A stretch of 63,347 bases of DNA, from assembly GCA_013791785.1 (NCBI GenBank), contig VMTD01000005.1, positions 1 through 63,347 on the forward strand, read 5' to 3'. Positions within the stretch are counted from its first letter, which is position 1. Every line of letters begins with the position of its first letter. The notes under the pieces are model-generated. The model searched no databases, had not been told where the DNA came from, and worked only from the letters and a program-made list of their open reading frames with translations. The position numbers and the translations under genes were made by a program. Source of the DNA: Methanobacteriota archaeon (GTDB taxonomy: Archaea > Thermoplasmatota > Thermoplasmata > SG8-5). This document shows positions 1 through 63,347 of this stretch, piece by piece.

Positions 1-142
1 AATCGGCTCTCAAGGACAAAAATACTTCGTTTTTCATTTTTCACTTATCACTATTCACTTCAGCCAGTCAATAAGTCCGTAAATCTACAATCGAAAATCT
101 AAAATCTACAATCGTTATTGCTTCATTTCACTGAATACTTAC
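1..142 (+). mobile_element. MITE-A copy 1, cut by the window edge. Holds an inverted AGTGAAN-heptad arm (1-58), ATCTACA/ATCTAAA heptads, and a right terminal inverted repeat ending TTTCACTGAATACTTAC at 142.
   Basis: Bases 12-58 are the reverse complement of 34520-34566 with 1 mismatch. Bases 62-142 match the right halves of the copies at 23078-23218 and 54892-55166. Confidence 0.7.
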
Positions 143-294
143 TGCGGAATGAACCGCCCCATCGGAATCCTGTCAGGGCGATGAACTCATTTTGATGGCG
201 ATAAGATTTTCGGGGAAAAACTATTTCAATGTGTGGGGCTTTACCTCAAGTTAGCGAGGGATTGAGTTCCTTACATTGAATTAGGGAAATAAAC

Positions 295-657
295 ATGGCA
301 AACATCGCAGCTCTTGAGGAAATACTGGATGAGATTAAATCGTCCGGGGGCGTTACAGATGCAATACTGGTGTCCAGAAGCGGCATGCATATTGCGGGAA
401 AGGTTCCCAAGGGCGCCCACGCGGAAACCTTCGTTGCAATGTCCGCCATCATGCTCGGTGCTGCCGAGACTTCCACATCCGAACTCAAGGAAAAGCTCAA
501 AATCGTCACCATTCTTCTGGAACATTCCAAGGTGGCCATGGGCGTTGTCAGCCCGAAAGCGGTACTTGTTCTCAAGGCCAGCCTGGCCGATTCCGACGAC
601 AAGCTCATCGAGATTCTTAACACGTCCGTACAGAAGTTCGAGAAAGCACTCTCGTGA
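295..657 (+). CDS. Roadblock/LC7 (MglB-like) domain protein
   Basis: 120-aa ORF starting at ATG. The size and pattern (GVTDAILVSRSGMHIAG ... ETFVAMSAIMLGAAE) fit small Roadblock/LC7 proteins. Confidence 0.7.
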   Translation: MANIAALEEILDEIKSSGGVTDAILVSRSGMHIAGKVPKGAHAETFVAMSAIMLGAAETSTSELKEKLKIVTILLEHSKVAMGVVSPKAVLVLKASLADSDDKLIEILNTSVQKFEKALS

Positions 658-680
658 GCGCCTGTTCCGATTAATTTTCT

Positions 681-776
681 ATAATAAACGAGAAAGACCG
701 TTGCATGCCGTGCTTATATAATCAAAGTAAATCGAAGATTATGTTGCTTCGATTGATTAGGTATGCAACTTATTGT
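681..776. repeat. Structured module D, copy 1: nested hairpins GTTGCATGCC...GGTATGCAAC and AATCGAAG...CTTCGATT
   Basis: Aligns with 53544-53638. The stems are conserved and the loop differs. One stem position shows a compensatory change. Confidence 0.6.
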
Positions 777-850
777 GTGAACTTCCAGTCCCGAATCACA
801 TATTTGCGAATGTGGACATTAATGCCAGTCTTTAGGGTCTGGTAGTTTAC
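777..850. repeat. Hairpin element B, copy 1 (expanded interior): GTGAACTTCCAGTCCC...GGGTCTGGTAGTTTAC
   Basis: The termini match the 55-bp elements at 36816-36870 and 53639-53693. The terminal GTTTAC contains the TAA stop of the PHP gene. Confidence 0.6.
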
Positions 851-1509
851 ATTTTCTTGAACCCGCGCCCCATCCACTGGGTCACGGTGAGCGTCCGATC
901 CTTAAGTGTTCCAATGAGATTTCGGCTACGGCCCCTCGCCTTTGCCTCCCCGGAACGTATGGCCTTCAGGACCCCATCTTCGTCGGTCGCGTCTGGGATT
1001 GAAATGTATGCCCTGCCAATTGACTCCAGTTCATGGGAGTCGCTGCCGGCGGTCATGGGCAGCCCCATCTCCCAGCACAGTTTCCCTGCCATGGCATTTT
1101 CCCTTTTCGTGGAATGGGAATTGAGAACTTCAATGGCATCAGGCTTTATTTTTCTGACGCATTCCCAGCCGAGGCCCGACCAGTTTCTGTAGGGGTGGGG
1201 TATGACGGCCATTCCGCCCTGGGCACGGATATTTTCCAGTGTTTCTTCGGCGCTCAGGTCCCTCGGTACTTCTTCCCCGATTCCGATGGCCAGGATATGG
1301 CCGTCGGTAGAGGTGATTTCCATGCCCCTGAGCACTATTATGCCGAACTCGGCTGCTATCTTTCTCACCTCGGCATTGCCCTTCAGGGTGTTGTGGTCGG
1401 TGATGCACAGTCCGTCGAGCCCCAGTTTCCTGGCCTCCTTCAGAATCTGTCTGGGTGCGGCTTTTCCGTCGGTCGAATAATTGGAATGAAGATGCATATC
1501 TAGCTTCAT
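847..1509 (-). CDS. PHP-domain metal-dependent phosphoesterase
   Basis: N-terminal MKLDMHLHSNYSTDG and internal ITDHN, plus SDSH near the C-terminus, are typical PHP motifs. Its ATG overlaps the metG stop (ATGA). Confidence 0.8.
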   Translation of the reverse strand: MKLDMHLHSNYSTDGKAAPRQILKEARKLGLDGLCITDHNTLKGNAEVRKIAAEFGIIVLRGMEITSTDGHILAIGIGEEVPRDLSAEETLENIRAQGGMAVIPHPYRNWSGLGWECVRKIKPDAIEVLNSHSTKRENAMAGKLCWEMGLPMTAGSDSHELESIGRAYISIPDATDEDGVLKAIRSGEAKARGRSRNLIGTLKDRTLTVTQWMGRGFKKM

Positions 1510-3665
1510 TTTATCTTCGACCCGGGCCCGACGTTCTTGTCAGTGCCCACACTTGTTCCACTGACCTTGAAAGGATGATGCTGGCCGTCAGGTGATACGT
1601 ACTCCGCGTTCCTGTCCTGGCCTATCTGGAGCTGGAAAGTGGCGAAATCATTGATGGTCATCTGCGGTGCGGCGGACGTACCGTCAATCCTGTCCCCCGG
1701 CTTTGCATCCTGGGGGGGCGCGAGAAGGCTCACGACCTCCCCCTCGCTGGCTGCAAGTAACATGCCTTCCGACATGATGCCCCTGAGCTTTGCGGGCAGG
1801 AGGTTGCACATTACTATAATTTTCTTGCCGATGAATTCCTCCACAGTGTAATGCTTCTTCAGGCCTGCGCATAGCTGGCGGACGCCGTCGCCCACGTCCA
1901 CAGTAAGGACCAGCAATTTATCCGCATTGGGGTGGTCACCGGCTGTTTTTACTTCGGCCACTCTTAAATCTAGCTTGTCCAATCCCGATGATATCATGTT
2001 ATTTTCCTCCTTTGCTGGTTCAGTGACCTTAACCGGTTCCAGCGTATCCAGCCTCTTGAAAAGCGGTACCGGTTCGGAAAGTTCAAAGCCCACTTTCGGT
2101 TGCTTCAATGCATCCTCCCACGAAGCAGCCAGTACCTTCCCGTCCTCGCCCAGCGATTCCCACAGTTTCTGGGACGAGAAAGGCAGGTAGGGCGCCATCA
2201 TGACGGCCAGGGCCCGTGAAATCCACAGAGAATAGTAAAGCGTCGTTCCGCAGGCGTCCCTGTCCTGTTTTATCTGGCTCCAGGGCGCTTTCGTGTCTAT
2301 GTACTGGTTTCCGAACCGCGCCAGTTCCATGAGAACCTTGATGCCGTTCTTGAACTCGCACTTCTCCAGGTATTCAGCAGCATCATGATTGGCCTGCGCA
2401 ATCCTGGCCTCGACCTCTTTCTCTTCGTTGCCCGGAGATTTTGGCTCGGGTATTCGGCCGAAGTTCTTCCGGGTGAAGCTCAGTCCCCTGTGAACAAAGT
2501 TACCGTATGTGGCCACCAGCTCGCTGTTGTTCCTGGTGATGAAATCCTCCCAGGTGAAGTCCGTGTCCCGGCTCTCGGGCATGGTTGTGGACATGTAATA
2601 GCGCATGGCGTCCGGGTCATACTTCGCAACGATGTCCTTGATATCCACGGAAACGCCGCGGGACTTGGAGAACTGCTGGCCCCCGAATTTGAGGAAAGCG
2701 TTTGCCGGCACGTCATAAGGCAAATTGAGGCCCCAATCCAGGGATTTTATTACCGCCGGCCAGAATATTGTGTGGAACGGAACATTGTCCTTGCCCAGGA
2801 AGTAATAATGCCTGCATTCGGGATTCTTCCAGAAACTGTCCAATTTTTTCTGGTCGCCGGCGGCCCATTTCACCGCCATGGTATAATAGCCCATGAAGGC
2901 CTCGAACCAGACATAAATCCTTTTGTCATCATGCCCCGGAAGCGGGATTTTGATGCCGTAGGTTGTATCTCTGGTAACCGGGCGGTCCTTCAGCCCGTTC
3001 TCGAGATACATCCTGGAGAAATTGAGAACATGAGTCCGCCAGTAATCCTTATCAGACATCCATTTTTTTAGAGGCTCTTCCTGTGCGCTGAGCTTGAAGA
3101 AGAAATGCGTGCGCTTGACGAATTCCGGCGTGGTTCCGCAGGTGATGCACCTGAGTCCGATGAGCATGTCCGGGTCCATGAGCTTGCCGCATTCCTCGCA
3201 CTGGTCACCTCTCGCATTCTGGAAATGGCAGAACGGGCATTCCCCTTCCACATAACGGTCCGGCAGAGTCCGATCGCATTTCGAACAGTAGGGCAGTTCC
3301 ATCTCCTTCTCGTAGAGGAAGCCGTTCTCGTGAAGCCTCAGGAAAAGTTTCTGGACGGTTTCGATATGTGTCGCGTCGTCCGTGCTGTGGTACTCGTCGA
3401 ACTCCACTCCGAAGTCCTTGAAGGCCTTGACATTCATCAGGTGATATTTCTGGGCCAGTTCTCCCGGTTCCATGCCCTCTTTCTCCGCTTTCACGGTTAC
3501 CGGCGTACCGTGCATGTCGCTGCCAGACACCATGAGAACTTCATTTCCTCTCATGATGTGGAATTTACGGAATATGTCCGGCGGCAGGTTGCAGCCTGCC
3601 ATGTGACCCGCGTGAATGGGGCCGTTGGCGTAGGGCCATGCGACCCCGATGAATATCTTTGCCAT
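1506..3665 (-). CDS. metG: Methionyl-tRNA synthetase with a C-terminal Trbp111/EMAP-like tRNA-binding domain
   Basis: HIGH-type motif PYANGPIHAGH, KMSKS-type FSKSRG and Cys-knuckles CPFC/CEEC. C-terminal LDLRVAEVKTAGDHPNADKLLVLTVDVG. Start set at the internal ATG (MAKIFIGV), not the 837-aa ORF start that runs into the upstream gene. Confidence 0.93.
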   Translation of the reverse strand: MAKIFIGVAWPYANGPIHAGHMAGCNLPPDIFRKFHIMRGNEVLMVSGSDMHGTPVTVKAEKEGMEPGELAQKYHLMNVKAFKDFGVEFDEYHSTDDATHIETVQKLFLRLHENGFLYEKEMELPYCSKCDRTLPDRYVEGECPFCHFQNARGDQCEECGKLMDPDMLIGLRCITCGTTPEFVKRTHFFFKLSAQEEPLKKWMSDKDYWRTHVLNFSRMYLENGLKDRPVTRDTTYGIKIPLPGHDDKRIYVWFEAFMGYYTMAVKWAAGDQKKLDSFWKNPECRHYYFLGKDNVPFHTIFWPAVIKSLDWGLNLPYDVPANAFLKFGGQQFSKSRGVSVDIKDIVAKYDPDAMRYYMSTTMPESRDTDFTWEDFITRNNSELVATYGNFVHRGLSFTRKNFGRIPEPKSPGNEEKEVEARIAQANHDAAEYLEKCEFKNGIKVLMELARFGNQYIDTKAPWSQIKQDRDACGTTLYYSLWISRALAVMMAPYLPFSSQKLWESLGEDGKVLAASWEDALKQPKVGFELSEPVPLFKRLDTLEPVKVTEPAKEENNMISSGLDKLDLRVAEVKTAGDHPNADKLLVLTVDVGDGVRQLCAGLKKHYTVEEFIGKKIIVMCNLLPAKLRGIMSEGMLLAASEGEVVSLLAPPQDAKPGDRIDGTSAAPQMTINDFATFQLQIGQDRNAEYVSPDGQHHPFKVSGTSVGTDKNVGPGSKIK

Positions 3666-3724
3666 GATACCGCCAATATGGGGATAGGATTTAAAATTAT
3701 TCGAGGTCCGTTCGCACGGAAAAA

Positions 3725-4870
3725 TCAGCGCAGTGCTTCCCTTGCGATGACCATACGTTGAACTTCGCTGGTTCCCTCGTAAATCTCGGTTATCTTTGCC
3801 TCGCGATAGAAACGTTCCACGGCGTAATCCTTGGTGTATCCGTAGCCGCCGTGTATCTGAACGGCGTCGTTCGTCACTTCCCTGGCAATCCTGGAAGCGT
3901 ATAATTTGGCCATGGCGCTTTCCTTGGTGAAATTCTTCCCGGAGTCCTTCAGCCAGGCTGCCCTGTGTACCAGGAACCGCGCCGCAGAGACTTTGGTGGC
4001 CATCTCGGCCAACATCCACTGTATGGCCTGGAATTTGCCGATGGGGCGGCCGAACTGTTCTCTCTCCTTGGCGTATTTCACGGCCTCGTTCAGTGCGCCC
4101 TGGGCTATGCCAACGGCCTGTGCGGCGATACCCATTCTGCTGGCATCCAGCGTCGCCATTCCTAAATTGAAACCCCTGCCTTCTTCACCCAGCAAGTTTT
4201 CCTTTGAAATTCTGCAATTCTCAAAAACCAATTCCGTGGTGGCCGAGGCCCTTACTCCCATTTTATCCTCAATGGACCCGTAAGTGAAACCGGGGGTTCC
4301 TTTTTCCACAATTAATGCACTGAGTCCCTTTGTGCCCTTGGAGAGATCGGTGGATACTATCACAACAAGGATGTCAGCCTCCGAGCCAGAGGTGATGAAA
4401 ATCTTGTTGCCATTCAGTACATATTCATCTCCATTAAGAACGGCCGATGTCCTCACAGCACCTGCATCCGAACCAGCCCCCGGTTCGGTGAGGGCAAAAC
4501 CGCCCAGCTTCTGGCCTTTGGCCAGTGGGCGTAGAAATTGCTCTTTCTGGGCATCAGTGCCAAATTTATATATTGGGTAGCAACAGACTGAATTATGAAC
4601 CGCCATGATAACGCTGGTGGAACCGCAAACTTTGGCAATCTCCTCGATGGCCATCATGTAGGAGATGTCATCTATACCCGCGCCGCTCCATTCCTGCGGG
4701 ACGGTCATGCCCATGAGGTTGAGCGAGCCCATCTTGCGAATTATCTCCCAGGGGAACTCACCGCTGGCATCCAGTTCCTGGGCTACGGGTTTAATTTCCT
4801 TCTCGGCAAAGGCCCTGACCATGTTGCGGACCATGAGCTGTTCCTTGGTGTGGTCGAAGTTCATCGACAT
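3725..4870 (-). CDS. Acyl-CoA dehydrogenase (short/medium-chain type)
   Basis: GGFALTEPGAGSD and C-terminal YEGTSEVQRMVIAR motifs, about 380 aa. The first ATG is at 4870 (the ORF-track start at 4879 is TTG); the ATG at 4864 is also possible. Confidence 0.9.
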   Translation of the reverse strand: MSMNFDHTKEQLMVRNMVRAFAEKEIKPVAQELDASGEFPWEIIRKMGSLNLMGMTVPQEWSGAGIDDISYMMAIEEIAKVCGSTSVIMAVHNSVCCYPIYKFGTDAQKEQFLRPLAKGQKLGGFALTEPGAGSDAGAVRTSAVLNGDEYVLNGNKIFITSGSEADILVVIVSTDLSKGTKGLSALIVEKGTPGFTYGSIEDKMGVRASATTELVFENCRISKENLLGEEGRGFNLGMATLDASRMGIAAQAVGIAQGALNEAVKYAKEREQFGRPIGKFQAIQWMLAEMATKVSAARFLVHRAAWLKDSGKNFTKESAMAKLYASRIAREVTNDAVQIHGGYGYTKDYAVERFYREAKITEIYEGTSEVQRMVIAREALR

Positions 4871-4887
4871 CCGAAACAACTCATGTG

Positions 4888-4899
4888 TTAAATATATTA
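4888..4899 (-). promoter_or_regulatory. TATA-like box about 24 nt upstream of the acyl-CoA dehydrogenase ATG; implies a leaderless or near-leaderless mRNA
   Basis: The minus strand reads TAATATATTTAA. The spacing matches other genes in this window. Confidence 0.35.
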
Positions 4900-4908
4900 C
4901 ATCGAAAG

Positions 4909-5085
4909 GTAAGAGTTCAGTCTTCTGAAATTTTAGATTTTAGATTTTAGATATTTGCAGGAATACGCCCATCCGTATTTTAGATTTTAGATTTTAGATA
5001 TTTGCAGGAATATGCAACGCCGTCAATCCGTCGTAAATCTACAATCGTCAATCTACAATCTACAATCGTTTCGCTGAATGCTCAC
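4909..5085 (+). mobile_element. MITE-A copy 2, with a perfect 8-bp target-site duplication ATCGAAAG (4901-4908 and 5086-5093)
   Basis: Left end GTAAGAGTTCAGTC, right end CGCTGAATGCTCAC (imperfect TIR). The interior holds two (TTTTAGA)3 blocks, a duplicated core, and ATCTACA heptads. Confidence 0.85.
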
Positions 5086-5093
5086 ATCGAAAG

Positions 5094-8000
5094 TTAAGGT
5101 TCGCGCCACCTGGCCTTCCACACCACCAGCGCGGAGAATGCGACCACCGTGACAATCAGCACGAGCCAGTGCAGCATGAAGGCCGTGGGGTTCATGACAG
5201 TTTCACCCGCATCGGTCGCATGGCGGATTATGGCCGCGGCATCGGACGTCGGCAGAATATGGTCTATTGCATATTCGGTTCCACGGGTTTCGGATTGGGG
5301 TTCGGCATCCTCGCTCATCAAATCATTGGGTGGCTGCACAGAATTTGACATTGTCCATGTGCAATCCGATGTCACATGCACCCAGTAAGCATTGCCCGGA
5401 GACATGGTCACTGAGGAGAGATCGCTGAAGTCCTGTATCCACGGGGATGTTGATTGATACACTGACACCATATCCGCACTTGTGCCTTGAAGAGCATCCA
5501 AGGCCAGCTCCGGCAATATGGACGGATACCCCACCATATTCCATCCTGTGTATAGTTGAATCTGCACTTCCTCAGTTGGGTAGTAGCCCATGATGCCGGT
5601 GGTCAACATCTTGTCCCCGCCATTGGCAGTGAGCTTAATCCAAACGCCCATCTGGTTGTCGATGGTAAAGAGGGTGTTGGTTGTGCTGCCATGCCTGTAG
5701 GTCTTCCAGGTCTTGGTTACGCCATCATACCACTTGGCAACGCTCCATGTTGTGTTTCCATCGCCGTAAACCGTGTCGTTCAGTATGTCCTGAATATTGC
5801 CACTGATGGCTATGGGAAAAGATATGAATGCCCAACTGTCACCTGCGTAACTAGACAGATCGATGAGATAGGGTGCTTCGACAGTCTCTTTTGTGACGGT
5901 TACGGTATCCATTGCAGTGTTGTTGTAAATATCTGAGGCCTCTGCCTCTATGATTACCTCACCGTCCGGTACGGTTGTGCTGTCCCATTGATATACCCAT
6001 TTTCTGAGGAAATGGTCATAAGTTGCCTCTACCGGATCGCCCTTGTTAATGTAAATCCTGACGCCCGTTATGCCACTGGAGTCTCCTGCCTCCACTGTTA
6101 TATTGACCGTTCCACTTACCGTGGAGGAATTTGCTGGATAAGTTATAGAGATAAATGGAGGTAATTGATCAGTGGGTATGGCTATAGCAGTCTTTTCGAT
6201 TGTGTTGTTCTCGTTGCCGCTTTTATCGATGGCAGTGACGGCAAAGTGGTACAGGATATAATTCTCCAGACCGTATATTTCCCAATATGTTGCTCCAGCA
6301 TCGTCCTCGGGAGAGAGGGGATAGTATGTGGCCTCTGCCGTATCGGTGAAATTCCCAGTACTGTAATAAAGTTTGTACCCTGCCAGGTCATTTTCGCTAT
6401 TGGGTAGCCAGGAGACATTCACGATTCCTCCCTGTTGGAGATCGGTCGCCTCGACGTCCTGAACCGGGGCCGGGGGCATTGTATCAACAGTGGTACACCA
6501 CGCTTCTATGGAACTTGGACCCTCGTTGCCTGCAAAATCCATGGCCGTAACAATATAGTAATATGTGGTATCCCTGGTAAGTCCTTGATCCAGGTAGGAG
6601 TTTGTGGTGGCGTTGGCCACGTGCTCATAAGGGCCTCCGGGAACCAGGGCACGATAGACAAGGTACTGGCAAAGGTCAATTTCGATGTTCGCATCCCATA
6701 CGAGGGCAAGGCTCTCTCCCTCAACTCCAGATACCACTTGAAGGCCTGCAACTTGGCCAGGGGATGTTCTGTCTCTGGTGCCGTATATTGTGACATCGTC
6801 AATCCAGAATCCCGTGGAATTTTGTGTCTTGTTTGTGTAAAGGTTGAAAGCCACAATAGCTTCCTTGTGCAGATAGGGAGTGAGATCAATTTCGAATTGC
6901 CACCACCCAGAATAGCTGCCTGTAAGTCCGCCATAATAGTCCCAATTTTCCCCTTCGTCCATGGTTATGCCTATGAATAGGTAGTCACTGGCATATGCGT
7001 GCCCGGTGAGCAGGAACCGGAGCCTGGCTGCCTCCGCGGTCCTTAGGTCGAACGAATGCATGAGATATTCGTCCATGGAGCCGCCGTATTGGCCCGAGAC
7101 GTCGGAGCCGCACCACCAACTGGTGTCGTATGAGTAGTAATCATTGTTCACCTGGTGCCAGTTGGGCTGCACCGGGCTTGTTGTCGTCCAACCGTTCAGG
7201 CCGGATTCCATGTCGTCGAAGAAGAAGATGGAGGCTACCTCTACCTCGTCTATGTACATGCCCTCCCGGGTCATGCTGTAATCGCTATTGAACCAGAAGC
7301 GGATTGTCACAGAGGAGGCACCGCAGAACCCGTCCAGCGAGAGATGGCCGGTGTACCACCATGTTCGCGCCATGATGTCCGGGTCCTCACCGTCATACTG
7401 CCACTCATCATCGCCGTCATTGAGTATCAGAATCGGTGTCCATGCTGTGTCCGTGGAGCGCTTGACTGATACATTGAAAACATCGTAATAATCCTCTGCA
7501 TCCATCCAGTAGATGAAACTGAGGTATGCGTTCGTGTAGCCTGTCAGGTCGACGGTTGTGTCGGCGTAGGTATCCATGTAGTTGTCATAGGACTTTCCGT
7601 AGCCTGTGACCTTTATCTCGTCGATGTACCAGCCCTCCCTGGCGACGCTACCGTCGCTCTCCATGAGGAACATGAGGTATATCTCTGAACCATCGTAGGC
7701 GGAGAGGGATAATGTTTTCGCCTCCCACTTGCAGGCATTCGCATCGTAATCGTTCGGGTCGTAGCCGTTGTCCCTGATTCCCGCATCGGCAGTGTTCCCA
7801 TATGTTGCCAGGGTCGTCCATTCCGGCCCGTCAACCGTGGTTGGAGGAGTTGTGGATACTTTCACATAGGCAAGGTCATAGAAATCCTCCAATGCAAGCC
7901 ATTGCTGGAATGTCAACTCACAGCCAGTGTTGGCTGTGAGATCAAGCGTTGTTATCATGTAGGAACTCATGCTGCTACGATACTGCGGGCCTGTTCCTGT

Positions 8001-9218
8001 CGCCCTCACATCGTCAATGTACCAACCGGGGGCGCCCCCCGAATCGTCAGTCCCGAGGCCGAACCTTATCCCGACATTATTCTTTCCCGCGCATGGGTTC
8101 AGGTTGGCAATTATATTCCTCCACGCAAGATTGTCGTAGCAGTATGCTGCGTAACCGCCCAGAGGATTCCCGTAGCTGGTGCTCAGTGCCGCGTCGTAAT
8201 ACGGTGAAGGGTTGGTCGACGGTGTATTCACATGATACCAGTTCCCGCCGGTCCTGTTCTCGATTATGCCGCCGTCCCAATTGCTCGCCGTTCCCTCGAA
8301 ATCGGTATATTGATAATAATTGAGGGAGAGGGTAGAGTATCCCCGAGCATCTAAAACCGGTAATTTTAGGAATGAATCCTCGCTGTCAGCATAGTTGCCA
8401 GCCAGGTTCGTGCCCCAGCAGTTCGTACCGGAGCGGGGTGCAGGTCCCACTGTAGGGTTGCCGAGGGCCCAGCTGTCAGCGGTCCCGGTGTATATGCCAT
8501 GTGTCCAGCCAGTAGCGCCGGATTCCAGGGCATCTGCGAAGAGCGTGTTCGTTCCGGTTCCGGGACTCGTTCCGGCGACATGGTAGCTGTAGTTGCCGGA
8601 ATATGTCTTGTTGGAGCTTCTGGCCCATGAGGCTGGCACATCGGCAGGGTCTGCGTCGCCAGTCCCCCAGAAATAGCCGATGGGGTATTCAGCGGTGTCG
8701 TAGAATATGGTATGCTGCTGGCCAGCCACCGCCCCGACGCCGGCACAGTAGAGGCTGTAATCCCCGTAACCCGGCCTGTCCGCGGTCGCAGCCCAATAAT
8801 CGTATCCGGAGGCCGAGTTCAGGTCGGCTATGGTCCATCCGTCGGTGCCGGATTCGAAATCATCGTAGAATATGTAGGAATCCTCGGGGGCGCGGGTTGA
8901 GCGTGTTCCTGACATGGATTCACGCTGGGGAATTGGATGTGGCCTGAAACTTATATCTTCCGAAGCAGGATACGCTGCCGAACGCAATCCCGGATTGGTT
9001 TCCTGCTGGACAGAAATCGATGTGGACTCACCAAGTGTTCTGGCATCAGGATTCTGGACGCTTGGAATATATGGTTCACCCGTGACCCCTGAGTCTAAAG
9101 GTGCTGTTTCCAGAGAAGATGATTTTTGCAATGCTGTTGTTGCAGGAAATGCAGCCATTGAAAGCAGGGCTATGACTACAAGTGAGGACATCACTGCAAC
9201 GATAACAGTCTTTCTCAT
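5094..9218 (-). CDS. Giant secreted surface protein (1374 aa): signal peptide, about 5 MAM/jelly-roll-like modules, 2 FN3, an Ig-like domain, a C-terminal beta-rich domain and a TM anchor
   Basis: Start at the ATG for MRKTVIVAVMSSLVVIALL, 10 nt after the upstream stop. Recurrent GWYIDDV / GWYIDEIKV / GMYIDEVEV / GFWIDDVTIYG module ends. FN3 signatures (YLVYRA...TTYYYIVTAMDFAGNEG). The last ~50 aa are almost identical to the ABC-2 permease C-terminus. Confidence 0.85.
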   Translation of the reverse strand: MRKTVIVAVMSSLVVIALLSMAAFPATTALQKSSSLETAPLDSGVTGEPYIPSVQNPDARTLGESTSISVQQETNPGLRSAAYPASEDISFRPHPIPQRESMSGTRSTRAPEDSYIFYDDFESGTDGWTIADLNSASGYDYWAATADRPGYGDYSLYCAGVGAVAGQQHTIFYDTAEYPIGYFWGTGDADPADVPASWARSSNKTYSGNYSYHVAGTSPGTGTNTLFADALESGATGWTHGIYTGTADSWALGNPTVGPAPRSGTNCWGTNLAGNYADSEDSFLKLPVLDARGYSTLSLNYYQYTDFEGTASNWDGGIIENRTGGNWYHVNTPSTNPSPYYDAALSTSYGNPLGGYAAYCYDNLAWRNIIANLNPCAGKNNVGIRFGLGTDDSGGAPGWYIDDVRATGTGPQYRSSMSSYMITTLDLTANTGCELTFQQWLALEDFYDLAYVKVSTTPPTTVDGPEWTTLATYGNTADAGIRDNGYDPNDYDANACKWEAKTLSLSAYDGSEIYLMFLMESDGSVAREGWYIDEIKVTGYGKSYDNYMDTYADTTVDLTGYTNAYLSFIYWMDAEDYYDVFNVSVKRSTDTAWTPILILNDGDDEWQYDGEDPDIMARTWWYTGHLSLDGFCGASSVTIRFWFNSDYSMTREGMYIDEVEVASIFFFDDMESGLNGWTTTSPVQPNWHQVNNDYYSYDTSWWCGSDVSGQYGGSMDEYLMHSFDLRTAEAARLRFLLTGHAYASDYLFIGITMDEGENWDYYGGLTGSYSGWWQFEIDLTPYLHKEAIVAFNLYTNKTQNSTGFWIDDVTIYGTRDRTSPGQVAGLQVVSGVEGESLALVWDANIEIDLCQYLVYRALVPGGPYEHVANATTNSYLDQGLTRDTTYYYIVTAMDFAGNEGPSSIEAWCTTVDTMPPAPVQDVEATDLQQGGIVNVSWLPNSENDLAGYKLYYSTGNFTDTAEATYYPLSPEDDAGATYWEIYGLENYILYHFAVTAIDKSGNENNTIEKTAIAIPTDQLPPFISITYPANSSTVSGTVNITVEAGDSSGITGVRIYINKGDPVEATYDHFLRKWVYQWDSTTVPDGEVIIEAEASDIYNNTAMDTVTVTKETVEAPYLIDLSSYAGDSWAFISFPIAISGNIQDILNDTVYGDGNTTWSVAKWYDGVTKTWKTYRHGSTTNTLFTIDNQMGVWIKLTANGGDKMLTTGIMGYYPTEEVQIQLYTGWNMVGYPSILPELALDALQGTSADMVSVYQSTSPWIQDFSDLSSVTMSPGNAYWVHVTSDCTWTMSNSVQPPNDLMSEDAEPQSETRGTEYAIDHILPTSDAAAIIRHATDAGETVMNPTAFMLHWLVLIVTVVAFSALVVWKARWREP
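5098..5249 (-). repeat. Direct repeat copy 1 of the permease 3' end; partner at 15637-15788
   Basis: Hand alignment gives 141/152 identical, with only 3 mismatches in the first 100 nt. Same orientation, and in frame in both genes. Confidence 0.9.
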
Positions 9219-9228
9219 CCTACCACCA

Positions 9229-12228
9229 TCACAGTGTGTAAGATCCCGGGTAATTGTCAACTTGTTCCGGGTGGGAATCACTGTACTCGCTTGTGTATTT
9301 TGGTGCTGCGATGGAGAATGCCGATTCCATGGTGGTGGAACCCTGGCTCTCTATGGCCCACTTGAGGTACCAGTATGTCCAGGCACCCAGGCCGTACTGG
9401 CTGGCATCATACGTATATTCGTTCCAGCCACAGCCCTGTGCAACGTACCGGCCGCAGTTTGCATCATATCCGCTGCCAGTGTAGCGGTATGCTACCTCGT
9501 CCATGCCTCCGCTCCTGCACTCATCCATGAATACGAAAACCTCCACGCTGGCCAGATTTCTCAGGCGATATGAGAATACATTATCTAGGATGCAACCCGC
9601 ACCGTATCCGCTAGCGTCCCAAGCAAACCATTGGGCCGGGTGGCCGTCTTTCTGACCGTCATATGAAGTGCCGGCACTGGCACTGTATCCGGCCTCGGAT
9701 TGATGGCCTCCGTGCCCGCTGAAAGTGATTACAACCTTTGTGCCAGCCACGGCATTGGCTACGATGTTGTCCACTGCACTGTAAATGGCGGCCTCGCTTG
9801 CCTGGCTGTTAAGAAGACTGGTCACTGCGTACCCCTTGCCCTGGAGATATGTGCCCCATTCCTGGGCGTCTTTGTGAGCATAGGAGAGGTCGTTTATGGT
9901 CTTGTAGTCGGATATGCCAATCACAAGGGCGAGTTTATCGCCTGTAACAACACCGCCATCAGTGCTTGATGCCTTTACCGAAAATGCACCACTACCGCTG
10001 TATGATAGTACCATTATGTGGTAAGTTCCAGCGGAGGGATTGGTGATGGTGACAACCTCGTTGGAGGAGGATGTATAGCCCCTGCCGTCGTAAGTGCTGG
10101 TGGTCGGCTGTGAGCCAAATTTAACGTACAAATCAATGTCGTACCCGCTGCCGGTGTTGTATGTCTCCACCTTGAGGGTGGCCTTGCCTGCGGGTACTGC
10201 CACGGTGAAGTATTTTTTGTCGGCAGTTGCGCTCACGCTGCTGGCAATACCAGAGCCGTCAAGCGTCAGAGTTGAGGAAGAGGATGAGCCGGTGGTTGTG
10301 AAGCTATTGCCCGTGCCAGTTGCCATATTGCCGGCAGCATCGGCCGACTTGACCCTGTAATAATACTTAGTGTTGGCTGCAAGTCCGGTAAGCGGTCGAT
10401 TGTGGCTCGTTACATATGTTGAACCGCTCGCAGTCAAACCGTAACTCGTGGTGGTGCCGTACTCCACAACACTCGTCGCAGCTTCGTTGGTGGTCCACGT
10501 AACCGTGGCACCGGTGTCGGTTATGGATGAAACGGCCATGCTGGAAATGGTCGGAGGTGTTATGTCAGTCGGAGTGCTGGATGTGCTCGTTGCCTTGACG
10601 GAGAACGTACCGCCGCCGCTGTAGGAATAAGCCATGATATAATAGGTGCCGGCAGATGGATTGTTAATGGTTATGACTTCACTGGAGGAAGATGTGTAAC
10701 CCCTGCCGTCATAACTGCTCGAGGTGGGCAACGCACCGAGTTTCACATACAGGTCAAGGTCATATCCGCCGCTGGGGTTGTACGTTTCCACCTTTAGAGT
10801 GGCCTTGCCGGTGGGCACAGCAACACTGAAGTATTTCTTGTCCCCGGTGGCACTGACGCTGCTGGCCGCCCCAGAACCATCAAGTGTAATGGCGATAGGT
10901 CCAGAGGCATCCGCGAGGGTTGTGAAACTGCTGCCCGCGCTGGTTGCCGTGTTACCTGCCGCATCGGTTGATTTCACCCTGTAATAATACTTGGTATTGG
11001 CAGTCAGGCTGGAAAGGGCAACGCTGTGGCTCGTAACACCATTGGTTCCGGTTGCAGTGGAACCATATGAAGTGGTGGTACCATACTCAACGACGGAACT
11101 GCTGGCCTCATTGGTGGTCCATGTTACCATGGCACCGTTGATGGTAATTGAAGAAATTGCAACGCTGGATATGGTCGGAGGAGTGGTGTCTGCCGCGCTC
11201 AGGGTGGTAAAGCTGTTGCCAGTGCTCGTGGCAACATTGTTTGCCAGATCTGCTGATTTGACCCTGTAATAATACTTCGTGTTGGCAGCCAAGCTAGTTA
11301 AGGCAATGCTGTGGCTGGTCTTGAGCGTCGTACTACTGGCAGTTGTCCCGTAACTCGTGGTGGTGCCATATTCTACGATGCTGGTCGCAGGTTCATTGGT
11401 TGTCCATGTTATAGTAGCGCCGCTTGATGTTATTGAAGTGACCGCCAGACCCGATATGGTGGGAGGCGTGGCGTCAACACCGGCGAGAGTGGCCTTGACC
11501 CTGGCATTTCCGCTGCCGCTATATGAATTTACCATTATGTAATATGTACCAGAGGCAGGGCTGCTGAGCACAACCTTTTCATTTGAAGAGGATGTATAGC
11601 CTCTGCCGTCATAGGTGCTGGTGGTCGGAAGCGCGCCAAGCTTGACATAGAGGTCAAAGTCACCCGGGCTTGCAGGTCCCTCGGAGTCTATGGTGAGAGA
11701 CAAGCCACCAGATGGTATGGCTATCGAGAAATATTTCTTGTCGCCAGTGGCACTTAGTGACTGGTAAGAGGACCAGGTGCCGGAGTAATTCGGAACCGTC
11801 ACTACAGAGGTTCCACCCGCCGCGGTGGCCTTGAATGTGTAAGATCCGCTGCCGCTGTAAGAGTTCGCCATAACATAGTACGTTCCGGATACTGGATTGG
11901 TGAGGGTTATGGTTTCGGAAGCAGAGTTGGTATAACCGCGCGCATCGTAACTGCTGGTCGTCGGATAGGCCCCTCTTTTTATGTAGAGGTCGAAATCATA
12001 TCCGGTTCCCGTATTGTATGTTTGAGTGGTAAGCGAGGTATAGCCCGTTCCCAGGGTGAAGTAGAAGTAATCTTTCTGTCCAGACGCGCTGAGGCTGCTG
12101 TTCACCGGTACATCCAGGCTCACCTGCTGATTTACTCCATCAGCCAGTGATAAACCTGCTGTCGCCAGAATGCTGACGCCAAATACTACACACACTAACA
12201 AAATCCATACATTGCTTTTCCACATCAT
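9229..12228 (-). CDS. Secreted clan-CD (caspase/legumain-like) cysteine peptidase with an N-terminal array of PPC (pre-peptidase C-terminal-like) and FN3 domains
   Basis: Signal peptide MMWKSNVWILLVCVVFGVSILA with GGAGG upstream. Four PPC-like units (DxDLYVK...GTYYIMV.SYSGSG). Three FN3 units (PPTIS...YGTTTSYG...NTKYYYRVKS.D.AGN). C-terminal LALVIGISDY...ITFSGHGG...FMDECRSGG supplies the His/Cys dyad motifs. Confidence 0.85.
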   Translation of the reverse strand: MMWKSNVWILLVCVVFGVSILATAGLSLADGVNQQVSLDVPVNSSLSASGQKDYFYFTLGTGYTSLTTQTYNTGTGYDFDLYIKRGAYPTTSSYDARGYTNSASETITLTNPVSGTYYVMANSYSGSGSYTFKATAAGGTSVVTVPNYSGTWSSYQSLSATGDKKYFSIAIPSGGLSLTIDSEGPASPGDFDLYVKLGALPTTSTYDGRGYTSSSNEKVVLSSPASGTYYIMVNSYSGSGNARVKATLAGVDATPPTISGLAVTSITSSGATITWTTNEPATSIVEYGTTTSYGTTASSTTLKTSHSIALTSLAANTKYYYRVKSADLANNVATSTGNSFTTLSAADTTPPTISSVAISSITINGAMVTWTTNEASSSVVEYGTTTSYGSTATGTNGVTSHSVALSSLTANTKYYYRVKSTDAAGNTATSAGSSFTTLADASGPIAITLDGSGAASSVSATGDKKYFSVAVPTGKATLKVETYNPSGGYDLDLYVKLGALPTSSSYDGRGYTSSSSEVITINNPSAGTYYIMAYSYSGGGTFSVKATSTSSTPTDITPPTISSMAVSSITDTGATVTWTTNEAATSVVEYGTTTSYGLTASGSTYVTSHNRPLTGLAANTKYYYRVKSADAAGNMATGTGNSFTTTGSSSSSTLTLDGSGIASSVSATADKKYFTVAVPAGKATLKVETYNTGSGYDIDLYVKFGSQPTTSTYDGRGYTSSSNEVVTITNPSAGTYHIMVLSYSGSGAFSVKASSTDGGVVTGDKLALVIGISDYKTINDLSYAHKDAQEWGTYLQGKGYAVTSLLNSQASEAAIYSAVDNIVANAVAGTKVVITFSGHGGHQSEAGYSASAGTSYDGQKDGHPAQWFAWDASGYGAGCILDNVFSYRLRNLASVEVFVFMDECRSGGMDEVAYRYTGSGYDANCGRYVAQGCGWNEYTYDASQYGLGAWTYWYLKWAIESQGSTTMESAFSIAAPKYTSEYSDSHPEQVDNYPGSYTL

Positions 12229-12396
12229 CTCACAACCTCCTTGACCGCGCGGATATGCGAACGAATTCGGGTAATTATATTTATTACTCCCGAAGTCAAT
12301 TCTAATAACCCATAACGTTGAAGATTGTATATATAGGTTACTTCACCCCATTATCAAAATGTTAAAAAAAAGGGCATAAAACACCCAATAAAGGAA

Positions 12397-13809
12397 TCAG
12401 TTGCGAGAGTGTTTCTTTCGTTTTGGTTTTTCCTCGTCGTCCTTTCTCTTCCAGAATCTTGATTTTTTCAAGAACCAGAAAACAACACACCCGCCCAGAA
12501 AACCAACAATCACGAAAATCGGTATGATGCCATTATCGATCCTGTCATCATCTTCAATCTTCTCCTGACCTGGCTGAGATAGACTCGTCATCACAATGTC
12601 CCTGTCCGTTCCGTCAGTGAGCAGGGCGCTGGTGGTCTCCCATACTACTATAATTTCTTCATCGACTTGTATCGCGTCGTGTCCGGGCACGACCGTTCCA
12701 CCCGAATCCGCAGAATCCTTCCCCTCGGACACCACCAGAACGCTCCCGAGGGTTGTCCCGTTAATCTCGGCCACAGCTATGTCCCAACCATCTCCGCCTG
12801 TAATGGAGGGATCAGAACTTTGCCATGACAACCAGACACTGCTTTTGAACGGAAAAAGTAACGGATATACGTCATCGCCGGTGTCATGGGAAGATGACAG
12901 CGCATGAGTGCTCCAGGTACCGTTGTACATTGCCAATCCTATGTCCATGTCATCCCCCGGACCGACTGACTTGTCCTTTGACTGCCAGGCTATGTACAAA
13001 CAATTGTTCAGAGTGAGCATGCTCGGGTACATGTCGTCCTCGGTGTCTGCCGTGTCCGAAAGCTGCACTATCTCATCTAGAGAATGGTTCTGGAGGTGGA
13101 AGGACGCTGCCACGATGTCCATATCCATGCTGTTCGTGTATGCATTGTCGCCGCTGCTCCACGCAATCCAAAGTTTATCATCCAGGAAAACGGCAGAGGG
13201 GTTCAGGTTCATGCCCTTCCAGTCCTTGGTGACCACAAGGGCCTCTGAAGGAACAGAATTGTAAGTGGCCAGCAGGATGTGTCCCTCTACCCCCTCGATT
13301 GAATGCCAGAGGACAATGACGCCATTCTGGTACGGCACCAGACATGGCGCATAATCGTTTGCAGTGTCATTGGATACCGTGAGCTCTATAGGGGTGTTCC
13401 ACCCTGTTTCAGGATAATAAATTGATAGAGCAATGTCCCAATCTAATCCTGATGTGTACTGTGAATTATCCGTTGCCCATGCAGCATAAATCAGACCACC
13501 CGAAGCGCAGAGTGCCAAGTCTCTCTCGTTGCCAGTGCCCTCCACCAACTTTTCCACTCCAGACCACGTGCCCTGGTAGCGCACATTGTACCTTATGTTG
13601 ACATTGGAACCTTCGGATGCAAGCCAGGCTACCACAAGGGCGCCGCCGGTTTCGGCAATACTGGGCGATCTGTCGATTCGGGAATCTCCAGCCTCGGTAA
13701 TCTCTGTGGTGTAGAACGCATTCACACCGGATAACAGGTTGATGGAGATTAAAAAGAGTACAAGAAACAGTGTGATGATGGTGACTTTCCCTGTCCTGCA
13801 TGCCGTCAT
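12397..13809 (-). CDS. Membrane-anchored beta-propeller-like repeat protein (about 7 repeats of W-x-S/T...D-x-D-I)
   Basis: The start ATG overlaps the upstream stop (ATGA) and gives signal/TM MTACRTGKVTIITLFLVLFLISI. Repeats include IAWSSGDNAYTNSMDMDIV, IAWQSKDKSVGPGDDMDIG and LSWQSSDPSITGGDGWDIA. C-terminal TM plus a K/R-rich tail. Confidence 0.75.
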   Translation of the reverse strand: MTACRTGKVTIITLFLVLFLISINLLSGVNAFYTTEITEAGDSRIDRSPSIAETGGALVVAWLASEGSNVNIRYNVRYQGTWSGVEKLVEGTGNERDLALCASGGLIYAAWATDNSQYTSGLDWDIALSIYYPETGWNTPIELTVSNDTANDYAPCLVPYQNGVIVLWHSIEGVEGHILLATYNSVPSEALVVTKDWKGMNLNPSAVFLDDKLWIAWSSGDNAYTNSMDMDIVAASFHLQNHSLDEIVQLSDTADTEDDMYPSMLTLNNCLYIAWQSKDKSVGPGDDMDIGLAMYNGTWSTHALSSSHDTGDDVYPLLFPFKSSVWLSWQSSDPSITGGDGWDIAVAEINGTTLGSVLVVSEGKDSADSGGTVVPGHDAIQVDEEIIVVWETTSALLTDGTDRDIVMTSLSQPGQEKIEDDDRIDNGIIPIFVIVGFLGGCVVFWFLKKSRFWKRKDDEEKPKRKKHSRN

Positions 13810-15590
13810 TCGCTCTTCCTCCGGGCGATGAATTTGGTGATGAACATCATTACCAGAACGGAGAGCAGAATTCCAAGCCCCAGGGACAACAGCATTTGAC
13901 CCATGGTCCAATTGGAACCGGCTTCTTCCTCGTTCAGCGAAGAATCATCGCCAGTGGTGTTATCATCAGCAATAACATTGTTTTCTTGAATGGGGATGGT
14001 GACCTCGGCAGTGGCTATGTTGTTCCATGGTTCCAAGTCCTCCGAACAGTTGGCCACGACAACCAAAGTGTGGTGACCTGATTGGGGATACCAAAAGAAG
14101 GAATGGAAATAGAACTGGTCAGTGTTGATGGTAAAATTAGTGGAGTTCAAGAGCACACCGTTGGAAGGGAGGCCCTGGAATACTTCCAAATGGACATCGC
14201 CCGAAGCCTCTCCTCTATTGTACAGGACAATGGTGACCTCCACCTTGGAAACATTCACCCAGCTGAACGCTATCCCATTCTGAATTATCAAGACATCAGG
14301 ATATACGGGGAGAATCGTAAGAATGGCCGATGAATTGGCAGCGAGTCGTTTCTCATTAATGAAAACCGTGAAATCATATTCTCCCGGTTCGGTTGGAGTC
14401 GTGATGTTAAAGTGAGCTTCGCCCATGTCATTTGTGGTGGACAGATATTCTACTCCTTCAAGAACAAGAACAGCCTCCTGACCGAATACATTGGACCCGT
14501 CCTCGTACACGGCACTACATTTTATGGATAGTTCCCTTCCGGGTTTGCTGGTCACATTTTCAACCGTCACTTTGATGCTCGAGTAGTAAATGTCGCGTCT
14601 GTACCACTCGGTTTCAGCCATGTTGCCTGATAAATCCAGCGCACGCACCTTCAAAAGTACGAACGTGCCACCCGGAAACGGCCCCACGTCCCCAAGAAAG
14701 CCGTCCTTCGTTTCATTCATTGACAGTTCCTCTTCGTCCGCATCACCTACTGAAAAAATCAGCGTGACTGGTTTGTCCTTAGCTAGTCCCAGGTCATCCT
14801 CTACTAATGCCAATACACTCACAATATCCTCGCTTGTTGGCTCCTTCAGGGATATCTGAGGTTCGGAAATCACCGGGGGGAATGTGTCTTGTATCTCGAT
14901 AGTGTTGTTAGCCTGATTGTTTGTAATGTTCCTGTCAGAAGGTTCCACCTGGTCTGCCACCACGGTAAACAGATGAATTCCGCTCTCCGCAACCCACAAC
15001 ACCCCAACAATATTGGAACCGTTCGCAGGAACGACGATGCGCTCCGAGAACAACAATTCGCCCTGGAATGGCGTGCCCAAAAATAGTTTCACTGTCGTGT
15101 TGGCATCCAGTTCACCAATGTTTCGAACCGTGGTGTTCACCAAGACCTTGCTACCTGTCTCGAAAGCATCGGACCAGAAGGATATGTCCTCCTCTTGGAC
15201 GCAGATGTCCGGCGCAGGAGGCGGTGGAGCCATCACCGTCAGAAAAAGAATGGAATTGCCTGAATAAATACTCCAAAATGCAGAAACATTAATAGAATAT
15301 TCCCCCAAGGCCAATGGAGCGTTGAAAGACGCGACGAACATCCCCTTGTCATCCGTGGTGGTGTTGACCGTTATATTCGTTTTCTCAACAATAATCTCTA
15401 CTGTCGCGTCGGCAACCAACATATTCTTTGAGTCCTTCACGGTGCCGGTAACCACCGCCTCATCACCAGGGTAGACTGTTTCATCATTCAGTGCGGTTTC
15501 GACCGTCAAGGACGTGGCTAGGACCGGGACGGCACAGATGGAAGATAGCAACAGGATAACTAGTATACCTCTCCACAACGCATGCGCCAT
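13806..15590 (-). CDS. Secreted CARDB / carboxypeptidase-regulatory-like multi-domain protein with a C-terminal TM anchor
   Basis: The first ATG gives signal MAHALWRGILVILLLSSICAVPVLA. Two CARDB-like units (VRNIGELDANTTVKLF..., LYNRGEASGDVHLEVF...). C-terminal TM LLSLGLGILLSVLVMMFI. Confidence 0.8.
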   Translation of the reverse strand: MAHALWRGILVILLLSSICAVPVLATSLTVETALNDETVYPGDEAVVTGTVKDSKNMLVADATVEIIVEKTNITVNTTTDDKGMFVASFNAPLALGEYSINVSAFWSIYSGNSILFLTVMAPPPPAPDICVQEEDISFWSDAFETGSKVLVNTTVRNIGELDANTTVKLFLGTPFQGELLFSERIVVPANGSNIVGVLWVAESGIHLFTVVADQVEPSDRNITNNQANNTIEIQDTFPPVISEPQISLKEPTSEDIVSVLALVEDDLGLAKDKPVTLIFSVGDADEEELSMNETKDGFLGDVGPFPGGTFVLLKVRALDLSGNMAETEWYRRDIYYSSIKVTVENVTSKPGRELSIKCSAVYEDGSNVFGQEAVLVLEGVEYLSTTNDMGEAHFNITTPTEPGEYDFTVFINEKRLAANSSAILTILPVYPDVLIIQNGIAFSWVNVSKVEVTIVLYNRGEASGDVHLEVFQGLPSNGVLLNSTNFTINTDQFYFHSFFWYPQSGHHTLVVVANCSEDLEPWNNIATAEVTIPIQENNVIADDNTTGDDSSLNEEEAGSNWTMGQMLLSLGLGILLSVLVMMFITKFIARRKSE

Positions 15591-15632
15591 GTAACAACAA
15601 AACACCAAGCTTCTATTTAAATTTGCGCCTGC

Positions 15633-16403
15633 TCACGGTTCGCGCCACCTGGCCTTCCACATCACCAGCGCGGAGAATACGACCACCGTGACAATCAGCA
15701 CGAGCCAGTGCAGCATGAAGGCCGTGGGGTCCATGACGGTTTCGCCAGCACCGGTCGCATAGCGGATTATGGCCGCTGCGTTGGACGTGGGAAAGATGTA
15801 GACTATCCATGACAGATTCATTCCGCTCATGTTGGTCAGCATTGCCTCCGAGTAATAGACCGGCGGCAGGAAAACGAATCCGAAGCTGAGTATGTTGGCG
15901 ATGATTCCCAGGGTGTTGGGGCTGGTCTTGTGTTGGTATGTGGCTATGGTGAATCCCATTGCGGCAAGTGCGAGCCAGCAGAGTATCATGGCCCCCAACG
16001 TCACCAGGATTGAAAATGGGTCGAACAGACCCCGGTAAACCCCGTAACACAAGAACGCGATGAATCCCGGGAAGGAAAATATCAGAAATCCGAGAGTGAG
16101 GCCCATGGCATAGGACAGCGGATGAACGGGCATGGCCACCACCATCTCCCTGAGCTTGACATATCTGTCCCAGGTGATGTCCTGTATCGACGCGGTAATG
16201 GCTATGAATCCGATGCTGGATACTATAACACCCACAAGGCCCACGTCCATCATTTCCGCCCCGCCGAAGAGTGTGATGAAGAACAGCGGTATCGCAGCCA
16301 GTCCCACAAGGATCAGGAGCATGAGTGGCTGCCTTTTGATGTCGGGAATGGATTTCATGTAGGCGATTATCCATGTATCTTTGATTATCTTCCTGATGCT
16401 CAT
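15633..16403 (-). CDS. ABC-2 type transporter permease
   Basis: 256 aa with about 6 predicted TM helices. Translationally coupled (ATGA) to the ATPase gene. Confidence 0.85.
   Translation of the reverse strand: MSIRKIIKDTWIIAYMKSIPDIKRQPLMLLILVGLAAIPLFFITLFGGAEMMDVGLVGVIVSSIGFIAITASIQDITWDRYVKLREMVVAMPVHPLSYAMGLTLGFLIFSFPGFIAFLCYGVYRGLFDPFSILVTLGAMILCWLALAAMGFTIATYQHKTSPNTLGIIANILSFGFVFLPPVYYSEAMLTNMSGMNLSWIVYIFPTSNAAAIIRYATGAGETVMDPTAFMLHWLVLIVTVVVFSALVMWKARWREP
15637..15788 (-). repeat. Direct repeat copy 2 (the native permease 3' end); partner at 5098-5249
   Basis: See 5098-5249. Confidence 0.9.
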
Positions 16404-17311
16404 TCCAGCTCACCTCCGGCAAGTCTGACGAACGCATCCTCCAGCGTTACGGGCGCTGCCTCGGCTTGAACGCCCCTCTTCAGCATGTCACGGACTAGTT
16501 CTATTGCATCATCGTCGCTCTTCAGATAGACCACCAGGCGGTCGCCTATCTTTGTGACCTCAGGATACTTGGATTGGTCTATTTCCCCTTCCGGGGCGAT
16601 TACCCTGTACCTGTAAGGGACCTGTTTCTTTATCTCGGCGGTGGTGCCGACTATCACAAGTTCGCCCTTGTTGATTATGGCCAAACGGTCGGAAACCATT
16701 TCAGCCTCGTCCATCATGTGCGTCGTCAAAATGATTGTATTGCCCTTGGCTGCCCTGTCCCGGAGGGTGGACCATACGTTCCTTCGGCCGATGGCATCCA
16801 GGCCGCTTGTCGGTTCGTCCAGCATCATTATGGGTGCGTCGCTGGCCAGTGTCGCCGCGATTAGCGCTCGGCGCTTCTCGCCGCCGGACATGGATTGGCA
16901 TGGCTTTAAACGCATATCCCACATGAGCATGGCTCTCAGCGCCTCCTCGGCGTTCTTCTTGGCCTTGGCCTTGTCCATTCCCCTGAGCAGACAGAAATTG
17001 TAGGCATAGTCCCACGGGGTGAAATTCGCATAGGCCATCGCGTCCTGCGGGACCATGGCAATCTTTTCCCGTATCGCATTCGGTTCATTCACCACGCTGT
17101 ATCCCAGGATGTGCGCGTCCCCGGAAGTGGGCATGAGTTGGGTGCACAGTATCCTGAGAAAGGTGGTCTTACCGGCGCCGTTCGGTCCGAGTATGGTGAA
17201 CACCTCGCCCTTGTTGACTGTGAGGTTCATATCCTTGAGTGCCTGGGTCTTCTTCTCATATGTCTTCGAGATTCCTTTCGCAACTATTGCGGGTTCGTGA
17301 ATTTGATTCAT
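16400..17311 (-). CDS. ABC transporter ATP-binding protein (ABC-2/DrrA-like)
   Basis: Walker A GPNGAGKTT, signature MSGGEKRR, Walker B IMMLDEPTSGLD. Confidence 0.93.
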   Translation of the reverse strand: MNQIHEPAIVAKGISKTYEKKTQALKDMNLTVNKGEVFTILGPNGAGKTTFLRILCTQLMPTSGDAHILGYSVVNEPNAIREKIAMVPQDAMAYANFTPWDYAYNFCLLRGMDKAKAKKNAEEALRAMLMWDMRLKPCQSMSGGEKRRALIAATLASDAPIMMLDEPTSGLDAIGRRNVWSTLRDRAAKGNTIILTTHMMDEAEMVSDRLAIINKGELVIVGTTAEIKKQVPYRYRVIAPEGEIDQSKYPEVTKIGDRLVVYLKSDDDAIELVRDMLKRGVQAEAAPVTLEDAFVRLAGGELE

Positions 17312-17331
17312 GTTCGCACCTTTTCTGTACC

Positions 17332-17339
17332 CTTATAAA
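17332..17339 (-). promoter_or_regulatory. TATA-like box (TTTTATAA on the minus strand) centred about 24-25 nt upstream of the ABC ATPase ATG
   Basis: The position and sequence resemble the pyrF and DGGGPS upstream boxes. Confidence 0.4.
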
Positions 17340-17448
17340 ATGTACAGTATATTTAAAGAACGTGGAAACGGATGACCACTTTGTTTCATAATTCAAATGA
17401 TTTTTCAATGACAAACTTATTATCCCATACGCGGAATATGGTTGGTTG

Positions 17449-18150
17449 ATGGCAAAGAAAAAAGGCTCAGGGAAGGGCAAGAAGAAGCCCGTGTCCAAAC
17501 CAGCCAAGAGCGGCAAGACGCCACCGGACAGAGAGCCAACGCTGAAAGAACTCAAGAGGACGCTGGATAACCTGAAGAAGCAGAACGAGAAGCTTCAGAA
17601 GGAACTGGCAAAGGTATCGGCCCAGTCCAGGGACCAGCAAAAACAGTTGATTAGCCTCCAGGGGAAGATGGACACCCGGGTGAAGCGCGAGGATATTCTA
17701 ATGGCCGCTCTCGGGATAAATACCAGGACCAAGAAAGGCGATTCAGGAGCAGTCGGCAAAATAAGCCAGTCCCTGATCAAAACAGATGAGCATCTGGTGA
17801 AGATGGGAAAGAGAATCGAAAACATGCTCTCCGCCCTGAAGAATCACAGGGAATATCTTATCCGTCTGAACAAGAAGGTTTACAAAGTTGAGCCAATGAA
17901 GAAAATAGAGATGGAACTGGGCATAATGAACAACACCCTCTCCATAATGGCGCTCAGCGGTTTCAATATTGACAAGGCACTCTTCGGTGACATGAAGAAT
18001 ATCAGAAAGATGATGCTGAAGGAGGATGCCGAAATAGCCAAGGTACAGAAGCGCATGGTCGGTTTCAAGAGAAAGTTCGAGGAAGAGATGCAGAGATTCG
18101 ACCTGGACAGTATTTTCAACAAAGGTGCCCACATTCCGGGTTACCGTTGA
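17449..18150 (+). CDS. Hypothetical coiled-coil protein with a lysine-rich N-terminus
   Basis: The ATG at 17449 (preceded by a TTG) gives MAKKKGSGKGKKKPVSKPAK followed by heptad-rich helical sequence. No recognisable catalytic motif. Confidence 0.6.
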   Translation: MAKKKGSGKGKKKPVSKPAKSGKTPPDREPTLKELKRTLDNLKKQNEKLQKELAKVSAQSRDQQKQLISLQGKMDTRVKREDILMAALGINTRTKKGDSGAVGKISQSLIKTDEHLVKMGKRIENMLSALKNHREYLIRLNKKVYKVEPMKKIEMELGIMNNTLSIMALSGFNIDKALFGDMKNIRKMMLKEDAEIAKVQKRMVGFKRKFEEEMQRFDLDSIFNKGAHIPGYR

Positions 18151-18983
18151 ACGGCCATTTCCCGCGCTCCGATGAAATCCTTGATTAATCTGGCAGCCAG
18201 TACCGAAGTATTACCGTTGTCCGCGGGGGGGCAGACTTCCACCATGTCGAATCCCACAGTTCGGTGGGCCAAGTGCCGAATGATATCTCTGACCATGGCC
18301 GATTCAAGGCCGAACGGTTCAGGGGTGCCGACGCCTGGCGCGTATGCCGGGTCTATGCCGTCCATGTCCACAGAAACATATAGATTGCCAGGCAATGTGC
18401 TGTCTATGAACTCTATCAATTTTTTCGTGCCCAGTTCCCTTGCCCGGTCCGCGGTTACATAATCCAGGCCGAGCCGCTCAGCGTCCTCGAATTCTGATTT
18501 GCAGATTGAACGAATACCCACCGGAAGCACCTTTTCCGGAGAAATAATCTCATCAATGCGCCTGGTGGCGCAGGCATGATTGTTCTTGTCGCCTTTCAAC
18601 TCGTTCCTGTAATCCAGATGCGCATCGAAAACCAGGACCGCCACATCGTGAAAAGCTTCAATGGCATAGGGGGTAACAGAATGTTCCCCGCCCAACATTA
18701 TCGGAACCTTGCCGTCCTTCAATATTCCTTTCACGGCTTCGAGAATCTCTTCCCTGGGCTTTTCCATGGGCAAATCACCCATGTCGTGCGTCGGAATCAT
18801 GGAGAGGTCCATTTTCATATCCGGTATGAAGGATTCGAAGGTGTAGGATTCCCTGCGAATGGCCTGCGGGGCCTCGGCGCTTCCCTTGCGGTGGGTCCCG
18901 GTGATGTCCAACGGTGCACCGAATATAACATATTTACTGTGGCTGTAAGTTGAACCCGCGTCGGAGAAAAGCGTACCGCCCAT
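18141..18983 (-). CDS. speB: Agmatinase (arginase/ureohydrolase family)
   Basis: Mn-binding motifs GGEHSVT, VFDAHLD and SVDMDGIDP. Lies 6 nt downstream of the aIF5A gene. Confidence 0.88.
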   Translation of the reverse strand: MGGTLFSDAGSTYSHSKYVIFGAPLDITGTHRKGSAEAPQAIRRESYTFESFIPDMKMDLSMIPTHDMGDLPMEKPREEILEAVKGILKDGKVPIMLGGEHSVTPYAIEAFHDVAVLVFDAHLDYRNELKGDKNNHACATRRIDEIISPEKVLPVGIRSICKSEFEDAERLGLDYVTADRARELGTKKLIEFIDSTLPGNLYVSVDMDGIDPAYAPGVGTPEPFGLESAMVRDIIRHLAHRTVGFDMVEVCPPADNGNTSVLAARLIKDFIGAREMAVQR

Positions 18984-18989
18984 GCGACA

Positions 18990-19388
18990 TCAGACCCTTG
19001 TGATCTTTTTCCTATCCATTGCGACGAGATACTGGATCTCGGCGCCTTCCTTAAGGTCGTCCTTGAAATCATCCAGGATAGGCAGGCTGAATGTTTCGTA
19101 CGTTATCATGTCCATAAGCTGGACTTCCTCGCCCATTATGGCCAGTACCTGGGCCGCGCGCTTGTCTATCATCGGTACCTTGACCTTGTGGGATACCGGA
19201 TGCACGAAGCTGTGCTTCTGACCGTCGAATATACCAACGCCCTCAACCCTGGCCTTCGCTTCGCCGTGTTTCCCGGGCTTTGAGGTGGATATGCTGTTTA
19301 TCCTGCAAGGCTCATCGTCGATAATGACGTATCTGTTCTCTTTCAGGGCTCTGACCTCTGACTGTTCCCATGCCATAATAATCGGCAT
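18990..19388 (-). CDS. eif5a: Translation initiation factor 5A (aIF5A)
   Basis: Hypusine loop STSKPGKHGEAKARVEG; 132 aa. Confidence 0.93.
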   Translation of the reverse strand: MPIIMAWEQSEVRALKENRYVIIDDEPCRINSISTSKPGKHGEAKARVEGVGIFDGQKHSFVHPVSHKVKVPMIDKRAAQVLAIMGEEVQLMDMITYETFSLPILDDFKDDLKEGAEIQYLVAMDRKKITRV

Positions 19389-19413
19389 CGGTATTTCACT
19401 GTATATTAAAAGC

Positions 19414-19594
19414 CTTGCGCTTGTAAACGGTCATTGCTCAAGCGTTTTGATTCATTTATTATCATATTACATTTTGTTACTGGTTGCTTTGTTCAGTTCT
19501 TGTATCAGTTATATCAAAATTACATCCCCTATTGTTATTGTAATCTGTCATAATAGGTTGGAGCTTGGTGATACGGACCGTTTACCTATGCAAG
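19414..19594. repeat. AT-rich ~180-bp segment bounded by the inverted repeat CTTGC-nnn-GTAAACGGTC / GACCGTTTAC-nnnn-GCAAG
   Basis: The left arm (19414-19432) and right arm (19576-19594) are reverse complements apart from a short internal loop. No flanking duplication was seen. Confidence 0.35.
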
Positions 19595-19716
19595 AGTTTT
19601 AAGAAAATATTTTATACATTGTATACCATGACGTAAATCGGAAAGGCTTTCTTTCGGAAATCGAAAGAATGAACCAATTGGAGAGGTTGAAATGAAACAG
19701 GAGAGATACTCTGAAG

Positions 19717-20223
19717 ATGTATGGGGATTTGAACTGGTTTGATGCACCCAACGATGTAAAGATGTCTGTTTACATAAAGAATAGAATCATACCGCAGGGT
19801 GAAAAATTAACGTGCCAACTGATTCTCTGGAACAGGAGCGCTTCAAGCATATCGGCCAATGTTTATCTTGACATCAACAATTCGGGCGATTTGAAATGCT
19901 GCACCCAGGACAAGATGAATGATATTCAGCCTGGCAACATTGCGTATGACATGTGGACATTGGGCACCGATAAGAGAAGTGTCGGTGACCATCAGATCGG
20001 TTTCTTCTGCGAGCCGAAAAGCGGTGCCTACTACGGAAAAACCGCTGGCCGTTATGCTTTGGGTGCTTTGGTAGGAATAAGGCCAGGAAAATCGGTCGGC
20101 GGCTTCAGTACCAAATACAGAATAGTGAATGGGATAGATTGCCCCCAGTGCAAGAAGAGCCTTCTCTGGAAAAAGGAACCGAAAACTGGTTGGTATTGCG
20201 ACCATTGCGACGGGTGGCTGTAA
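19717..20223 (+). CDS. Hypothetical protein with a C-terminal C4 zinc ribbon
   Basis: 168 aa, ending CPQCKKSLLWKKEPKTGWYCDHCDGW. Confidence 0.55.
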   Translation: MYGDLNWFDAPNDVKMSVYIKNRIIPQGEKLTCQLILWNRSASSISANVYLDINNSGDLKCCTQDKMNDIQPGNIAYDMWTLGTDKRSVGDHQIGFFCEPKSGAYYGKTAGRYALGALVGIRPGKSVGGFSTKYRIVNGIDCPQCKKSLLWKKEPKTGWYCDHCDGWL

Positions 20224-20240
20224 ATAGTATTCCCTGAATC

Positions 20241-20377
20241 GTAAACATTCAGCGAAACAATAACGATTGTAGATTTAGGGATTGTAGATTGTAGATTTAC
20301 GACGAACGGGCATCCTGCCAGCAAAAATCTAAAATCTAAGTTCTAAAATCTAAAATCTCAGAAGACCTACCTCTTAC
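20241..20377 (-). mobile_element. MITE-A copy 3 (reverse orientation)
   Basis: GTAAACATTCAGCG...GATTGTAGATT heptads...core...AATCTAAAATCT heptads...CAGAAGACCTACCTCTTAC. No clear target-site duplication. Confidence 0.75.
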
Positions 20378-20391
20378 GATTACGCAAAAGG

Positions 20392-20399
20392 TTTATTAT
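20392..20399 (+). promoter_or_regulatory. BRE/TATA-like AAAAGGTTTATTAT, centred about 24-25 nt upstream of the DGGGPS ATG
   Basis: Same AAAAG-N-TTTAT motif as upstream of the tRNA, the CBS gene and XPD. Confidence 0.45.
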
Positions 20400-20419
20400 C
20401 CAAACCCTTTCAACCATTG

Positions 20420-21250
20420 ATGTCGGGAATAACCCAGCTTCTCAGGCCGAAGAACTGCCTCATGGCCGTGCTGTCCATAGTGATAGTGGCCCTGGTAGCC
20501 TGCCGTTTCGAGATTTATGCGGTTCCCCTGGCGGAAGTTCTTGCCGCTTCTCTGGTGGTCTTCATGTTCACCGGCGCCGGGAATACCCTGAACGATTACC
20601 TGGATCGGGATATCGACCGTCTCAACCACCCGGAACGCCCCATACCGGCCGGCAGGGTAAAGCCCCGAACCGCCACCGTACTTTCCGGCGTTCTGTTCTC
20701 TGTATCCGTAATACTGGGCCTGTGGCTGAGCCTCTACTGCATGCTGATAATCCTTCTCAACCTGGCAATAATGCTGGCCTACGAGTTCAGGACCAAGTCC
20801 CTGGGCCTCTCGGGAAATATCATGATTAGCTGGTTAACCGCGTCGCTGTTCCTTTTCGGCGGCTTCGCGGTGCTTGATTCATTCCCGTCGATAATGGAAC
20901 CGGTGCTTTTCATGTTCTTCCTGTCGTTCTTCGCCACGCTGGGCAGGGAGATAGCCAAGGACATTCAGGACATGGCAGGTGATGTCGGAAGGAAAACCCT
21001 CCCAATGCGCATCGGAGCCGCCGGAGCCGGAAAAGTTGCATCAATGGCCTTCCTGTTCGGTATAGGCCTCAGCCCGTTACCCTACTTCCTGGGCATATTC
21101 GGCTTCTTCTATCTGGTGGCCGTGCTTCTGGCAGATGCGATATTTATTTATGGTGCCTGGGTGATTTCCCGGAACCCCGGAAAGACATCGGAAAGCGCGA
21201 AATTGGCCATGTTCGTGGCCCTGCTGGCCTTCCTTGTAGGAGTGATATGA
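20420..21250 (+). CDS. UbiA-family prenyltransferase, likely digeranylgeranylglyceryl phosphate synthase
   Basis: NDYLDRDIDRLNHPERPIPAGR and a second Asp-rich KDIQDMAGD. Polytopic membrane protein, coupled to the GGGPS gene. The first ATG is at 20420. Confidence 0.85.
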   Translation: MSGITQLLRPKNCLMAVLSIVIVALVACRFEIYAVPLAEVLAASLVVFMFTGAGNTLNDYLDRDIDRLNHPERPIPAGRVKPRTATVLSGVLFSVSVILGLWLSLYCMLIILLNLAIMLAYEFRTKSLGLSGNIMISWLTASLFLFGGFAVLDSFPSIMEPVLFMFFLSFFATLGREIAKDIQDMAGDVGRKTLPMRIGAAGAGKVASMAFLFGIGLSPLPYFLGIFGFFYLVAVLLADAIFIYGAWVISRNPGKTSESAKLAMFVALLAFLVGVI

Positions 21251-21984
21251 TGAACGTAATGGAAATTATATGCAACAAGCTGGAAACCCAGAAGCTTCAC
21301 ATGACATTGCTGGACCCGGACGACCAGGAACCGTCCGTCGCCGCAAGGATAGCATCCGAAGCAGTAGCCGTAGGCACTGACGCGATAATGCTGGGAGGCT
21401 CCACCGGCGTCACCCAGGAAATCCTCGATGAAACCGTAATTGCCATCAAAAGTTCTGTGGACATTCCGGTTATTCTCTTCCCCACCGAGGCCAAGGCCAT
21501 TTCACTCATGGCGGATGCCATCTATTTCATGAGCCTACTCAATTCCCGGAATCCGAAATTCCTCCTGGGCGAGCAGATGAAAGCCGCCGCTCTCATCAAG
21601 AAGAGCGGTTTGGAGCCCATCTCCATGGGTTACATCATCGTGGAACCGGGCATGAGGGCCGGAATGGTGGGGGAAGCTGAACTAATTCGAAGGGACGACA
21701 TGAAAACCGCAATCGGTTATTCTGTGGCCGGCGAACTGCTGGGCATGAAATTGATCTATCTGGAAGCCGGCTCGGGCGCTCCCGAACCGGTGCCGTCCGC
21801 ACTCATTCAGGGCGTCAGAAAGGCCATCGACATACCGCTCATAGTGGGCGGCGGCATACGTTCTCCGGAGCAAGCCAGTGCCGCAATAAAGGCCGGTGCT
21901 GACATCATTGTCACCGGAACGATTGTCGAGGAAGAAGGCATCACCGAAAAATTCAGGAATATTGTAAAAGCTATCAAGGCCTGA
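21247..21984 (+). CDS. Geranylgeranylglyceryl phosphate synthase (PcrB/GGGPS family)
   Basis: LIYLEAGSGAPEPVP and IPLIVGGGIRSPEQA; 245 aa; ATGA overlap with the upstream gene. Confidence 0.9.
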   Translation: MMNVMEIICNKLETQKLHMTLLDPDDQEPSVAARIASEAVAVGTDAIMLGGSTGVTQEILDETVIAIKSSVDIPVILFPTEAKAISLMADAIYFMSLLNSRNPKFLLGEQMKAAALIKKSGLEPISMGYIIVEPGMRAGMVGEAELIRRDDMKTAIGYSVAGELLGMKLIYLEAGSGAPEPVPSALIQGVRKAIDIPLIVGGGIRSPEQASAAIKAGADIIVTGTIVEEEGITEKFRNIVKAIKA

Positions 21985-22567
21985 GCATCTTCAGGAACAT
22001 CGCGTGAATGCGGTGGTCCGGCACCAGTTCAGGATGAAAAGTAAGCGCCAGAATATTGCCTTGTATTACCATGATATGCTCGCCGTCCAGCATGGCCAGG
22101 GATTTTACGCTGTTTCCTATCCGGGCAATTCTCGGCGCTCTTATGAATATGCCGTGAAAATCGCCTTCCAGTCCTTCAATTTTCAGGGGTTTTTCGAAGG
22201 ATTCTGCCTGCCTGCCGAATGCGTTTCTGCGGACCGACATGTCCATGAGCCCCAGCGGCTTGACTTCCTGGCCCCTCCGGTCAAGGATCTCGGAAGAAAG
22301 AAGAATTGTTCCGGCACAGGTTCCCATGATTGGCTTGCCGGATGCGGCAAAATCAAGTATGGGCTGCCTGAGCCCGAACCTGTCCAGCTGCTTGGCGATG
22401 GTGGTGCTCTCACCCCCGGGCATGAGCAATGCCGAAACCGTTTCCAGCTCGGATTTACGCCTTACCCGGACAACATCGCCCTGAATGTCCAGGCTCTTGA
22501 CGGCCGTTTCGAGGGCAAGTACATGCTCGCTCACATCGCCCTGAAGTGCCAGAACTCCGATTCTCAT
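21974..22567 (-). CDS. pdxT: Pyridoxal 5'-phosphate synthase glutaminase subunit
   Basis: MRIGVLALQGD, catalytic GTCAG and FHPEL. Confidence 0.9.
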   Translation of the reverse strand: MRIGVLALQGDVSEHVLALETAVKSLDIQGDVVRVRRKSELETVSALLMPGGESTTIAKQLDRFGLRQPILDFAASGKPIMGTCAGTILLSSEILDRRGQEVKPLGLMDMSVRRNAFGRQAESFEKPLKIEGLEGDFHGIFIRAPRIARIGNSVKSLAMLDGEHIMVIQGNILALTFHPELVPDHRIHAMFLKMLRP

Positions 22568-22653
22568 CTTCCGGGCATCGGCAATGCCGATAAAATGCTT
22601 TCTCCCTGCGCTGATTTTTCAAAATATGGGCAAAAAATTACTGCAAAAATGCC

Positions 22654-22708
22654 GAGAAAGCCCAGCCCTGGTAACAAACGCCAGCCACTTTAGGGGCTGG
22701 TAGTTTAC
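22654..22708. repeat. Hairpin element B, copy 2 (left terminus degenerate)
   Basis: CCCAGCCCTGGTAACAAACGCCAGCCACTTTAGGGGCTGGTAGTTTAC. The terminal GTTTAC holds the TAA stop of the 22705-23022 gene. Confidence 0.6.
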
Positions 22709-23022
22709 CTGGCTGTGAAGTCAATCTCTTCCAGGCCCTTCCTGGCCACATTGTCCTCGGGATCGTATCCCAGAACCTCGATGTAGTAGCTGCGGGCCTC
22801 CTGCATCAGTTCCGGACTCTGGACCCTCCATCCAACGCGATAGAGTGAATCGGCCTTGAAATTGAGAATCACATTCCTCATGTAGAATTCCGGCTCATGG
22901 TTCATGGCCATATCGCATAGCTGGACGGCCCTTCCGAATTTTCCGGCTCCCCTCATGTCCCCTATGCGCTTGATGTACATCGAAATCTCCGGCCTGAGGC
23001 TTATCAGTTCGTCGTCCGACAT
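22705..23022 (-). CDS. Small hypothetical protein, possibly TPR-like helical
   Basis: 105-aa ORF starting at ATG. Helical repeat-like sequence, no assignable family. Confidence 0.5.
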   Translation of the reverse strand: MSDDELISLRPEISMYIKRIGDMRGAGKFGRAVQLCDMAMNHEPEFYMRNVILNFKADSLYRVGWRVQSPELMQEARSYYIEVLGYDPEDNVARKGLEEIDFTAR

Positions 23023-23077
23023 TTGCCTTCCTCTATAGGCATAATGCGCAGGATGGTTAAATATCTTGTCCTTGCCT

Positions 23078-23218
23078 GTAAGAGTTCAGTCTTCTGAAAT
23101 TTTAGATTTTAGATTTTAGATATTTGCAGGAATATGCAACGCCGTCAATCCGTCGTAAATCTACAATCGTCAATCTACAATCTACAATCGTTATTGCTCC
23201 ATTTCACTGAATACTTAC
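23078..23218 (+). mobile_element. MITE-A copy 4 (canonical, 141 bp), with a 7/8 target-site duplication CCTTGCCT / CCTTGTCT
   Basis: TIRs GTAAGAGTTCAGT / ACTGAATACTTAC. Interior (TTTTAGA)3, core, ATCTACA heptads. The right TIR holds the nitroreductase TAA stop. Confidence 0.85.
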
Positions 23219-23739
23219 CCTTGTCTGCCAAACTCATCATAACTGACAATGGTCTTGATGGCCTTCCTTTTTGCCCCGCCGGTGAGCGTCCTGGCCAGGT
23301 CCATTTTCTTCCGTTCGTAGCCCAGGGCAATCAGGCAGATAACATCATAATTCTCCGGTATCTTGAGCAGCGCTTTCACTTTTTCCACGTCGAAGCTCCC
23401 GACCCAGCACGTCCCCAGGCCTTCTGCCGTTGCTGCCAGGACCAAAGTCTGCAATGCGATGCTTGTGTCAATCGTGTTCCAGTGCGGCGAGGCCTTTCCG
23501 TCCCCGCAACCGACAATCACAACAGGCGTATCCTTGAGGAACTTGGCCCAGGTCCCTTCCGAGAGCGCGGCACGTTTGGCAGGGTCCCGCACAACGATGA
23601 AATGCCATGGCTGGAGGTTCTTGGCCGATGGCGAGAGGCGAGCGGATTCCAGGATTTTCGCGAGTACGTCGTCCGGGACAGGCCTATCGTCATAGGCACG
23701 GACAGATTTTCTTGATTTCACGGTTTCGAAGAACTCCAT
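23215..23739 (-). CDS. Nitroreductase family protein
   Basis: MEFFETVKSRKSVRAY...SPSAKNLQPWHFIVV; 174 aa from the internal ATG at 23739. The longer 301-aa ORF lacks homology-like sequence upstream. Confidence 0.85.
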   Translation of the reverse strand: MEFFETVKSRKSVRAYDDRPVPDDVLAKILESARLSPSAKNLQPWHFIVVRDPAKRAALSEGTWAKFLKDTPVVIVGCGDGKASPHWNTIDTSIALQTLVLAATAEGLGTCWVGSFDVEKVKALLKIPENYDVICLIALGYERKKMDLARTLTGGAKRKAIKTIVSYDEFGRQG

Positions 23740-23995
23740 GGGGGTGGATTGGCGTCGAAAGAATAAATGTTTGCCCTGAACGGTAAACCTGAGATTATGG
23801 TGGTATCGACTTGAAATGCTCATCACTCCCCACCCTTTCTCCATCTCCTTCACATCCCCCGGCAACCCAACCAACGGAATCATGATTACCTCCACTCCAA
23901 CCCGTGAATAATCCTCTTCGTATAAATTGAGTTCACGGAGGAACCAAAAGCATGAAATACAACGAACCCATTCATTAACAATAGGGGGAACTCCC

Positions 23996-26900
23996 ATGAT
24001 AGCCAATAAATTGAAATGCATAGGATTTGCAATGTTATTAATGACCGGAACACTGGCAGGTTTGACAGTGTTTTCACAGACGGCCTCGGCTGGCGTCAGC
24101 GGAAACATCTCCGTCGACACAACCTGGAGCGGAACTGTCTACATCGAAGGAAATGTGATTGTTGACCCAGGAGTCACACTCACCATTGACCCTGGAACAG
24201 AAGTTCGTTTCAATGGTTATTACTATCTGAATGTGAACGGATATTTATACGCAAACGGAACTCCATCAAATAGAATAGTTTTCAGATCGAATTCATCAAC
24301 TCCTGGATTAATGGACTGGAGTGTGATCGATACGGGGATAGGTACAGGGATAAAAACAGAATACAGATATTGCGATTTCAGCCACTTCGCGAATTCGATA
24401 AGAACCTCCAGAAATGTTGGAGATTTGTTTGATAATTGCACCGCGTCCAATGCTTTCGGTAATGTTTGGGTGAGAGCAGATTGGACCAACATTACCAACT
24501 GTATCTTTAATCCGATTAGTGGTGTATCGATAGAATCAGATTATAATCACATAGATAATCTCACCATGCTGGACAATCAGATGTATATGTCCTATGCCAA
24601 TAACAACATCATTTCTAATTTAAATCACTCTGGAATTCTGCAACTAACAATAGACAATTCAGACAATAACCGCTTTATTAATGGCTTTGCCAAGAATGGC
24701 ATTAAATTTGAAGTCAATTCAGATAACAACACAGTTGAGAATTATGAAATTTGGAACTGGCTGGAGGCATATAACTGTGGGCATAATGCTAACAACACGG
24801 TAAAGAATTCCACAATATTTGCCACAGCGCTTCTGAATCAATCATCCTCGATGTCAATAATCAATTCCTCCAATGGTGGTGGAAACTACCAGGATTTGAC
24901 TTCAGAACTATGGATTAATTGGTATATGCATGTGAATGTAACATATTCCACTGGTCTTCCCGCCGTAGGCGTATCCGTCACAGTGAATGACACGCTTGGA
25001 AGAACGGTCAAAGTCGGGACAACAGATGCCAGCGGGATACTCAGGGATATCGAATGCATTCATTACCGAGGTAATGACACAAATGGAGACCAAGATGACA
25101 ACGATATGTCTGAGAAGATATATTTTACACCACATAACGTAACTGTCGAGAAAGCAGGTATAAAAGGCTACGCTGATGTTACAATGGACGCGACCAAAAC
25201 AGTGAACATAGTCCTGGTGGACGATTCAGCCCCATCTGCGGATTCTTATGCGCCAACTGGTGTTTCCGCACCTTTGGATTCCGATGTCTTCATCCAGTGG
25301 AACGACACCATGAACTGGACCACCGTTGAAAATTCATTTGAATTCACGGACGTTACAACCACCTGGGATTCAACTGATGGAACATGGAACCACGATAATA
25401 TGGCCCAGACATCTACCTTCTCACCGACAGTTCCATTTGATTTTGATACTCAATACTGGGTTGGAATCAACATAACGGCCACAGATGCCGCAGGAAACCC
25501 GCTGGACCAAGATAAGGATGGCACTGGCGGAGAGTGGCCGGATGACGTTCTCATCTGGACATTCACCACATCTGCAAATGCCGTACCGATCATAACTATA
25601 AGCAACCCAGGCGGAGCATCCGACTGGACCGGCGCCACCCCCCACCCAATCTGGTGGAACTGCACCGACACCGAGGATACGGCGACTGACAGCCTGACAA
25701 TCTTCCTCAACTACACCTCCAGCGACGGCTCGGGCGCCGTTGCGGGCCCGTTGCTGAACGGAACAGCCAGGCCTTACATGTGGGTGCTTCCGGCGATAGA
25801 TGCGTCAGATGTGGTGGTCCACGCAACCGTTATTGACTCCAACGGGGCGAAAGGCTATTTCGACACCCCGGCTTTCACCATAGATTCCACGCAACCCCAG
25901 GTTACAGGCGTTTCTCCTACACCATTTTCAGTGGGAATCTCCCCTGCTACTGTCGTGACCATTACCTTTGACGAGCCAATGAACCAGGCAGAAACAGAAG
26001 CGGCATTCACCCTGGAGAATTTCACATCCACGGTTGCAGGAACGTTCGGCTGGAATGCCCAAAGCACGCAAATGACCTTCACCCCAGCACAAAGCCTGGA
26101 CTTGAACACTGTTTACTGGGTCAACACTACGACCGTGGCGGAGGATGATTCGGAGCCCGGAAATGCACTGGCAACTTCAAATTCTTCGGTTTTCACTACA
26201 TTGGTAACTGTTGATTCCACCGGGCCGGCAGTCACCGTTGGGCCGGAGATCGAGCCCGCCATTGTCTACGTCGATGGAATTCACGACACAACCATCTGGA
26301 TAAACGCGACAATAGATGATTTCAACCTGGGCAACAGCACCATTGCCGCGGCCGAACTGATTATTGGGGACGAGCACCCGCCCACAATTCAGGATGGTAC
26401 CGGCATTCCGATGGAAGCCGTTGATGGGACTTTCGATGAAATGAATGAAACCGTTACCATCGACCAGAATGGCTTTTTGAGCCTGCCTGCTATGACACTG
26501 TATTATTGGGTCCACGGGCAGGATTCGGAAGACAACTGGGGAGAATGGAAGCTCGTTACCTTGGAATTGATTGACAGCGAGCCACCGGAGATTACCACCT
26601 ATGTGCCCACGGGAACAAATGTCAACCCCAATTCTTCGGTTCTTTTCTCATTTGATGAAGTAATGAATCACACATCTGTTCAAGATTCCCTATCTGTGAG
26701 TCCGTATTTGGATGGTGCGGGTGGATTTTTCTTCAATACTGGCAGTTATCAAGACTACAATTTTAGTATGGCAAATAACTTTCATCAAAACATCACTTAT
26801 ACTATTACGATAAATTCAAGCATCGCAAAAGATACTGCCGGAAACTTCCTGGATGGGAACGAGAACGGCATTGCCGAGGGCTCTCCGACTGATGATTTTT

Positions 26901-27601
26901 CCTGGTCTTTCACGACCTGGATTGACCGGGACGGCGACAATATCCCAGACAATATTGACCCGGATGACGACAACGATGGTGTGAATGACACGGAAGACGA
27001 TTTCCCGCTGGACTATACCGAGTGGTTGGATTCTGACAACGATAACATTGGTGACAACGAGGACACCGATGACGATGGTGATGGTGTTCCCGATTCTGAA
27101 GACCTGGCCCCGCTGGACCCTGCTATTGGTGGAGACATTACACCGCCATCCGCCCCGACCAATCTCAATCTTACCGCTCAGGAAACCGGAATCCTCGTGA
27201 AATGGGACGCGCCGCCGGAACTGGACATTCATCATTATGCCGTTTATAGGAGCACGGACAATGCGGCGTTTACCAGGATCGGAAACGTAACTGGCTCGAC
27301 ATCTTACCTGGACTCGGCACTTGTCGCCAACACCACGTATTACTACAAAGTCTCGGCCATAGACAATGTCTCCAATGAATCGCCGTTCTCCAATGTGGAG
27401 CACATCACCTGGCAAGCGTCAGAACCGCCCAAGCCGAATTCCCAAACGGATTACATGCCTTACATTCTGCTACTGATCATTCTTGTCATAGGGATACTGG
27501 TGGTTTCTGTTATATTGAAAAAGAAACCTAAGAATCCCGACTCAAAAGAGCATCAAATTGAGGATGAGAACGAAATAGTTGATGGAAAACAAGTGTCATG
27601 A
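23996..27601 (+). CDS. Large surface protein (1201 aa): signal peptide, beta-helix region, SbsA-type Ig-like domains, TSP3-like Ca-binding Asp repeats, FN3 and a C-terminal TM anchor
   Basis: Start MIANKLKCIGFAMLLMTGTLAG after a GGGGG box. DRDGDNIPDNIDPDDDNDGVNDTEDD...DSDNDNIGDNEDTDDDGDGVPDSED. FN3 YAVYRSTD...TTYYYKVSAIDNVSNES. TM YILLLIILVIGILVVSVIL. Confidence 0.85.
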   Translation: MIANKLKCIGFAMLLMTGTLAGLTVFSQTASAGVSGNISVDTTWSGTVYIEGNVIVDPGVTLTIDPGTEVRFNGYYYLNVNGYLYANGTPSNRIVFRSNSSTPGLMDWSVIDTGIGTGIKTEYRYCDFSHFANSIRTSRNVGDLFDNCTASNAFGNVWVRADWTNITNCIFNPISGVSIESDYNHIDNLTMLDNQMYMSYANNNIISNLNHSGILQLTIDNSDNNRFINGFAKNGIKFEVNSDNNTVENYEIWNWLEAYNCGHNANNTVKNSTIFATALLNQSSSMSIINSSNGGGNYQDLTSELWINWYMHVNVTYSTGLPAVGVSVTVNDTLGRTVKVGTTDASGILRDIECIHYRGNDTNGDQDDNDMSEKIYFTPHNVTVEKAGIKGYADVTMDATKTVNIVLVDDSAPSADSYAPTGVSAPLDSDVFIQWNDTMNWTTVENSFEFTDVTTTWDSTDGTWNHDNMAQTSTFSPTVPFDFDTQYWVGINITATDAAGNPLDQDKDGTGGEWPDDVLIWTFTTSANAVPIITISNPGGASDWTGATPHPIWWNCTDTEDTATDSLTIFLNYTSSDGSGAVAGPLLNGTARPYMWVLPAIDASDVVVHATVIDSNGAKGYFDTPAFTIDSTQPQVTGVSPTPFSVGISPATVVTITFDEPMNQAETEAAFTLENFTSTVAGTFGWNAQSTQMTFTPAQSLDLNTVYWVNTTTVAEDDSEPGNALATSNSSVFTTLVTVDSTGPAVTVGPEIEPAIVYVDGIHDTTIWINATIDDFNLGNSTIAAAELIIGDEHPPTIQDGTGIPMEAVDGTFDEMNETVTIDQNGFLSLPAMTLYYWVHGQDSEDNWGEWKLVTLELIDSEPPEITTYVPTGTNVNPNSSVLFSFDEVMNHTSVQDSLSVSPYLDGAGGFFFNTGSYQDYNFSMANNFHQNITYTITINSSIAKDTAGNFLDGNENGIAEGSPTDDFSWSFTTWIDRDGDNIPDNIDPDDDNDGVNDTEDDFPLDYTEWLDSDNDNIGDNEDTDDDGDGVPDSEDLAPLDPAIGGDITPPSAPTNLNLTAQETGILVKWDAPPELDIHHYAVYRSTDNAAFTRIGNVTGSTSYLDSALVANTTYYYKVSAIDNVSNESPFSNVEHITWQASEPPKPNSQTDYMPYILLLIILVIGILVVSVILKKKPKNPDSKEHQIEDENEIVDGKQVS

Positions 27602-27705
27602 TTAGGCAAATTGGGATTCTGATTTTGCATCGAATTATTAAATCTGGATTGACTCCGGGAAAGGCGAGTTCAAGTTAACCCATTTTTATTGAAGTGAGAA
27701 TAATT

Positions 27706-27718
27706 AAAGAAAGAAAAA
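27706..27718 (-). terminator. Oligo-T tract directly after the tRNA 3' end
   Basis: The minus strand reads TTTTTCTTTCTTT right after the discriminator base. Confidence 0.5.
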
Positions 27719-27792
27719 TGGACAGAGCGAGATTCGAACTCGCGGCCTCCTCCATGCCAAGGAGGCGATCTACCGAGCTGATCTATCTGCCC
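27719..27792 (-). tRNA. tRNA-Ala (anticodon GGC), no encoded CCA
   Basis: GGGCAGATAGATCAGCTCGGTAGATCGCCTCCTTGGCATGGAGGAGGCCGCGAGTTCGAATCTCGCTCTGTCCA folds as a cloverleaf. It has the G3:U70 alanine identity pair, anticodon loop TTGGCAT, T-loop TTCGAAT and A73. Confidence 0.92.
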
Positions 27793-27822
27793 ATTAAATC
27801 TGATACTGCCAATAAGATATTG

Positions 27823-27831
27823 GATATAAAC
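27823..27831 (-). promoter_or_regulatory. BRE/TATA-like CAAAAGTTTATATC, 32-38 nt upstream of the mature tRNA 5' end
   Basis: The spacing fits a short 5' leader removed by RNase P. Confidence 0.5.
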
Positions 27832-27992
27832 TTTTGTCAACAAAAAGCTCGGTACAGGGAGAAAGCATTTTGAAACCATGGCCGTTTGACTTCAACAACA
27901 AGGGCAAATGGAGAATTGTGGGATTCCTTTGGAATTCCCAAGTAGATATTAAATACAGATATTCTTCTAATGCATTACAGGAGATAACATTT

Positions 27993-28481
27993 ATGAGTGA
28001 TGAAATGGTCTTTGAATACAAGTACGAGCATGTTCCGTTAAGATTTAAATTATCTTTTCAATCTCCTTACATTTTTATGATGATTTTCGGATATATTTGG
28101 GCAATATGGTTTTACATCATAAGTGATTACAATATTAGGGTACCACTACTTCCAATATTCTTTGGTTCTGTGGGTTTGTTCATGTTTATGCTTGCAAGAT
28201 TTTCTAAAGATAAAACAATCCTTTCAAGTGATAAAATCGAATGGTATGATGCACAGAAGAATTATCACATCATTCATTTCAAAGATATCAAGAAAATCAA
28301 CATGCTCAATCTTAAAGGCTCTATGAACGTATTGAACATTCATGGAATAGATGATGAAAAAATTATAATTGGATGGGGCTTGAAATCTGAGGAATTCAAA
28401 ATAATTAAAGAACGATTATTGGATAATGTTGATCCAAAAATCTGGTTTCATTTCGATAAATGGAAAGGTTTCTGGAATTGA
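27993..28481 (+). CDS. Hypothetical membrane protein in an AT-rich islet
   Basis: ATG preceded by GGAG. Two hydrophobic helices (IFMMIFGYIWAIWFYII, LLPIFFGSVGLFMFML) then a soluble C-terminal half. The ORF-track start at 27834 is TTG and is less likely. Confidence 0.55.
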   Translation: MSDEMVFEYKYEHVPLRFKLSFQSPYIFMMIFGYIWAIWFYIISDYNIRVPLLPIFFGSVGLFMFMLARFSKDKTILSSDKIEWYDAQKNYHIIHFKDIKKINMLNLKGSMNVLNIHGIDDEKIIIGWGLKSEEFKIIKERLLDNVDPKIWFHFDKWKGFWN

Positions 28482-28580
28482 CTAATGGTGTGATTCTTAT
28501 CGACAAACCTTCCCCGCCCCCGATACTTTCGCCGACCCTTCCAAAAGCATTATTATGCATGGTTTATCTAGGCATCCACA

Positions 28581-30584
28581 ATGTCCATGTTTTGTCCGGA
28601 TTGCAGGGGCCTCCTCAAGGTCAAGAAGAAGGGCTCAGGCAACGAGAAGTACTGCCCGAAATGCGCCGGCGCAGGCACGCACCAGCCGGAAGAGTTAATC
28701 GAAGATTTCCCGGTGATGCCGCAGAACTTCGACCCCTTGGGAAATCCGGATATCCCTTTCTTCCCTTTCGCCCAAGTGAGACCCGGCCAGGACCAGTTCA
28801 TCCTGGATGTGGGCCAGTCCATTGCAGAAAGAAAGCATCTATTCGCTTATGCGCCCACCGGCATCGGCAAGACCGTGGCGGCACTGGTTCCGGCGGTGGA
28901 GGCCTCTCTGCGCATGAACAAGGTGGTGTGCTTCCTCACCTCCAAACAGTCCCAGCACCATATCGCCATCGAAACGCTCAGGCAGATGAAGGCCGTTTCC
29001 GGGAAGGATATTCGCGTCGTCGATTTGATTTCAAAGCAGGCCATGTGCCCAAGCGACATCTCGGAGGAATTTCCTGCGGCGTTCCGCATGCTGTGCTTCT
29101 CCAGCATCATGGACAAGTCCTGCAAGTATCACTCGAATAACGACCCTCACATGGTGAAATTCGTGCATTCCAACATCATGCACGTCGAGGAATTGAAGGA
29201 CCTTTCAACGCGCCGCCAGACATGCACCCACAAGGTCGCCATGGAGGCCGCAAAGGAGGCAAATGTCATTGTTTGCGATTACAATCACATCTTTGACCCG
29301 GTTGTCCGCCCCCAGATGCTGGAGGCCTTCGACAGGCCGCTGGAGGATTTCATCATCATCGTGGACGAGGCGCACAATCTTCCGGACCGTATCCGCGGCT
29401 ATTACACTATGAGTCTCACTCCGAACATCCTGGACGAGGCGATTTCCGAGGTCAAGGACAGGAATCTGGAGGCCGTTCTCAAGGGCCTCGGTAAGGACCT
29501 GACTGCTCTTCTGGACTCGGTGGACGTCAACAAGGAGGAACTTACCGAGTCCGGCGCGCTTCTGGACAAGTTCAAGAAAAGATTGGAGATGGGTTTCATT
29601 GAAAAATCAGACCTGGACACCTTCATCGGCGACCTTCAGAAGATCGCGCAGAAAAGATACACCGACGGCCGCAACAGCCAGGCTGCACAGGTGGCCGAGT
29701 TTCTGGACCATTTCAGAAAGGAGATGAACGGCCTCATCCGCATAATCAGCAAGAAGGACGGCTCCCTTCTTTATTATCGGTTGCTGGATCCGTCTGTCGT
29801 GGCCGAACCGATATTTTCCCAGTTTCATTCGAGCGTTGTGATGAGCGGCACCCTGTACCCCACCCAGGTGTACGGAGATATTCTCGGAATTCCCGACGGA
29901 AAACGCATGCTCAAGACCTACAAGTCCCCATTCCCTGAGGAAAACCGCCCGGTATTCGTGGCGGAAGATGTCACGACGCTCTACAGCCAGCGCGGGGATG
30001 CAATGTACCGGAAGATTGCCGCCCGGATAAATGAAGCCAGCTCGGCAGTTCCCGGTAACGTTGCGGTGTTCTTCCAATCCTACGGAATGCTGAAGAACAT
30101 ACTGCAGCACGTAAAGACCACCAAGCAGAACATAATCGAATCCAGGGAATCCTCAAAGGCCGAGAAAAGGTCAATGGTGTCCAACCTGATAAAGCTCAAG
30201 GCGGGTAACGGTGGGTTACTGCTGGCGGTAATGGGCGGCTCCATGTCCGAGGGCATAGATTACAAGGACAACCTACTGGATTGCGTCATAGTTGTCGGGC
30301 TGCCGCTCGCTCCGCCGTCCCTGGAACAGGACATGCTCATCAAGTATTACGATACGAAATTCGGCTATGGCAATGGCCGCGATTACGGCTACACATATCC
30401 GGCAATGAGCCGGGTCCTTCAGTCAATGGGCCGATGCATCCGTTCGGAGACGGACCGCGCTGCCGTAATACTGATGGACAAGCGTTTCCTTTACCCGATG
30501 TACAGAAAATGTTTCCCCGGGGATATGGTTTTCAAATCTGCCGATAATTTGGATACGCGCTTACGGGCTTTTTTCAGAGGCTGA
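28581..30584 (+). CDS. XPD/Rad3-like (DinG family) Fe-S DNA helicase with an N-terminal C4 zinc ribbon
   Basis: CPDC...CPKC ribbon. Walker A APTGIGKT and DEAH box VDEAHNL. Four Cys in the inter-motif insert (MCPS, LCFS, SCKY, TCTH). C-terminal SEGIDY...RCIRSE. Confidence 0.88.
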   Translation: MSMFCPDCRGLLKVKKKGSGNEKYCPKCAGAGTHQPEELIEDFPVMPQNFDPLGNPDIPFFPFAQVRPGQDQFILDVGQSIAERKHLFAYAPTGIGKTVAALVPAVEASLRMNKVVCFLTSKQSQHHIAIETLRQMKAVSGKDIRVVDLISKQAMCPSDISEEFPAAFRMLCFSSIMDKSCKYHSNNDPHMVKFVHSNIMHVEELKDLSTRRQTCTHKVAMEAAKEANVIVCDYNHIFDPVVRPQMLEAFDRPLEDFIIIVDEAHNLPDRIRGYYTMSLTPNILDEAISEVKDRNLEAVLKGLGKDLTALLDSVDVNKEELTESGALLDKFKKRLEMGFIEKSDLDTFIGDLQKIAQKRYTDGRNSQAAQVAEFLDHFRKEMNGLIRIISKKDGSLLYYRLLDPSVVAEPIFSQFHSSVVMSGTLYPTQVYGDILGIPDGKRMLKTYKSPFPEENRPVFVAEDVTTLYSQRGDAMYRKIAARINEASSAVPGNVAVFFQSYGMLKNILQHVKTTKQNIIESRESSKAEKRSMVSNLIKLKAGNGGLLLAVMGGSMSEGIDYKDNLLDCVIVVGLPLAPPSLEQDMLIKYYDTKFGYGNGRDYGYTYPAMSRVLQSMGRCIRSETDRAAVILMDKRFLYPMYRKCFPGDMVFKSADNLDTRLRAFFRG

Positions 30585-31199
30585 GGAAACCGCGTCAACG
30601 AATTTTCTGACGCTGTTCTCAACATCCACCGTGCCCACCGTGGCGGAAATGGCGCAGACCATGTCGGCTCCGGCCAGAACCACGTCATGAACATTGTCCA
30701 GGTTGATGCCGCCGATGGCGACGATTGGCAGTCCGGTCGTTCTCCTGAATGCCGCAATCCCTTCGAGGCCCAACGGCTGCCCGATATCGGATTTCGTTGC
30801 AGTGAAGAATACCGGACTCGCGGCCACATAATCGGCTCCCGCTTTCTCTGCTATTGTCACTTTCTCCACGCTGCCGCACGATACCCCAAGAATTCCGTGG
30901 GGGAATACCTTCCTGGCCTCCGCCGGAGCCATGTCATTGGGCCCCAGATGAATTCCGTCGGCGCCGATGTCCAGTGCCAGTTCGACGCTGTCGTTGATGA
31001 TGAAAAATACATCCGAATTCCGGCACAGTTCAAGCAATTCCTTTGCCTCTGCCAGCATTTCCCGATAACTCTTATTCTTCTCCCGATACTGGACGACGCT
31101 GGCGCCGCCCCGGATGGCGTCCTGCACATCCTTCACCGCGCCCTGTTTCGTCAGGCCGGAATCGGTGATGAAATAGAATCCGCGAAAATTATCTGGCAT
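30561..31199 (-). CDS. thiE: Thiamine-phosphate synthase
   Basis: FYFITD..., GADGIHLG and IVAIGGI motifs; 212 aa. Confidence 0.88.
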   Translation of the reverse strand: MPDNFRGFYFITDSGLTKQGAVKDVQDAIRGGASVVQYREKNKSYREMLAEAKELLELCRNSDVFFIINDSVELALDIGADGIHLGPNDMAPAEARKVFPHGILGVSCGSVEKVTIAEKAGADYVAASPVFFTATKSDIGQPLGLEGIAAFRRTTGLPIVAIGGINLDNVHDVVLAGADMVCAISATVGTVDVENSVRKFVDAVSSASEKSP

Positions 31200-31998
31200 C
31201 GATTTTTGCTCCGTTGAGTATATCTTCCTTGCCGACGGCCATAATCGCGTCGAAGAGGTTCTGCTTCATGCTCCCCGGTCCTTTTGCGTCGACTGCGGCC
31301 ATCTCGCCGGCGATTCCGTAAACAACCATGGCGCATGCCGCAGCCAGGGTCACGTCCTCCTCCACAGCAGCGAACGAACCGATAACCGAAGCGGCCATGC
31401 ATCCTGTGCCGACGACTTCGCCCATCATTGGGTGGCCGTTGCCTATCATGAACATCCTTTCACCGTCCGTGACCAGGTCCACGGCCGCGGTGACCACCAC
31501 GGTGCAATTCTCAGACACGGCCAGTGTGACGGCATGCTCCTCGGTCCGGCCCTCGACAGATATGGATTCAACTCCCCGAACTTCCGCCTGGGCGCCGGCC
31601 AGCGTCGCCACTTCTCCGGCATTGCCCTTTATGACTGCGATTTTAACTTCGGAAAGAATCCTTCTGGTGCTGTCTGTTCTTAGTCCGGTGGCCCCGACCC
31701 CAACAATGTCCAGTATCACAGGAATACCTCTCAAGTTCGCCTGTTTTCCGGCCTTTATCATGGCATTGATTAGAACGGGCGTCAGCGTACCGATATTGAG
31801 CACCAGCGCCCCGGAAATCGAGACCATTTCCTCTACCTCTTCCTCGGCATGGGCCATCACAGGCAGCGCCCCCAGAGACCGGGTGATGCTGGCGCATTCC
31901 GATATGGTCACCCAGTTTGTAATGTGGTGTACCAGCGGTTTTTTCTCTCTTATAATCCCGAGCATCTCGGCGGCTTTCAGTGCGATATCCTGTGTCAT
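31189..31998 (-). CDS. thiM: Hydroxyethylthiazole kinase
   Basis: PLVHHITNWVT, VIKGNAGE and VVGTGCM. The start at 31998 (MTQDI) is favoured by a TTAAATAT box at 32028-32035; the ATG at 32025 is also possible. Confidence 0.85.
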   Translation of the reverse strand: MTQDIALKAAEMLGIIREKKPLVHHITNWVTISECASITRSLGALPVMAHAEEEVEEMVSISGALVLNIGTLTPVLINAMIKAGKQANLRGIPVILDIVGVGATGLRTDSTRRILSEVKIAVIKGNAGEVATLAGAQAEVRGVESISVEGRTEEHAVTLAVSENCTVVVTAAVDLVTDGERMFMIGNGHPMMGEVVGTGCMAASVIGSFAAVEEDVTLAAACAMVVYGIAGEMAAVDAKGPGSMKQNLFDAIMAVGKEDILNGAKIDAR

Positions 31999-32049
31999 GC
32001 AATCACCCTGGCAGTATTTTGCCATGGATATTTAACGTTGCGGTGAGAA

Positions 32050-32163
32050 GTAAGTATTCAGTGAAACGATTGTAGATTGTAGATTTACGATTGTAGATTT
32101 ACGACGAACGGACATTCTGCCAGCAAATATCTAAAATCTAAAATCTAAAATCTAAAATTTCAG
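32050..32163 (-). mobile_element. MITE-A copy 5 (reverse orientation). One terminus is missing and the interior is fused to the mnmA 3' end.
   Basis: GTAAGTATTCAGTGAAACGATTGTAGATT...(ATCTAAA)4...TTTCAG. The mnmA TGA stop lies in the subterminal CTGAAA. Confidence 0.75.
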
Positions 32164-33221
32164 GCGCTCTCCTCGATTATCCCGCCGGCCACCACAGCAT
32201 CGCCGTCGTAAATGCCCACAGCCTGGCCGGGGGCAACGGCCCACTGCGGTTCCCTGAATTTCACTGATATCCTGCCGTCCGGAAGGGGTTCGGCACTTCC
32301 CGAGATCATCTCCTGGGTGTGCCGTATCCTGAATCCGTATTCTTTTCCCGACGCGATGCTTTCCGCCGAAACAAAATTGATGTTACTGGCCACCAGCCCC
32401 TCCGAATACAGTTCGGATTTCTCTCCCACAATAATCACATTTCTTTCGGCATCGATGGCCCTGACGTAAAGCGGTGTTCCGGACGGAATGCCCAGCCCCC
32501 GTCTCTGGCCGACGGTGTATCGCCAGACGCCGTCATGCGTTCCGACAGTATTTCCGGCAGTGTCCAGTATGTCGCCCGGCTTCGGTTCCGCGGCGATTAG
32601 GTCGGCTATATTCCCGTCATAAAAGTCCTGGCTGTCCGGCTCATCATGAGTTCCGAGGCCAATGTCCTTGGCTATTCTCCTCACTTCCTTCTTGGTGATG
32701 CCGCCCAGCGGAAACAGCGTTCTACCCAGCTGTTCCTGTGTGAGAAATATGAGGCCGTAGGACTGGTCCTTTGTGCTGTCCAATGCCCTTTTCAGGGTCC
32801 ATCTTCCGTTGCCTGTACGGTGTTCCACCCTGGCATAGTGACCGGTGGCGAATTTCTCGAATTGTATGCCGGCGGACAGCGCCTTTTCCAGCATGGCGCC
32901 GAACTTCACCCTGGGGTTGCATCTGAGGCAGGGGTTCGGTGTGCGTCCGGAGACATACTCATCCACAAAATAATCCATCACTATTGCTTGGTACTCTTTC
33001 GACAGGTCCAGCACATGAAAAGGCATGCCCAAGGTCTCTGCCACCGCACTCGCCATCTTAGCTTTTTTTGAATGGTCGGTCCCATAGCAGCCTTTTTTTG
33101 CGCCTGGCAGGTCATCGGAAATCCTCATCATGATTCCCACAACTTCATGCCCCTGTTTCTTCAAAATAGCCGCTGCCACCGAGGAATCAACGCCGCCGCT
33201 GAGCCCCACCGCCACTTTCAT
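32160..33221 (-). CDS. mnmA: tRNA-specific 2-thiouridylase
   Basis: PP-loop GLSGGVDSS and CLRCN; 353 aa. Confidence 0.9.
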   Translation of the reverse strand: MKVAVGLSGGVDSSVAAAILKKQGHEVVGIMMRISDDLPGAKKGCYGTDHSKKAKMASAVAETLGMPFHVLDLSKEYQAIVMDYFVDEYVSGRTPNPCLRCNPRVKFGAMLEKALSAGIQFEKFATGHYARVEHRTGNGRWTLKRALDSTKDQSYGLIFLTQEQLGRTLFPLGGITKKEVRRIAKDIGLGTHDEPDSQDFYDGNIADLIAAEPKPGDILDTAGNTVGTHDGVWRYTVGQRRGLGIPSGTPLYVRAIDAERNVIIVGEKSELYSEGLVASNINFVSAESIASGKEYGFRIRHTQEMISGSAEPLPDGRISVKFREPQWAVAPGQAVGIYDGDAVVAGGIIEESA

Positions 33222-34375
33222 CTCAATCCGGCCTTCAGCCGCTCCACGGCTTCCTTGATAGTTTCGATGCTGGTGGCGTAAGATAGTCGCACATAACCTT
33301 CTCCGCCCGGCCCGAATGCCGTTCCCGGCAGAAGCGCTATGCCCAGTTCGTTGATGGCGAAGTCTGCGAACTCGCTGCTGTTCATTCCCGTTTTCGTTAT
33401 GTTCGGGAAGGCGTAGAACGCACCCTGGGGTGTGACGCAGCTCAGCTTCGGAATGCTGTTCAGTCCCTCAATTAAAACGTCCCTGCGCTCCCTGAAGGTG
33501 CGCATCATGTCATCCACATACTGGGGTCCCTTGAGGGCGGCAATGCCTCCGTACTGGAGAAAATCAGGAGTGCAGGAAACGGTGGCCTCAAGCACCATGC
33601 TCATCTTCTTTATCACTTCCTTCGGGCCCACGGCATAGCCCAGGCGCCAGCCAGTCATGGCGTATGATTTGGAAAATCCATCTAGGAGTATTGTCCTTTC
33701 ATTGCATTGGTCCCGGATGGCCGCGCTGTGATGCGGGTAATCGTAAGTCATCTTGCTGTATATTTCATCGGAAAGAAGGTAGATATCCCGCTCCTCGGCT
33801 ATCTCCGCAACCCGTTCTATCTCGGATTTCTTCATCACGCCTCCGGTGGGGTTGGACGGGGAGTTGAGGATTATCAGCCGTGTATCATCGTCGATGGCGC
33901 TGTTCAAATCTTCGGGATCCAGCCGGAACTCGTTCTTCTCCTTCAGGCGAACGAAGTTTCCTTTTATGCCGGTGTATTTCAGCACCGAGTAATATGTCAG
34001 GAATCCCGGATCCTGAAGTGCGATGTTCTGGTGCTGCTCTACAACGCAGGACACAAGGTAAAATATCAGTGGATTGCCACCGGGCGCAACAAGAATCTGG
34101 TCAACGTCCGGTCTGAAGCCTCTGGTTTTCTCCACCTCTTCGCAAATGGCCTCCCTCAACTCCAGAATGCCGTTGGAATTCACGTAACGCGTTTTTCCGC
34201 CCCGCAGCGCCTTGATGGCTGCCTCGCAGATATGTTCCGGTGTATCGAAGTTAGGCTCGCCGATCTCGAAATGAAGAACCTTCTTTCCCTGCCTCTCCAG
34301 GGCCTTGGCCTTTGCGAGAAATTCGAATGCGGCGTTCGGGACCAATCTTTCGGCCCCCTCGGTCAGAGATTTCAT
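33218..34375 (-). CDS. Class I/II pyridoxal-phosphate aminotransferase (aspartate/aromatic type)
   Basis: NSPSNPTGG and PLP-lysine motif SFSKSYAMTGWRLGY. ATGA overlap with mnmA. Confidence 0.88.
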   Translation of the reverse strand: MKSLTEGAERLVPNAAFEFLAKAKALERQGKKVLHFEIGEPNFDTPEHICEAAIKALRGGKTRYVNSNGILELREAICEEVEKTRGFRPDVDQILVAPGGNPLIFYLVSCVVEQHQNIALQDPGFLTYYSVLKYTGIKGNFVRLKEKNEFRLDPEDLNSAIDDDTRLIILNSPSNPTGGVMKKSEIERVAEIAEERDIYLLSDEIYSKMTYDYPHHSAAIRDQCNERTILLDGFSKSYAMTGWRLGYAVGPKEVIKKMSMVLEATVSCTPDFLQYGGIAALKGPQYVDDMMRTFRERRDVLIEGLNSIPKLSCVTPQGAFYAFPNITKTGMNSSEFADFAINELGIALLPGTAFGPGGEGYVRLSYATSIETIKEAVERLKAGLR

Positions 34376-34465
34376 GTGAACGTCACGGGAAATCCGTGAA
34401 TCCCTAATACCTTTTCCCTATGTATGTTAATGTGGCAATTCGCAGCAGAAATTTCAGGGCTGTAC

Positions 34466-34716
34466 GTAAGAGTTCAGTCTTCTGAAGTTTGCCCGTTAAA
34501 TTGTAGTTTTTAGTGAACAGTGAATAGTGATAAGTGAAAAATGAAAAACGTAGTATTTTTGTCCTTGATAGCCAATTTTTTCACCATTTACCTCCCAACG
34601 TCACTTTTCACTATTCACTTTACACTTTTCACTATTCGCTTCGGCCAGTCAATAAGTCCGTAAATCTACAATCTACAATCTACAATAGTTACTTCTTCAT
34701 TTCACTGAATGCTTAC
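34466..34716 (+). mobile_element. MITE-A copy 6 (composite, 251 bp), with a perfect 8-bp target-site duplication GGCTGTAC (34458-34465 and 34717-34724)
   Basis: TIRs GTAAGAGTTCAGT / ACTGAATGCTTAC. The interior carries a long imperfect palindrome of AGTGAAN / TCACTNT heptads, then (ATCTACA)3. Confidence 0.9.
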
Positions 34717-34767
34717 GGCTGTACAAAAGCTTTATTAGTCTGGAATACCTATATTTGGCTTGATACA

Positions 34768-35322
34768 ATGAAGAGCAACATACCAGTCTCTGAAATCATG
34801 AGCACAGACATACCCCAGATGGAACCTTTCGAAACTGTGGAAGACTCCGCCGCAAGAATGGTGGAGCACGGTACCGGTTGCGTGATCATAACCGAGGATG
34901 GCAATCCCATAGGCATCGTCACCGAGCGCGACATTGTCCGGAAGGTCGTGAGCGCCCGCAAGGCCCCGTCAAAGGTCCAGCTTCGCGACATAATGAGCTC
35001 CCCAATCGTCTGGGTTCCCAGGACAACGGATATCCTGGATGCCGCAAAGCAGATGGCCAAGCTTCACCTTAGAAAATTGGTGGTCATGCACGACGGTCGT
35101 TTCATGGGTGTGGTATCAGCCCAGGACATTCTTCAGATTGCACCGCATTACATCGAGGTCACCAGGGAACTGGCCAACCTTTCCGGAGAGGGCGATGATT
35201 TCATGGCCGCTTCCATCGAGCAGGCTTCCGGTTACTGCGAATCATGCAAGGTATACTCGGACATGCTGGAATATCATGACGGTGCTTTGTTGTGCCCCGG
35301 ATGCAAGGAAAGGGTGGAATAG
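34768..35322 (+). CDS. CBS-domain pair protein with a C-terminal zinc ribbon
   Basis: Two CBS units (VSEIMSTDIP..., LRDIMSSPIVWV...) and CESC...CPGC. The start is at the internal ATG downstream of the MITE. Confidence 0.8.
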   Translation: MKSNIPVSEIMSTDIPQMEPFETVEDSAARMVEHGTGCVIITEDGNPIGIVTERDIVRKVVSARKAPSKVQLRDIMSSPIVWVPRTTDILDAAKQMAKLHLRKLVVMHDGRFMGVVSAQDILQIAPHYIEVTRELANLSGEGDDFMAASIEQASGYCESCKVYSDMLEYHDGALLCPGCKERVE

Positions 35323-35325
35323 AGA

Positions 35326-35506
35326 GATTGTAGATTTATTAATTGCTGCTGGCAGAATGCCCACCCGTATTTTAGATTTTAGATTTTAGATTTTAGATTT
35401 TAGATTTATGCTGAGAATATGCCACGCCGTCAATCCGTCGTAAATCTACAATCTACAATCCCTAAATCTACAATCTACAATCCCTAAATCTACAATAGTC
35501 AATCCC
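35326..35506 (+). repeat. MITE-A-related copy 7 without recognisable TIRs; (TTTTAGA)5 and extended ATCTACA/CCCTAAATCTACA arrays
   Basis: It shares both core segments with copy 2 (4909-5085). No flanking duplication. Confidence 0.65.
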
Positions 35507-35529
35507 TGTCCGAACCCCGCAGTTACCTT

Positions 35530-35537
35530 TTTATAAA
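35530..35537 (+). promoter_or_regulatory. TATA box TTTATAAA centred about 24-25 nt upstream of the pyrF ATG (leaderless-type arrangement)
   Basis: CCTTTTTATAAACACC, then the ATG at 35558. Confidence 0.45.
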
Positions 35538-35557
35538 CACCGCAATTTCCATAGCCC

Positions 35558-36205
35558 ATGAAACAGAACACCAGAGTCATACTGGCGCTGGACATTACCG
35601 ACCGTCACAGGGCCATGGAGACCGTTGAGAAAGCAAGGGATAGCATAGACGCAGTAAAGGTGAACTATCCTTTCGCTCTGGCATGCGGCATGGATGCCGT
35701 TGCGGAACTGGCGGGTTCTGTGGATGTGATATGCGATTTCAAGGTTGCCGATATTCCGAATACCAACCGTCTCATAGTCGAGCAGGTGAGGAAATCCGGC
35801 GCGGCCGGAGTGATCTGCCAGGCATTCCCGGGCAAGGATTCATTGGAGGCCTGCATCAGGGCCGCGGAAGGCATGGATGTTTTTGTTGTAACGGAGATGA
35901 GCCATCCCGGCGCGGACAGGTTCATGATCCCGGTTGCCGAAGACATGGCCAAACTGGCCGTTGAGGTCGGTGCGACAGGTATAATTGCCCCTGCCACCAG
36001 GCCGGAGAAGATTGCAACCCTCAGAAAAATTGTCGGTAATCTCAAGATACTTTCACCCGGTGTGGGTGCCCAGGGCGGTTCAGCATCCGCAACGGTCAAG
36101 GCCGGTGCCGATTATGTCATTGTGGGAAGAGCCATATACGATGCCCGGGACCCCGGGGAAGCGGCGAGGAAGATCGCGGAAGAGATCAGGGGTGCTTTGC
36201 AATGA
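35558..36205 (+). CDS. pyrF: Orotidine 5'-phosphate decarboxylase
   Basis: ILALD, catalytic DFKVADIPNT and a C-terminal GR motif; 215 aa. Confidence 0.9.
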   Translation: MKQNTRVILALDITDRHRAMETVEKARDSIDAVKVNYPFALACGMDAVAELAGSVDVICDFKVADIPNTNRLIVEQVRKSGAAGVICQAFPGKDSLEACIRAAEGMDVFVVTEMSHPGADRFMIPVAEDMAKLAVEVGATGIIAPATRPEKIATLRKIVGNLKILSPGVGAQGGSASATVKAGADYVIVGRAIYDARDPGEAARKIAEEIRGALQ

Positions 36206-36819
36206 TGAGCCAGGTTCCTGCGTCCATGAATATTGAATGCCCCGAATGTGAAGATGAAACGCTTCACAAGACCCTCAAGGGCCGCCTCGAAGGCAAGAAG
36301 CTCAAGCTCGTTCTGAAATGCAGCAAGTGCGGAAAGGTTCGCGACGAGGTATTGGAGGCCATTGGCCAAATCCAGATACGGATGATAATCAGCCGGGGCG
36401 ACGTCTCCGAGAGGACAACAGCCATGTTCCCGAATGACTGGGACTTCACGGTGGGGGATGATTTCATGCATGATGATGAACGCCTTCAGGTCACCGGCAT
36501 AGAAGTCAAGGGCGTCAGGGTGGACGGCGCAAAGGTCGGCGAGGTCCAGACGCTTTGGACCAAGAACTTCGACCAGGCCCGGGTAAAGATTTCCGTTAAC
36601 AGGAGCGGTCACACGCGTTCCATGGAGATACTCACCGACCCGGAGGCTGAATTCACTGTCGAGGCCATGATAGACGTAAACAACATTCCCATGAGAATTC
36701 ATTCGATAAAGACCACTGCCGGGCGCATACGGAGAGGCACAGTCGTTGCAAGTGATATCGTTCGAATTTATTGCACCGATACCAGGCCCAGGTCGACAGG
36801 TTACAGGCGCCGGTCGTAA
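36202..36819 (+). CDS. Uncharacterised archaeal zinc-finger protein (COG1326-like by recollection)
   Basis: N-terminal CPEC...CSKC ribbon; 205 aa. ATGA coupling to pyrF. The stop TAA lies in the terminus of hairpin element B. Confidence 0.6.
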   Translation: MMSQVPASMNIECPECEDETLHKTLKGRLEGKKLKLVLKCSKCGKVRDEVLEAIGQIQIRMIISRGDVSERTTAMFPNDWDFTVGDDFMHDDERLQVTGIEVKGVRVDGAKVGEVQTLWTKNFDQARVKISVNRSGHTRSMEILTDPEAEFTVEAMIDVNNIPMRIHSIKTTAGRIRRGTVVASDIVRIYCTDTRPRSTGYRRRS

Positions 36820-36870
36820 ATTATCAACCCCCAAAGGAACTGGCGTTTGTTGCCAGGGCTGGAAGTTTAC
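36816..36870. repeat. Hairpin element B, copy 3 (55 bp)
   Basis: GTAAATTATCAACCCCCAAAGGAACTGGCGTTTGTTGCCAGGGCTGGAAGTTTAC; reverse orientation relative to 53639-53693. Confidence 0.65.
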
Positions 36871-36917
36871 ACTATAGTTAAGCAAAATACCGGGCCCGCA
36901 ACCGTATCGTGCGTCCC

Positions 36918-37967
36918 TCACTCCGTTTTGATAAGGGCTACCACGGCAACACCCACGATGCCTATGGCGGCCAGCAATGTGATTAATCCGTCAACTCCGA
37001 AATTCGCATCCGCGGTTGTGATGGTTATGACGCTGTCCGAATTTTCCGGGATGTACACTATGACATCATACCCGTTTGCGGTCTTTACCGCGAAATAACT
37101 GGCTTCCTCGCCGGTATCCCAGAGTGTTTCGGCCATGCCGAGACCGGACTTAAGGTCCACACCGTCCAGTTTCACAGTCATGTCATCGGCAGAAACGTAT
37201 TTCAGATATGGCTCGGTCACGTGGATTACGACGGACTTTCCGGTGGCATTTCCTGTTACCTGGACCTCAACGATTTCCTCGGACGCGGTCACGGCGTACA
37301 GCCATGTGTCCCCGTAAGATACGACGTCCTCACCCACGGTCCATCCGGCGTCCAGCAGGTACATCTCGGCAGAGACCCGACCTTCGGCGACCGCGGTGCC
37401 GACCGGGCTGTCAATGCCTGTATCGGTCCTGAAAACCACACCTGAACCGGAGGGCAGGCTGAAAAGAACTTCCTGGCCGGCGATATTGGCAGTTGAACCA
37501 TCCAGCATGACAAAGATGCCGCTGACATCTTCGCTGCCGACAATGATGGAGTTGCCTCTCTTTATGGCACCCGTTCCCTGGGCCAGTTCGAACTTGAGCG
37601 TGTTCTGTTCCAGGGCATGATACTGAATGACCGTGGTGGGTGTCTCGTGTATGTCCAAACGTCCGTACCGGTCCCTGTGGGTCATGTTGGTCAATCCCTC
37701 GTAAAATTCTATTCCGGATTCATAGTTCTCTATGCCTATCCTTTCGAAAATGTCGAAGGTCATGCCGCCCCTCACCAGGGAATAGTTGGCCAGCGGGTAG
37801 GAGAAGTCCGGCATGGGCGGGTTAACTGCCAGTTCATAGGCGGAGTAATCGCTAGTTCTTGGCACATACTGGCCGGTGCCTGTGAGGAGCATCACGGAAA
37901 AAACAGCGGCGATTACAATGATTGTGGCGAATATGCCGCATTTAATTTCGACCCTCGATTTTTTCAT
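36918..37967 (-). CDS. Hypothetical surface protein with an N-terminal signal/TM and a C-terminal TM anchor
   Basis: The internal ATG gives MKKSRVEIKCGIFATIIVIAAVFSVMLL. C-terminal LITLLAAIGIVGVAVVALI. Confidence 0.6.
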   Translation of the reverse strand: MKKSRVEIKCGIFATIIVIAAVFSVMLLTGTGQYVPRTSDYSAYELAVNPPMPDFSYPLANYSLVRGGMTFDIFERIGIENYESGIEFYEGLTNMTHRDRYGRLDIHETPTTVIQYHALEQNTLKFELAQGTGAIKRGNSIIVGSEDVSGIFVMLDGSTANIAGQEVLFSLPSGSGVVFRTDTGIDSPVGTAVAEGRVSAEMYLLDAGWTVGEDVVSYGDTWLYAVTASEEIVEVQVTGNATGKSVVIHVTEPYLKYVSADDMTVKLDGVDLKSGLGMAETLWDTGEEASYFAVKTANGYDVIVYIPENSDSVITITTADANFGVDGLITLLAAIGIVGVAVVALIKTE

Positions 37968-38119
37968 AAATATCTCCGGGGAAGAATGGAGGAGGCTAAC
38001 CTCCCCCGTTTCCGGGGAAGGTTCTATTATGTGGGCAGAATAATAGATACTAACCTCTAAAACATAATAGAGTGTATCTAGTTTATATATGGTTTGGTAC
38101 AAGTGTCGAACACAGAATC

Positions 38120-38761
38120 TTAAATTATTACGTCACCGCCGAGCGCAATCGATACCACCACGCACAAAATCGCAGTAATTAAACCGACAGCCAGCATTCT
38201 CAGACCGTGCCACAGCATATTCTCCTCGGTCACCTTGGCCAGGTACATGCCCAGTATGGAAAGTATAGCCAGTGTGATGCCCAGCGAAACAATGAATGCC
38301 GCACTCATGTCAAGTATGCCGAAATGTATGAGGAAGTAAGGCGATATCACTGCAAGTGCGGCGATAGCCGGACTCAGGGCATCCACCATGGCCGTAACCT
38401 TTGTTGCGAACTTGGCCGCTTCCTTGTGCATTGAATCTTCGTCCATCGGTTTGAGCATTGCCTTCTCGATACCCTTGATCTCCTTGGTGCGCTCGGCGCT
38501 TTCTGCCATGTAGGCACCGCTGAACCCCGATATCCCCATTGCAAATGAGCCGGAAATTCCCGCGGCGATGATGATGGTAGGGGTCTCTGTTTGAGCCATT
38601 GCAGCACCTATGACAACGCCGAGCATGGTCAATGCCCCGTCAAATGCATTCATTACAAAATAACGTCTTGCGATGGTCCCCAAGTCGGAAATCTCGGCAT
38701 ACATCTTCCACCGCTCAAGGCGGGTGGTACGCTGTCTACTCCCAGGTTCTTCGTCATCCAT
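38120..38761 (-). CDS. VIT1/CCC1-family membrane protein (putative iron/manganese transporter)
   Basis: RYFVMNAFDGALTMLGVVIG and five hydrophobic segments. The first ATG is at 38761 (the ORF-track start is TTG). Confidence 0.6.
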   Translation of the reverse strand: MDDEEPGSRQRTTRLERWKMYAEISDLGTIARRYFVMNAFDGALTMLGVVIGAAMAQTETPTIIIAAGISGSFAMGISGFSGAYMAESAERTKEIKGIEKAMLKPMDEDSMHKEAAKFATKVTAMVDALSPAIAALAVISPYFLIHFGILDMSAAFIVSLGITLAILSILGMYLAKVTEENMLWHGLRMLAVGLITAILCVVVSIALGGDVII

Positions 38762-38990
38762 CTGTGTTTCCGAAGGTTTCAATGGGTGCTTGTTATTAAA
38801 ATTATCGCTGTGAAGAGTGGGGACTCGTCTGTTTTGAATGAAAATGCTATTATAATCAGTCCCAATATGCTGTCAACCGCCTTTCGTTACAGCGTCTATA
38901 AGATAGAATCAAGATTAAATACGAGAACACATATCCGTGGCTACCTCATCTGGCAATTTTAAATGTGCCAGAGAAATAGGGGGACATCAA

Positions 38991-39449
38991 ATGGCAAGAA
39001 TGCACGCACGCAAGAAGGGAAGGTCGTCATCGAAACGGCCCTTCACGACTGAGAACCCGGCATGGGTACCGCTCGGAAGCACAGAAATAGAGAACACCAT
39101 AGTGAAGCTGGCCAATGACGGCAGCAACAGCGCATTGATCGGTCTGGTGCTCAGGGACCAGTACGGCGTTCCGGATGTGAAACTCGCCACCGGCAAGAGC
39201 ATCACCGACATAATGAAAGAGAAGAACATAATGCCGAAATTGCCGGAAGATATAGGTGCCCTCCTGAAGAAGGTTATCGGCCTTAGCACGTACCTCAAGG
39301 CGAACCCCAGGGACATCCACAACAAGAGGAACCTGCACCTGCTGGAAGCCAAGATAAGACGGCTTGAGCGCTATTACAAGAACACAGGCGCCATTCCGGA
39401 ATCCTGGAAATACTCGCTGGACCGCGCCGAGCTGGAACTGAGTAGGTAA
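38991..39449 (+). CDS. rps15: 30S ribosomal protein uS15 (S13e type)
   Basis: MARMHARKKGRSSSKRP... and C-terminal EAKIRRLERYYK; 152 aa. Confidence 0.92.
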   Translation: MARMHARKKGRSSSKRPFTTENPAWVPLGSTEIENTIVKLANDGSNSALIGLVLRDQYGVPDVKLATGKSITDIMKEKNIMPKLPEDIGALLKKVIGLSTYLKANPRDIHNKRNLHLLEAKIRRLERYYKNTGAIPESWKYSLDRAELELSR

Positions 39450-39451
39450 GC

Positions 39452-40825
39452 ATGCCTGACGGCGCTCAACCCAACATGACTTTCAGCGCCTCACTTTCCA
39501 GGCGCCTTGAAGAGGCATCGGCTATCCTTAAATCTCACAAGGGCGATGTTCGCATAATTTCTCATTACGACCCAGACGGCATCGGTGCCGCAGCGGTTGC
39601 CTGTAGGATGGTTCGGAGGCTCGGTCTCGGGTTCAGAACCACACTGTCGAAGAAACTTACTGATGAGATGCTGGCGGAAATCCGTGATAAAACTCCGGAG
39701 GACCATCTCATTATTTTCACGGATATGGGCAGCAGTATGATAACTCAGCTTGAGGATTTTCCACAGAGGGTCATGGTAATCGACCACCACCAGCCAGAGA
39801 AGGAAGGCGAGAATATTGTACACCTTAACCCGCATCTCTTCGGTATTGACGGTGCCAGGGAGGCATCCGCATCCAGCTTTTTTCTGGCCCTGGCTACAAC
39901 GGTTGCTTCGGAAAACTGGGACATGATAGGTCCGGCGCTGGCAGGTGCCGTGGGTGACCGCCAGAACCTTGGTGGTTTCAAGGGGTACAATGAGGACATG
40001 GTGATTGCCGCCGCAGGAAGAGGACTTCTGAAACTGGAGAACCTTCCCAACCTGAAAGGCCAGACCGTATACGATTCTTTCATTGACTATCCGGAACCGT
40101 ATTTCAAGGGAATAACCGGCCGCAAACGGGAATCCAGCCGATTTCTGAAATGGATGGGCTTTGAAAAGGAGACCAAACTTTCCGACCTTGACGACGAGAA
40201 GAAACGTTTCCTCAATTCCATATGCGCATTGCGGCTCATCAGGCAGAACGCTACTCCCGAAGCGACTGGCGATCTCATCATAACAAGATACTGGCTGAAT
40301 TCGTGGAATATGTATGCCGATGAGCTGAGCTCGCTGTTCAACAGCTGCTCCAGGCAGGGTGAACAAACTCTCGGTCTGGCCCTGGCTCTGGGTGATGCGG
40401 GCGCGAAGGAAAAGGCCCTGGAGCATGAAAGGGCACACAGGGAGTTCATAGTACAGAACCTCAGGGAACTGGAAACCGAACCGCCGAAGGCAATGGATCA
40501 CATCCAACATTTCCGCACATCGGAGGTCAATTATGCCGGGGTACTGGCCGGTCTCGGAACTCTGTATTTCTTCGATTCATCAAGGCCGACACTGGGCATG
40601 GCCGAGAAGGGCGGCGAACTGCACCTATCCGCCAGGGCTCCGAGGGCGCTGGTGAAGGCCGGTCTGAATCTGGGATTGGCTTGCAAACAGGCGGCTGAAA
40701 AGGTGGGCGGAGCAGGAGGCGGCCACGACATCGCGGCCGGTGCCACATTTCCGGTGAAAAGCGAGGCCAAGTTCCTGAAGGAGATGGACCGGATTGTGGG
40801 GGAGCAGCTGCACCCAGAAAAATAA
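39452..40825 (+). CDS. DHH/DHHA1 phosphoesterase, archaeal RecJ/GAN (Cdc45)-like
   Basis: SHYDPDGIGAA, IIFTDMGS, VIDHHQ and GGGHDIAAGA. Confidence 0.85.
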   Translation: MPDGAQPNMTFSASLSRRLEEASAILKSHKGDVRIISHYDPDGIGAAAVACRMVRRLGLGFRTTLSKKLTDEMLAEIRDKTPEDHLIIFTDMGSSMITQLEDFPQRVMVIDHHQPEKEGENIVHLNPHLFGIDGAREASASSFFLALATTVASENWDMIGPALAGAVGDRQNLGGFKGYNEDMVIAAAGRGLLKLENLPNLKGQTVYDSFIDYPEPYFKGITGRKRESSRFLKWMGFEKETKLSDLDDEKKRFLNSICALRLIRQNATPEATGDLIITRYWLNSWNMYADELSSLFNSCSRQGEQTLGLALALGDAGAKEKALEHERAHREFIVQNLRELETEPPKAMDHIQHFRTSEVNYAGVLAGLGTLYFFDSSRPTLGMAEKGGELHLSARAPRALVKAGLNLGLACKQAAEKVGGAGGGHDIAAGATFPVKSEAKFLKEMDRIVGEQLHPEK

Positions 40826-40884
40826 GAAACAATCATTAAATATGAACTGCGATTACTTGATTCAAATAATCCCCAGGTGAACCG

Positions 40885-43800
40885 ATGAAATTACACAAAT
40901 TTGTGACAGCCCTTATCGCTTTGGCAATGCTTCTTTCCCCATTACTCATATTCGGAACTTCTTCGGCCGGCATTGCACCGCCTCCAGATGACCTAATCAA
41001 TGGCGTTCAATACATTGACGGTGACTGGGTCATTTCCGGATATGAAAACTATTCCAACGAGATAATTTATCTTACTGGGAATCTGACTGTTACCGGAACG
41101 GGTATGCTGGCTTTCGAGAATGTGACTCTTCTCATGAATAATACCAATTCCGATGGTGAGCATTTCATACTTGTCCAGGATGGCGGGACATTCTATGTCA
41201 ATGACACTGATGGAAACCCAGCCACGACCTATGACCGTTCGGTGATAACCAACAGCGAACTGGAGCCCTATGGTTATGATTTTCAGACTAATGCTACAGG
41301 AACCCTGGAGGTGCGGAACAGTGTGATCAGGCGATGCGGAATTCTCACCGGCGGGGCCGGGAAGGAAAAATCCGGCCTGATAAGTCATTCTGATTCCACG
41401 TTCATCGAGAACACCGAACTTTATTTTAATGCAAATGGCCTGGTTTCCGATTCAGCTGGCTTCAAAATGCTCAATTGCAGCATCCATGACAACCTTTTCT
41501 ATGGAATAAGGGTGCTCAATTCCACATCGCCAGCCAATCAAGTTTCTCTCATACTTTCCAATACCACCATAAACAGCAATCAGGATTCCGGAATATATGT
41601 GGAATCCGATTTCATTGACATGTCCCTGGACAACAACACCGTGGAGAACAATGGGGCCGGCGGGGTCATCGTGACATCCCACAGGAATGTCAATGGTACC
41701 TTCAGGGACAATGACATAGTTAATAATTCGAATGAGGGCGGCATAGGCATATGGGGTTCCTCGGACCTCTGCGAAATAAGGGTTGACCTTACCGGAAACA
41801 ATCTCTCCCACAATACTGGTCTGGCTCCGCTGAGGCTGGGTTTCAGGCACAATGAGATTCCAGTACATTCGGTGTGGGTCAATGCCAGTAACAATGACAT
41901 ATGGGGTGTGGGTTCCTATGACGGTCTGGTACTGATACTTGCGGTGGATTCCATTACTGCCAATTTCACAGATAATAATTTCATATCGCCATATACCCAG
42001 AACGGCTTTCACCTGGGCCAGATTTCCAAGGAATTCAATGTAAATCCATCAACCAGGGTGGTGAGGGCGGAGATTCACAACAATAATATCTCCAACCTGG
42101 CTTCCGGGGCTGTCAGGGTCTGTGCGGTGAAGGATATATTCTGCAATATGACCGGCAATCACGTATATCATCCTGACGGTGCCATGACCTGCGGCGCAGT
42201 GACCTTTGGATGGTTCAAATCGGGACTTGATTATTCCACTCCGGAGAATGCCACCATCAATTTCAAGAACAATATCATTGAGGGGCTACAAGACACTGGC
42301 GGATTGGGAATGAAAGCCATTTACAATCTCAATGCAGACGTGGAGAACAATACCATACTGGACACACACGGCATGGGCATCAAACTGGGTTGGATGGACG
42401 ATTCGGAGTATACACAGACCACAAAATTATGGAGCCGGCCCACAAGAAACGTACAGGCGAAGGTCTGCAATAACACGGTCTCGGGCAGGGGTGGGCCGGG
42501 TATCTGGTTATACTCATTGTCTGGCAGCAGGGTATATGATAATACCATATCTGCAAGGACCGGACTCCTGACCAGAAAATTGGTGGGCGCGGGAATCAGG
42601 ATACAGGATACCAACGGCGCAGCAGAAATATTCAATAATTCAGTATCCGGCTGTGAGGCCTTCGGCATCCAGTTGTATCATTCTGCGGGAGTATCGGTGC
42701 ATGACAATCTAATGAGTGCAAATACCTATGGAATGGCGTTGAATTCATTCTCAAAGCACAATGTTCTATTCAATAACATTATATTAAAATCTGCCAGTCA
42801 GTATGGGTACTATCTTACGAGTGACTCCCTTGACCATGCCATACCGGATAACAACACGGTTAATGGGGAATGGCTGAGATATTTCTATGACACGCACGGT
42901 TCCCCCGGTACACCGGTTCTGATTGAGAACCATATAATCCAGGAACCTTTGATGTCCAATCTTGGCCAGATAATATTGGCGAACAGCAGTTATGTGTCTT
43001 TGCAAAACAATGTAGCCGCGCAAGGGATGAACGGTATTTATCTCTATAATGTTGACCATTCCATGATTGCCAGAAACGATATTCAGGATAATACCTTACT
43101 GGCCACCAGTCATGGTTTACACCTGGAATCTAACACAAGCGACAATATCATCGAATCGAACAATTTCGAAAATAACTTTAATGGCATCGCTATTCTTTCT
43201 AACAGTGTCAGGAATAGATTTTGGTACAATCAGTTGAACAAATCAGATACGCAGATTGGTTTGCTGATGGGTACGGATGGCACAGTCTGGAACAATGATA
43301 TACCCCCGAACAACACTGTATGCGGGACACCAGTGAGATATTATTTCATGGAGGATGGCCTCAATCTCGCCGACATCACTGTGGCCACGCCCCTTATGAG
43401 CAATCTGGGCCAGTTCATTGTATTGGATTCATCCAATCTGAGTTTTTCAAATATAACTCTCTCTAAAGGATATTCCGGATTTTATCTGGCAAATTTACAG
43501 AATGCAACTTTCAGACGCCTGAATGCATCCGCGAACAATAATAATTTCTATTGCCGGAATTCCGGCAATATCTCCATTTTTGACTCAAAAGCCGAGGCTG
43601 GAAATATAAATCTTGAATTGGACAACGTTCAAAATCTTCATGCAGACAATGTTACACAATTAGGCGGGACGTATTCGGTTCGTTTAACATCCTCAAATGG
43701 AACCATACTTAATTCCACTTTATCAAACGCAACTCTTTACACACTGAATCTGGCCACCGGCAGCCAGCTTGAATTAGTAAATACCACATTCCACAATGCG

Positions 43801-45237
43801 ACCCTTAACTCGGATTCTGTGCTGAACGTAAGCTGGTATCTGGACTTGGCTGTTGAGTGCAACCTCCAGCCCGTTGAAAGTGCCAATGTCACTGTAACAA
43901 ACGCTTCCGGTTTTATAGCGTTCGATGGTTTGACCGCCCCGGACGGAACAATCCGTAACATCAGGCTGAAGGAGTATGAAATGACCCCCAACGGGACCGC
44001 GTTCCAGACCCCTTACAACCTGTCAGTGAGTCAGGAAACCTTGGGCGACTATACGCAATCGTTAAACATGAGCCGGACCACACATCTGGATGTGACTTTG
44101 GGGGACCTCACGGCGCCCGAGATTACCGTTGAACCAACGATAACGCCCGGCATCCTGGGTACTTCGACGGACACTGCCTGGCTCAACGTCACCATTGAGG
44201 ACACCGGAGTCTGCCCCGGCCCGATTGCCGATGCCGAATGGTTCCTGTCGACAACCATGCCCCAGATTGTGAATGGCACGGGATTTCCCATGCTGGCTTC
44301 CGACGGGATTCTGGACGGCTCGAACGAGTCCCTGACCAGCGAGATTGATATAGCCCAGTATTCCAAAGGCCCCAGGACATTCTGGGTTCATGGGAAAGAT
44401 GCCTCTGGAAACTGGTGTGGTTGGAAATCACTATCCGTTAATGTGGTCGATGATGAGGGTCCGCGCATTACTGGTACTGTATCTTATTCTCCCGCAACCG
44501 TGTCCACAAAACTGAATGAGATATGGCTCACGCTAACGCTGGACGATGCCGGACTGGGCGATTCAAAGGTGACAAACGCGGTTTGCACGGCCATTGATTC
44601 CGTTGGAATTTCATACAATCTAACATCCCTCTCGGTAACAGCGAAGGACGGCTTCCTGAACGAGATAAACGAAACCGTATCCATCAGCGTTGACATAACA
44701 GCATTACCGCATGGAATCTACGCATTTTACCTCAAGGGAACCGATGAGTTCGGGAACCTTGGGACTGAAAGGAACATCACGGTTGAGATTCTGGACGGTG
44801 ACGCGCCTGCAAAACCGCAGGGCCTGATCGTTATCGCCATGGACGGGCAGGTGGAACTGAGCTGGACACCGAACACAGAGGACGACCTTGCTGGATATAA
44901 AATCTACCGAACCATGTGGTCCGGCAGCAACTACGAATTGGTCGGCACCGTGGGTCCGAACACCACAAACTGGCAGGACAGTGGTCTGGAGAATGGAAGG
45001 TCATACTATTACGTCATCAGCGCCTTTGACGATGCCCCGACGCCTAATGTTTCCCCGTACTCCGATGAAGTGAGCGTCGATCTCAAGGGTTCTTCTGATA
45101 TTGTCGGCAGTTTCTGGTGGGTTCTGGTTTCCGCAATCCTGATAATCACCACGGTATTTGTGATATTCTTCCGCAAGTCAAGGAACAAATCACCCGACCC
45201 TCCCATCCCCGAGGATAACAACAATAAAACCGGATAA
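40885..45237 (+). CDS. Giant surface protein (1450 aa): signal peptide, long parallel beta-helix (PbH1/NosD-like) region, two copies of an unassigned ~120-aa module, FN3 and a TM anchor
   Basis: AGGTGA RBS. Many N-x-I/V-x-x-N beta-helix rungs (NNTVENNGAGGV, NNDISNLASGAV). FN3 YKIYRT...RSYYYVISAFDD. TM WWVLVSAILIITTVFVIFF. Confidence 0.85.
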   Translation: MKLHKFVTALIALAMLLSPLLIFGTSSAGIAPPPDDLINGVQYIDGDWVISGYENYSNEIIYLTGNLTVTGTGMLAFENVTLLMNNTNSDGEHFILVQDGGTFYVNDTDGNPATTYDRSVITNSELEPYGYDFQTNATGTLEVRNSVIRRCGILTGGAGKEKSGLISHSDSTFIENTELYFNANGLVSDSAGFKMLNCSIHDNLFYGIRVLNSTSPANQVSLILSNTTINSNQDSGIYVESDFIDMSLDNNTVENNGAGGVIVTSHRNVNGTFRDNDIVNNSNEGGIGIWGSSDLCEIRVDLTGNNLSHNTGLAPLRLGFRHNEIPVHSVWVNASNNDIWGVGSYDGLVLILAVDSITANFTDNNFISPYTQNGFHLGQISKEFNVNPSTRVVRAEIHNNNISNLASGAVRVCAVKDIFCNMTGNHVYHPDGAMTCGAVTFGWFKSGLDYSTPENATINFKNNIIEGLQDTGGLGMKAIYNLNADVENNTILDTHGMGIKLGWMDDSEYTQTTKLWSRPTRNVQAKVCNNTVSGRGGPGIWLYSLSGSRVYDNTISARTGLLTRKLVGAGIRIQDTNGAAEIFNNSVSGCEAFGIQLYHSAGVSVHDNLMSANTYGMALNSFSKHNVLFNNIILKSASQYGYYLTSDSLDHAIPDNNTVNGEWLRYFYDTHGSPGTPVLIENHIIQEPLMSNLGQIILANSSYVSLQNNVAAQGMNGIYLYNVDHSMIARNDIQDNTLLATSHGLHLESNTSDNIIESNNFENNFNGIAILSNSVRNRFWYNQLNKSDTQIGLLMGTDGTVWNNDIPPNNTVCGTPVRYYFMEDGLNLADITVATPLMSNLGQFIVLDSSNLSFSNITLSKGYSGFYLANLQNATFRRLNASANNNNFYCRNSGNISIFDSKAEAGNINLELDNVQNLHADNVTQLGGTYSVRLTSSNGTILNSTLSNATLYTLNLATGSQLELVNTTFHNATLNSDSVLNVSWYLDLAVECNLQPVESANVTVTNASGFIAFDGLTAPDGTIRNIRLKEYEMTPNGTAFQTPYNLSVSQETLGDYTQSLNMSRTTHLDVTLGDLTAPEITVEPTITPGILGTSTDTAWLNVTIEDTGVCPGPIADAEWFLSTTMPQIVNGTGFPMLASDGILDGSNESLTSEIDIAQYSKGPRTFWVHGKDASGNWCGWKSLSVNVVDDEGPRITGTVSYSPATVSTKLNEIWLTLTLDDAGLGDSKVTNAVCTAIDSVGISYNLTSLSVTAKDGFLNEINETVSISVDITALPHGIYAFYLKGTDEFGNLGTERNITVEILDGDAPAKPQGLIVIAMDGQVELSWTPNTEDDLAGYKIYRTMWSGSNYELVGTVGPNTTNWQDSGLENGRSYYYVISAFDDAPTPNVSPYSDEVSVDLKGSSDIVGSFWWVLVSAILIITTVFVIFFRKSRNKSPDPPIPEDNNNKTG

Positions 45238-45323
45238 TATTTTTCTGTATTATAGAATGATATATGTTTATATATTATTAACTATATCACCAGAGCACGA
45301 ACCTAAAGTTCGAGGTGAATTAA

Positions 45324-48300
45324 ATGAGAAAAATATCTGCAATATTGCTTACATTGGCAATGGTGAGCACTGTTTTTGCGAGCGTTCCCATGGTTTACGC
45401 CAAGGAACCGGTTCAGAACAGTGTGCTGGATCAGGCATGGACCGGAGATCAGATAATCACGCCTGGTGAGATATACACGAATGAGATTATTTGGGTAACA
45501 GGTAATATCACAATCCCGACCGGAGCAAGCCTGACGCTTGTGAACACCACAATTGTGATGAATTCCTCTGCCACAATCAGGTATCACATTGAAGTTCAGA
45601 ATGGTGGTGCACTGGCACTTATTGATGGCGGTGATGGTCTGGCCCCAATGGATGTCGGAGACTCTGATCCATCCATTATTACAGCAAATGTAACTGCAAA
45701 TTACAATTTCTGGATAGATGCTGGAGCAACAGTAAGTGTTCAAAACAGTCAGATTCAGTATGCAGGAAATAATACCAACATGCCTCCAGATCCATGGAGT
45801 GGTATTTTTATCCAGTCAAATTCAGTATCAATCCAAAACAGCCTTATATCCGATTGTGAGCATGCTCTGATATATGACAGCTGTTTCCCGGCCCTTCTGG
45901 CATTCAATAATATCTCTAATAACAATGGTCTTGGAGTCGGCATAGGCGCTCTTACCAATCCGCTTTATAAAATAACCGGAACAATTTCCAACAATAATAT
46001 AGTGAACAATGGCGGAACCGGTCTGGAGATGCACGCACCGGATATTGATGTGGAAATATTCAACATGAATGTTTCTGAAAATAATTATGGAATCAATATT
46101 TACGGAGATGCAACATCATATGCAAATATCCACAATAACATTCTATGGCGAAACTTTGGGCCGTCAGACAACGGTGCTTCGGCAATTTACGTTTATGCCA
46201 ATGAAACAGGTATTGTTGATGCCACGGTCACGCATAACACAGTAATCGAGAACCAGTGCGGCGTGAGACTAGGATTCCGGTATGGCGGCATCCAGAGCGG
46301 AACAACGACTGCTCTGATAGCCAATAACACACTTATCGGAAATGACGGCGGCACATTGGTCAATGCAGAGGGAAATGCCAATGTAAAGATGGTTGACAAT
46401 TACCAGGCCGGCTCGGACTATTTCAGTAAGGTGGATAAGGTCAAGTTCGGCATGGAACCCAGCAATGATTATGCATGTCAAAACCTGACCTTAGAATATG
46501 CCAGAAATGTGGTGTGGTGCGGAATGGCCGGGGACGGCTGGAACACAGCGGTTGTGCTCCAGACCGGGGCCCAGAAGGAAATGGTCGCCACAGTATCTGA
46601 CAATGACATTCGCGGGGGAGCAAATATGGGCGGCGTATTCTGGCTCGGAAGTTCACGTAACAGTTGGAATTACATGCCCGAGAACCTGACCGCATACGTT
46701 GCTGATAACTATATCCAGCTGCTTTATGACTTTGATTCTTGGTCAAGCAGTGACATATCATATGCGTTCACATTTGATTCTCAGTTCAACACGGACCTGA
46801 CATTCATTGACAACACCTATTATTCCACCGATGCCGCCGAGGGCGGCCCGGATTACGGAAATTCAGTCCTATACATGGGCGCAGATGATTCGGAGGGTGA
46901 CATGACCTACAATCTGACTGCACTTATCCAGGGCAACAGATTCATAACCCGTAACCAGTATGACGACAATATGCGCTGTGCTTATATATGGGGCAATGCA
47001 AAATTGGACCTGGATGTGAAGATAATCGACAATTACTTCGAGTACATAGAGTACTACAGTCCAAGTTATTACATGACCGGCTTCATAATATTCGGAGACC
47101 CAAGGGATGCTGATTACGGCCCGGTGAATGTACACCTCGACATAATGAACAATGAAATGTTCATTGTTATTCCAGACGGACATGGAATTGCACCCTGGGG
47201 ATTGACGCGTTTCTCACCGAATGCCAGCTGCGAAAACACGTTCCTGAATTATACTGGCAACGATGTGACATATGTAGGTAGCGACTCTCAATCATACCTG
47301 ACTGGAACCCTAATCATAGGTAATGCAGACGATGATGAGTTTTCAAAGAATGTAACAGCAAATATCAATGATAATAATATCTTTGCTGACTTTGGTTCGG
47401 GTGCTGACACCGCTGGTGGTGCCATAGTTCTCAATGCTTGGGAAAATCTAATCGTAAATATGAACAATAATCGTATTGAATCTATTCAAACCGATGAAAC
47501 AACCTCAACCCCTTATGGTGTCAGGCTTGGCTTCTACTGTAACAGCAATGGAATAATCACCAAGAACACAACCGTAAAAATGAACAACAATGATATTATC
47601 ACCGCAGGCAGGGGCAGCGCATTGCTTGTTGGCGCTCTTAATGACCTGGACTTTGAATTTGACGGCGGAGAGATAAGCAAGGCATTCTATGGAGATTGCG
47701 GCGGTTGGGGGCCCTATGGAACTGAATATTCATACGGTTCAGGAATAGCAATGCTTGCACCTTACATGAATGCAACAATCAAAAATGCTTACATTCACGA
47801 CAACCATGGAGCAGGAATTTATGCTGACATTGAATATGATGCAAACATAGATATTATGGACTGCACGATAGAAGATAATTTGTGGCACGGCATATTGCTG
47901 CAGAGTCAGAACGGTGTGATTGACGCGACCGGCTCCATTGAGGGCTGCACAATCACTGGTAATGGAGCAAACCTGAACGGCGACCTGCCTGGCCTGGGTA
48001 GTGGCATGTACTTCGACAATGTCATAGCGGACGTTGTCAATTGCACTCTCGACAACTCGGGCGGGAATGTCGAACTGGGAATCATGAGCGAGTCACACGT
48101 CACTGCATTGAACACCATCTTCGACAAGAACAGTGTGTTCCTGGATTCTGCTGCCGGATTCTTAACCGGTGGAACACAGCCGGAGAACACATGGGCCACC
48201 TGGGCGGCAGTAGGAAATAACGGATACTTCAACATCACGATTGACGGGGTGTCGGCCGATGTCGGACCTGTTGATCTTACCGGTGTTGTCGGCGGTGGCC

Positions 48301-50192
48301 AGGTGGCAACCGCAGTGACAAATGCCCTGGTTGCGGCGGGATTCACGGGTGTAACATGCACCTGGACCGGAACCGATTTTGTCATTACTTCCGGAACCAC
48401 AGGAAATCAATCTACCGTATCAGCCCTCACCACACACAGCGGCGCTCTTGGAACCGACATCTCCGGAGTTGCAGCCAGTACTGGTGTGACTGCATGGTGG
48501 TTGGACTGTGCAATTAACGGTACGTCCACCGCTGGAACCACAGCGACCCTGCTTGTCCAGTGGTTCATGCACGTCAAGGCTCAGCAGCTGAGTTCTGGCT
48601 TGGGACTTCCGGGCGCAAGCGTTACGGTTCGGGATGTTACTGGCACAGTTGTGGGAACGGGCACAACAGCGAATGACGGTTGGAGGTGCTTCGTCGTAGA
48701 TGAATATTTCCAGAATGTTACCCAGAGCAATATTGATAGGACATACTTCACAGCACACAGCGTAAGTGCGACAAAAGGCACTGCGACAGGAAACGCCGCT
48801 CCGGTCATCATGGATGCAACAAAGGATGTCATTGTGATATTGGATTACACCTCCTTCCCGCCGGTCGCCAATGCCGGTCCGGACCAGACAGTGAACGAAG
48901 ACGTGAATATGACATTCGATGGTTCTGGTTCGACGGACGATTTCTGGATAACAAACTGGACATGGACATGCGCCGCTGCAAATTGCACATTATACGGCGA
49001 AACAGTGAACTACACGTTCAACACACCTGGTGTTTACACTGTCACATTGACAGTCACCGACTATGAGGGATACACAGACACAGATTCCGTAAACATAACG
49101 GTGGTGGATGTGGCTGCTCCAGTAGCAAACGCCGGACCTGACCAGACAATCAACGAAGATTCTGTGGTTACATTTGATGGAACTGGCAGCACCGACAACG
49201 TTGCAATCATTAATTACACCTGGACATTCACAGATGGCAGCACAGTTGTCTCCCTTTATGGTGTATCTCCCGCCTACACGTTCCAGATGCCCGGGGCGTA
49301 CAGTGTGACTTTGACAGTGAGCGATGGGACTAACACTGCTACCGACACAGTTATAATCACGGTAAGGGACATCACTGCGCCAGTTGTGGATGCGGGTGCA
49401 GGGAAAACCGTTCCGCAAGGCACAACCGTGATACTCGACGGGTCCCCGAGCTTCGACAACGTGGGCATTGTCAGCTATGTTTGGACATTCAATGACGGAG
49501 CCAATGAGGTAATACTTGCAGGCAAGTTCATCAACTACACCTTTACACAACAGGGCAATCGAACCGTGGCTCTCAAGTGCACCGATGCAGCAGGAAATAG
49601 TGCAACTGGTACAACCTGGGTGAATGTCTGTGACATGACCCCGCCGAACGTGCTTGTTGTGGCACCCGGCGAGAGCCTGACCGGAGTCCCGATTGACTGG
49701 GCCCTCATAATAGTCTTTGACGAGCCAATGGATACTGCAAGCGTCGAGGCTGCATTCAGTATCAGCGGCGCCAACGCAACAGTGACAGGTTTCACCTGGG
49801 ACGCCACCAACAGATACGTGACCATTGACTTCTCTACCCTGGCATACGGCACAACCTACACATTCATGGTGGGAGCCAATTCCTCGGATGTGGCAGGCAA
49901 CCACATGGTCACGGCTTACACAGGGTCATTCAAAACGATAAGCGCCCAGGAGACCCCGGAGATACAGGAACCCGAGACCAACTTCTTCACCGACAACTGG
50001 TGGATACTCGTGGTCATAATCGTGATTCTGGGAATACTCCTCCTGGTTTCGCTGCTGAGAGGTGGCTCAAAGGAGCCGGCACCACCTGCACCGGAGACAC
50101 CACCGGAACCGCCAGTCGAACCCGAGACACCGGCAGAGCCCCCGGAAGAAGCGCCTGCAGAGCCAGAGGTCGAAACTGAAGAAATTCAATAA
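45324..50192 (+). CDS. Giant surface protein (1622 aa): beta-helix region, 3 PKD domains, an SbsA-type Ig domain, a TM anchor and a Pro/Glu-rich cytoplasmic tail
   Basis: GAGGTGA RBS. PKD units NAGPDQTVNEDVNMTFDGSGSTD...YTVTLTVTDYEG repeated. TM WWILVVIIVILGILLLVSLL. Tail PAPPAPETPPEPPVEPETPAEPPEE. Confidence 0.85.
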   Translation: MRKISAILLTLAMVSTVFASVPMVYAKEPVQNSVLDQAWTGDQIITPGEIYTNEIIWVTGNITIPTGASLTLVNTTIVMNSSATIRYHIEVQNGGALALIDGGDGLAPMDVGDSDPSIITANVTANYNFWIDAGATVSVQNSQIQYAGNNTNMPPDPWSGIFIQSNSVSIQNSLISDCEHALIYDSCFPALLAFNNISNNNGLGVGIGALTNPLYKITGTISNNNIVNNGGTGLEMHAPDIDVEIFNMNVSENNYGINIYGDATSYANIHNNILWRNFGPSDNGASAIYVYANETGIVDATVTHNTVIENQCGVRLGFRYGGIQSGTTTALIANNTLIGNDGGTLVNAEGNANVKMVDNYQAGSDYFSKVDKVKFGMEPSNDYACQNLTLEYARNVVWCGMAGDGWNTAVVLQTGAQKEMVATVSDNDIRGGANMGGVFWLGSSRNSWNYMPENLTAYVADNYIQLLYDFDSWSSSDISYAFTFDSQFNTDLTFIDNTYYSTDAAEGGPDYGNSVLYMGADDSEGDMTYNLTALIQGNRFITRNQYDDNMRCAYIWGNAKLDLDVKIIDNYFEYIEYYSPSYYMTGFIIFGDPRDADYGPVNVHLDIMNNEMFIVIPDGHGIAPWGLTRFSPNASCENTFLNYTGNDVTYVGSDSQSYLTGTLIIGNADDDEFSKNVTANINDNNIFADFGSGADTAGGAIVLNAWENLIVNMNNNRIESIQTDETTSTPYGVRLGFYCNSNGIITKNTTVKMNNNDIITAGRGSALLVGALNDLDFEFDGGEISKAFYGDCGGWGPYGTEYSYGSGIAMLAPYMNATIKNAYIHDNHGAGIYADIEYDANIDIMDCTIEDNLWHGILLQSQNGVIDATGSIEGCTITGNGANLNGDLPGLGSGMYFDNVIADVVNCTLDNSGGNVELGIMSESHVTALNTIFDKNSVFLDSAAGFLTGGTQPENTWATWAAVGNNGYFNITIDGVSADVGPVDLTGVVGGGQVATAVTNALVAAGFTGVTCTWTGTDFVITSGTTGNQSTVSALTTHSGALGTDISGVAASTGVTAWWLDCAINGTSTAGTTATLLVQWFMHVKAQQLSSGLGLPGASVTVRDVTGTVVGTGTTANDGWRCFVVDEYFQNVTQSNIDRTYFTAHSVSATKGTATGNAAPVIMDATKDVIVILDYTSFPPVANAGPDQTVNEDVNMTFDGSGSTDDFWITNWTWTCAAANCTLYGETVNYTFNTPGVYTVTLTVTDYEGYTDTDSVNITVVDVAAPVANAGPDQTINEDSVVTFDGTGSTDNVAIINYTWTFTDGSTVVSLYGVSPAYTFQMPGAYSVTLTVSDGTNTATDTVIITVRDITAPVVDAGAGKTVPQGTTVILDGSPSFDNVGIVSYVWTFNDGANEVILAGKFINYTFTQQGNRTVALKCTDAAGNSATGTTWVNVCDMTPPNVLVVAPGESLTGVPIDWALIIVFDEPMDTASVEAAFSISGANATVTGFTWDATNRYVTIDFSTLAYGTTYTFMVGANSSDVAGNHMVTAYTGSFKTISAQETPEIQEPETNFFTDNWWILVVIIVILGILLLVSLLRGGSKEPAPPAPETPPEPPVEPETPAEPPEEAPAEPEVETEEIQ

Positions 50193-50281
50193 GCAAGAAT
50201 GGGGGGCCCTAGGGCTCCCCTCCTTTTCACTTTTATAATTTTATTGGAAAATGTTTATTACCCCAGACGTGTATTGCTTTT

Positions 50282-52327
50282 ATGAAAGGCTACTGTATGA
50301 GAACATTGCTCTCCATCATTCTGGTACTCGCCCTCCTTCTGGGTATGTTTGCGTTCGATTCACAAACAGCAAAGGCGGAATCATGGATGGATGATTTCAC
50401 CAATCCTGACCTGCAGTTCGATCCTCGGTGGGTGATTGGCGGCCAGGGGCAGGCCTATCCATTCAATGGGACCTATGCCGAAGCGGTCTCGTTCACAACA
50501 TCGGAAAATAGCGGTTGGCACGGACCCTGGTTGAAGACCCAGATTTCCCCGGCCGCAGATTTCAATGTGACTCTCAAACTCGACTGTATAGCGGATTATG
50601 CAAAGGAGACGCGCGGCCGATTGGAAGTACAGCTTCTCGATACTGCGGGGATTCAATTTTACTCCTTCGGCTGGGAAGATACGGAACTCACCAATCAATA
50701 TGCCGCAATCAACCTGAAGGGGGAGGGCAATCAGACACTGTTCTCCACTGGCGGGTCGGTAAAATACACGATATTCACGGGCAAGTTGCTGTCTCTTTCC
50801 AGAGCATCCGGCGAAATCGGGCTATACATTCAGGGAAACCAGGGTTTCAATGCCCCGGCAAGCTCCAAGGCGCTTTCCGCGGTACGGATATCATTCTACA
50901 AACATGAACTCACCTGCACCCCCACCTACATGAGACTGGATTCGATATCTGTCGTGACAACACCGGCCACACTCCCCACGGTTCCGCTGGGGTTAGCCGT
51001 GGAATCTTTGGACCGCACGGTATCATTGACCTGGAATTCACCATCCAGCAATGGTGGCCTGCCTATCACGGCTTACAACATCTATCGTGCAACAGAACCC
51101 GGTGCCTCTCAGTACCTTACTACCGTGGGTGATGTAAATGTGTACAACGATACCGGTTTGACAAACGGACAAAATTATTATTACACTTTATCAGCGGTTA
51201 ACAACTTGGGTGCGGGGGCGGTCGCAGACGAAATCACTGCCATGCCGGTAGGTCTTCCAGGTCAACCCAGGAATTTGCAGGCGGTATCCGGCAATGATTA
51301 TGTATCATTAGTATGGCTCCCACCGTTGAGCGATGGAGGAAGTCCGATTACGAATTATTCCATTGAAAGGGGCGAATTGAGATTTGATGTTTCCGGTGAT
51401 TCAACAACATTCAACGACACCGACCTCAAGTCCGGAACGGAATATGAATACAAGATATCGGCGTCAAACGCCCTCGGAGAAGGGTTGTTTTCACTCTCAG
51501 TCTTCGCCACACCCGGAGCTACCCTTCATCTCCCCATGCCACCGCAGAACCTGAGGGCGCAAGAGGCTGATTCACGGGTAGTGCTTACCTGGGACTCACC
51601 GTCCTCAAACGGGAATTCATACATAGTGAACTACACTCTATACAGGGGTACTTCTCCGGGATCCATGACCATCCACAAGATATTCAGCATCCAGTATGAA
51701 TATGAAGATACAGGGTTGACTAACGGAGTGACCTATTATTACTCAGTAACGGCGACTAATGGTGTGGGCGAGGGACCGCAATCTGCGGAGGTTAGCGTCA
51801 CCCCAATGGCCCCATTGCCCCCCTCCGAACCCATGCAATTCATCATTAACGGAACTCAGTCATTCGTAATGCTTGAATGGTTGCCACCGCTTTCTGACGG
51901 CGGGTCAGACATCACCGGATACAAGGTATATCGCGGCACTTCTCCCGGTCAACTATCCCCTATTGCAAATCTGAGCGTGGTGTATTCATATACCGACACG
52001 GATGTTTCCCTGAATCGTACATACTTATATGCGATATCCGCGGAAAACATAGCCGGCGAAGGTACCAGGACATCCGAACTTAACATCACCCTAAAGGGCG
52101 CAGACCCTGTCATACTGAATCCGGACAACACCGGGACGGGCATCGACATAAATCTGAATTCGACCATTGTAACATTCATTGCTTTCGGTGTTGCGGCGTT
52201 AGCTATCTTTGCTTTTCTGAGATTACCCCCCAATAAATCCGAGGGGAATTCATCCGAGAACCCAGACGAGGCTGTTGATGATAAAGCCGATAATGATGGA
52301 TCCGACAAAGAAGAAGAAAAGAAGTAA
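50282..52327 (+). CDS. Surface protein with an N-terminal ~210-aa beta-sandwich-like domain, four FN3 domains and a TM anchor
   Basis: Signal MRTLLSIILVLALLLGMFAF (the ATG at 50297 is also possible). FN3 units with SLTWNSPSSNGGLPITAYNIYR and LEWLPPLSDGGSDITGYKVYR. Confidence 0.85.
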   Translation: MKGYCMRTLLSIILVLALLLGMFAFDSQTAKAESWMDDFTNPDLQFDPRWVIGGQGQAYPFNGTYAEAVSFTTSENSGWHGPWLKTQISPAADFNVTLKLDCIADYAKETRGRLEVQLLDTAGIQFYSFGWEDTELTNQYAAINLKGEGNQTLFSTGGSVKYTIFTGKLLSLSRASGEIGLYIQGNQGFNAPASSKALSAVRISFYKHELTCTPTYMRLDSISVVTTPATLPTVPLGLAVESLDRTVSLTWNSPSSNGGLPITAYNIYRATEPGASQYLTTVGDVNVYNDTGLTNGQNYYYTLSAVNNLGAGAVADEITAMPVGLPGQPRNLQAVSGNDYVSLVWLPPLSDGGSPITNYSIERGELRFDVSGDSTTFNDTDLKSGTEYEYKISASNALGEGLFSLSVFATPGATLHLPMPPQNLRAQEADSRVVLTWDSPSSNGNSYIVNYTLYRGTSPGSMTIHKIFSIQYEYEDTGLTNGVTYYYSVTATNGVGEGPQSAEVSVTPMAPLPPSEPMQFIINGTQSFVMLEWLPPLSDGGSDITGYKVYRGTSPGQLSPIANLSVVYSYTDTDVSLNRTYLYAISAENIAGEGTRTSELNITLKGADPVILNPDNTGTGIDINLNSTIVTFIAFGVAALAIFAFLRLPPNKSEGNSSENPDEAVDDKADNDGSDKEEEKK

Positions 52328-53416
52328 TGCAGTGACCTTCTTTCCGAAGGTTGCAATCAACACAGGTATGGATGTGATACAGATGGCGTTCCCGGTTATT
52401 GCGAATGCAATAGCGTGACCGAGCGGTAATGCGCCGGAAGCCAGCAGTGGGGCAAGGATGAGAACGTCCTCTCCAGAACAGATGAAAAGCGGGATTCCCA
52501 TCAGCACTATGAGAAAGAGCCCGGGAATGCTGCCCCAAAGGTCGCCCTGGCTGCCGAATATATGGGATATTGTCTCCGCATCAATGTATACCGACAGAGC
52601 CGCGCCGATTATGAGCCCCAAAAAGATGTATTTCATTAGATACATAAACTGGTCCCAGGAGGCAAGAAGTGCGGAACTGTGGCTCTTCAACATGTTGGAT
52701 GATTTGCAACCCTCGCAAGTATAGCATCCCTTCCCGCAGGCATCGGGTTCCTTGACCCCCACGAAACGCTCGATGAATATCCCGGCGATCATGGCTAGAG
52801 CAAAGACGGAAATAACCTCGATGACAATATATTCCCACCCGATCCTCGCAAAAGCGAGAATAATGACTATCGGGCTGAGCACTGGGACGACTATCAGGAA
52901 TGTGATGACCGTGCGGACGCGCATTTGCTTTCCCATGAGCATCCCGTGGGCCAGGGGAACGGCCGCGCACGAACATATGGGAAGAAGCGATGCCATGGCA
53001 CCGGCTCCGAGCATGCTTTTTGGAAGCTTAATCTTGCCAATGCCCATGTACTTGACCATGAATCCAGCAAGGACACATCCCCAGATGAACCATGGAAGAA
53101 TGCCCAGAAGGTCCCTGAAAAGCCAGTCCAAGTATTCCCTGTCCTCCCCCAGCCCCGCTGTTTCGGTTATCTGGCACATCCAGCAATATAGGTAAAGGAA
53201 TACTGCGCCTATGGCGGCGATGCCCATGAACCAAATCTTGTACTTGTCAGGGATATTTGCATCATTGAACGTTTTGAGAAGAAGGCCATCCAATTTTTTC
53301 CAGTGCCTTCTCATCCATCCGAATATCCAGAGGGCTCCCGTGAATATGATAAGCAGCATACTGAGAAATTGGTGGATGCTGAAATCTCCTATTGTCAAAT
53401 CTTCAATGCCTGCCAT
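52250..53416 (-). CDS. Polytopic permease (DUF318/ArsP-like by the CSC motif)
   Basis: 388 aa, more than 8 hydrophobic segments, SLLPICSCAAVPLAHGM. Its 3' end overlaps the convergent FN3 gene by 78 nt. Confidence 0.7.
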   Translation of the reverse strand: MAGIEDLTIGDFSIHQFLSMLLIIFTGALWIFGWMRRHWKKLDGLLLKTFNDANIPDKYKIWFMGIAAIGAVFLYLYCWMCQITETAGLGEDREYLDWLFRDLLGILPWFIWGCVLAGFMVKYMGIGKIKLPKSMLGAGAMASLLPICSCAAVPLAHGMLMGKQMRVRTVITFLIVVPVLSPIVIILAFARIGWEYIVIEVISVFALAMIAGIFIERFVGVKEPDACGKGCYTCEGCKSSNMLKSHSSALLASWDQFMYLMKYIFLGLIIGAALSVYIDAETISHIFGSQGDLWGSIPGLFLIVLMGIPLFICSGEDVLILAPLLASGALPLGHAIAFAITGNAICITSIPVLIATFGKKVTALLLFFFFVGSIIIGFIINSLVWVLG

Positions 53417-53543
53417 ACGCCTACCATCAACTTCTTAGACTATTTAAATTTCTGGGTTTTTCTGGCATTGGATAGCTATATCACATTTATTGTAAAAATG
53501 TCGAGAAAACTCTGGCTTTCAAGCCGGAGATGAATCGACATAC

Positions 53544-53638
53544 ACAATAATCAGATAGACCGTTGTATGCCGTGCTAATGTAATCAAAGCAAATCGAAGC
53601 CGATGAACTTCGATAAATTAGGCATACAACTTATTATG
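53544..53638. repeat. Structured module D, copy 2
   Basis: Aligns with 681-776. Stems GTTGTATGCC...GGCATACAAC and AATCGAAG...CTTCGAT. Confidence 0.6.
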
Positions 53639-53693
53639 GTAAACTTCCAGCCCTGGCAACAAACGCCAGCCACTTTAGGGGCTGGTAGTTTAC
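53639..53693. repeat. Hairpin element B, copy 4 (55 bp, best-preserved palindrome)
   Basis: GTAAACTTCCAGCCC TGGC AACAAAC GCCA GCCACTTTAG GGGCTGGTAGTTTAC. Outer stem 14/15, inner stem TGGC/GCCA. Confidence 0.7.
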
Positions 53694-53730
53694 ACTGCCA
53701 GCAGAATAAACGATCTTGATGTGTTACGCC

Positions 53731-54846
53731 TCAGATAAGTTTGCCCCACGCATGCTCGAAATTGCAGGCCGTAAACCCAAGATCATTCTTTCCGACCTCC
53801 AGGGTGCCGTCCAGTTTCCTGAACCGGAACTCGTCCACCTCGGCGGGATACTCATTGTAATACAGAATTGACTTCATACCCATCCTCCTGGGCTGCTGGA
53901 ATCGCCAGTATGCGCGGGTGTAGGCCTTGAGGCGCAGGAAGAATTCTTTTTCCTTGTCCTTGCCGGTAATCTCGAACACCGGCAATCCGTCCACAACCCT
54001 GTGGCGTATCCTGGTGTGCTTGGTGTTGAACCTGTACTCCGTGTCGGTGGGCTTATGGTAGAAATGTATTGACTTGTTCAGCCGGATATCGCATATGTCC
54101 AGGCCGCTTGTGGGCTTCTCCTTGCTCCGGAATATCTGGGGACCGATGTACGGCATGAAGTAGTCTATATAGCTTCCATCCTCGCAGTGCACCAGGCCCC
54201 AGTACCACGGCGGCGCGGGCGCATTCACCGTTACTCGCTGATGATAGGCGCTGCCCTCGATGGGCTTGCCTTTGATTGTTCCGGTGAGCTTCATTCCATA
54301 AATCTTCATGATATTGTAACTGTATTTCTTCGTGTACTGGTTCTCGTTGAACCTGTGCTGCTGGAGATAATCGTTCCACGGGGTCATTTCAAAATGAAAA
54401 TCATTGTCCTGGTCCTTGATGTTAACAGTGTATTTCTCAGGTTTTCCAAAGAACCTGTAATCTGTGCCTTCCAGTATGGGATTCATCTCGCCTTCATCTC
54501 CGTCATGGCGCACCTCGAAATCCGCCTCCTCAAGCACCAGCGGGTCATACATCTCTTTCCCGTCGAACCACCATGCGGCCACCATGCCGTTGAATTTCAA
54601 TGCGTCCCCTTCCCAGGTCGGCAGTTTGGAAACGCTCCACATGCGGTCCATCACCATTATGTCATCGGTGTATTTCGTGGACCACAGGATCATTAGCTGT
54701 TTTGTTTTGCCTGGGTTCTCCGGATCTTTTATGAAAAAAATCCACCACCACCACCACCAGGTGAGATTCTTTATCATATCGTCAGTTTTGAGAACCCACA
54801 TGTTTTCATAGGGTTTGTGAATTTTGCCTGCAACGTCCTTGGCCAT
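53731..54846 (-). CDS. Hypothetical protein with a run of six consecutive tryptophans; weak resemblance to tocopherol-cyclase/CrtC-like beta-barrel proteins
   Basis: 371 aa from the ATG at 54846. NLTWWWWWWIFFIKD is encoded by (TGG)6 at 54742-54759. GSAYHQRV...PPWYWGLVHCEDG loosely recalls cyclase-family motifs. Confidence 0.6.
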   Translation of the reverse strand: MAKDVAGKIHKPYENMWVLKTDDMIKNLTWWWWWWIFFIKDPENPGKTKQLMILWSTKYTDDIMVMDRMWSVSKLPTWEGDALKFNGMVAAWWFDGKEMYDPLVLEEADFEVRHDGDEGEMNPILEGTDYRFFGKPEKYTVNIKDQDNDFHFEMTPWNDYLQQHRFNENQYTKKYSYNIMKIYGMKLTGTIKGKPIEGSAYHQRVTVNAPAPPWYWGLVHCEDGSYIDYFMPYIGPQIFRSKEKPTSGLDICDIRLNKSIHFYHKPTDTEYRFNTKHTRIRHRVVDGLPVFEITGKDKEKEFFLRLKAYTRAYWRFQQPRRMGMKSILYYNEYPAEVDEFRFRKLDGTLEVGKNDLGFTACNFEHAWGKLI

Positions 54847-54891
54847 CACGGTTCTGGACGGCGCGCAGTTACAAATACCTGTCGGATGGTA

Positions 54892-55166
54892 GTGATAGTA
54901 GTATTCTGAAGTTTGCTCGTTAAATTGTAGATTATATATTGATGCTTCCAGTATGCTGTTTTATCAATCTTTTTTAGTGAACAGTGAATAGTGATAAGTG
55001 AAAAATGAAAAACGTAGTATTTTTGTCCTTGATAGCCAATTTTTTCACCATTTACCTCCCAACGTCACTTTTCACTATTCACTTTACACTTTTCACTAAT
55101 CACTTCGGCCAGTCAATAAGTCCGTAAATCTACAATCGTTATTGCTTCATTTCACTAAATACTTCC
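54892..55166 (+). mobile_element. MITE-A copy 8 (composite type, degenerate termini)
   Basis: 55 nt (54974-55028) are identical to 34510-34564, the same heptad-palindrome module. Ends GTGATAGTAGTATTCTGAAG / TTTCACTAAATACTTCC. Flanks GGATGGTA / TGACGGCA match at 5/8. Confidence 0.7.
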
Positions 55167-55219
55167 TGACGGCAAATTTTATGGTGTATCATTCCATGGC
55201 CCCTTCAAGAGGTTTTGAA

Positions 55220-56722
55220 ATGGATGATTTGTACAAGGAACTGTGCGAGAAGGCGACCGAACTCATGGACATAGGTTCGGCAGCGGCCGTTCTGGGCTGG
55301 GACCAGCAGGTGAACATGCCGCCGGGCGGGGCTGAGGCACGGGGAAGGCAGATAGGCACTCTGGCCAAGATCGCCCATGAGACATTGATAAATCCGAGAA
55401 TCGGCGTGCTCCTGGAGAAACTGGCACCCTTCGAGGCAGAGAAAGGTTACGGTTCAAAGGAAGCAAGCATAATACGCCTGGCCAGGCGGGAATACGATAA
55501 GGCCGTGAAAGTCCCGCCGGAATTCACCGGCAGGATGAGCGTTGCCCAGTCGGAGTGTTTCGACATCTGGCTCAAGGCAAGGCCCGCCAACGATTTTGCC
55601 ATGGTCCGTCCCAGCCTGGAAAATGTCTTCGGGCTGTGCGCGGAATATTCTGATTTCTTCCCCGGTTACGAGCATCCCATGGACCCCCTCATCGACAACA
55701 ACGATTACGGGATGAAGGCATCGGACATCCGAAGCATATTCGGCGAGCTCAGAAAGCAACTCGTGCCGATGGTGGATGCCATCGACAGTCAGGAACCGGC
55801 TGACGATACTTTTCTCAGGAAAAATTTCGATGCGGACAAGCAAATCGTCTTCGGCAAATCTGTTGTCGAGAAATACGGATACGATTTCAACCGCGGCCGG
55901 CAGGACATTGCCCCCCACCCATTCACCATAAGTTTCTCTGTGGGTGACGTCAGGATAACCACCAGGGTGCGTCCCAACTTCCTGGGCTCTGCGCTTTTCG
56001 GCACGCTTCACGAAGCAGGCCATGCCATGTACGAGCAGGGCAGCGCCACGGAACTCGACGGAACACCGGTCCGCGGCGGCACCTCCATAGGCGTGCATGA
56101 GAGCCAGTCCCGTCTGTGGGAGAACATTGTGGGTCGTTCAAGGCCGTTCTGGCAGCATTACTACCCCGGCCTCCAGGGAGATTTCCCAGAGCAACTCGGG
56201 GCCGTGCCGCTGGACAAATTCTACAGAGGCATAAACAAGGTTCAGAAAAGCCTCATAAGGGTGGAGGCGGACGAGGTCACTTACAATCTGCATGTGATGC
56301 TGAGGTTCGATTTTGAATGCGATCTGCTAACCGGAAAGCTGAAAACATCCGAACTCCCCGATGCATGGAACGACCGCATGGAGGCCGATATCGGCCTTCG
56401 CCCGTCAACGGACAGCGACGGCGTCATGCAGGACATTCACTGGTACAACAGCATTGTGGGATACTTCCAGGGCTACACTCTGGGTAACATCATGAGCGCC
56501 CAGTTCTACGATGCGGCTGTGATGACGCATCCGGAAATACCGGAACAGATTGGCCAGGGCGAATTCGCCACCCTTCACGCATGGCTGAAAGAAAACATCT
56601 ACCGTCACGGCAGAAAATACACCGCCAGCGAGTTGCTGGAACGGGCAACAGGAAGCAGTCTGGAAATCGGCCCATACATGAAATACCTGAAAACGAAATA
56701 TGGCGAGTTGTACGTTCTATAG
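55220..56722 (+). CDS. Carboxypeptidase Taq-type metallopeptidase (M32)
   Basis: HEAGHAMYEQG zinc site, HESQSRLWEN, DIHW and IRVEADE. Start chosen at MDDLYKEL; the ATG at 55196 is also possible. Confidence 0.9.
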   Translation: MDDLYKELCEKATELMDIGSAAAVLGWDQQVNMPPGGAEARGRQIGTLAKIAHETLINPRIGVLLEKLAPFEAEKGYGSKEASIIRLARREYDKAVKVPPEFTGRMSVAQSECFDIWLKARPANDFAMVRPSLENVFGLCAEYSDFFPGYEHPMDPLIDNNDYGMKASDIRSIFGELRKQLVPMVDAIDSQEPADDTFLRKNFDADKQIVFGKSVVEKYGYDFNRGRQDIAPHPFTISFSVGDVRITTRVRPNFLGSALFGTLHEAGHAMYEQGSATELDGTPVRGGTSIGVHESQSRLWENIVGRSRPFWQHYYPGLQGDFPEQLGAVPLDKFYRGINKVQKSLIRVEADEVTYNLHVMLRFDFECDLLTGKLKTSELPDAWNDRMEADIGLRPSTDSDGVMQDIHWYNSIVGYFQGYTLGNIMSAQFYDAAVMTHPEIPEQIGQGEFATLHAWLKENIYRHGRKYTASELLERATGSSLEIGPYMKYLKTKYGELYVL

Positions 56723-57634
56723 AAACTTCTCCCAGGATTCGGAAACATCGTTCTCCAGGAAGCCTGCTGATTTGTAAAGCCCGATTGCAGGAACCGAATG
56801 TCCGCTAACGAAGGCCCTCTTGCACCCCAGCTTTTTCAGACGGCGTAGCCCTTCTGTTAGACAGGCCTTTCCCAGTCCCTTCCTCTGATAATCCGGGTGT
56901 GTTCCAACCGGCTCAAAATAGGCGGTGCGGGTAACATTGTCGTACCACACGGTGCAGAAACTGACGATTTCCCTGTTCTCGTCGATGGCCACGATGTCCA
57001 GTTCCATGTTGTAAAGCGGCGCGGCCCGGATGTTCCGGTACCATGCCCAGCCGTTGTAATTTTCCTCCGGGTCCTGCGGATGAAACGCCTTGAAGGAGCA
57101 CCAGCTTCTCGACGGAAGGTCATCCATCACCGCCATGTTGCGGACTGTGTATCCTTCCGGAACGGAAACATCTGGAACGTCCGCATCCAGGTCCCTGCGG
57201 TTCTGCACCTCTTTCACTTCCGGCCTGTCGATTTTGGAATAGCCCCTCTGAAGAAGAACTTCATGGCTTCCCAGGTCCCCGGAATCCGACCAGACTATGA
57301 CTTTACGCTTTCCGTCCATGCCCATGTCTGCGAGTTTGTTCTCAGCAACGGCCAGCATCTCACCGTAAAGGTCCGAGCAACAATGGTCCGGATGCATCTG
57401 GATGAACGCATGGCACTTTCCCTCCGGGTTCAGCACAGAAATAATTTCTCCGTTCTTTTCCCAGATATGGATGTTCTTTACGCCCAGGTCGCCGCAGTTC
57501 ATTGAACCGTGCCAGCGCCAGTAATCCAGCCTGGCAACATGCCATGATAACTCTCTCAAGCCGTTGGCCAGCATTACCTCTCTCAGGAACCCACGTACTG
57601 CGGAATAATCCTCTTCACCGGCGTATTGCCGCAT
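56717..57634 (-). CDS. GNAT-family N-acetyltransferase (two-lobed, 305 aa)
   Basis: The C-terminal lobe has VGTHPDYQRKGLGKACL (the Q/R-x-x-G-x-G/A acetyl-CoA site). Confidence 0.8.
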   Translation of the reverse strand: MRQYAGEEDYSAVRGFLREVMLANGLRELSWHVARLDYWRWHGSMNCGDLGVKNIHIWEKNGEIISVLNPEGKCHAFIQMHPDHCCSDLYGEMLAVAENKLADMGMDGKRKVIVWSDSGDLGSHEVLLQRGYSKIDRPEVKEVQNRRDLDADVPDVSVPEGYTVRNMAVMDDLPSRSWCSFKAFHPQDPEENYNGWAWYRNIRAAPLYNMELDIVAIDENREIVSFCTVWYDNVTRTAYFEPVGTHPDYQRKGLGKACLTEGLRRLKKLGCKRAFVSGHSVPAIGLYKSAGFLENDVSESWEKFL

Positions 57635-57650
57635 GACTGGTTTGATTGTC

Positions 57651-57932
57651 TCACCTGGAATCCGTGACCTTGATGATGTGGTATCCGAACTGGGTCTTCA
57701 CCGGACCGATGATATCGCCCTTCTTGGCTGCGAAAGCAGCTGTTTCAAATTCCTTCACCATTTTGTTCCTGGTGAAGTATCCCAGGTCGCCGCCCTTCTT
57801 TCCCGAGGGGCAGGAAGAATGTTTCTTTGCCAGGTCCTCGAAATTGGCCCCGCCCTTGAGCTTGTCCATCAATTTGTCCGCTTCCGTTTGTTTATCCACA
57901 AGGATGTGGGATGCTCGTACTTCCTTTGCCAT
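57651..57932 (-). CDS. Parvulin-type peptidyl-prolyl cis-trans isomerase (PpiC/PinA-like)
   Basis: MAKEVRASHILV...GGDLGYF...FGYHIIKV; 93 aa from the internal ATG. Confidence 0.88.
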   Translation of the reverse strand: MAKEVRASHILVDKQTEADKLMDKLKGGANFEDLAKKHSSCPSGKKGGDLGYFTRNKMVKEFETAAFAAKKGDIIGPVKTQFGYHIIKVTDSR

Positions 57933-58021
57933 AATATCGCCAGTTGGGAATGTGTTTCCGAATATATAATGTTGAGGAAGGATTAGGCGGTGAATCGTCC
58001 CCTTCCAGCCAATCCCATCAT

Positions 58022-58124
58022 GCCCCGCCTGTGAGGGCGGGGTTGTGCGCCTGATTGGACGAATCAGGCGAGGTGACACGATTACCGTCATCATCCTTTG
58101 GAAGCCTCGCCTGTAAGGGCGGGG
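58022..58124. other. Three GC-rich hairpins in a divergent intergenic region
   Basis: CCCCGCC-TGTGAG-GGCGGGG (58023-58042), CGCCTGATT-GGACG-AATCAGGCG (58048-58070) and CCTCGCC-TGTAAG-GGCGGGG (58105-58124). Confidence 0.5.
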
Positions 58125-58235
58125 AGGAGTTTAAACATGCATAAAACCCGGCTCCGGGGCTATGGCACCGGTTGACTCCCAATGCACGGGGCGATTGGCC
58201 AGAGAACTATTATTCATTGAACCTATGTCCCACCC

Positions 58236-58430
58236 ATGGACTGCAAAAAAGAACAGAATCTGAAGAACTGCAACTGCACCTATTCCTGCGGCAAGAAGGG
58301 CATGTGCTGCGAGTGCCTGCACTACCACCTGGCCATGAAGCAGCTTCCGGCGTGTTGTTTTCCTGCGGAGGCCGAGAAAACCTATGACCGGTCATTCGAG
58401 AAGTTCGCGGAAGCCTGGGGTTTACAGTAG
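58236..58430 (+). CDS. Small cysteine-rich protein (11 Cys within the first 41 of 64 aa)
   Basis: MDCKKEQNLKNCNCTYSCGKKGMCCECLHYHLAMKQLPACCF. Resembles a small conserved Cys-rich family, recalled as DUF6485 but unverified. Confidence 0.55.
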   Translation: MDCKKEQNLKNCNCTYSCGKKGMCCECLHYHLAMKQLPACCFPAEAEKTYDRSFEKFAEAWGLQ

Positions 58431-58468
58431 TGTGGAAAAACAAAACCAGCCCATTCAAGGGCTGGTTT

Positions 58469-59215
58469 TTACATATACATGCCGCCGTTGATATCGAGGA
58501 CGTGGCCCGTGATGTAGGCCGCTTTATCCGAGGCGAGATACACGCAAGCGTAAGCGACTTCCTCAGGTTCGCCGAAACGGCCCAGCGGTATGCCCTTGAG
58601 GATCTTCTCCTTTACCTCTTCAGGGATTCCCTCCACCATGTCTGTCCGCGTGAATCCAGGTGCGATTGCGTTGACGGTGACCTTGCTCCTGGCCATCTCT
58701 CTGGCCAGGGCTTTTGTCATGCCTATTACACCCGCCTTCGCAGCGGCGTAGTTTACTTGCCCGATGTTTCCCATCTGACCCACTACCGATGCGATATTGA
58801 TGATTCGTCCGTACTTTGATTCGGTGATGTGATCGAGAAATACCTTGGAGCAGTTAAAATAGCCAGTCAGGTTCACATCGATTACCTGCTGCCATTCCGC
58901 CTCGTTCATCTTCGAGAACATTCTATCGATATTTATGCCAGCATTATTGACCAGAATGTCTATCTTCCCGAAATTCTTCTCGATGGCGGTTTTCATCTTC
59001 CGTACTTCCGTGATATTGCTCGTGCTTGCCGGATATACCCATGTGTTTCTGCCGAACTTCTCGATCTCTCTCGCGATATCGTCAGCCTTCTGCTCGCTCT
59101 TGATGAAGTTGACAACGACATCCGCTCCTTCCTTCGCTAGCCCCTTGGCTACCTCTCTCCCGATTCCCCTGCTAGCCCCCGTGACGAGGGCCTTTCTTCC
59201 GTCCAACAATCCCAT
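58469..59215 (-). CDS. SDR 3-oxoacyl reductase (FabG / acetoacetyl-CoA reductase PhaB-like)
   Basis: TGASRGIG, NNAG and YAAAKAG; 248 aa; next to the PHA genes. Confidence 0.88.
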   Translation of the reverse strand: MGLLDGRKALVTGASRGIGREVAKGLAKEGADVVVNFIKSEQKADDIAREIEKFGRNTWVYPASTSNITEVRKMKTAIEKNFGKIDILVNNAGINIDRMFSKMNEAEWQQVIDVNLTGYFNCSKVFLDHITESKYGRIINIASVVGQMGNIGQVNYAAAKAGVIGMTKALAREMARSKVTVNAIAPGFTRTDMVEGIPEEVKEKILKGIPLGRFGEPEEVAYACVYLASDKAAYITGHVLDINGGMYM

Positions 59216-59227
59216 GTTCAGTCACCT

Positions 59228-60013
59228 CTATTTGTTTTTATATTTAGGTTCTCTTTTCTCTAGAAATGCGTTCATTGCTTCTTTTACGTCGTATGTGTCG
59301 AAGAGCGCACCCCATGCCTGGATTTCGTAAGCCAGACCCGCATTGAGCGGTGTTTCTAGAGCCATGGCGATTGCCCTTTTTGCTGAGATGAGGGCTGGCC
59401 TGCTCTTCGCACTAAGAATTCCAGTGAGATGCAATATGGCAAGTTCCAATTGCTCATGCGGTACAATCATGTTCACGAGCCCAATGGACAGCGCTTCCTC
59501 TGCGGTTATGTGCTTTCCTGTGTATATCATTTCTTTGGCTTTACCCAGACCTACTATTCTGCATAATCTCTGTGTTCCGCCCCAGCCAGGTATTATCCCA
59601 ATATCGATTTCCGGCTGGGAAAAAACAGCATCCGGAGTTGCGATGCGGAGGTCGCAGGCACAGGAAAGTTCAACACCGCCTCCAAAAACGAATCCATTGA
59701 GAACAGCGATAACTGGAGGGAGGTCACGCTCAATTGTATGGCCCACTTTGTGCCCCAATCTCGCAAACTCGATTGCTTCGAGCACAGTTTTTTCGCGCAT
59801 CTCCCTGATGTCCGCACCGGCCGTGAATAGCTTCATGCTGTTGCTTCTCCAGACCACGACGCTGACGTTCGTATCCTTGGCAATCTTCTGGAAAGCGTTG
59901 TCGAGTTCCAAGAGCGTTTCTTGATTGAGAACATTGAGGCATTTCGGTCGGTTGAGTGTGACCGTGGCGACCGACCCCTTGATGTCTAACAGGATATTGT
60001 TGTATTCATCCAT
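59228..60013 (-). CDS. Enoyl-CoA hydratase/isomerase (crotonase fold)
   Basis: VATVTLNRPKCLNVLN, FTAGADI and FGGGVELSCACD. Start at MDEYNN, 4 nt after the phaC stop. Confidence 0.85.
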   Translation of the reverse strand: MDEYNNILLDIKGSVATVTLNRPKCLNVLNQETLLELDNAFQKIAKDTNVSVVVWRSNSMKLFTAGADIREMREKTVLEAIEFARLGHKVGHTIERDLPPVIAVLNGFVFGGGVELSCACDLRIATPDAVFSQPEIDIGIIPGWGGTQRLCRIVGLGKAKEMIYTGKHITAEEALSIGLVNMIVPHEQLELAILHLTGILSAKSRPALISAKRAIAMALETPLNAGLAYEIQAWGALFDTYDVKEAMNAFLEKREPKYKNK

Positions 60014-60017
60014 AAAA

Positions 60018-61079
60018 TCACTTCTCAGAATGCTTAGCAAGCCATTCGATTACTTCAGGCCACATGACCTTGTGGGCTTTTCTACCAACGGATATACCGA
60101 TGTGTCCTGATGGGTTCTCGAAGACTTTTGTATCTTTACTTTTAACGTGTGGCAAAAGGCCAAGGGTCGAGTCGGGCGGCACTAAATTGTCAGAGGTTCC
60201 CACAATCAGAAGAAGCGGCATGGTAATCTTCTTCAAGCTGACTGGTTTTCCAGCGACCATGAGTTCGCCTTTTACTAATTTGTTTCCCTGATATCCATCT
60301 TGAATCCATTCCACAAAGAACCTCGCAGGTATCGAGATGCCATCGTTATTCCACTTCTCCATCCTGAAGAAATTATCCACGTAGTCTTTATCATCCACTT
60401 TTTCTACCAAGCCCAGGTACTTCAGGTAAGTATTCTCCATAGGGTTCAAGAGCATAAATCCATTATTGAGTATATCTGGCGTGCAGTTTCCATACGCTTC
60501 GGTGAATCTCGACACGTCAAATATGTCCTTCTGTGTCCAGACGTGCAACGGACCCCCCTTGACATTGAAGTCGATTGGTGCGGACATGATTATGAGGTTC
60601 TTCACCCTCTTCGGGTATAGAGAACTGAATATCGTTGAAAAGTACCCGCCGATGCAATATCCTAACAGTGAGATTTGGGTGCAGGAATTTTCTTTGCAGA
60701 TGTGATCCACCGCATACCTCATGTAGAAATTTATATAATCATCCAAACAGGTGAATTTGTCCGCGTCAGAAGGCGAACCCCAATCTATGAGGTAGACATC
60801 GAATCCCTTTTCGAGGAATTTTCTGACTACGCTCCTGTCCTCCTGTAGGTCCAGGATATATGGTTTGTTGATGACCGCATAAACCATTAGCAGGGGCGTG
60901 CGGAATCCTTTCTTGGCTAGCGGTTTGAATCTGAGGAGACGCATTTTATTGTACTCAAAAACGACATCATATTCTGTCGTCTCACTGTTTATTGAATGCG
61001 GATTGGCAGTGAGATTAAACGCTTTGGCCAGCTTGAGATTGCCCTGCATTATTTCCTTTATAATGGCTTCGTTCATCAT
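60018..61079 (-). CDS. phaC: Class III poly(3-hydroxyalkanoate) synthase catalytic subunit
   Basis: 353-aa alpha/beta hydrolase with the lipase-box variant GYCIGG (catalytic Cys). Translationally coupled to the upstream small subunit gene. Confidence 0.85.
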   Translation of the reverse strand: MMNEAIIKEIMQGNLKLAKAFNLTANPHSINSETTEYDVVFEYNKMRLLRFKPLAKKGFRTPLLMVYAVINKPYILDLQEDRSVVRKFLEKGFDVYLIDWGSPSDADKFTCLDDYINFYMRYAVDHICKENSCTQISLLGYCIGGYFSTIFSSLYPKRVKNLIIMSAPIDFNVKGGPLHVWTQKDIFDVSRFTEAYGNCTPDILNNGFMLLNPMENTYLKYLGLVEKVDDKDYVDNFFRMEKWNNDGISIPARFFVEWIQDGYQGNKLVKGELMVAGKPVSLKKITMPLLLIVGTSDNLVPPDSTLGLLPHVKSKDTKVFENPSGHIGISVGRKAHKVMWPEVIEWLAKHSEK

Positions 61080-61588
61080 TTCCCTCCTTTGAGTTCTGAT
61101 ATCGCGTCCTGTAGGCGGTCCAGTTTTTTATTGAGATTATATAGATTGAAATTTATATCATCCAGGTCTTTCCTGGTAACAATGCCAAAGAGTTTAAGGT
61201 TCTCATCATTTGCCTTGTCCAGACGGATTTTCATGTCGGTTTTGTCTGCATATGCCTGTTTTAAATATGCCAGGAATGCCGGGGAAACAAGAAATTCCTT
61301 CAGCATATCAGAGTAGGCGCGCATGGCGGAAACGAATAATTCTTTCTGTTTCTGGAGTGACCCCTCATCCCCCTTCATGATCTGTGGCATTGCCATTGTA
61401 ATATCCATATTCATTTTTTCCCAGTAATTATTCATGATGTTTGTGAACAGTGCCGAGTTCGTCGTATCCATTGGGGAACCGGGTTTGATTGCTTCGTTCC
61501 AGTTCTTGAACATTTCCTCTTGGTACTTTCGCATCACTTCGATGAGTTCCTCCGTTTTATCGTTGTTTTTTGAATTAGAACTGGCCAT
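61076..61588 (-). CDS. phaE: Putative PHA synthase subunit PhaE (short archaeal type)
   Basis: 170-aa helical protein. ATGATGA overlap with phaC. C-terminal TRKDLDDINFNLYNLNKKLDRLQ. The position is as in archaeal phaEC operons. Confidence 0.6.
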   Translation of the reverse strand: MASSNSKNNDKTEELIEVMRKYQEEMFKNWNEAIKPGSPMDTTNSALFTNIMNNYWEKMNMDITMAMPQIMKGDEGSLQKQKELFVSAMRAYSDMLKEFLVSPAFLAYLKQAYADKTDMKIRLDKANDENLKLFGIVTRKDLDDINFNLYNLNKKLDRLQDAISELKGGK

Positions 61589-62460
61589 TAATTGTGGCCC
61601 CCTTCTGATTCTTTTGATTTCTTCTTGAGTTTCTTTTCTAACTCATTTACCTGAGCCCTAAGTTGGTTTACCTCATCCTCTAGGCTTGATGTGCTAGTAG
61701 ACGCTGTGAAAGAGTTGAAGGGAGTCCACCTGGATGCGTCGAAAAAACTAGCATAAAGTTTATCGTAATCTGTCTGGGGACCTATTCCCATGAGCGATTT
61801 CCTGATAGTTTCCATGGTCTGGAACCAGCTTTTCTGGAACTCCCAGATTGCGTTCCGGGAGACATCTCCGTAATTGGCATTCCGCTCATCTTCTAAATTG
61901 GAATACATTTCCCGCAAGCTTCTTTCGATGGTTCCTAGGTGGGGCAGGTTGGGGTCCATATTCGAAATGGTTGAGTCCATCTTTTCTTTCAACTCAGATA
62001 CGATGTCGTTCAACGCCTGGTACTCTACCCTGCTTTCCGTTATGTAATCGCTTACCAGTTGCATCATTGTCGAGGTAAGCTCGGACCAGGAGGTGTAAAT
62101 ACATTCATTGCCTCCATTGCTCTTGGAATCGAGCAAGGCGATGACGTTTTCCGCATGTTTGGTCCACATTTTCTCCAACGCGACATATGGGGCATTTCCC
62201 CCCTCCAATATTTGTATCATCCTGGCATTAATTTTATTCTGGTAATTCTTCCAGACATTGTAGATTTCCAGGTAGGGCTCTTTGTTCTCGCTGAGTATAT
62301 CTGTCATAAGTTTATTGACGGGTTCGGATTCCGCCAACCATTTTGTTGAGATATCTTCGTATTGTTTCGTTACGTTCTTGATGCCCATCTGTATCTGATT
62401 CGCAATATTTTTTTGCAATTCGTTCCAAACGTCATTGAAAGATTGATTTGTTTCGTTCAT
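61588..62460 (-). CDS. Phasin-like / PHA-granule-associated helical protein, paralog 1
   Basis: 290 aa. W/Q/N-rich helical repeats (FNDVWNELQKNIANQ..., IYNVWKNYQNKINARM) and a C-terminal coiled coil. TAATG overlap with phaE. Confidence 0.6.
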   Translation of the reverse strand: MNETNQSFNDVWNELQKNIANQIQMGIKNVTKQYEDISTKWLAESEPVNKLMTDILSENKEPYLEIYNVWKNYQNKINARMIQILEGGNAPYVALEKMWTKHAENVIALLDSKSNGGNECIYTSWSELTSTMMQLVSDYITESRVEYQALNDIVSELKEKMDSTISNMDPNLPHLGTIERSLREMYSNLEDERNANYGDVSRNAIWEFQKSWFQTMETIRKSLMGIGPQTDYDKLYASFFDASRWTPFNSFTASTSTSSLEDEVNQLRAQVNELEKKLKKKSKESEGGHN

Positions 62461-62480
62461 TGTTATCTCCCGCCTTTATA

Positions 62481-63074
62481 CTAAATTTCGTTGGTCGCTT
62501 GCTTCGCCAGAATTTCATTCATCTTCTTGGTGAATTCCATCCAGGTGGATTCGATTGAATTGTATTCGCGCGCCATGGCAGCATTATCCTTCTCGAAGAG
62601 GTCTGCGGTGTACTTGGGCAAATCCTCGTACATTGTAGCAAGGTTCTGAAGGTGATTCTTCTGTTCCTCCCCTCGTGAACTGGCTACTTTATTCATAATA
62701 TCGGTGAAAACACTCCGCTTGTCGAATAGTTCCGCATACTGGTTGATGTTCTTCCGCGTGGTTTCCAGAAGATTTGTATTGATCTTGGCGTATTGCTCTT
62801 TCCAGAGGTTGGCCAACTCTCGGTAGTCATTGTCGCCAATGTCCTTGCTGACATTCTCATGTACGCTGGCATTGAATGTTGCCCAATTTTTTCCAATATT
62901 CATATATTGTTTCTGCTGGGCATCAATCGCTTTGTTCATCTGATTGAACATGTCTAGTTGCTGTTCCATCCAGATATTCATAATGTCTTCCATGTTCTCC
63001 CCTGAAGCGTTTTTCTTCTCTTCATTGCACTTTTCGTCAGCTCTAGGCTTTTCATTGACTTTCTTCTTTACCAT
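62481..63074 (-). CDS. Phasin-like / PHA-granule-associated helical protein, paralog 2
   Basis: 197 aa. IMNIWMEQQLDMFNQ... and LANLWKEQYAKINTNL parallel paralog 1. Strong GGAGG RBS. Confidence 0.6.
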   Translation of the reverse strand: MVKKKVNEKPRADEKCNEEKKNASGENMEDIMNIWMEQQLDMFNQMNKAIDAQQKQYMNIGKNWATFNASVHENVSKDIGDNDYRELANLWKEQYAKINTNLLETTRKNINQYAELFDKRSVFTDIMNKVASSRGEEQKNHLQNLATMYEDLPKYTADLFEKDNAAMAREYNSIESTWMEFTKKMNEILAKQATNEI

Positions 63075-63295
63075 TTTCTTTCCTCCCTCATGTGCGTGAA
63101 AAATACTATAGATTCGTATTTATCACAAATATAACCTTCACACTTGAAAATCTATTATTATGTCAAGGTATATGTAGTTTTCTATGGTGACACATGTATA
63201 TGGGTCGCACAAGTACATCATCAATTAACCGAAATTAGGTAATGTCCTCGATTGTACCGCATAACTAATATACTTGATGTTGCATATATGTTCTT

Positions 63296-63347
63296 ATGGC
63301 GAGACCACGAAGTGAAGTAAAAATTACGTGCCAGATTCCCACGTGCA
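63296..63347 (+). CDS. 5' end of a divergent ORF (MARPRSEVKITCQIPTC...), cut by the window edge; possibly a small AbrB/SpoVT-type regulator
   Basis: Only 17 codons are visible. The guess rests on position (divergent from the PHA cluster) and a weak K-I-T-x-Q-I-P pattern. Confidence 0.25.
   Translation, partial: MARPRSEVKITCQIPTC

Follow-up and report, generated by a model that had tools for sequence, protein, structure and literature searches.

What connects the 3' end of an ABC-2 permease gene with that of a giant surface-protein gene on the far side of a four-gene cassette, and how did the two come to be alike? In the window, that is, the entire 63-kb stretch of DNA analysed here (63,347 nucleotides), positions 5097-5267 and 15636-15806 form a direct repeat in which 152 of the 171 nucleotides are identical in an ungapped alignment; MAFFT and a repeat finder show a single two-copy direct repeat, with 89% identity over ~170 nt. 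In the alignments, the copy at 15636..15806 (minus strand) comprises the last 57 codons of the permease (I200-P256), encoding an external helix, a loop, TM6 and the terminal KARWREP, and the copy at 5097..5267 (minus strand) comprises the last 57 codons of the 1374-aa surface protein. Each copy is read in frame from the minus strand, which also encodes the permease and all the cassette genes, and homology ends at the stop codons (permease gene, TGA, 15633-15635; giant gene, TAA, 5094-5096). An earlier note on this DNA had given 141 identical bases of 152 for 5098-5249 against 15637-15788, with both copies in frame; we counted the corresponding 11 mismatches, and the ends of the two proteins match those quoted there exactly, so the observation of an in-frame direct repeat pair is confirmed. 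The note's heading, however, placed the permease 3' end at 5098-5249: a repeat copy is indeed present there, but it is that of the giant protein, and the permease 3' end lies at 15637-15788.

The only other long repeats in the 63-kb window are those of a family of MITE-like elements and the internal domain repeats of cassette gene C, which rules out chance as the source of the pair; within the window, the 171-nt repeat has two copies. An assembly error behind the repeat is unlikely as well. Given that the copies mismatch at 19 sites and that their longest run without a mismatch is 51 nt, a collapse or mis-join is not expected. All the data come from metagenome assemblies of one population, a setting in which the giant gene might have been chimerically joined to permease-like reads, but the same junction, 100% identical, is present in several separate NCBI and ENA assemblies, and the downstream flank is the genuine ancestral flank of the permease, as detailed below; we regard such a chimera as extremely unlikely. 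The exact 1374-aa fusion protein is encoded on 6 contigs, and the region is present in at least 4 assemblies (NCBI and ENA), which, being 100% identical to each other in DNA, represent one population rather than independent strains; the source samples are those of the runs behind GCA_018899285.1, GCA_018899975.1, GCA_018900055.1 and ERZ27247124.

The gene at 15633..16403 (minus strand) encodes an intact ABC-2 (type V) permease of 256 aa, and its start overlaps the stop codon of the gene for the partner ABC transporter ATPase (16400..17311, minus strand; Pfam ABC_tran, E = 6e-30). This ATPase-permease pair is kept in every relative examined. The permease has 330 homologues, the close ones coming from Thermoplasmata and Methanomassiliicoccales MAGs. 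The Pfam ABC2_membrane_3 profile scores 21.7 bits against it, under the curated cut-off of 31.6; the assignment to the ABC-2 type follows from the six-helix ABC-2 fold of the model together with the adjoining ABC ATPase gene. The AlphaFold2 model (pLDDT 79, pTM 0.81) places helices at residues 205-217 and 226-250, and Foldseek gives TM-scores of 0.6-0.68 to NosY, Wzm, KpsM and ABCG2.

As the earlier note had recognised, the repeats bracket exactly four secreted-protein genes, A, B, C and G, all on the minus strand. The products of genes A (13806..15590; 594 aa) and B (12397..13809; 470 aa) each have a signal peptide and, at the C-terminus, a TM anchor; A contains Ig-like and CarboxypepD_reg domains and B has no Pfam match, and their orthologues are 55% (in lineage L005) and 62% identical, respectively. 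Gene C (9229..12228) encodes a protein of 999 aa that carries a signal peptide, lacks an anchor and is built from PPC domains (four), fn3-like domains (three) and a C14 peptidase domain of the caspase-like type (orthologue 75% identical), and gene G (5094..9218) encodes the giant surface protein, with MAM-like, fn3 and Big_7 domains. The insert amounts to 10.4 kb. A foreign origin of the cassette was considered on grounds of composition and rejected: the composition gave no foreign signal, and the cassette resembles the other surface-protein genes of the window both in GC3 (0.57-0.60 vs 0.51-0.56) and in tetranucleotide distance (0.18 vs 0.17).

The giant protein is a chimera, with its last 57 residues derived from the permease. 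Its orthologues align with it up to ...SETRGT(EY), just upstream of repeat copy 2, and past SETRGT they continue into unrelated native TM anchors, such as LQLVPLLIGMLYIVIRKLRQ. In the nearest of them (65-72% identical), the C-terminus is formed by another TM anchor of the ordinary sort; the permease tail is therefore a replacement specific to this lineage. The protein starts with the signal sequence MRKTVIVAVMSSLVVIALLSMAA and ends with the hydrophobic segment MLHWLVLIVTVVAFSALVV (mean Kyte-Doolittle value 2.5), followed by WKARWREP; a signal sequence, a C-terminal helix and basic residues after that helix are the features of a type I anchor. The same layout of signal and C-terminal anchor is found in proteins A and B and in four more large surface proteins of the window, and the anchors of these other proteins are unrelated to the permease tail. 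Judging from these sequence features, we infer that the permease-derived tail acts as an ordinary type I C-terminal membrane anchor. The proposal that the last permease helix was reused as a putative C-terminal anchor therefore gains support, both from the duplicated 3' end and from the different anchoring of the orthologues. When 1.84 billion representative proteins were searched exhaustively with the tail (phmmer), the outcome was two matches, of 249 and 230 aa, that is, of approximately permease length, and no other long protein bearing the permease tail.

Four related lineages (L061, L059, L016 and L015) carry the permease locus free of the cassette, with the acyl-CoA dehydrogenase (ACAD) gene ~30-90 nt after the permease stop codon and a single copy of the tail per locus. 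Their permeases are, respectively, 84%, 82%, 77% and 76% identical to that of the window. In the ancestral arrangement, the ACAD gene lies next to the permease gene on its downstream side; that of the window (3725..4864, minus strand) shares 80% identity with the gene directly after the permease in these four lineages. MetRS follows ACAD in L059 and L015. The gene order upstream of the cassette, from h106 to the permease (23022 to 15636 of the window), is kept in L008, and this synteny ends exactly at the permease stop codon. The allele that the earlier note had predicted, with the permease leading directly into the 5093-side flank, accordingly exists in four related lineages. The cassette itself has another home, upstream of MCM, in two other relatives: A-B-C-G lies between MobB and MCM-DUF424-NMD3 in L005-L007, and the C-G part followed by MCM-DUF424-NMD3 is found in L062-L064. 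Around the MCM-side cassette of L005, no flanking repeats or signs of mobile elements were found; the orthologous cassettes are chromosomal, with housekeeping neighbours, and have neither flanking repeats nor a permease fragment. The four cassette-free lineages and the other chromosomal site in two lineages together support the view that the cassette is an insertion. Because the empty-site genomes are fairly distant, being related species rather than conspecific strains (permease dS 0.9-1.4), it is by parsimony that we infer the direction of the event, that is, insertion at the permease. A conspecific or near-conspecific cassette-free genome was not found: a scan of JGI metagenomes with the permease yielded nothing closer than 78% and no conspecific deletion allele, the junction of which would read permease body, tail, stop codon and CTTTCGATG, without the cassette; and a scan of GTDB genomes, with a best match 80% identical, did not return the species of the window itself.

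The far side of the cassette retains the ancestral surroundings of the permease. A MITE-like element (4909..5084, no strand assigned) lies between the giant-gene stop codon and the ACAD promoter, and when it is deleted in silico, the sequence after the giant-gene stop codon can be aligned to the spacer that separates permease and ACAD in L015 and L016, including a TATA-like motif and the ATGAACTTCGACC start. The element has terminal inverted repeats, GTAAGAGTTCAG...CTGAATGCTCAC (TIR GTAAGAGTTCAG(T)), and a 9-bp target-site duplication, CATCGAAAG, at 4900-4908 and 5085-5093, and it belongs to a family that is represented at least 8 times in the window, by copies or fragments, the neighbouring elements being 141-251 bp long; inverted repeats, target-site duplication and multiple copies identify it as a MITE. 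Target-site duplications in the family are CATCGAAAG (9/9), GGCTGTAC (8/8) and CCTTGCCT/CCTTGTCT (7/8), and no cognate transposase was seen in the window. A further possibility, that the near-identical MITEs at 4909 and 23078 had moved the stretch enclosed by them, was rejected because relatives without the MITE motif show the same synteny there.

At the other end, the left junction (15613..15632, minus strand) consists of GCAG, 4 nt after the permease stop codon, and then GCGCAAATTTAAATAG, which is conserved in alignments upstream of gene A in L005 and L006, where the cassette sits elsewhere; GCGCAAATTTAAATAG, at 15613-15628, is a putative BRE/TATA-like promoter of gene A. The insert begins 4 nt past the permease stop codon and ends within the C-terminal linker of the giant protein, which runs on, with the reading frame kept, into repeat copy 2 (permease residues 200-256). 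Compared with the relatives, the junctions have diverged too far for microhomology to be proved.

We consider it likely that the 171-bp repeat is the scar of a single insertion at the permease 3' end that took the form of a long target duplication. Under this scenario, the A-B-C-G operon would have been inserted between the permease and ACAD genes in this lineage, and the final 171 nt of the permease ORF would have come to flank the insert in two copies, one at each end. The upstream copy would keep the permease complete, and the downstream copy would have stayed joined to the ancestral permease-ACAD spacer. The giant gene would have been broken in its C-terminal linker, losing ~55 native codons (linker and TM anchor), and fused in frame so that it now ends with the permease external helix, TM6, the cytoplasmic KARWREP and a stop codon; the insert would have brought its own promoter. 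Such an event was probably brought about by illegitimate or microhomology-mediated joining or by replicative template switching. Both copies share a 6-nt insertion (AGETVM) that most relatives lack, which indicates that the duplication arose within this lineage.

The two copies have not diverged evenly. Mismatches occupy 16 of the 78 nt in the 5' half of the repeat and 3 of the 93 nt in the 3' half, which encodes TM6 (p = 4e-4), so that identity is 79% and 97%, respectively, with dS between the copies of about 0.7 in the 5' half and about 0.04 in the 3' half. A single duplication does not predict such a pattern, and a second process, for example, gene conversion, is needed; the TM6-coding half was probably homogenised by later conversion. 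We also asked whether the 5' half of the giant-protein tail came from the permease of another lineage and rejected this, given that it is closest to the permease of the window and shares the 6-nt insertion. Could the tail instead be a shared functional module, a sorting or docking signal toward the ABC-2 transporter that is kept by selection? TM6 is the best-conserved part of both copies and is retained in the giant protein, and the frame has stayed open for the long time implied by the divergence of the 5' half. However, the 97% identity of the TM6 half extends to synonymous sites, which points to gene conversion rather than selection on the protein, and two residues that are invariant among 13 aligned permeases are changed in the giant-protein copy (N208 to D and Y215 to H). 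Furthermore, the giant orthologues do without the tail, as do all other long proteins among the 1.84 billion representatives; the other surface proteins of the window are held by unrelated segments; and in the relatives the cassette is not beside the transporter. A functional module of this kind is very unlikely.

The same end product would result if an intact cassette had landed after the permease and a later local event had swapped the giant 3' end for the permease tail, either by a tandem duplication, spanning the permease tail through the giant linker, and subsequent loss of the distal copy, or by ectopic conversion or template switch. The patchy likeness of the native linker (I-A-D-R-P-D-S) to the permease (I-V-Y-I-F-P-T-S) could have guided an ectopic join, and gene conversion between the copies seems to occur anyway. 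This course, however, requires at least two rare events with exact end points, and no genome with the intermediate arrangement was found, nor is there a remnant of the native anchor or a second copy of the cassette. Moreover, the distal copy is continuous with the ancestral permease-ACAD spacer, and the stop codon of the proximal copy lies only 4 nt from the cassette promoter. We therefore regard two separate steps as quite improbable.

Direct repeats made of the 3' end of a target gene fit integrative elements and long target duplication alike. The earlier note favoured a Campbell-type integration, in which a circle already carrying the permease 3' end recombined with the chromosomal permease; the recombination could be homologous or site-specific. 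Direct repeats of the target 3' end around the insert, together with an intact target, are the outcome of a single crossover, and the near-identical 93-nt stretch could resemble a crossover core. Yet a single crossover between diverged copies gives no identity gradient, and such a circle would already need the giant-tail fusion, the origin of which would be left unexplained. No integrase, transposase, recombinase or other mobility gene was found in the cassette, where Pfam detects surface-protein and peptidase domains in A, C and G, and a scan of 20 large ORFs in the rest of the window revealed no mobility gene. The orthologous cassettes, as described above, are chromosomal and free of repeats and of permease fragments. 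Integration targeted to a tRNA gene was likewise rejected: the sole tRNA gene of the window (27718-27793) is 12 kb off. The integrated structure is present on all 7 contigs that encode the exact permease and on all 6 that encode the exact giant protein, and no excised, deleted or circular form was seen among conspecific contigs. With neither an integrase in the cassette nor an excised or deleted form in evidence, Campbell-type integration of a permease-fragment circle is not supported, and we consider it unlikely. Precise excision of the cassette through the repeats, also put forward earlier, is possible in principle, but every conspecific contig keeps the cassette, and the repeats have coexisted long enough for the 5' half to reach its present dS.

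The piece of the permease that was captured consists of the external helix and TM6, and its TM6 half is nearly identical in nucleotides to that of the permease; this transporter works as a dimer. It is a long shot that the giant tail may pack against, or exchange with, the permease, tethering the surface protein and the peptidase operon to it, or that the repeats form a recombination switch; if such a switch were real, the population could shed and regain a 10-kb surface operon. On the preferred reading, an insertion with long target duplication, the locus is a tidy rearrangement scar, for which there is precedent, and not a new biological system. It is nevertheless an unusually complete natural example of the formation of a chimeric gene in a prokaryote and suggests that a fragment of a polytopic transporter may be reusable as a single-pass anchor. 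It also has consequences for annotation: the tail of the giant protein could lead to false "ABC-2 permease" domain calls, and assemblies could be interrupted at the repeat.

As in other prokaryotic gene fusions and domain captures, an existing coding segment is reused in frame by an unrelated protein; unlike in the usual case, both parents, the junctions and the ancestral loci can be reconstructed here, and a polytopic fragment appears to have become a single-pass anchor. A resemblance to MITEs applies to the element at 4909-5084 only and not to the 171-bp repeat. In E. coli, e14 and phage 21 integrate at icd, and the prophages supply the replacement end of the gene; elements that target 3' ends carry an integrase gene and have a circular form, and the copy that they displace is a nonfunctional remnant. 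The locus described here is like the tRNA-targeting islands and e14 or phage 21 in that repeats of the target 3' end bracket the insert, the target is intact and a partial copy remains at the far end, but unlike them in that it lacks an integrase, was not observed as a circle and has its displaced copy inside the ORF of another protein.

Insertion with long target duplication, reportedly described also by Nobusato et al. (2000, Gene 259:99), is a poorly understood class, documented so far mainly around bacterial restriction-modification genes. It needs no homology carried by the element (PMC2853133; Furuta, Abe & Kobayashi 2010), and its hallmarks are direct repeats of >30 bp, a single copy of the repeated sequence in the empty-site genome and the lack of a mobility gene, with repeats that often span a stop codon and an occasional gene fusion (PMC2853133, PMC3457768). 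The published cases are bacterial and were found via restriction-modification genes; they comprise blocks under 20 kb with repeats of 46-423 bp that often span stop or start codons, one fusion among them, and no archaeal case passed the screen (PMC2853133). The locus in the window has repeats of 171 nt, thus >30 bp, an empty site with a single copy and an insert of <20 kb without mobility genes, and would extend the class to an archaeon and to cargo unrelated to restriction-modification. It is like the published long target duplications in that a mobility-free block of <20 kb is flanked by repeats far longer than transposon duplications and the target gene survives; it is unlike them in its Thermoplasmata host, its cargo of a surface-protein operon, the replacement of a membrane anchor by fusion, and the age and mosaic divergence (79% and 97%) of its repeats.

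Six genes on the minus strand are transcribed in the order ATPase, permease, A, B, C and G: an ABC ATPase with a clear ABC_tran domain (Pfam; 16400-17311), an ABC-2 permease of 256 aa (15633-16403), gene A (13806-15590; Ig-like and CarboxypepD_reg domains), gene B (12397-13809; no Pfam family), gene C (9229-12228; PPC, fn3 and caspase-like C14 domains) and the giant gene G (5094-9218; 1374 aa; MAM-like, fn3 and Big_7 domains). The last four genes, all encoding secreted or anchored proteins, constitute the cassette and are bracketed by a direct repeat (5098-5267 and 15637-15806; 89% identity over 170 nt, ungapped, with both MAFFT and a repeat finder). The permease ends in the copy at 15636-15806 and the giant protein in the copy at 5097-5267; the 57 shared codons are identical at 152 of 171 nt, with the longest identical run of 51 nt, and the homology ends at the stop codons, TGA in the permease and TAA in the giant gene. 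The earlier note had counted 141 identical nucleotides among 152 over its span, exactly the number that we obtain, and both copies are in frame, as it stated, with protein tails matching those it quoted. Its central claim, that the 3' end of the permease gene was duplicated as the anchor of the giant protein, is correct, with comparative evidence supporting both the insertion and the reuse of the anchor.

The proteins encoded by genes A and B start with a signal peptide and have basic residues after a C-terminal helix, and so do four further large surface proteins encoded in the window (23927-27601, 40885-45237, 45324-50192 and 50282-52327; 1224, 1450, 1622 and 681 aa), all four with a signal peptide and a C-terminal transmembrane anchor. 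Big_5, beta-helix/NosD, PKD and fn3 domains are found among these, with GC3 values of their genes (0.51-0.56) below those of the housekeeping genes (0.62-0.73). The secreted gene C product (999 aa), in contrast to its operon partners, lacks a membrane anchor; its domains are four PPC, three fn3/purple-acid-phosphatase-N-like and, at the C terminus, one caspase-like (C14) peptidase. It is encoded by DNA with internal repeats at spacings of 285 to 900 nt, and retains 75% identity in relatives.

The permease scores below the Pfam cut-off for ABC2_membrane_3. It has 330 homologues, the close ones in Thermoplasmata and Methanomassiliicoccales MAGs, and its AlphaFold2 model (pLDDT 79, pTM 0.81) is similar to NosY, Wzm, KpsM and ABCG2 (TM-scores 0.6-0.68). 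The model contains a short helix at residues 205-217, which we read as an external helix between TM5 and TM6, and the last helix, TM6, at 226-250. Given these positions, the duplicated residues 200-256 would comprise the external helix, a loop, TM6 and the cytoplasmic KARWREP.

The closest relatives of the giant protein (P0123, 71% identical over the full length; P0124, 72%; P0125, 65%) align with it as far as ...SETRGT, and past this point run for ~55 residues into unrelated anchors, for example, ...LQLVPLLIGMLYIVIRKLRQ. When the 67-residue tail was searched exhaustively with phmmer against 1.84 billion representative proteins, only two hits were returned, of 249 and 230 aa, approximately the length of the permease, one of which is a permease homologue already among the 330. 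The unrelated anchors of the orthologues, together with the two permease-length hits, indicate that the permease-derived tail is a lineage-specific replacement. In the giant protein, a signal peptide precedes a large extracellular body, and KARWREP comes after the hydrophobic helix at the C terminus; we infer that the tail is a type-I membrane anchor substituting for the lost native one, a role that its topology suits, given that the permease's TM6 crosses the membrane from the outside inwards.

The synteny upstream of the insert, from 23022 down to 15636 (h106, SNO, PcrB, UbiA, IF5A, arginase, a 224-aa gene, ATPase and permease), is kept in a related locus (L008) and ends exactly at the permease stop codon. 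In four related lineages, which represent species rather than strains (L061, L059, L016 and L015, with permease identity of 84%, 82%, 77% and 76%, respectively), the permease is followed after ~30-90 nt by the same acyl-CoA dehydrogenase (ACAD) gene that is found on the far side of the cassette in the window, that is, by the 5093-side flank, the arrangement that the earlier note proposed to look for. Each of these loci contains a single copy of the tail. MetRS follows ACAD in L059 and L015, and is itself followed in L015 by o220, the next gene in the window; the contigs of L061 and L016 stop inside ACAD or shortly past it. In other relatives, the gene downstream of the permease is another one (Pro_CA, MFS or HDAC), and the cassette is likewise absent. 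The same cassette is located elsewhere in two further lineages, with all four genes between MobB and MCM-DUF424-NMD3 (L005-L007) or the C-G part followed by the same MCM-DUF424-NMD3 genes (L062-L064, where contigs start inside the cassette). These MCM-side cassettes possess the native anchor, with no ABC transporter nearby and, around the one in L005, no flanking repeats, and none of their flanking genes is present in the window. The comparison of these loci points to an insertion of the cassette at the permease 3' end. The ENA accession of the empty-site locus L059 (ERZ27315067; permease 82%) adjoins those of the MCM-side, native-anchor loci L005 (ERZ27315072) and L007 (ERZ27315071), so all three may come from one organism, in which case the ancestral configuration would be seen in a single genome.

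At the left junction, the permease stop codon TGA is followed by GCAG and then by GCGCAAATTTAAATAG (15613-15628), which is kept upstream of gene A in L005 and L006 and is probably its archaeal BRE/TATA promoter. This conserved sequence 4 nt past the stop codon suggests that the insert starts within a few nucleotides of the latter and carries its own promoter. At the right junction, the giant ORF departs from its orthologues after ...GAA TAT, continuing with ATA GAC CAT ATT CTG CCG ACG TCC, the counterpart of ATA GTC TAC ATC TTT CCC ACG TCC in the permease. The native linker in the relatives' giant proteins (I-A-D-R-P-D-S) shows patchy similarity to the permease at this point, which is compatible with a join at microhomology, the relatives being too diverged for proof. 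Downstream of the giant stop codon lies a 176-bp MITE-like element (4909-5084) with a perfect 9-bp duplication, CATCGAAAG, on both sides. With this element and one duplicate removed, the spacer can be aligned to its permease-ACAD counterpart in L015 and L016, including a TATA-like motif and the ACAD start ATGAACTTCGACC; thus, the giant gene's copy is located where the permease 3' end lay ancestrally. The other copy runs on from the permease body without a break, and the two together show the geometry of an insertion with a 171-bp target duplication.

The MITE-like intergenic elements form a dense family (1-142, 4909-5084, 20265-20377, 23078-23218, 32047-32163, 34466-34716, 35371-35477 and 54971-55166), with terminal inverted repeats GTAAGAGTTCAG(T)...(A)CTGAATACTTAC and internal heptamer arrays flanking a core, TTTTAGA x3-4 on one side and TCTACAA x3 on the other (20 matches vs 0 expected by chance). 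Target-site duplications of 8-9 bp are present at three copies (CATCGAAAG, GGCTGTAC and CCTTGCCT/CCTTGTCT), two copies show no mismatch over 94 nt (4977-5070 and 23099-23192), and the one at 4909 contains an internal 47-bp tandem duplication. No transposase for this family was seen within the window; the heptamer-array motif is present in conspecific loci only and absent from the relatives' loci. Copies of a second short repeat family (22662-22708 and 53647-53693, direct; 36816-36870, inverted; CCAGCCCTGG.AACAAACGCCAGCCACTTTAGGGGCTGGTAGTTTAC) are 87-98% identical, with hairpin potential and no Rfam match. Two conspecific contigs end near the repeat or the MITE-like element (L003, GCA_018899975.1, JAHIHF010000212.1; L004/L066, GCA_018900055.1, JAHIGL010000241.1), one ~370 nt short of the giant stop codon and the other within the element, ~80 nt past that codon, which suggests that these sequences break short-read assemblies.

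Both repeat copies share a 6-nt insertion (AGETVM) that is absent in most relatives, and each is the nearest relative of the other, indicating that the duplication arose within this lineage. The mismatches are strongly clustered, with 16 within the first 78 nt against 3 within the remaining 93 (Fisher p = 4e-4), and Nei-Gojobori dS drops from 0.72 in the 5' half to 0.04 in the 3' half, rough values from small counts; the window's permease is separated from the nearest relatives sampled by a dS of 0.90-0.93. On the simplest reading, the duplication would be old, somewhat younger than the split from these relatives, with the TM6-coding half homogenised later by gene conversion; the TM6 half (5097-5190 vs 15636-15729) resembles a conversion tract between copies 10.5 kb apart. 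With the relatives as outgroups, V→D, Y→H, N208→D and Y215→H, as well as a probable G→D, map to the giant gene's copy; the changes in the permease's copy are N→D, A→V and a probable V→M. Positions N208 and Y215 are invariant among 13 aligned permeases, so constraint on the external-helix motif seems relaxed in the giant protein, with the anchoring helix kept.

The Campbell-type crossover proposed in the earlier note, whereby a circular cassette carrying a permease fragment recombines into the permease gene, is improbable: the circle would have to carry this fragment fused to the giant gene beforehand, which nothing backs, and no integrase, transposase or recombinase domains were detected in the cassette (Pfam) or in 20 large ORFs scanned elsewhere in the window. 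The only tRNA gene in the window is 12 kb from the insert. The compositional comparison that the earlier note had suggested does not mark the cassette as foreign; its composition is that of the other surface-protein genes of this genome. A two-step route, in which the cassette landed intact and its anchor was replaced later, is unlikely. Insertion with target duplication could have proceeded via illegitimate joining at a staggered break or via replicative template switching, both compatible with the data. The permease gene is intact. The repeats could in principle mediate a precise deletion; the active excision envisaged earlier is not supported, given that the cassette is present on all 7 contigs with the exact permease and all 6 with the exact giant protein, from conspecific assemblies that are 100% identical in DNA and thus sample one population.

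Insertion with long target duplication was defined from comparisons of bacterial genomes by Nobusato et al. (2000) and Furuta et al. (2010) (PMC2853133). It is characterized by direct repeats 46-423 bp long, present only once in the empty-site genome, and by the lack of mobility genes (PMC2853133; see also PMC3457768); the repeats often extend across a stop codon and thereby spare the target gene, and a gene fusion has been recorded in one case (PMC2853133). The pattern of repeats and cassette described here matches this class, although the published cases are bacterial, none from archaea having passed the screen of Furuta et al. (PMC2853133). The locus appears to be not a new kind of system but a well-resolved archaeal case of a known class of rearrangement that gave rise to a chimeric gene.

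Follow-up and report, generated by a model that had tools for sequence, protein, structure and literature searches.

Two genetic units, an ABC-2 transporter pair and a four-gene surface block, appear to have been joined by a lineage-specific duplicative insertion in an uncultured Thermoplasmata archaeon

Six co-directional genes on the minus strand of the window (the whole 63,347-nt stretch that was analyzed), at positions 5094-17311, very probably represent two independent genetic units, an ABC-2 ATPase/permease pair and a block of four genes for exported or membrane-anchored proteins, that came together through a duplicative insertion specific to this lineage. Only in the window's lineage would a segment of ~10.36 kb with the four genes have been copied or moved to directly behind the permease stop codon, an event that would have duplicated the final 170 nt of the permease gene. 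A sequence-only reading had suggested that all six genes form one functional unit on the basis of their tight linkage and a shared permease-derived tail. This holds for the four surface genes, which occur in the same order in other lineages, and fails for the ABC-2 pair, which lies apart from them in relatives.

Results

Organization of the six genes

All six genes that had been read on one strand were confirmed by ORF calls on the window (Table 1), and most of the spacing described for them was reproduced: ATGA overlaps join the ATPase gene to the permease gene and the Ig-like gene to the propeller gene, 168 nt lie between the propeller and protease genes, and 10 nt lie between the protease gene and the gene for the giant protein. 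The exception is the gap between the permease and Ig-like genes, previously given as 24 nt, which is 42 nt with the ATG at 15590 (MAHALW...), the start common to all orthologues. The same arrangement is present in at least four independent assemblies. An Rfam scan of positions 4500-18000 at E<=1 returned a single chance-level match, with none of the spacers matching a known RNA.

Table 1. Coordinates of genes and sequence elements in the window
Feature	Position	Strand	Basis or remark
ABC transporter ATPase, 303 aa, DrrA-like	16400-17311	minus	Pfam ABC_tran 6e-30
ABC-2 type permease, 256 aa, intact	15633-16403	minus	6 TM-like segments
Ig-like multidomain surface protein, 594 aa	13806-15590	minus	Pfam CarboxypepD_reg 6e-9
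Membrane-anchored 7-bladed beta-propeller, 470 aa	12397-13809	minus	AF2 model, Foldseek
Secreted PPC x4 / fn3 x3 / Peptidase_C14 protease, 999 aa	9229-12228	minus	Pfam
MAM-like giant surface protein, 1374 aa	5094-9218	minus	Pfam InhA-like_MAM 1e-24
ATPase upstream signals: TATA box TTTAAATA; AAGGTG	17350-17357; 17317-22	minus	
Conserved BRE/TATA element GCGCAAATTTAAATAG, TATA at 15614-15621	15613-15628	minus	23 nt before Ig ATG
Propeller-protease spacer, 168 nt	12229-12396	minus	T8 run 12364-12371, TATATATA box 12327-12336
Repeat copy A, native permease 3' end (loop, TM6, KARWREP)	15637-15806	minus	Repeat search, alignment
Repeat copy B, duplicated permease 3' end = last ~55 codons of giant gene, in frame	5098-5267	minus	Repeat search, alignment
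Acyl-CoA dehydrogenase (ACAD), native permease downstream neighbor	3725-4864	minus	80% identical in L022/L024
MITE-like element, TIRs GTGAGCATTCAG / CTGAACTCTTAC, internal heptamer arrays	4909-5085	minus	

The ABC-2 pair occurs without the surface genes

An ABC_tran ATPase adjoined by a permease with six hydrophobic segments identifies the pair as an ABC-2 type transporter, even though the closer family assignments are soft: the ATPase matches the NCBIfam drrA subfamily at 2e-69, below the cut-off, and the permease matches ABC2_membrane_3 at a sub-threshold 21.7 bits (cut-off 31.6). Close homologues of the permease carry PF01061/PF12698, and its homologues (n=330) are found in Thermoplasmata and Bathyarchaeia.

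In six relatives, whose permeases are 72-84% identical to that of the window, the pair stands without the four surface genes, and the ATPase is 85-86% identical in relatives of this kind. Upstream synteny is kept in L005, L007, L009, and L011 (permease 72-80%), the order common to four relatives being SNO-PcrB-UbiA-eIF5A-arginase-hypothetical gene-ABC-permease; downstream of their permeases, the surface genes are absent and ProCA/MFS/HDAC or similar genes are found. None of the genes found downstream in the relatives (ProCA, MFS, HDAC, RDD, L1/L10) was detected in the window by tblastn. The two closest relatives, L024 (permease 84%) and L022 (82%), display what would be the empty site, in which ABC-permease is followed after 42-95 nt by ACAD-MetRS. 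ACAD is also found in the window, on the far side of the surface block (Table 1).

Judged from this synteny, the ABC-2 pair is a widely conserved unit, with a predicted promoter of its own, in a housekeeping neighborhood and separate from the surface block. It resembles DrrAB-like ABC-2 exporters in consisting of one ATPase gene (best NCBIfam match drrA) and one gene for a permease with six TM segments, whose homologues carry the annotation ABC-2 permease. It differs from them in that the genes are conserved chromosomal genes of Thermoplasmata and Bathyarchaeia beside housekeeping genes, linked to surface proteins in the window's lineage only.

The four surface genes form a block in other lineages

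The order Ig-propeller-C14 protease-giant recurs in at least six other lineages, with carriers that include UBA280, UBA147, CWP4-2.bin.83, GCA_964601625.1, and three metagenome contigs (loci L013-L017, L021/L027, L025, and L026); a metagenome scan with a 10-sequence propeller alignment contributed four further loci. Carriers share the gene order, the ATGA overlap, and the long spacer before the protease gene, at propeller identities from 62% down to ~30%. The visible flanks of orthologous blocks are MobB and MCM: in L013/L014 (UBA280) and L015/L016 (UBA147) the four genes sit between MobB-small ORF and MCM-DUF424, and in L017, where the locus is cut within the protease gene, MobB is again upstream. 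These carriers are related Thermoplasmata, MAGs that NCBI labels as Methanomassiliicoccales. No ABC transporter lies beside the block in the three lineages with a visible upstream flank.

The usual flanks of the block (MobB, MCM, FTCD) were not detected in the window by tblastn. In the propeller search, the window's organism contributed a single cluster, and no match had an identity above 62% and below 100%, so that no second copy of the block was seen there. On this comparative evidence, the four exported or anchored proteins make up a conserved, narrowly distributed unit in Thermoplasmata; a literature search found no description of it.

All six genes could still constitute one module, with the ABC-2 exporter working for the surface proteins, for instance through export of a glycan, lipid, or cofactor that they need. 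Co-direction, tight spacing (42 nt between the permease and Ig-like genes), the lack of an obvious terminator between them, and the permease tail shared by the giant protein all favor such a module, but the synteny largely refutes it, and we consider it very improbable: the pair exists without the block in six relatives, the block exists without the pair in the three lineages mentioned above and has a conserved, predicted promoter of its own, and the tail replaces a native anchor that is seen in orthologues. An association unique to one genome, as left by a chance insertion, is what the sequence-only reading had named as evidence against a single unit, and the synteny comparison found just this, with the ABC pair next to the four surface genes in the window's lineage only.

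Promoters and probable transcription units

Block homology to relatives begins ~7 nt past the permease stop codon. The BRE/TATA element upstream of the Ig-like gene is conserved at equal distance from the start codon in L013-L016; in L017, its place is taken by an AT-rich box that has diverged further. We infer that this element is the surface block's own promoter, from which the Ig-like gene would probably be transcribed as a leaderless mRNA, and it would also mark the insertion's left junction. Promoter calls here rest on conserved TATA boxes in an archaeal host. The spacer between the propeller and protease genes holds, in addition to its T8 run, a hairpin (12266-12295) and a GGAGG (12236-12240); the L013, L015, and L017 spacers likewise contain a TATATATA box, a hairpin, and a GGAGG. 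The window's spacer probably combines a terminator with an internal promoter that serves the protease and giant genes, for which it would also provide the 5' UTR.

The position of a conserved, predicted block promoter directly past the permease stop codon argues for separate transcription units. The TATA box in front of the Ig ATG, and the T8 run and TATATATA box in front of the protease gene, argue for the same; the block probably gives two transcripts, Ig-propeller and protease-giant, neither of which would depend on the ABC pair. Since no strong terminator can be seen from the permease stop codon to the Ig-like gene, read-through co-transcription may also occur.

A duplicated permease end serves as the anchor of the giant protein

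The shared permease-derived tail that had been noticed in the sequence is real: repeat copies A and B are 89% identical over 170 nt, far beyond chance, and their homology stops at the stop codon. Its use as a sign of a functional unit does not stand. Orthologous giant proteins end in a TM anchor of their own (…TSGLQLVPLLIGMLYIVIRKLRQ), which is absent from the window's protein; up to ~residue 1318 the latter shares 72% identity with its L013/L015 orthologues, and duplicated TM6 stands in place of the native anchor. Because the duplication would have been created by the insertion and replaced that anchor, the tail is not evidence of functional coupling.

The inserted span would start ~35 nt before the first ATG of the block, promoter included, and stop ~55 codons short of the giant gene's end. 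The upstream repeat copy would have left the permease intact (junction ~15629), and the downstream copy would have been joined in frame to the truncated giant gene (right junction ~5268), supplying an out-to-in TM helix and a basic tail topologically equivalent to the lost native anchor. A replicative template-switch or staggered-break insertion would fit this pattern, as judged from junction anatomy only. As in such insertions, a direct repeat of the target flanks the insert and one copy has become part of a chimeric ORF. The window departs from them in the length of the duplication (170 nt), in an upstream copy that terminates precisely where the permease CDS does, with the permease intact, and in a fusion that swaps a TM anchor for another of the same topology.

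Divergence between the copies is uneven. Differences affect 14 of the first 27 codons, and only three sites differ over the last (3') 93 nt (3/31 codons), which hints at gene conversion or strong constraint; dN/dS between the copies is ~0.23. In copy B, the permease-invariant N and Y of PTSNAAAIIRY have become D and H, and the TM helix and KARWREP are kept. Both copies have an AGETVM motif that is specific to this lineage and missing from relatives, so the duplication is later than the split from L024/L022. Altogether, the tail is best read as a rearrangement scar co-opted as an anchor.

It is conceivable that the rearrangement coupled the two units in this lineage alone, with the TM6 copy of the giant protein docking into, or competing within, the ABC-2 permease dimer, and all six genes now cooperating. 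The nearly unchanged TM half of the tail, the retention of KARWREP, and the dN/dS value would agree with this, but we give it very little credence, considering that the N and Y of PTSNAAAIIRY were lost, that five of the changes before the TM segment are to polar or charged residues and look linker-like rather than like a permease interface, and that any hydrophobic helix with a basic tail suffices as an anchor, as it does in the orthologues.

A MAG could also be mis-joined at the 170-nt repeat, and the L003 assembly does break inside the giant gene near it. An artifact is nonetheless extremely unlikely here. The identical gene order and a giant product of 1374 aa are present on contigs of three separate assemblies (L001, L002, and L004), both junctions lie within continuous contigs of up to 255 kb, and the fusion is in frame with a signature of selection. 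Repeats that are just 89% identical would not be collapsed in assembly.

A MITE at the right edge and the question of mobility

Between the giant gene and ACAD lies an element with the TIRs, target-site duplication, and several copies typical of a MITE. Its 8-nt duplication, CTTTCGAT, occupies 5086-5093 and 4901-4908, and the window contains at least five copies, the others being at ~20250, 23078, 32047, and 35369. With the MITE and its 8-nt duplication removed, the spacer from the tail to ACAD is 44 nt and visibly resembles the L022 spacer. The MITE entered the native permease-ACAD spacer later, in a separate event.

Direct repeats flank the block as they flank integrative elements, and a MITE sits at its right edge, which could suggest a genomic island or self-mobile cassette with a recombinase of its own that directs it to the 3' ends of permease genes. 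This, too, we regard as highly unlikely and have rejected: there is no integrase or transposase in or beside the block, the repeat search gave no inverted pairs that could be terminal inverted repeats, the MobB-MCM position is stable in other lineages, and the MITE, with a duplication of its own, is a separate event.

The surface proteins

Hydrophobic N-termini on all four block products bear out the signal peptides previously assigned to every non-transporter protein, as well as the count of three C-terminal TM anchors (Ig-like, propeller, and giant proteins, the protease having none); export would be by the Sec route, and sequon enrichment was seen as well. The label 'CARDB protein' did not hold up. 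The 594-aa Ig-like protein, with 18 N-glycosylation sequons, has no Pfam match to CARDB (PF07705) even at E<=1, a 'faint' CARDB record being limited to the distant L021 orthologue. Its matches are to CarboxypepD_reg and, weakly, MG4, and we therefore call it a generic Ig-like multidomain protein. Its L013 orthologue is 55% identical, and the L021/L027 orthologue 34%.

The beta-propeller call agrees with an AF2 model of about seven blades (pLDDT 78, pTM 0.77), and with Foldseek, whose top matches are six- and seven-bladed propellers. The TM anchor is followed by a Lys-rich cytoplasmic tail, five close and 370 remote homologues were found, and there was no family match in Pfam or NCBIfam. Foldseek matches are to generic propellers only (PL42 lyase 7esn, sialidases; TM 0.4-0.6, ~10% identity); assignment as a glycan lyase or sialidase was dropped, given the low identity, TM scores of at most 0.6, and generic fold.

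The PPC/FN3/caspase-like protease was likewise recognized correctly. Pfam finds PPC x4 (2e-49), fn3 / Pur_ac_phosph_N x3, and Peptidase_C14 (3.7e-11), the last (PF00656) at 43.6 bits against a cut-off of 21.4. The dyad His (SGHGG) and Cys (DxCxSGGMDE; DECRSGG) are invariant in orthologues and Asgard homologues, and their motifs align with PDB 3bij in a PDB sequence match. An AF2 model of the C14 domain (pLDDT 81) has a predicted caspase-hemoglobinase fold, with GSU0716 (3bij), MALT1, and metacaspases as its best Foldseek matches (TM 0.65-0.71, E ~1e-11). The Asp in LSYAHKDA, which we take to be at the metacaspase S1 Asp position, suggests specificity for Arg/Lys at P1. The closest relatives outside the clade are short caspase-family proteins with signal peptides from Asgard archaea (30-35% identity), and a literature search found no secreted C14 peptidases described in Thermoplasmata or Asgard archaea. 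The C14 match, His-Cys dyad, and predicted fold are shared with metacaspases, orthocaspases, and paracaspases (GSU0716, MALT1, yeast Yca1). The characterized members of this family are, to our knowledge, intracellular, whereas the protease here is predicted to be secreted and has four PPC and three fn3 domains before its C-terminal catalytic domain.

The giant protein, as the MAM-like/FN3 label implied, contains about four MAM-like jelly-rolls, two fn3 domains, and Big_7, along with an uncharacterized C-terminal domain and the permease-derived anchor. NCBIfam matches are to MAM-like segments of M36 peptidases, with no more specific name. In their accessory domains (PPC, fn3, InhA-like MAM, Big_7), the block proteins recall secreted bacterial proteases of the InhA/M6 or M36 type. 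Unlike in these, the MAM-like giant protein has no protease domain, the catalytic domain is on a separate polypeptide and belongs to clan CD instead of being a metalloprotease, and the partners are TM-anchored, as suits a wall-less archaeon.

Discussion

Most probably, the four proteins assemble into a surface complex tethered to the membrane, in which the anchored Ig-like, propeller, and MAM-like proteins would bind a polymeric substrate or build a cell coat, and would also retain the secreted caspase-fold protease with its presumed Arg/Lys preference. With slightly less than even confidence, we suggest that the block encodes an archaeal surface machine not described before, centered on a secreted metacaspase-like enzyme with its nearest relatives in Asgard archaea, a reading that is more likely than the transporter-coupling one. 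A part in anti-phage defense was considered and set aside, as PADLOC gave generic ATPase matches and a generic caspase model, and the four surface proteins are exported. One report describes cultured Thermoplasmatales as lacking a paracrystalline S-layer (PMC12448462).

Tight co-directional spacing together with a shared tail can arise from one rearrangement, which is a caution for operon-based inference of function in MAGs. The locus also offers a clean and datable anchor swap, in which a duplicated fragment of a polytopic transporter would have come to anchor, as a single-pass helix, a surface protein unrelated to it, with the empty site and the donor-type locus both observable in relatives. 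Were the coupling after all true, the rearrangement would have created a new physical link from a transporter to a proteolytic or adhesive complex at the surface. As a conserved unit of an uncultured Thermoplasmata clade, the block may serve to capture and degrade extracellular protein or to maintain the cell coat, and it would extend secreted C14 peptidases beyond the Asgard examples.

Gene content and surroundings

The six minus-strand ORFs that the sequence-only reading had joined into one cell-surface module are all present (see table), with ATGA overlaps between the ABC ATPase and permease genes and between the Ig-like and propeller genes, and with gaps of 168 nt between the propeller and protease genes and 10 nt between the protease and giant genes. 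The gap between permease and Ig-like genes, previously put at 24 nt, is 42 nt when measured to the ATG at 15590, the start codon common to all orthologs. Pfam support across the six genes comprises ABC_tran, four PPC, three fn3-type, Peptidase_C14, InhA-like MAM, fn3, and Big_7 domains; the former label “CARDB” for the Ig-like protein has no Pfam match at E<=1 and gives way to CarboxypepD_reg and a weak MG4 match. Hydrophobicity scans agree with the proposed signal peptides (N-terminal signal-like segments in all four exported proteins) and C-terminal TM segments (three of the four), and N-glycosylation sequons are abundant in the Ig-like protein and the giant. As for the ABC pair, it belongs with the ordinary ABC-2 (DrrAB-like) exporters.

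The six genes and their products
Feature	Position	Strand	Basis
ABC ATPase	16400-17311	minus	ORF; Pfam ABC_tran
ABC-2 permease	15633-16403	minus	ORF; six TM-like segments (hydrophobicity scan)
Ig-like protein	13806-15590	minus	ORF; Pfam CarboxypepD_reg, weakly MG4
Propeller protein	12397-13809	minus	ORF; predicted structure
PPC/fn3/Peptidase_C14 protein	9229-12228	minus	ORF; Pfam
MAM-like giant	5094-9218	minus	ORF; Pfam

Archaeal housekeeping genes surround these six: PcrB/GGGP synthase, UbiA, aIF5A, agmatinase, MetRS, and XPD. An identical permease in the same gene order occurs on contigs of MAG assemblies GCA_018899285.1, GCA_018899975.1, and GCA_018900055.1 and of one ENA assembly. Permease homologs carry Thermoplasmata names in the databases, and relatives bearing the four surface genes (hereafter, the block) are labeled Methanomassiliicoccales archaeon UBA280 and UBA147. 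A few kilobases upstream, inside the conserved neighborhood, a second giant surface protein is encoded at 23927-27601 (+; 1224 aa, Big_5/fn3, 39 N-glycosylation sequons, C-terminal TM anchor); its slot holds a different giant, with an LTD domain, in the relatives L005 and L009, and is therefore variable.

The ABC pair and the block occur apart

Contigs encoding permease homologs were compared at falling identity to the window permease: L024 (84%), L022 (82%), L011 (80%), L005 (78%), L007 (76%), and L009 (72%). In none of these six relatives does any one of the four surface genes lie close to the ABC pair. The upstream order SNO-PcrB-UbiA-aIF5A-arginase-hypothetical-ABC-permease is kept in L011, L005, L007, and L009, where the permease is followed by carbonic anhydrase/MFS/HDAC/RDD or similar genes. 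In the two closest relatives, L024 and L022, acyl-CoA dehydrogenase (ACAD) and MetRS, the genes that also follow the giant in the window, come 42-95 nt after the permease; these two contigs thus show the empty site.

Among 5.8 billion proteins, no more than five are close homologs of the propeller protein, and every inspectable contig bears the same block. In L013/L014 (UBA280) and L015/L016 (UBA147) the Ig-like protein measures 583-584 aa, the propeller 452-466, the PPC/fn3/C14 protein 999-1013, and the giant 1353-1358, with a divergent MobB and a small ORF on one side of the block and MCM-DUF424-NMD3 on the other; the upstream side is the same in L017 (CWP4-2.bin.83). Contig L025 has genes for the propeller, for a C14 protein of 791 aa, and for the giant; L021/L027 (GCA_964601625.1 and a JGI contig) have all four genes at far lower identity, with 34% (Ig), 32% (propeller), ~60% (protease), and 55% (giant); and L026 has Ig-propeller-protease, with 31% propeller identity. 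No ABC transporter adjoins the block in any of these contigs with a visible flank. A scan of GTDB species representatives found the propeller in only three species; a full HMMER search returned 370 further, more remote relatives, and the fold family is thus broader than the block. No second block copy for the window's organism was seen in the protein database, and we found no published description of the block in the literature.

Thus, what survives of the proposed functional unit is the four surface genes, conserved as a unit; the linkage to the ABC pair does not, and the proposed system of six genes is not real.

Probable transcription units

Ahead of its ATG, the ABC pair carries a TATA box of its own (17350-17357) and an AAGGTG. 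The Ig ATG is preceded at 23 nt by a BRE/TATA-like element, GCGCAAATTTAAATAG (15613-15628 in the window), and the same holds for L013-L016; L017 has a more diverged AT-rich box at this site. Judging from general archaeal promoter geometry, the 23-nt spacing suits a leaderless mRNA. The 168-nt spacer before the protease gene (12229-12396) contains a T8 run just past the propeller stop, then a conserved TATATATA box, a hairpin CTTCGGGAG…TACCCGAA (12266-12295), and GGAGG; box, a hairpin, and GGAGG recur in L013, L015, and L017. The spacer has no Rfam match and may be a regulatory 5' UTR. These separate upstream elements make three units likely (ABC+permease, Ig+propeller, and protease+giant), although some read-through from the permease into the Ig gene is conceivable.

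Predicted functions of the block

The domains that make up the block are familiar ones of secreted proteases and adhesins. A confident model of the propeller (pLDDT 78, pTM 0.77) has about seven blades and matches generic propellers only. In sequence the C14 domain, whose His/Cys dyad is invariant, matches GSU0716; in fold its matches are GSU0716, MALT1, and metacaspases. The domain is probably an active clan-CD peptidase of Arg/Lys type, a specificity that we presume from family knowledge. Outside the clade it is nearest to caspase-family proteins of Asgard archaea that are short and bear signal peptides (30-35% identity). These Asgard relatives of window 9229-9990 come from Odin-, Hod-, Heimdall-, and Thorarchaeota and have N-terminal hydrophobic segments and the C-terminal motif of the window domain; closer still is P0127, a 60% identical PPC+C14 fragment from the diverged L021 block.

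On our best reading, the four proteins would together form a membrane-tethered surface assembly. Its three anchored members, serving as binding or scaffold proteins, would keep the secreted caspase-fold protease in place, either to capture and degrade extracellular protein or to maintain the cell coat. We regard this functional reading as having about an even chance of being correct.

Junctions and repeat elements

At the left junction, sequence shared with the orthologous blocks starts about 7 nt past the permease stop, at the BRE/TATA-like element; the right junction is an in-frame giant-to-permease switch at about 5268. Downstream from the tail copy lies a 177-nt MITE-like element (4909-5085) with a flanking 8-nt target-site duplication, CTTTCGAT; without it, the spacer is 44 nt and resembles the L022 permease-ACAD spacer. 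This anatomy gives the order permease, ~7 nt, 10.36-kb block, 170-nt duplicate, native spacer with MITE, ACAD. The block comes with its putative promoter and a 3'-truncated giant gene, the permease-end duplicate follows it, and the MITE is a later arrival in the native spacer. Such a structure would result in one step from a replicative template-switch insertion, or else from a staggered-break insertion. That the block was inserted beside an unrelated ABC pair is an explanation we hold with considerable confidence.

Other intergenic members of the MITE-like family lie at ~20250-20385, 23078-23218, 32047-32165, 35369-35507, 26-142, and 34652-34716, with terminal inverted repeats GTAAGnnTTCAG / CTGAAnnCTTAC and interior arrays of two heptamers, (GATTGTA)n and (ATCTAAA)n, that form an imperfect inverted repeat; 4977-5070 and 23099-23192 are 100% identical. 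Analogous arrays of another heptamer (GGGTCTA / CCCTAGC), with inverted copies, fill the giant-MCM intergenic region of L013 (~18660-18905) and L015 (~13630-13915), and might be replication- or regulation-related given the adjoining MCM gene. A 167-nt direct repeat (34507-34673 and 54971-55137; 99% identical; (AGTGAAA)n and (TCACTTT)n arrays) brackets a 20.46-kb segment; this segment could be an integrated element, or the two repeats could be recent copies of another type of MITE.

Exchange of the giant's anchor

The shared permease-derived tail, once read as a sign of functional linkage, is real as a 170-nt direct repeat (5098-5267 vs. 15637-15806; 89% identical, ending at the stop codon); it loses that meaning because orthologous giants end in a linker and their own TM anchor (…TSGLQLVPLLIGMLYIVIRKLRQ). 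The window giant is 72% identical to its orthologs up to about residue 1318, after which come 55 residues of permease C-terminus (loop, TM6, KARWREP). Both copies share a lineage-specific AGETVM motif, absent from all other permeases, and the duplication is therefore later than the split from L024/L022. A comparison of the copies gives a dS of about 0.29 and a dN of about 0.07. Of the 17 codons that differ, 14 fall within the first 27, a stretch in which the copy in the giant no longer has residues invariant among permeases (PTSNAAAIIRY -> PTSDAAAIIRH) and has drifted toward polar/charged residues; its TM helix and basic tail have hardly changed. Retained permease function does not agree with this pattern. 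Reuse as a plain membrane anchor does agree with it, one that runs out-to-in and has the topology of TM6 and of the native anchor. In contrast to those first 27 codons, the 3' ~93 nt of the copies (5098-5190 vs. 15637-15729) differ at only three positions, which suggests gene conversion between them or exceptionally strong constraint on the part that codes for the TM helix. We see in the anchor swap a neat footnote to evolution, not a new mechanism.

Follow-up and report, generated by a model that had tools for sequence, protein, structure and literature searches.

The window analysed here, a 63,347-nt stretch of contig VMTD01000005.1 from a Thermoplasmata genome (GCA_013791785.1), contains eight related repeats, about one copy per 8 kb, most of which lie immediately upstream of predicted promoters (Table 1). 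A sequence-only reading of this DNA had described the repeats as a dense MITE family. All eight are present where that reading placed them, on both strands as it had said, and their kinship stood, but not all are intact: copy 7 is without termini, copy 5 is without 16 nt, the termini of copies 3 and 8 are mutated and copy 1 is partial. Copy 6, in the spacer between an aminotransferase gene and a CBS-domain gene, is exactly as described, a 251-bp element with GTAAG...CTTAC inverted ends and the same perfect duplication on both sides. The copies are 114-275 bp long and have no coding capacity; the ORFs that overlap them are merely run-ins from neighbouring genes.

Table 1. Copies of the MITE family and adjoining features in the window
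Feature	Positions	Strand	Remarks
MITE copy 1, right-hand part (251-bp subtype)	1..142	+	cut by window start; right duplication TGCGGAAT at 143-150
MITE copy 2, 177 bp, internal 47-bp duplication	4909..5085	+	ATCGAAAG duplications at 4901-4908 and 5086-5093
MITE copy 3, 137 bp, mutated termini	20241..20377	-	decayed duplication (3/8), none recognisable
MITE copy 4, canonical 141-bp form	23078..23218	+	duplications CCTTGCCT (23070-23077) and CCTTGTCT (23219-23226), 7/8
MITE copy 5, 114 bp	32050..32163	-	left terminus without its first 16 nt
Target-site duplication of copy 6, left	34458..34465	.	GGCTGTAC, perfect 8 bp, same as right
MITE copy 6, 251 bp, intact termini, AGTGAAW-type hairpin interior	34466..34716	+	starts GTAAGAGTTCAGT, ends ACTGAATGCTTAC
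Target-site duplication of copy 6, right	34717..34724	.	GGCTGTAC, perfect 8 bp, same as left
BRE-like AAAAGC and TATA-like TTTATTAG of CBS-domain gene	34725..34738	+	host DNA; gene ATG at 34768
MITE copy 7, 181 bp, neither terminus, heptamer arrays intact	35326..35506	+	21 nt upstream of pyrF TATA box (35528-35536)
MITE copy 8, 275 bp, mutated termini, 40-bp extra palindrome	54892..55166	+	decayed flanks match 5/8

The surroundings of the individual copies are informative. Copy 1 is complete in two other assemblies (loci L183 and L181; L-numbers label loci outside the window, from other assemblies or genomes), where it measures 237 bp and has a perfect ATTCCGCA duplication on both sides. The junction in L181 may reflect either a true 18-kb deletion or a chimeric join. 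Window bases 1-40 do not match other assemblies and are therefore probably a fold-back assembly artefact. The left end of copy 2 faces the TATA-like TTAAATATATTAC (4888-4900) of an acyl-CoA dehydrogenase gene, and its duplication, which adjoins one gene's stop codon, is 1 nt away from the AT-rich box of the neighbour. After copy 3 come GATTACGC, AAAAGG and TTTATTAT (20378-20399), which precede a UbiA gene. The left end of copy 4 is 14 nt from a minus-strand TATA box (23056-23063), the same distance that separates the intact end of copy 5 from the TATA box (32028-32035) of a thiazole kinase gene. Copy 6 had been placed 7 nt upstream of the BRE/TATA-like motif of the CBS gene, which needs correction: 8 nt, the duplication itself, separate its end from the BRE-like AAAAGC, and 14 nt separate it from TTTATTAG. 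The gene next to copy 8, for an M32 peptidase, has its TTTATGGT box at 55178-55185, downstream of the element. The repeats had also been called intergenic throughout. This is nearly so, except that two copies provide stop codons: that of a nitroreductase gene (23215-23217) comes from the right terminus of copy 4, and that of MnmA (32160-32162) from the truncated end of copy 5.

The family is defined by its ends. A 22-nt terminal motif, GTAAG-NN-TTCAGT-NNNN-TGAAG, is found at both ends in inverted orientation, and the inverted termini GTAAGAGTTCAGT and ACTGAATRCTTAC match at 11 of 13 positions. The 13-mer GTAAGNRTTCAGT occurs seven times in the window free of mismatches, each time at the end of a copy, and conservation of the right end extends over ~45 nt. 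The non-coding interior has dyad symmetry, consists of tandem 7-mers surrounding a small palindrome, and differs wholly between subfamilies. More than 60 further loci in at least nine Thermoplasmata or Methanomassiliicoccales MAGs were recognised among the matches listed, with copies dispersed in both orientations. Two loci whose ends resembled full insertion sequences, L023 and L018, turned out to be short remnants, and a scan of viral contigs for the terminal motif gave two matches, both by chance and within coding sequence.

Perfect 8-bp duplications flank three window copies (those at 34466 and 4909 and the completed copy 1), and the copy at 23078 has a 7/8 duplication. When the flanking 8-mers were tabulated elsewhere, as the sequence-only reading had proposed, 10 of the 11 complete copies in other Thermoplasmata genomes or MAGs had a perfect duplication (L005, L008, L027, L029, L030, L056, L064, L077, L080 and L081); L039 is a complete copy with unrelated flanks. 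Copies with both termini number 17, with 13 perfect duplications and one of 7/8, the exceptions being two decayed copies and L039. The duplicated 8-mer differs from copy to copy and shows no strong consensus, G/C being favoured at its end positions.

Empty sites, another prediction of the insertion view, were found for three of the window insertions in related species whose CBS protein is 79-83% identical. The aminotransferase-CBS spacer is without the 251-bp copy 6 in L092, L093 and L094, where the alignment gap coincides with the element and the BRE/TATA of the CBS gene is kept. The CBS-pyrF spacer, the site of copy 7, measures 41-45 bp in L093 and L089 vs 235 bp in the window, and the spacer upstream of the M32 gene is without the 275-bp copy 8 in L093. 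The repeats are intergenic and promoter-proximal, and they break and confuse assemblies, as might be expected of conserved syntenic regulatory or REP-like DNA or of an assembly artefact, but such a reading is already refuted by the empty sites and by the different perfect 8-bp duplication at each copy, independent assemblies of the same population give 100% identical sequence, and we attach practically no weight to it. The repeats are almost certainly a family of MITEs.

Which enzyme moves them is suggested by larger elements in related archaea. They measure 1.6-1.7 kb, carry genes for a DUF2080 protein and a transposase of the IS66 family, and are flanked by 8-bp duplications. The element at L082 (1696 bp, duplication GGAAATAG) encodes DUF2080 and a 485-aa protein that matches Pfam DDE_Tnp_IS66 (PF03050; 2e-33), zf-IS66 (6e-9) and NCBIfam transpos_IS66 (NF033517; 8e-70), above the curated cut-offs. 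The left end of L177 is identical to the MITE left end at 22 of 22 bases and that of L086, from a Thermoplasmata MAG (1626 bp, duplication AGGTAGAC), at 25 of 26, while one end of L101 (1706 bp, duplication CATAAATT) agrees with the MITE right end at 21 of 22; the similarity between MITE and insertion sequence is confined to these terminal 22-26 nt. PF03050 and PF13005 are also present in L086 and L175-L178. More distant IS66 relatives have GTAAG..TTCAG ends and 8-bp duplications too. Among the bacterial relatives are elements situated directly after tRNA genes. The small DUF2080 protein gave no match to another Pfam family at E up to 10 and no informative match among solved structures.

Ends beginning 5'-GTAA(G) are the rule for the IS66 family in ISfinder, and Gourbeyre et al., in 2010, are said to have given this as a general family rule. 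An 8-bp duplication is documented for IS66 (PMC6778807), and ISDge4, of the single-ORF ISBst12 group, combines it with GTAAC/GTGAC..CTCAGCA ends (PMC12898284). The window elements resemble this group (ISBst12, ISDge4) in their GTAA(G/C)..(T/C)TCAG ends and duplication length (PMC12898284; PMC6778807). The accessory TnpA and TnpB genes of canonical IS66 are absent from the archaeal partners, which carry DUF2080 and a PF03050/NF033517 DDE transposase only and thus belong to the single-transposase ISBst12-like group rather than to the three-gene canonical IS66. Differences from the ISBst12 group are that the window elements encode no protein and that the partners add the small DUF2080 gene upstream of the transposase.

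An IS66-like enzyme had been proposed as a candidate mobiliser from such ends and 8-bp duplications, and the elements just described support this. The partner with the same termini that was sought has been found in other archaeal MAGs (L082, L086, L101, L177) but not in the assemblies of the organism. In line with the sequence-only reading, no transposase gene came to light in the window: tblastn detected none of IS66 type, and no transposase domain appeared in the 40 larger ORFs scanned. When an IS66 transposase was searched by tblastn against the window and all fetched loci, only L082 matched, and no autonomous IS66-type element was found in the organism's own fragmented MAGs (GCA_018900055.1, GCA_018899975.1, GCA_018903355.1 and ERZ27247124). 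The partners were met elsewhere, in MAGs of other Thermoplasmata and of Methanomicrobiales or on unassigned metagenome contigs, and the NCBI-sourced transposase homologues P0050, P0060 and P0067 are all from other MAGs.

This absence, together with the shortness of the region that MITE and IS66-type element have in common, could speak for a transposase of another family that makes 8-bp duplications (e.g., ISL3, IS256, IS1595 or ISH1-type IS5), in which case the resemblance to IS66 ends would be coincidental. Against such a mobiliser stand the near-complete end identity to elements with IS66 transposases in the same archaeal class and with the same duplication length, and the autonomous element at L086, which shows the same target pattern as the MITEs (see below). 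That pattern is also seen at many ends of repeats that coincide with contig breaks of one Thermoplasmata MAG; these were assigned to an autonomous element purely by their end similarity. No other transposase with MITE-like ends turned up, and we consider an enzyme of another family very improbable. An IS66-type element is probably the mobiliser. The identical termini, the shared duplication length and the empty sites lead us to infer mobilisation in trans, in which the DDE transposase of a single-transposase (ISBst12-like) IS66-family insertion sequence, one that also carries the small DUF2080 gene, would move MITEs that themselves encode nothing. The transposase would recognise the terminal motif common to MITE and partner and cut with an 8-bp stagger, and the partner in this lineage would have GTAAGAGTTCAGTCTTCTGAAG ends.

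The interiors of the MITEs raise a separate question, compatible with this mechanism, namely whether the 7-mer arrays and palindrome have a function of their own, for example as a structured RNA or as an array to which protein binds, and are cargo that the IS66-type ends spread next to promoters. Subfamilies unrelated in sequence keep the dyad-symmetric architecture, and hairpin folding of the interiors gives z-scores of -2 to -7.8. The arrays are intact where the termini have been lost (copy 7 and one cluster in L092), and the interior of copy 8 is 99% identical to that of copy 6 despite mutated termini. Hairpin interiors are common among MITEs, however; arrays can persist by slippage, and interiors can be kept uniform through gene conversion from one copy to another. 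No Rfam family matched the MITEs when the whole window was scanned at gathering thresholds (the sole match was a tRNA at 27719-27792). Of ~19 array clusters examined, truly terminus-less ones are only copy 7 and that in L092, so independent mobility of such interiors was set aside; three more clusters had been scored as end-less, their ends being mutated, truncated or beyond the search margin. A cargo function is regarded as quite unlikely.

The remark of the sequence-only reading that copy 6 lies close to a promoter understated the case, since proximity to BRE and TATA is a family-wide rule and not a peculiarity of one copy. The order outward from the element end is the 8-bp duplication, ~6 BRE-like bases and the TATA box, the TATA boxes being predicted from consensus and position only. 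In a set of 87 distinct flanks read outward, the highest A+T content, 0.70-0.82, falls at positions 15-21. With at most one mismatch allowed, TTTAWATA in forward orientation starts at offset 6 past the duplication in 16 of these flanks, compared with 0-4 at the other offsets between 0 and 43 (Poisson, 3e-15). Taken in either orientation it is found at offset 6 in 24 of the 87, against a mean of 1.3 per offset and 0-7 at the others. The either-orientation criterion is also passed by 12 of 20 complete elements, as opposed to 19% of hypothetical targets up to 80 nt away (p = 7e-5), while the forward-only motif on the 20 complete elements alone gave no significant excess (4/20 vs 8.5%, p = 0.08). 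The offset histogram over the 87 flanks and the either-orientation test were the decisive ones; an earlier criterion, an 8-mer with at least seven A/T, was dropped as not strict enough, since A-rich BREs displaced the offsets.

The pattern is present at both MITE ends and at the ends of the autonomous element at L086, whose flank reads AGGTAGAC, AAAAGG and TTTATATA in succession. No clear TATA was seen at offset 6 of the three Methanomicrobiales-type autonomous copies (L082, L087 and L101). An outward ORF is reached from 24 of the 34 TATA-bearing flanks vs 20 of the 50 other flanks.

That most copies occupy one fixed spot just upstream of a TATA box suggests that the transposase homes in on promoters. 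All data concern surviving insertions, and the observed distribution of copies certainly owes something to survivor bias. This leads to the main alternative: IS66-type MITEs might insert nearly at random, selection alone removing those that land elsewhere. The very short spacers in which some copies sit would suit this, as copy 2 abuts a stop codon and copy 4 removed three codons from the nitroreductase gene, and so would the autonomous copies lacking the TATA pattern. Selection should, however, permit any distance upstream of the BRE, whereas the observed position is sharp to the nucleotide. Copy 6 had ~40 nt of spacer free and yet lies at its promoter-proximal extreme, and of the alternative targets within 80 nt only 19% would have passed, compared with the 60% observed. 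Such sharpness looks like promoter-directed target choice and not only like survival of harmless insertions. Selection as the sole cause is unlikely, and active promoter targeting by the transposition complex is fairly probable.

In the mechanism that we favour, the target would be chosen relative to the archaeal core promoter. The position itself is observed: the duplicated 8 bp lie at -14 to -7 from the start of the predicted TATA box, so that the element comes to rest just upstream of the BRE and disrupts neither BRE and TATA nor the gene. What is recognised could be the sequence of BRE and TATA, the shape or bend of the DNA, or bound TBP/TFB, and the DUF2080 protein may help in reading the promoter. 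Landing at this point is likely a low-cost 'safe haven', which would explain how a compact genome tolerates such a density of copies. This overall explanation, IS66-type MITEs moved in trans and placed at promoters, is well favoured; its most specific part, that in Thermoplasmata a transposon of the IS66 family, together with its MITEs, recognises the core promoter and inserts directly upstream of the BRE with single-nucleotide accuracy, is somewhat more tentative, and we lean towards it.

Prokaryotic MITEs are known from several lineages, among them the SM elements of Sulfolobus, the MITEs of haloarchaea and Methanosarcina and the Correia elements of Neisseria. The window elements are like them in being short, non-coding, multi-copy, intergenic and hairpin-forming, with target duplications and with inverted repeats held in common with an insertion sequence. 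They are unlike them in how little terminal sequence they have in common with the parent insertion sequence, and in that their interiors are interchangeable 7-mer-array hairpins and no deletion derivative. No other archaeal MITE family is known to us to be placed at core promoters with nucleotide precision, nor, to our knowledge, has any target preference been described for IS66-family elements, from which the fixed distance to TATA boxes sets the window elements apart. This is a real MITE family and a previously undescribed variant with a fixed promoter-proximal target.

The closest functional parallels lie outside the IS66 family. The retrotransposons Ty1 and Ty3 of yeast and Tf1 of fission yeast have integrases tethered by TFIIIB, Pol III or Sap1. 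Here as there, integration appears to be placed by the transcription machinery or promoter architecture, in a safe haven upstream of genes; the difference is that those are eukaryotic elements with known tethering factors, of which none is known for the MITE family. TnGBS inserts upstream of sigma-A promoters, at a distance of 15-17 bp (PMC3942029). Like the window family, TnGBS, ISLre2 and the ISKra4 group (bacterial Mutator-like elements) are DDE transposons found at a fixed short distance upstream of promoters, and the logic is likely the same, a neutral landing that leaves gene and core promoter intact. Their Mutator-like transposase is unrelated to IS66, however, whereas the partner transposase matches IS66-family models only; their hosts are bacteria and their reference point is the -35 box rather than the archaeal BRE/TATA; and they are mostly inserted in one orientation, whereas either end of the window family can face the promoter. 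The likeness to TnGBS and ISLre2 is functional and not one of membership. Among archaeal elements, the Mutator-like insertion sequence ISH6 shows biased targeting, perhaps in favour of promoter regions (PMC3942029). It duplicates the AT-rich motif AANATNTT itself, whereas here the TATA box stays intact 6 nt from the duplicated 8-mer. A literature search for IS66-derived archaeal MITEs, for MITEs in Thermoplasmata or Methanomassiliicoccales and for TATA-directed insertion found no prior description, and promoter-fixed insertion was not found described for archaea or for IS66.

If the proposed targeting is correct, Archaea would gain their first described promoter-targeting transposon, a counterpart of bacterial TnGBS and yeast Ty3, and a target specificity would be known for the first time in this branch of the IS66 family. 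A transposon positioned by BRE and TATA would be a new case of mobile DNA that takes its bearings from the transcription apparatus. Although the IS66 family is widespread, its transposition and target choice are poorly understood; a clear target rule offers a handle on the working of the transposase. On the practical side, many copies lie at contig ends in several MAGs. The family breaks the assemblies of uncultured Thermoplasmata and probably mis-joins them, and masking it would therefore improve binning and annotation. Since each insertion replaces the DNA directly upstream of a core promoter, the family may plausibly contribute to regulatory variation, and in at least two cases a copy has altered the 3' end of a gene as well.

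The eight intervals that an earlier sequence-only reading had assigned to one MITE family were recovered exactly by a repeat search and by BLAST of the copies against the window. Its 251-bp element, copy 6, begins and ends as described, and the 8-bp target-site duplication on both of its sides was confirmed. Seven exact matches to the 13-mer GTAAGNRTTCAGT exist in the window, all of them at copy ends. Bases 1-40 of the window, in copy 1, have no match in three other assemblies of the same locus, whose alignment begins at base 41, and resemble the other arm of the element in inverted orientation; they probably arose as an assembly artefact, a fold-back within the palindromic MITE where the contig ends.

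MITE copies and 55-bp palindromes in the window, with the box-side flank read outward from the element end
Feature	Coordinates	State and flanks	8 nt	Next nt	Box
Copy 1	1-142	cut by window edge; full form in other assemblies 237 bp, ATTCCGCA on either side	ATTCCGCA	GTTCAA	TTTATATA
Copy 2	4909-5085	intact or nearly so; perfect duplication ATCGAAAG			
Copy 3	20241-20377	termini mutated, flanks decayed	GATTACGC	AAAAGG	TTTATTAT
Copy 4	23078-23218	intact or nearly so; flanks CCTTGCCT vs CCTTGTCT	AGGCAAGG	ACAAGA	TATTTAAC
Copy 5	32050-32163	16 nt of one end gone	TTCTCACC	GCAACG	TTAAATAT
Copy 6	34466-34716	start GTAAGAGTTCAGT, end ACTGAATGCTTAC; duplication GGCTGTAC at 34458-34465 and 34717-34724	GGCTGTAC	AAAAGC	TTTATTAG
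Copy 7	35326-35506	both ends gone			
Copy 8	54892-55166	termini mutated, flanks decayed			
55-bp palindrome	22654-22708				
55-bp palindrome	36816-36870				
55-bp palindrome	53639-53693				

Copies 8 and 6 have interiors that are 99% identical over 167 nt. In copy 8, however, the left terminus carries four changes, one of them a 2-nt deletion, the right terminus carries two to three, and an additional 40-bp palindrome is present; gene conversion of the interior or preferential decay of the termini is possible. MITE ends supply the stop codons of the nitroreductase gene (23215-23217; the protein now ends in ...FGRQG, formerly ...FGRQGQDI) and of MnmA (32160-32162; ...GGIIEESA in the window vs ...GGIIE in a relative).

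The left 22 nt (GTAAGAGTTCAGTSTTYTGAAG) and a right-hand stretch of about 45 nt (...AATCTACAATNGTNAC.CCTTCATTTCACTGAATRCTTAC) are common to all subfamilies, whose interiors are unrelated in sequence. The interior types are ATTTTAG and GATTGTA arrays around GCAGGAATATGCC, GGGAAKC arrays around GGAATGGCTG...CAGCCATTGA, and AGTGAAW arrays, the 251-bp type of this window. Every interior is dyad-symmetric and folds into a long hairpin (z-scores of -2 to -7.8 vs shuffles), and no Rfam family matches the elements. We read the interiors as fast-evolving hairpin filler, although a function is conceivable. Two loci of a Methanomicrobiales MAG (L038 3657-3692 and L059 3921-3956) carry a 36-bp perfect palindrome, GTAAGTGTTCAGTG-ATCTGAAG-CACTGAACACTTAC, scarcely more than two fused termini and lacking a clear duplication.

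A terminal-motif scan with one genome per species returned at least 82 loci. About a dozen of those listed are chance matches in bacteria, the rough expectation from the motif's information content being about 20; the remainder belong to at least nine Thermoplasmata or Methanomassiliicoccales MAGs and a few Methanomicrobiales, many at contig ends. Perfect 8-bp duplications, each different, flank 10 of the 11 complete copies in these loci, and the single complete copy without one (L039) has unrelated flanks. Empty sites were found in related species (CBS protein 79-83% identical) at the orthologous loci of three window insertions: the aminotransferase-CBS spacer lacks the 251-bp element, with an alignment gap matching its extent; the CBS-pyrF spacer measures 41-45 bp vs 235 bp in the window; and the 275-bp element is missing from the spacer before the M32 peptidase gene. 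The empty sites and the duplications together rule out that the copies are conserved syntenic regulatory DNA, the outcome that the earlier reading had named as its refutation. The earlier MITE reading is thus supported, and we classify the elements as a new MITE family, of IS66 type (ISBst12-like, DUF2080-associated), in uncultured Thermoplasmata. The CBS-pyrF spacer (35323-35557), which in the window holds the terminus-less copy 7, contains a different, likewise terminus-less composite in one related species (L092 3488-3752), namely an A-type array in opposite orientation with a B-type core nested within; in two other relatives this spacer is empty (41-45 bp).

The host is an uncultured archaeon whose close relatives carry a Thermoplasmata label in public MAGs, and the gene content of the window is that of an ordinary chromosome (MetRS, pyrF, ribosomal protein S15, aIF5A, GGGP synthase, large surface proteins). 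Assemblies made independently from the same population agree at 99.97-100% identity over 10-20 kb and contain the same insertions. One further contig (L181 6417-6646; GCA_018899975.1, JAHIHF010000176.1) has a hybrid MITE with unmatched flanks, bordered on one side by the nitroreductase region next to copy 4 and on the other by the acyl-CoA dehydrogenase region next to copy 2, and lacks the 18 kb that separate these copies. Because this segment holds aIF5A and GGGP synthase, we consider a genuine deletion less likely than a chimeric assembly across the 94-bp identical stretch.

The window encodes no IS66-type transposase, in line with the earlier statement that it holds no transposase gene, and the guess of an IS66-like mobiliser is supported by matching ends and 8-bp duplications on elements that encode IS66-family transposases. 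A 1696-bp element in a Methanomicrobiales MAG (L082) shares the 13-nt termini, is flanked by the duplication GGAAATAG, and codes for a DUF2080 protein of 63 aa and for a 485-aa protein matching Pfam DDE_Tnp_IS66 (2e-33), zf-IS66 and, over the curated cut-off, NCBIfam transpos_IS66 (8e-70). Homologues of this transposase led to further partners: L086 in a Thermoplasmata MAG (1626 bp, duplication AGGTAGAC; left end 25/26 identical to that of the MITEs), L101 (1706 bp, duplication CATAAATT; one end 21/22 identical to the MITE right end), and L177, whose left end is identical to the MITE left end over 22/22 nt. GTAAG..TTCAG ends with 8-bp duplications recur in more distant IS66 relatives. IS66 itself makes an 8-bp duplication (PMC6778807), as does ISDge4, a single-ORF member of the ISBst12 group with GTAAC/GTGAC..CTCAGCA ends (PMC12898284). 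TnpA and TnpB are absent from the partner elements, which places them in the ISBst12-like branch; unlike that branch, the archaeal partners have an extra DUF2080 gene, labelled transposase-associated by NCBIfam. MITEs and insertion sequences resemble each other over the terminal 22-26 nt only, which shows that the former are not deletion derivatives. No autonomous copy was found in this organism's own fragmented assemblies; we infer that the MITEs are moved in trans by an IS66-type transposase.

In the Thermoplasmata MAG CAZTGJ01 (SRP077602_co5_212; L014, L017, L025 and about 30 other loci), at least 29 contigs break off about 50 nt within an insertion-sequence-like end, GTAAGAGTTCAGTGATCTGAAGCCCTCC..., and no transposase gene was seen on them. 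The breaks indicate a very high-copy repeat that fragments the assembly, and the resemblance of this end to the L177 ends makes it probable that the repeat is an autonomous element.

Reading outward from a copy end, the 8-nt duplication is followed by about six nt, often purine-rich (AAAAGC, AAAAGG, GAAAAG), and then by a TATA-like box; copies 2 and 8 have a like layout with slightly shorter spacing. This arrangement was assessed, with no prior choice of side or offset (nt between duplication and box), on 87 distinct flanks read outward from MITE ends and insertion-sequence-like ends in the window and the archaeal loci. A+T content is 0.70-0.82 at positions 15-21, with lows of 0.32 at position 1 and 0.36 at position 8. 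Allowing up to one mismatch to the literature consensus TTTAWATA, we counted 16 matches at offset 6 and 0-4 at each other offset from 0 to 43 (Poisson, 3e-15); with either orientation counted, there are 24 at offset 6 vs a mean of 1.3. Twelve of 20 complete elements have such a box, vs 19% of hypothetical targets within 80 nt of the actual one (p = 7e-5), and an outward ORF lies beyond 24/34 flanks with a box vs 20/50 without. Either end of the element may face the box. The BRE/TATA-like motif before the CBS gene is also present in relatives without the element and is thus host DNA. The confirmed autonomous element L086 fits the pattern (AGGTAGAC, AAAAGG, TTTATATA), and the CAZTGJ01 repeat end has a box at offset 6 in 11/29 flanks (forward only, at most two mismatches). 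Three Methanomicrobiales-type autonomous copies lack the offset-6 pattern, and distant bacterial IS66 relatives, as expected, lack a TATA box.

Purifying selection must contribute to these positions: spacers are just a few nt long in two places, and all the insertions seen are survivors. Selection alone, however, would allow any distance upstream of BRE and does not predict a single-nucleotide peak. For this reason, active target choice near predicted promoters, whose boxes we identified by consensus and position, appears fairly probable. Under active choice, the transposition complex would recognize the BRE/TATA region and cut with an 8-bp stagger spanning -14 to -7 relative to the TATA box; sequence, intrinsic shape or a TBP/TFB-imposed bend could serve as the cue. 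The MITEs would share the preference because they borrow the enzyme. Landing upstream of BRE would preserve the core promoter and the gene, from which tolerance of about one copy per 8 kb would follow.

The closest functional parallel in prokaryotes is TnGBS with its ISLre2/ISKra4 relatives. Insertion sites of TnGBS lie 15-17 bp upstream of sigma-A promoters (PMC3942029), but its Mutator-like transposase is unrelated to the IS66-type enzyme of the MITE partners. The archaeal ISH6 duplicates an AT-rich motif itself (PMC3942029), whereas the MITE family duplicates 8 nt beside the box. No earlier description of insertion directed to TATA boxes in archaea, or of any target specificity for this branch of IS66, was found in the literature, provisionally, as the main reviews of archaeal insertion sequences and of IS66 lay outside the search. 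With its fixed promoter-proximal target site, the family is a case in which promoter-directed transposition in archaea can be tested. Reading of targets at a fixed offset may extend more widely within this IS66 branch. Among bacterial-type relatives, L114, L120 and L122 appear to lie about 20 nt beyond apparent tRNA 3' ends (T-arm, by eye), and these three, L132 and L148 have a flank motif, GAT-TTGCAGGA, beginning about 6 nt from the duplication.

The window contains a second repeat family, a 55-bp palindrome (GTAAACTTCCAGCCC...GGGCTGGTAGTTTAC) with a partial match near 850 on the minus strand. Each copy lies just beyond a gene's 3' end without flanking duplication, and a fragment also occurs within MITE copies of another MAG (L041, L045). 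Segments 5098-5267 and 15637-15806, at the 3' ends of two surface-protein genes, are 89% identical over 170 nt, and a 999-aa PPC/caspase-domain gene (9962-12000) has internal tandem repeats of about 620 nt.
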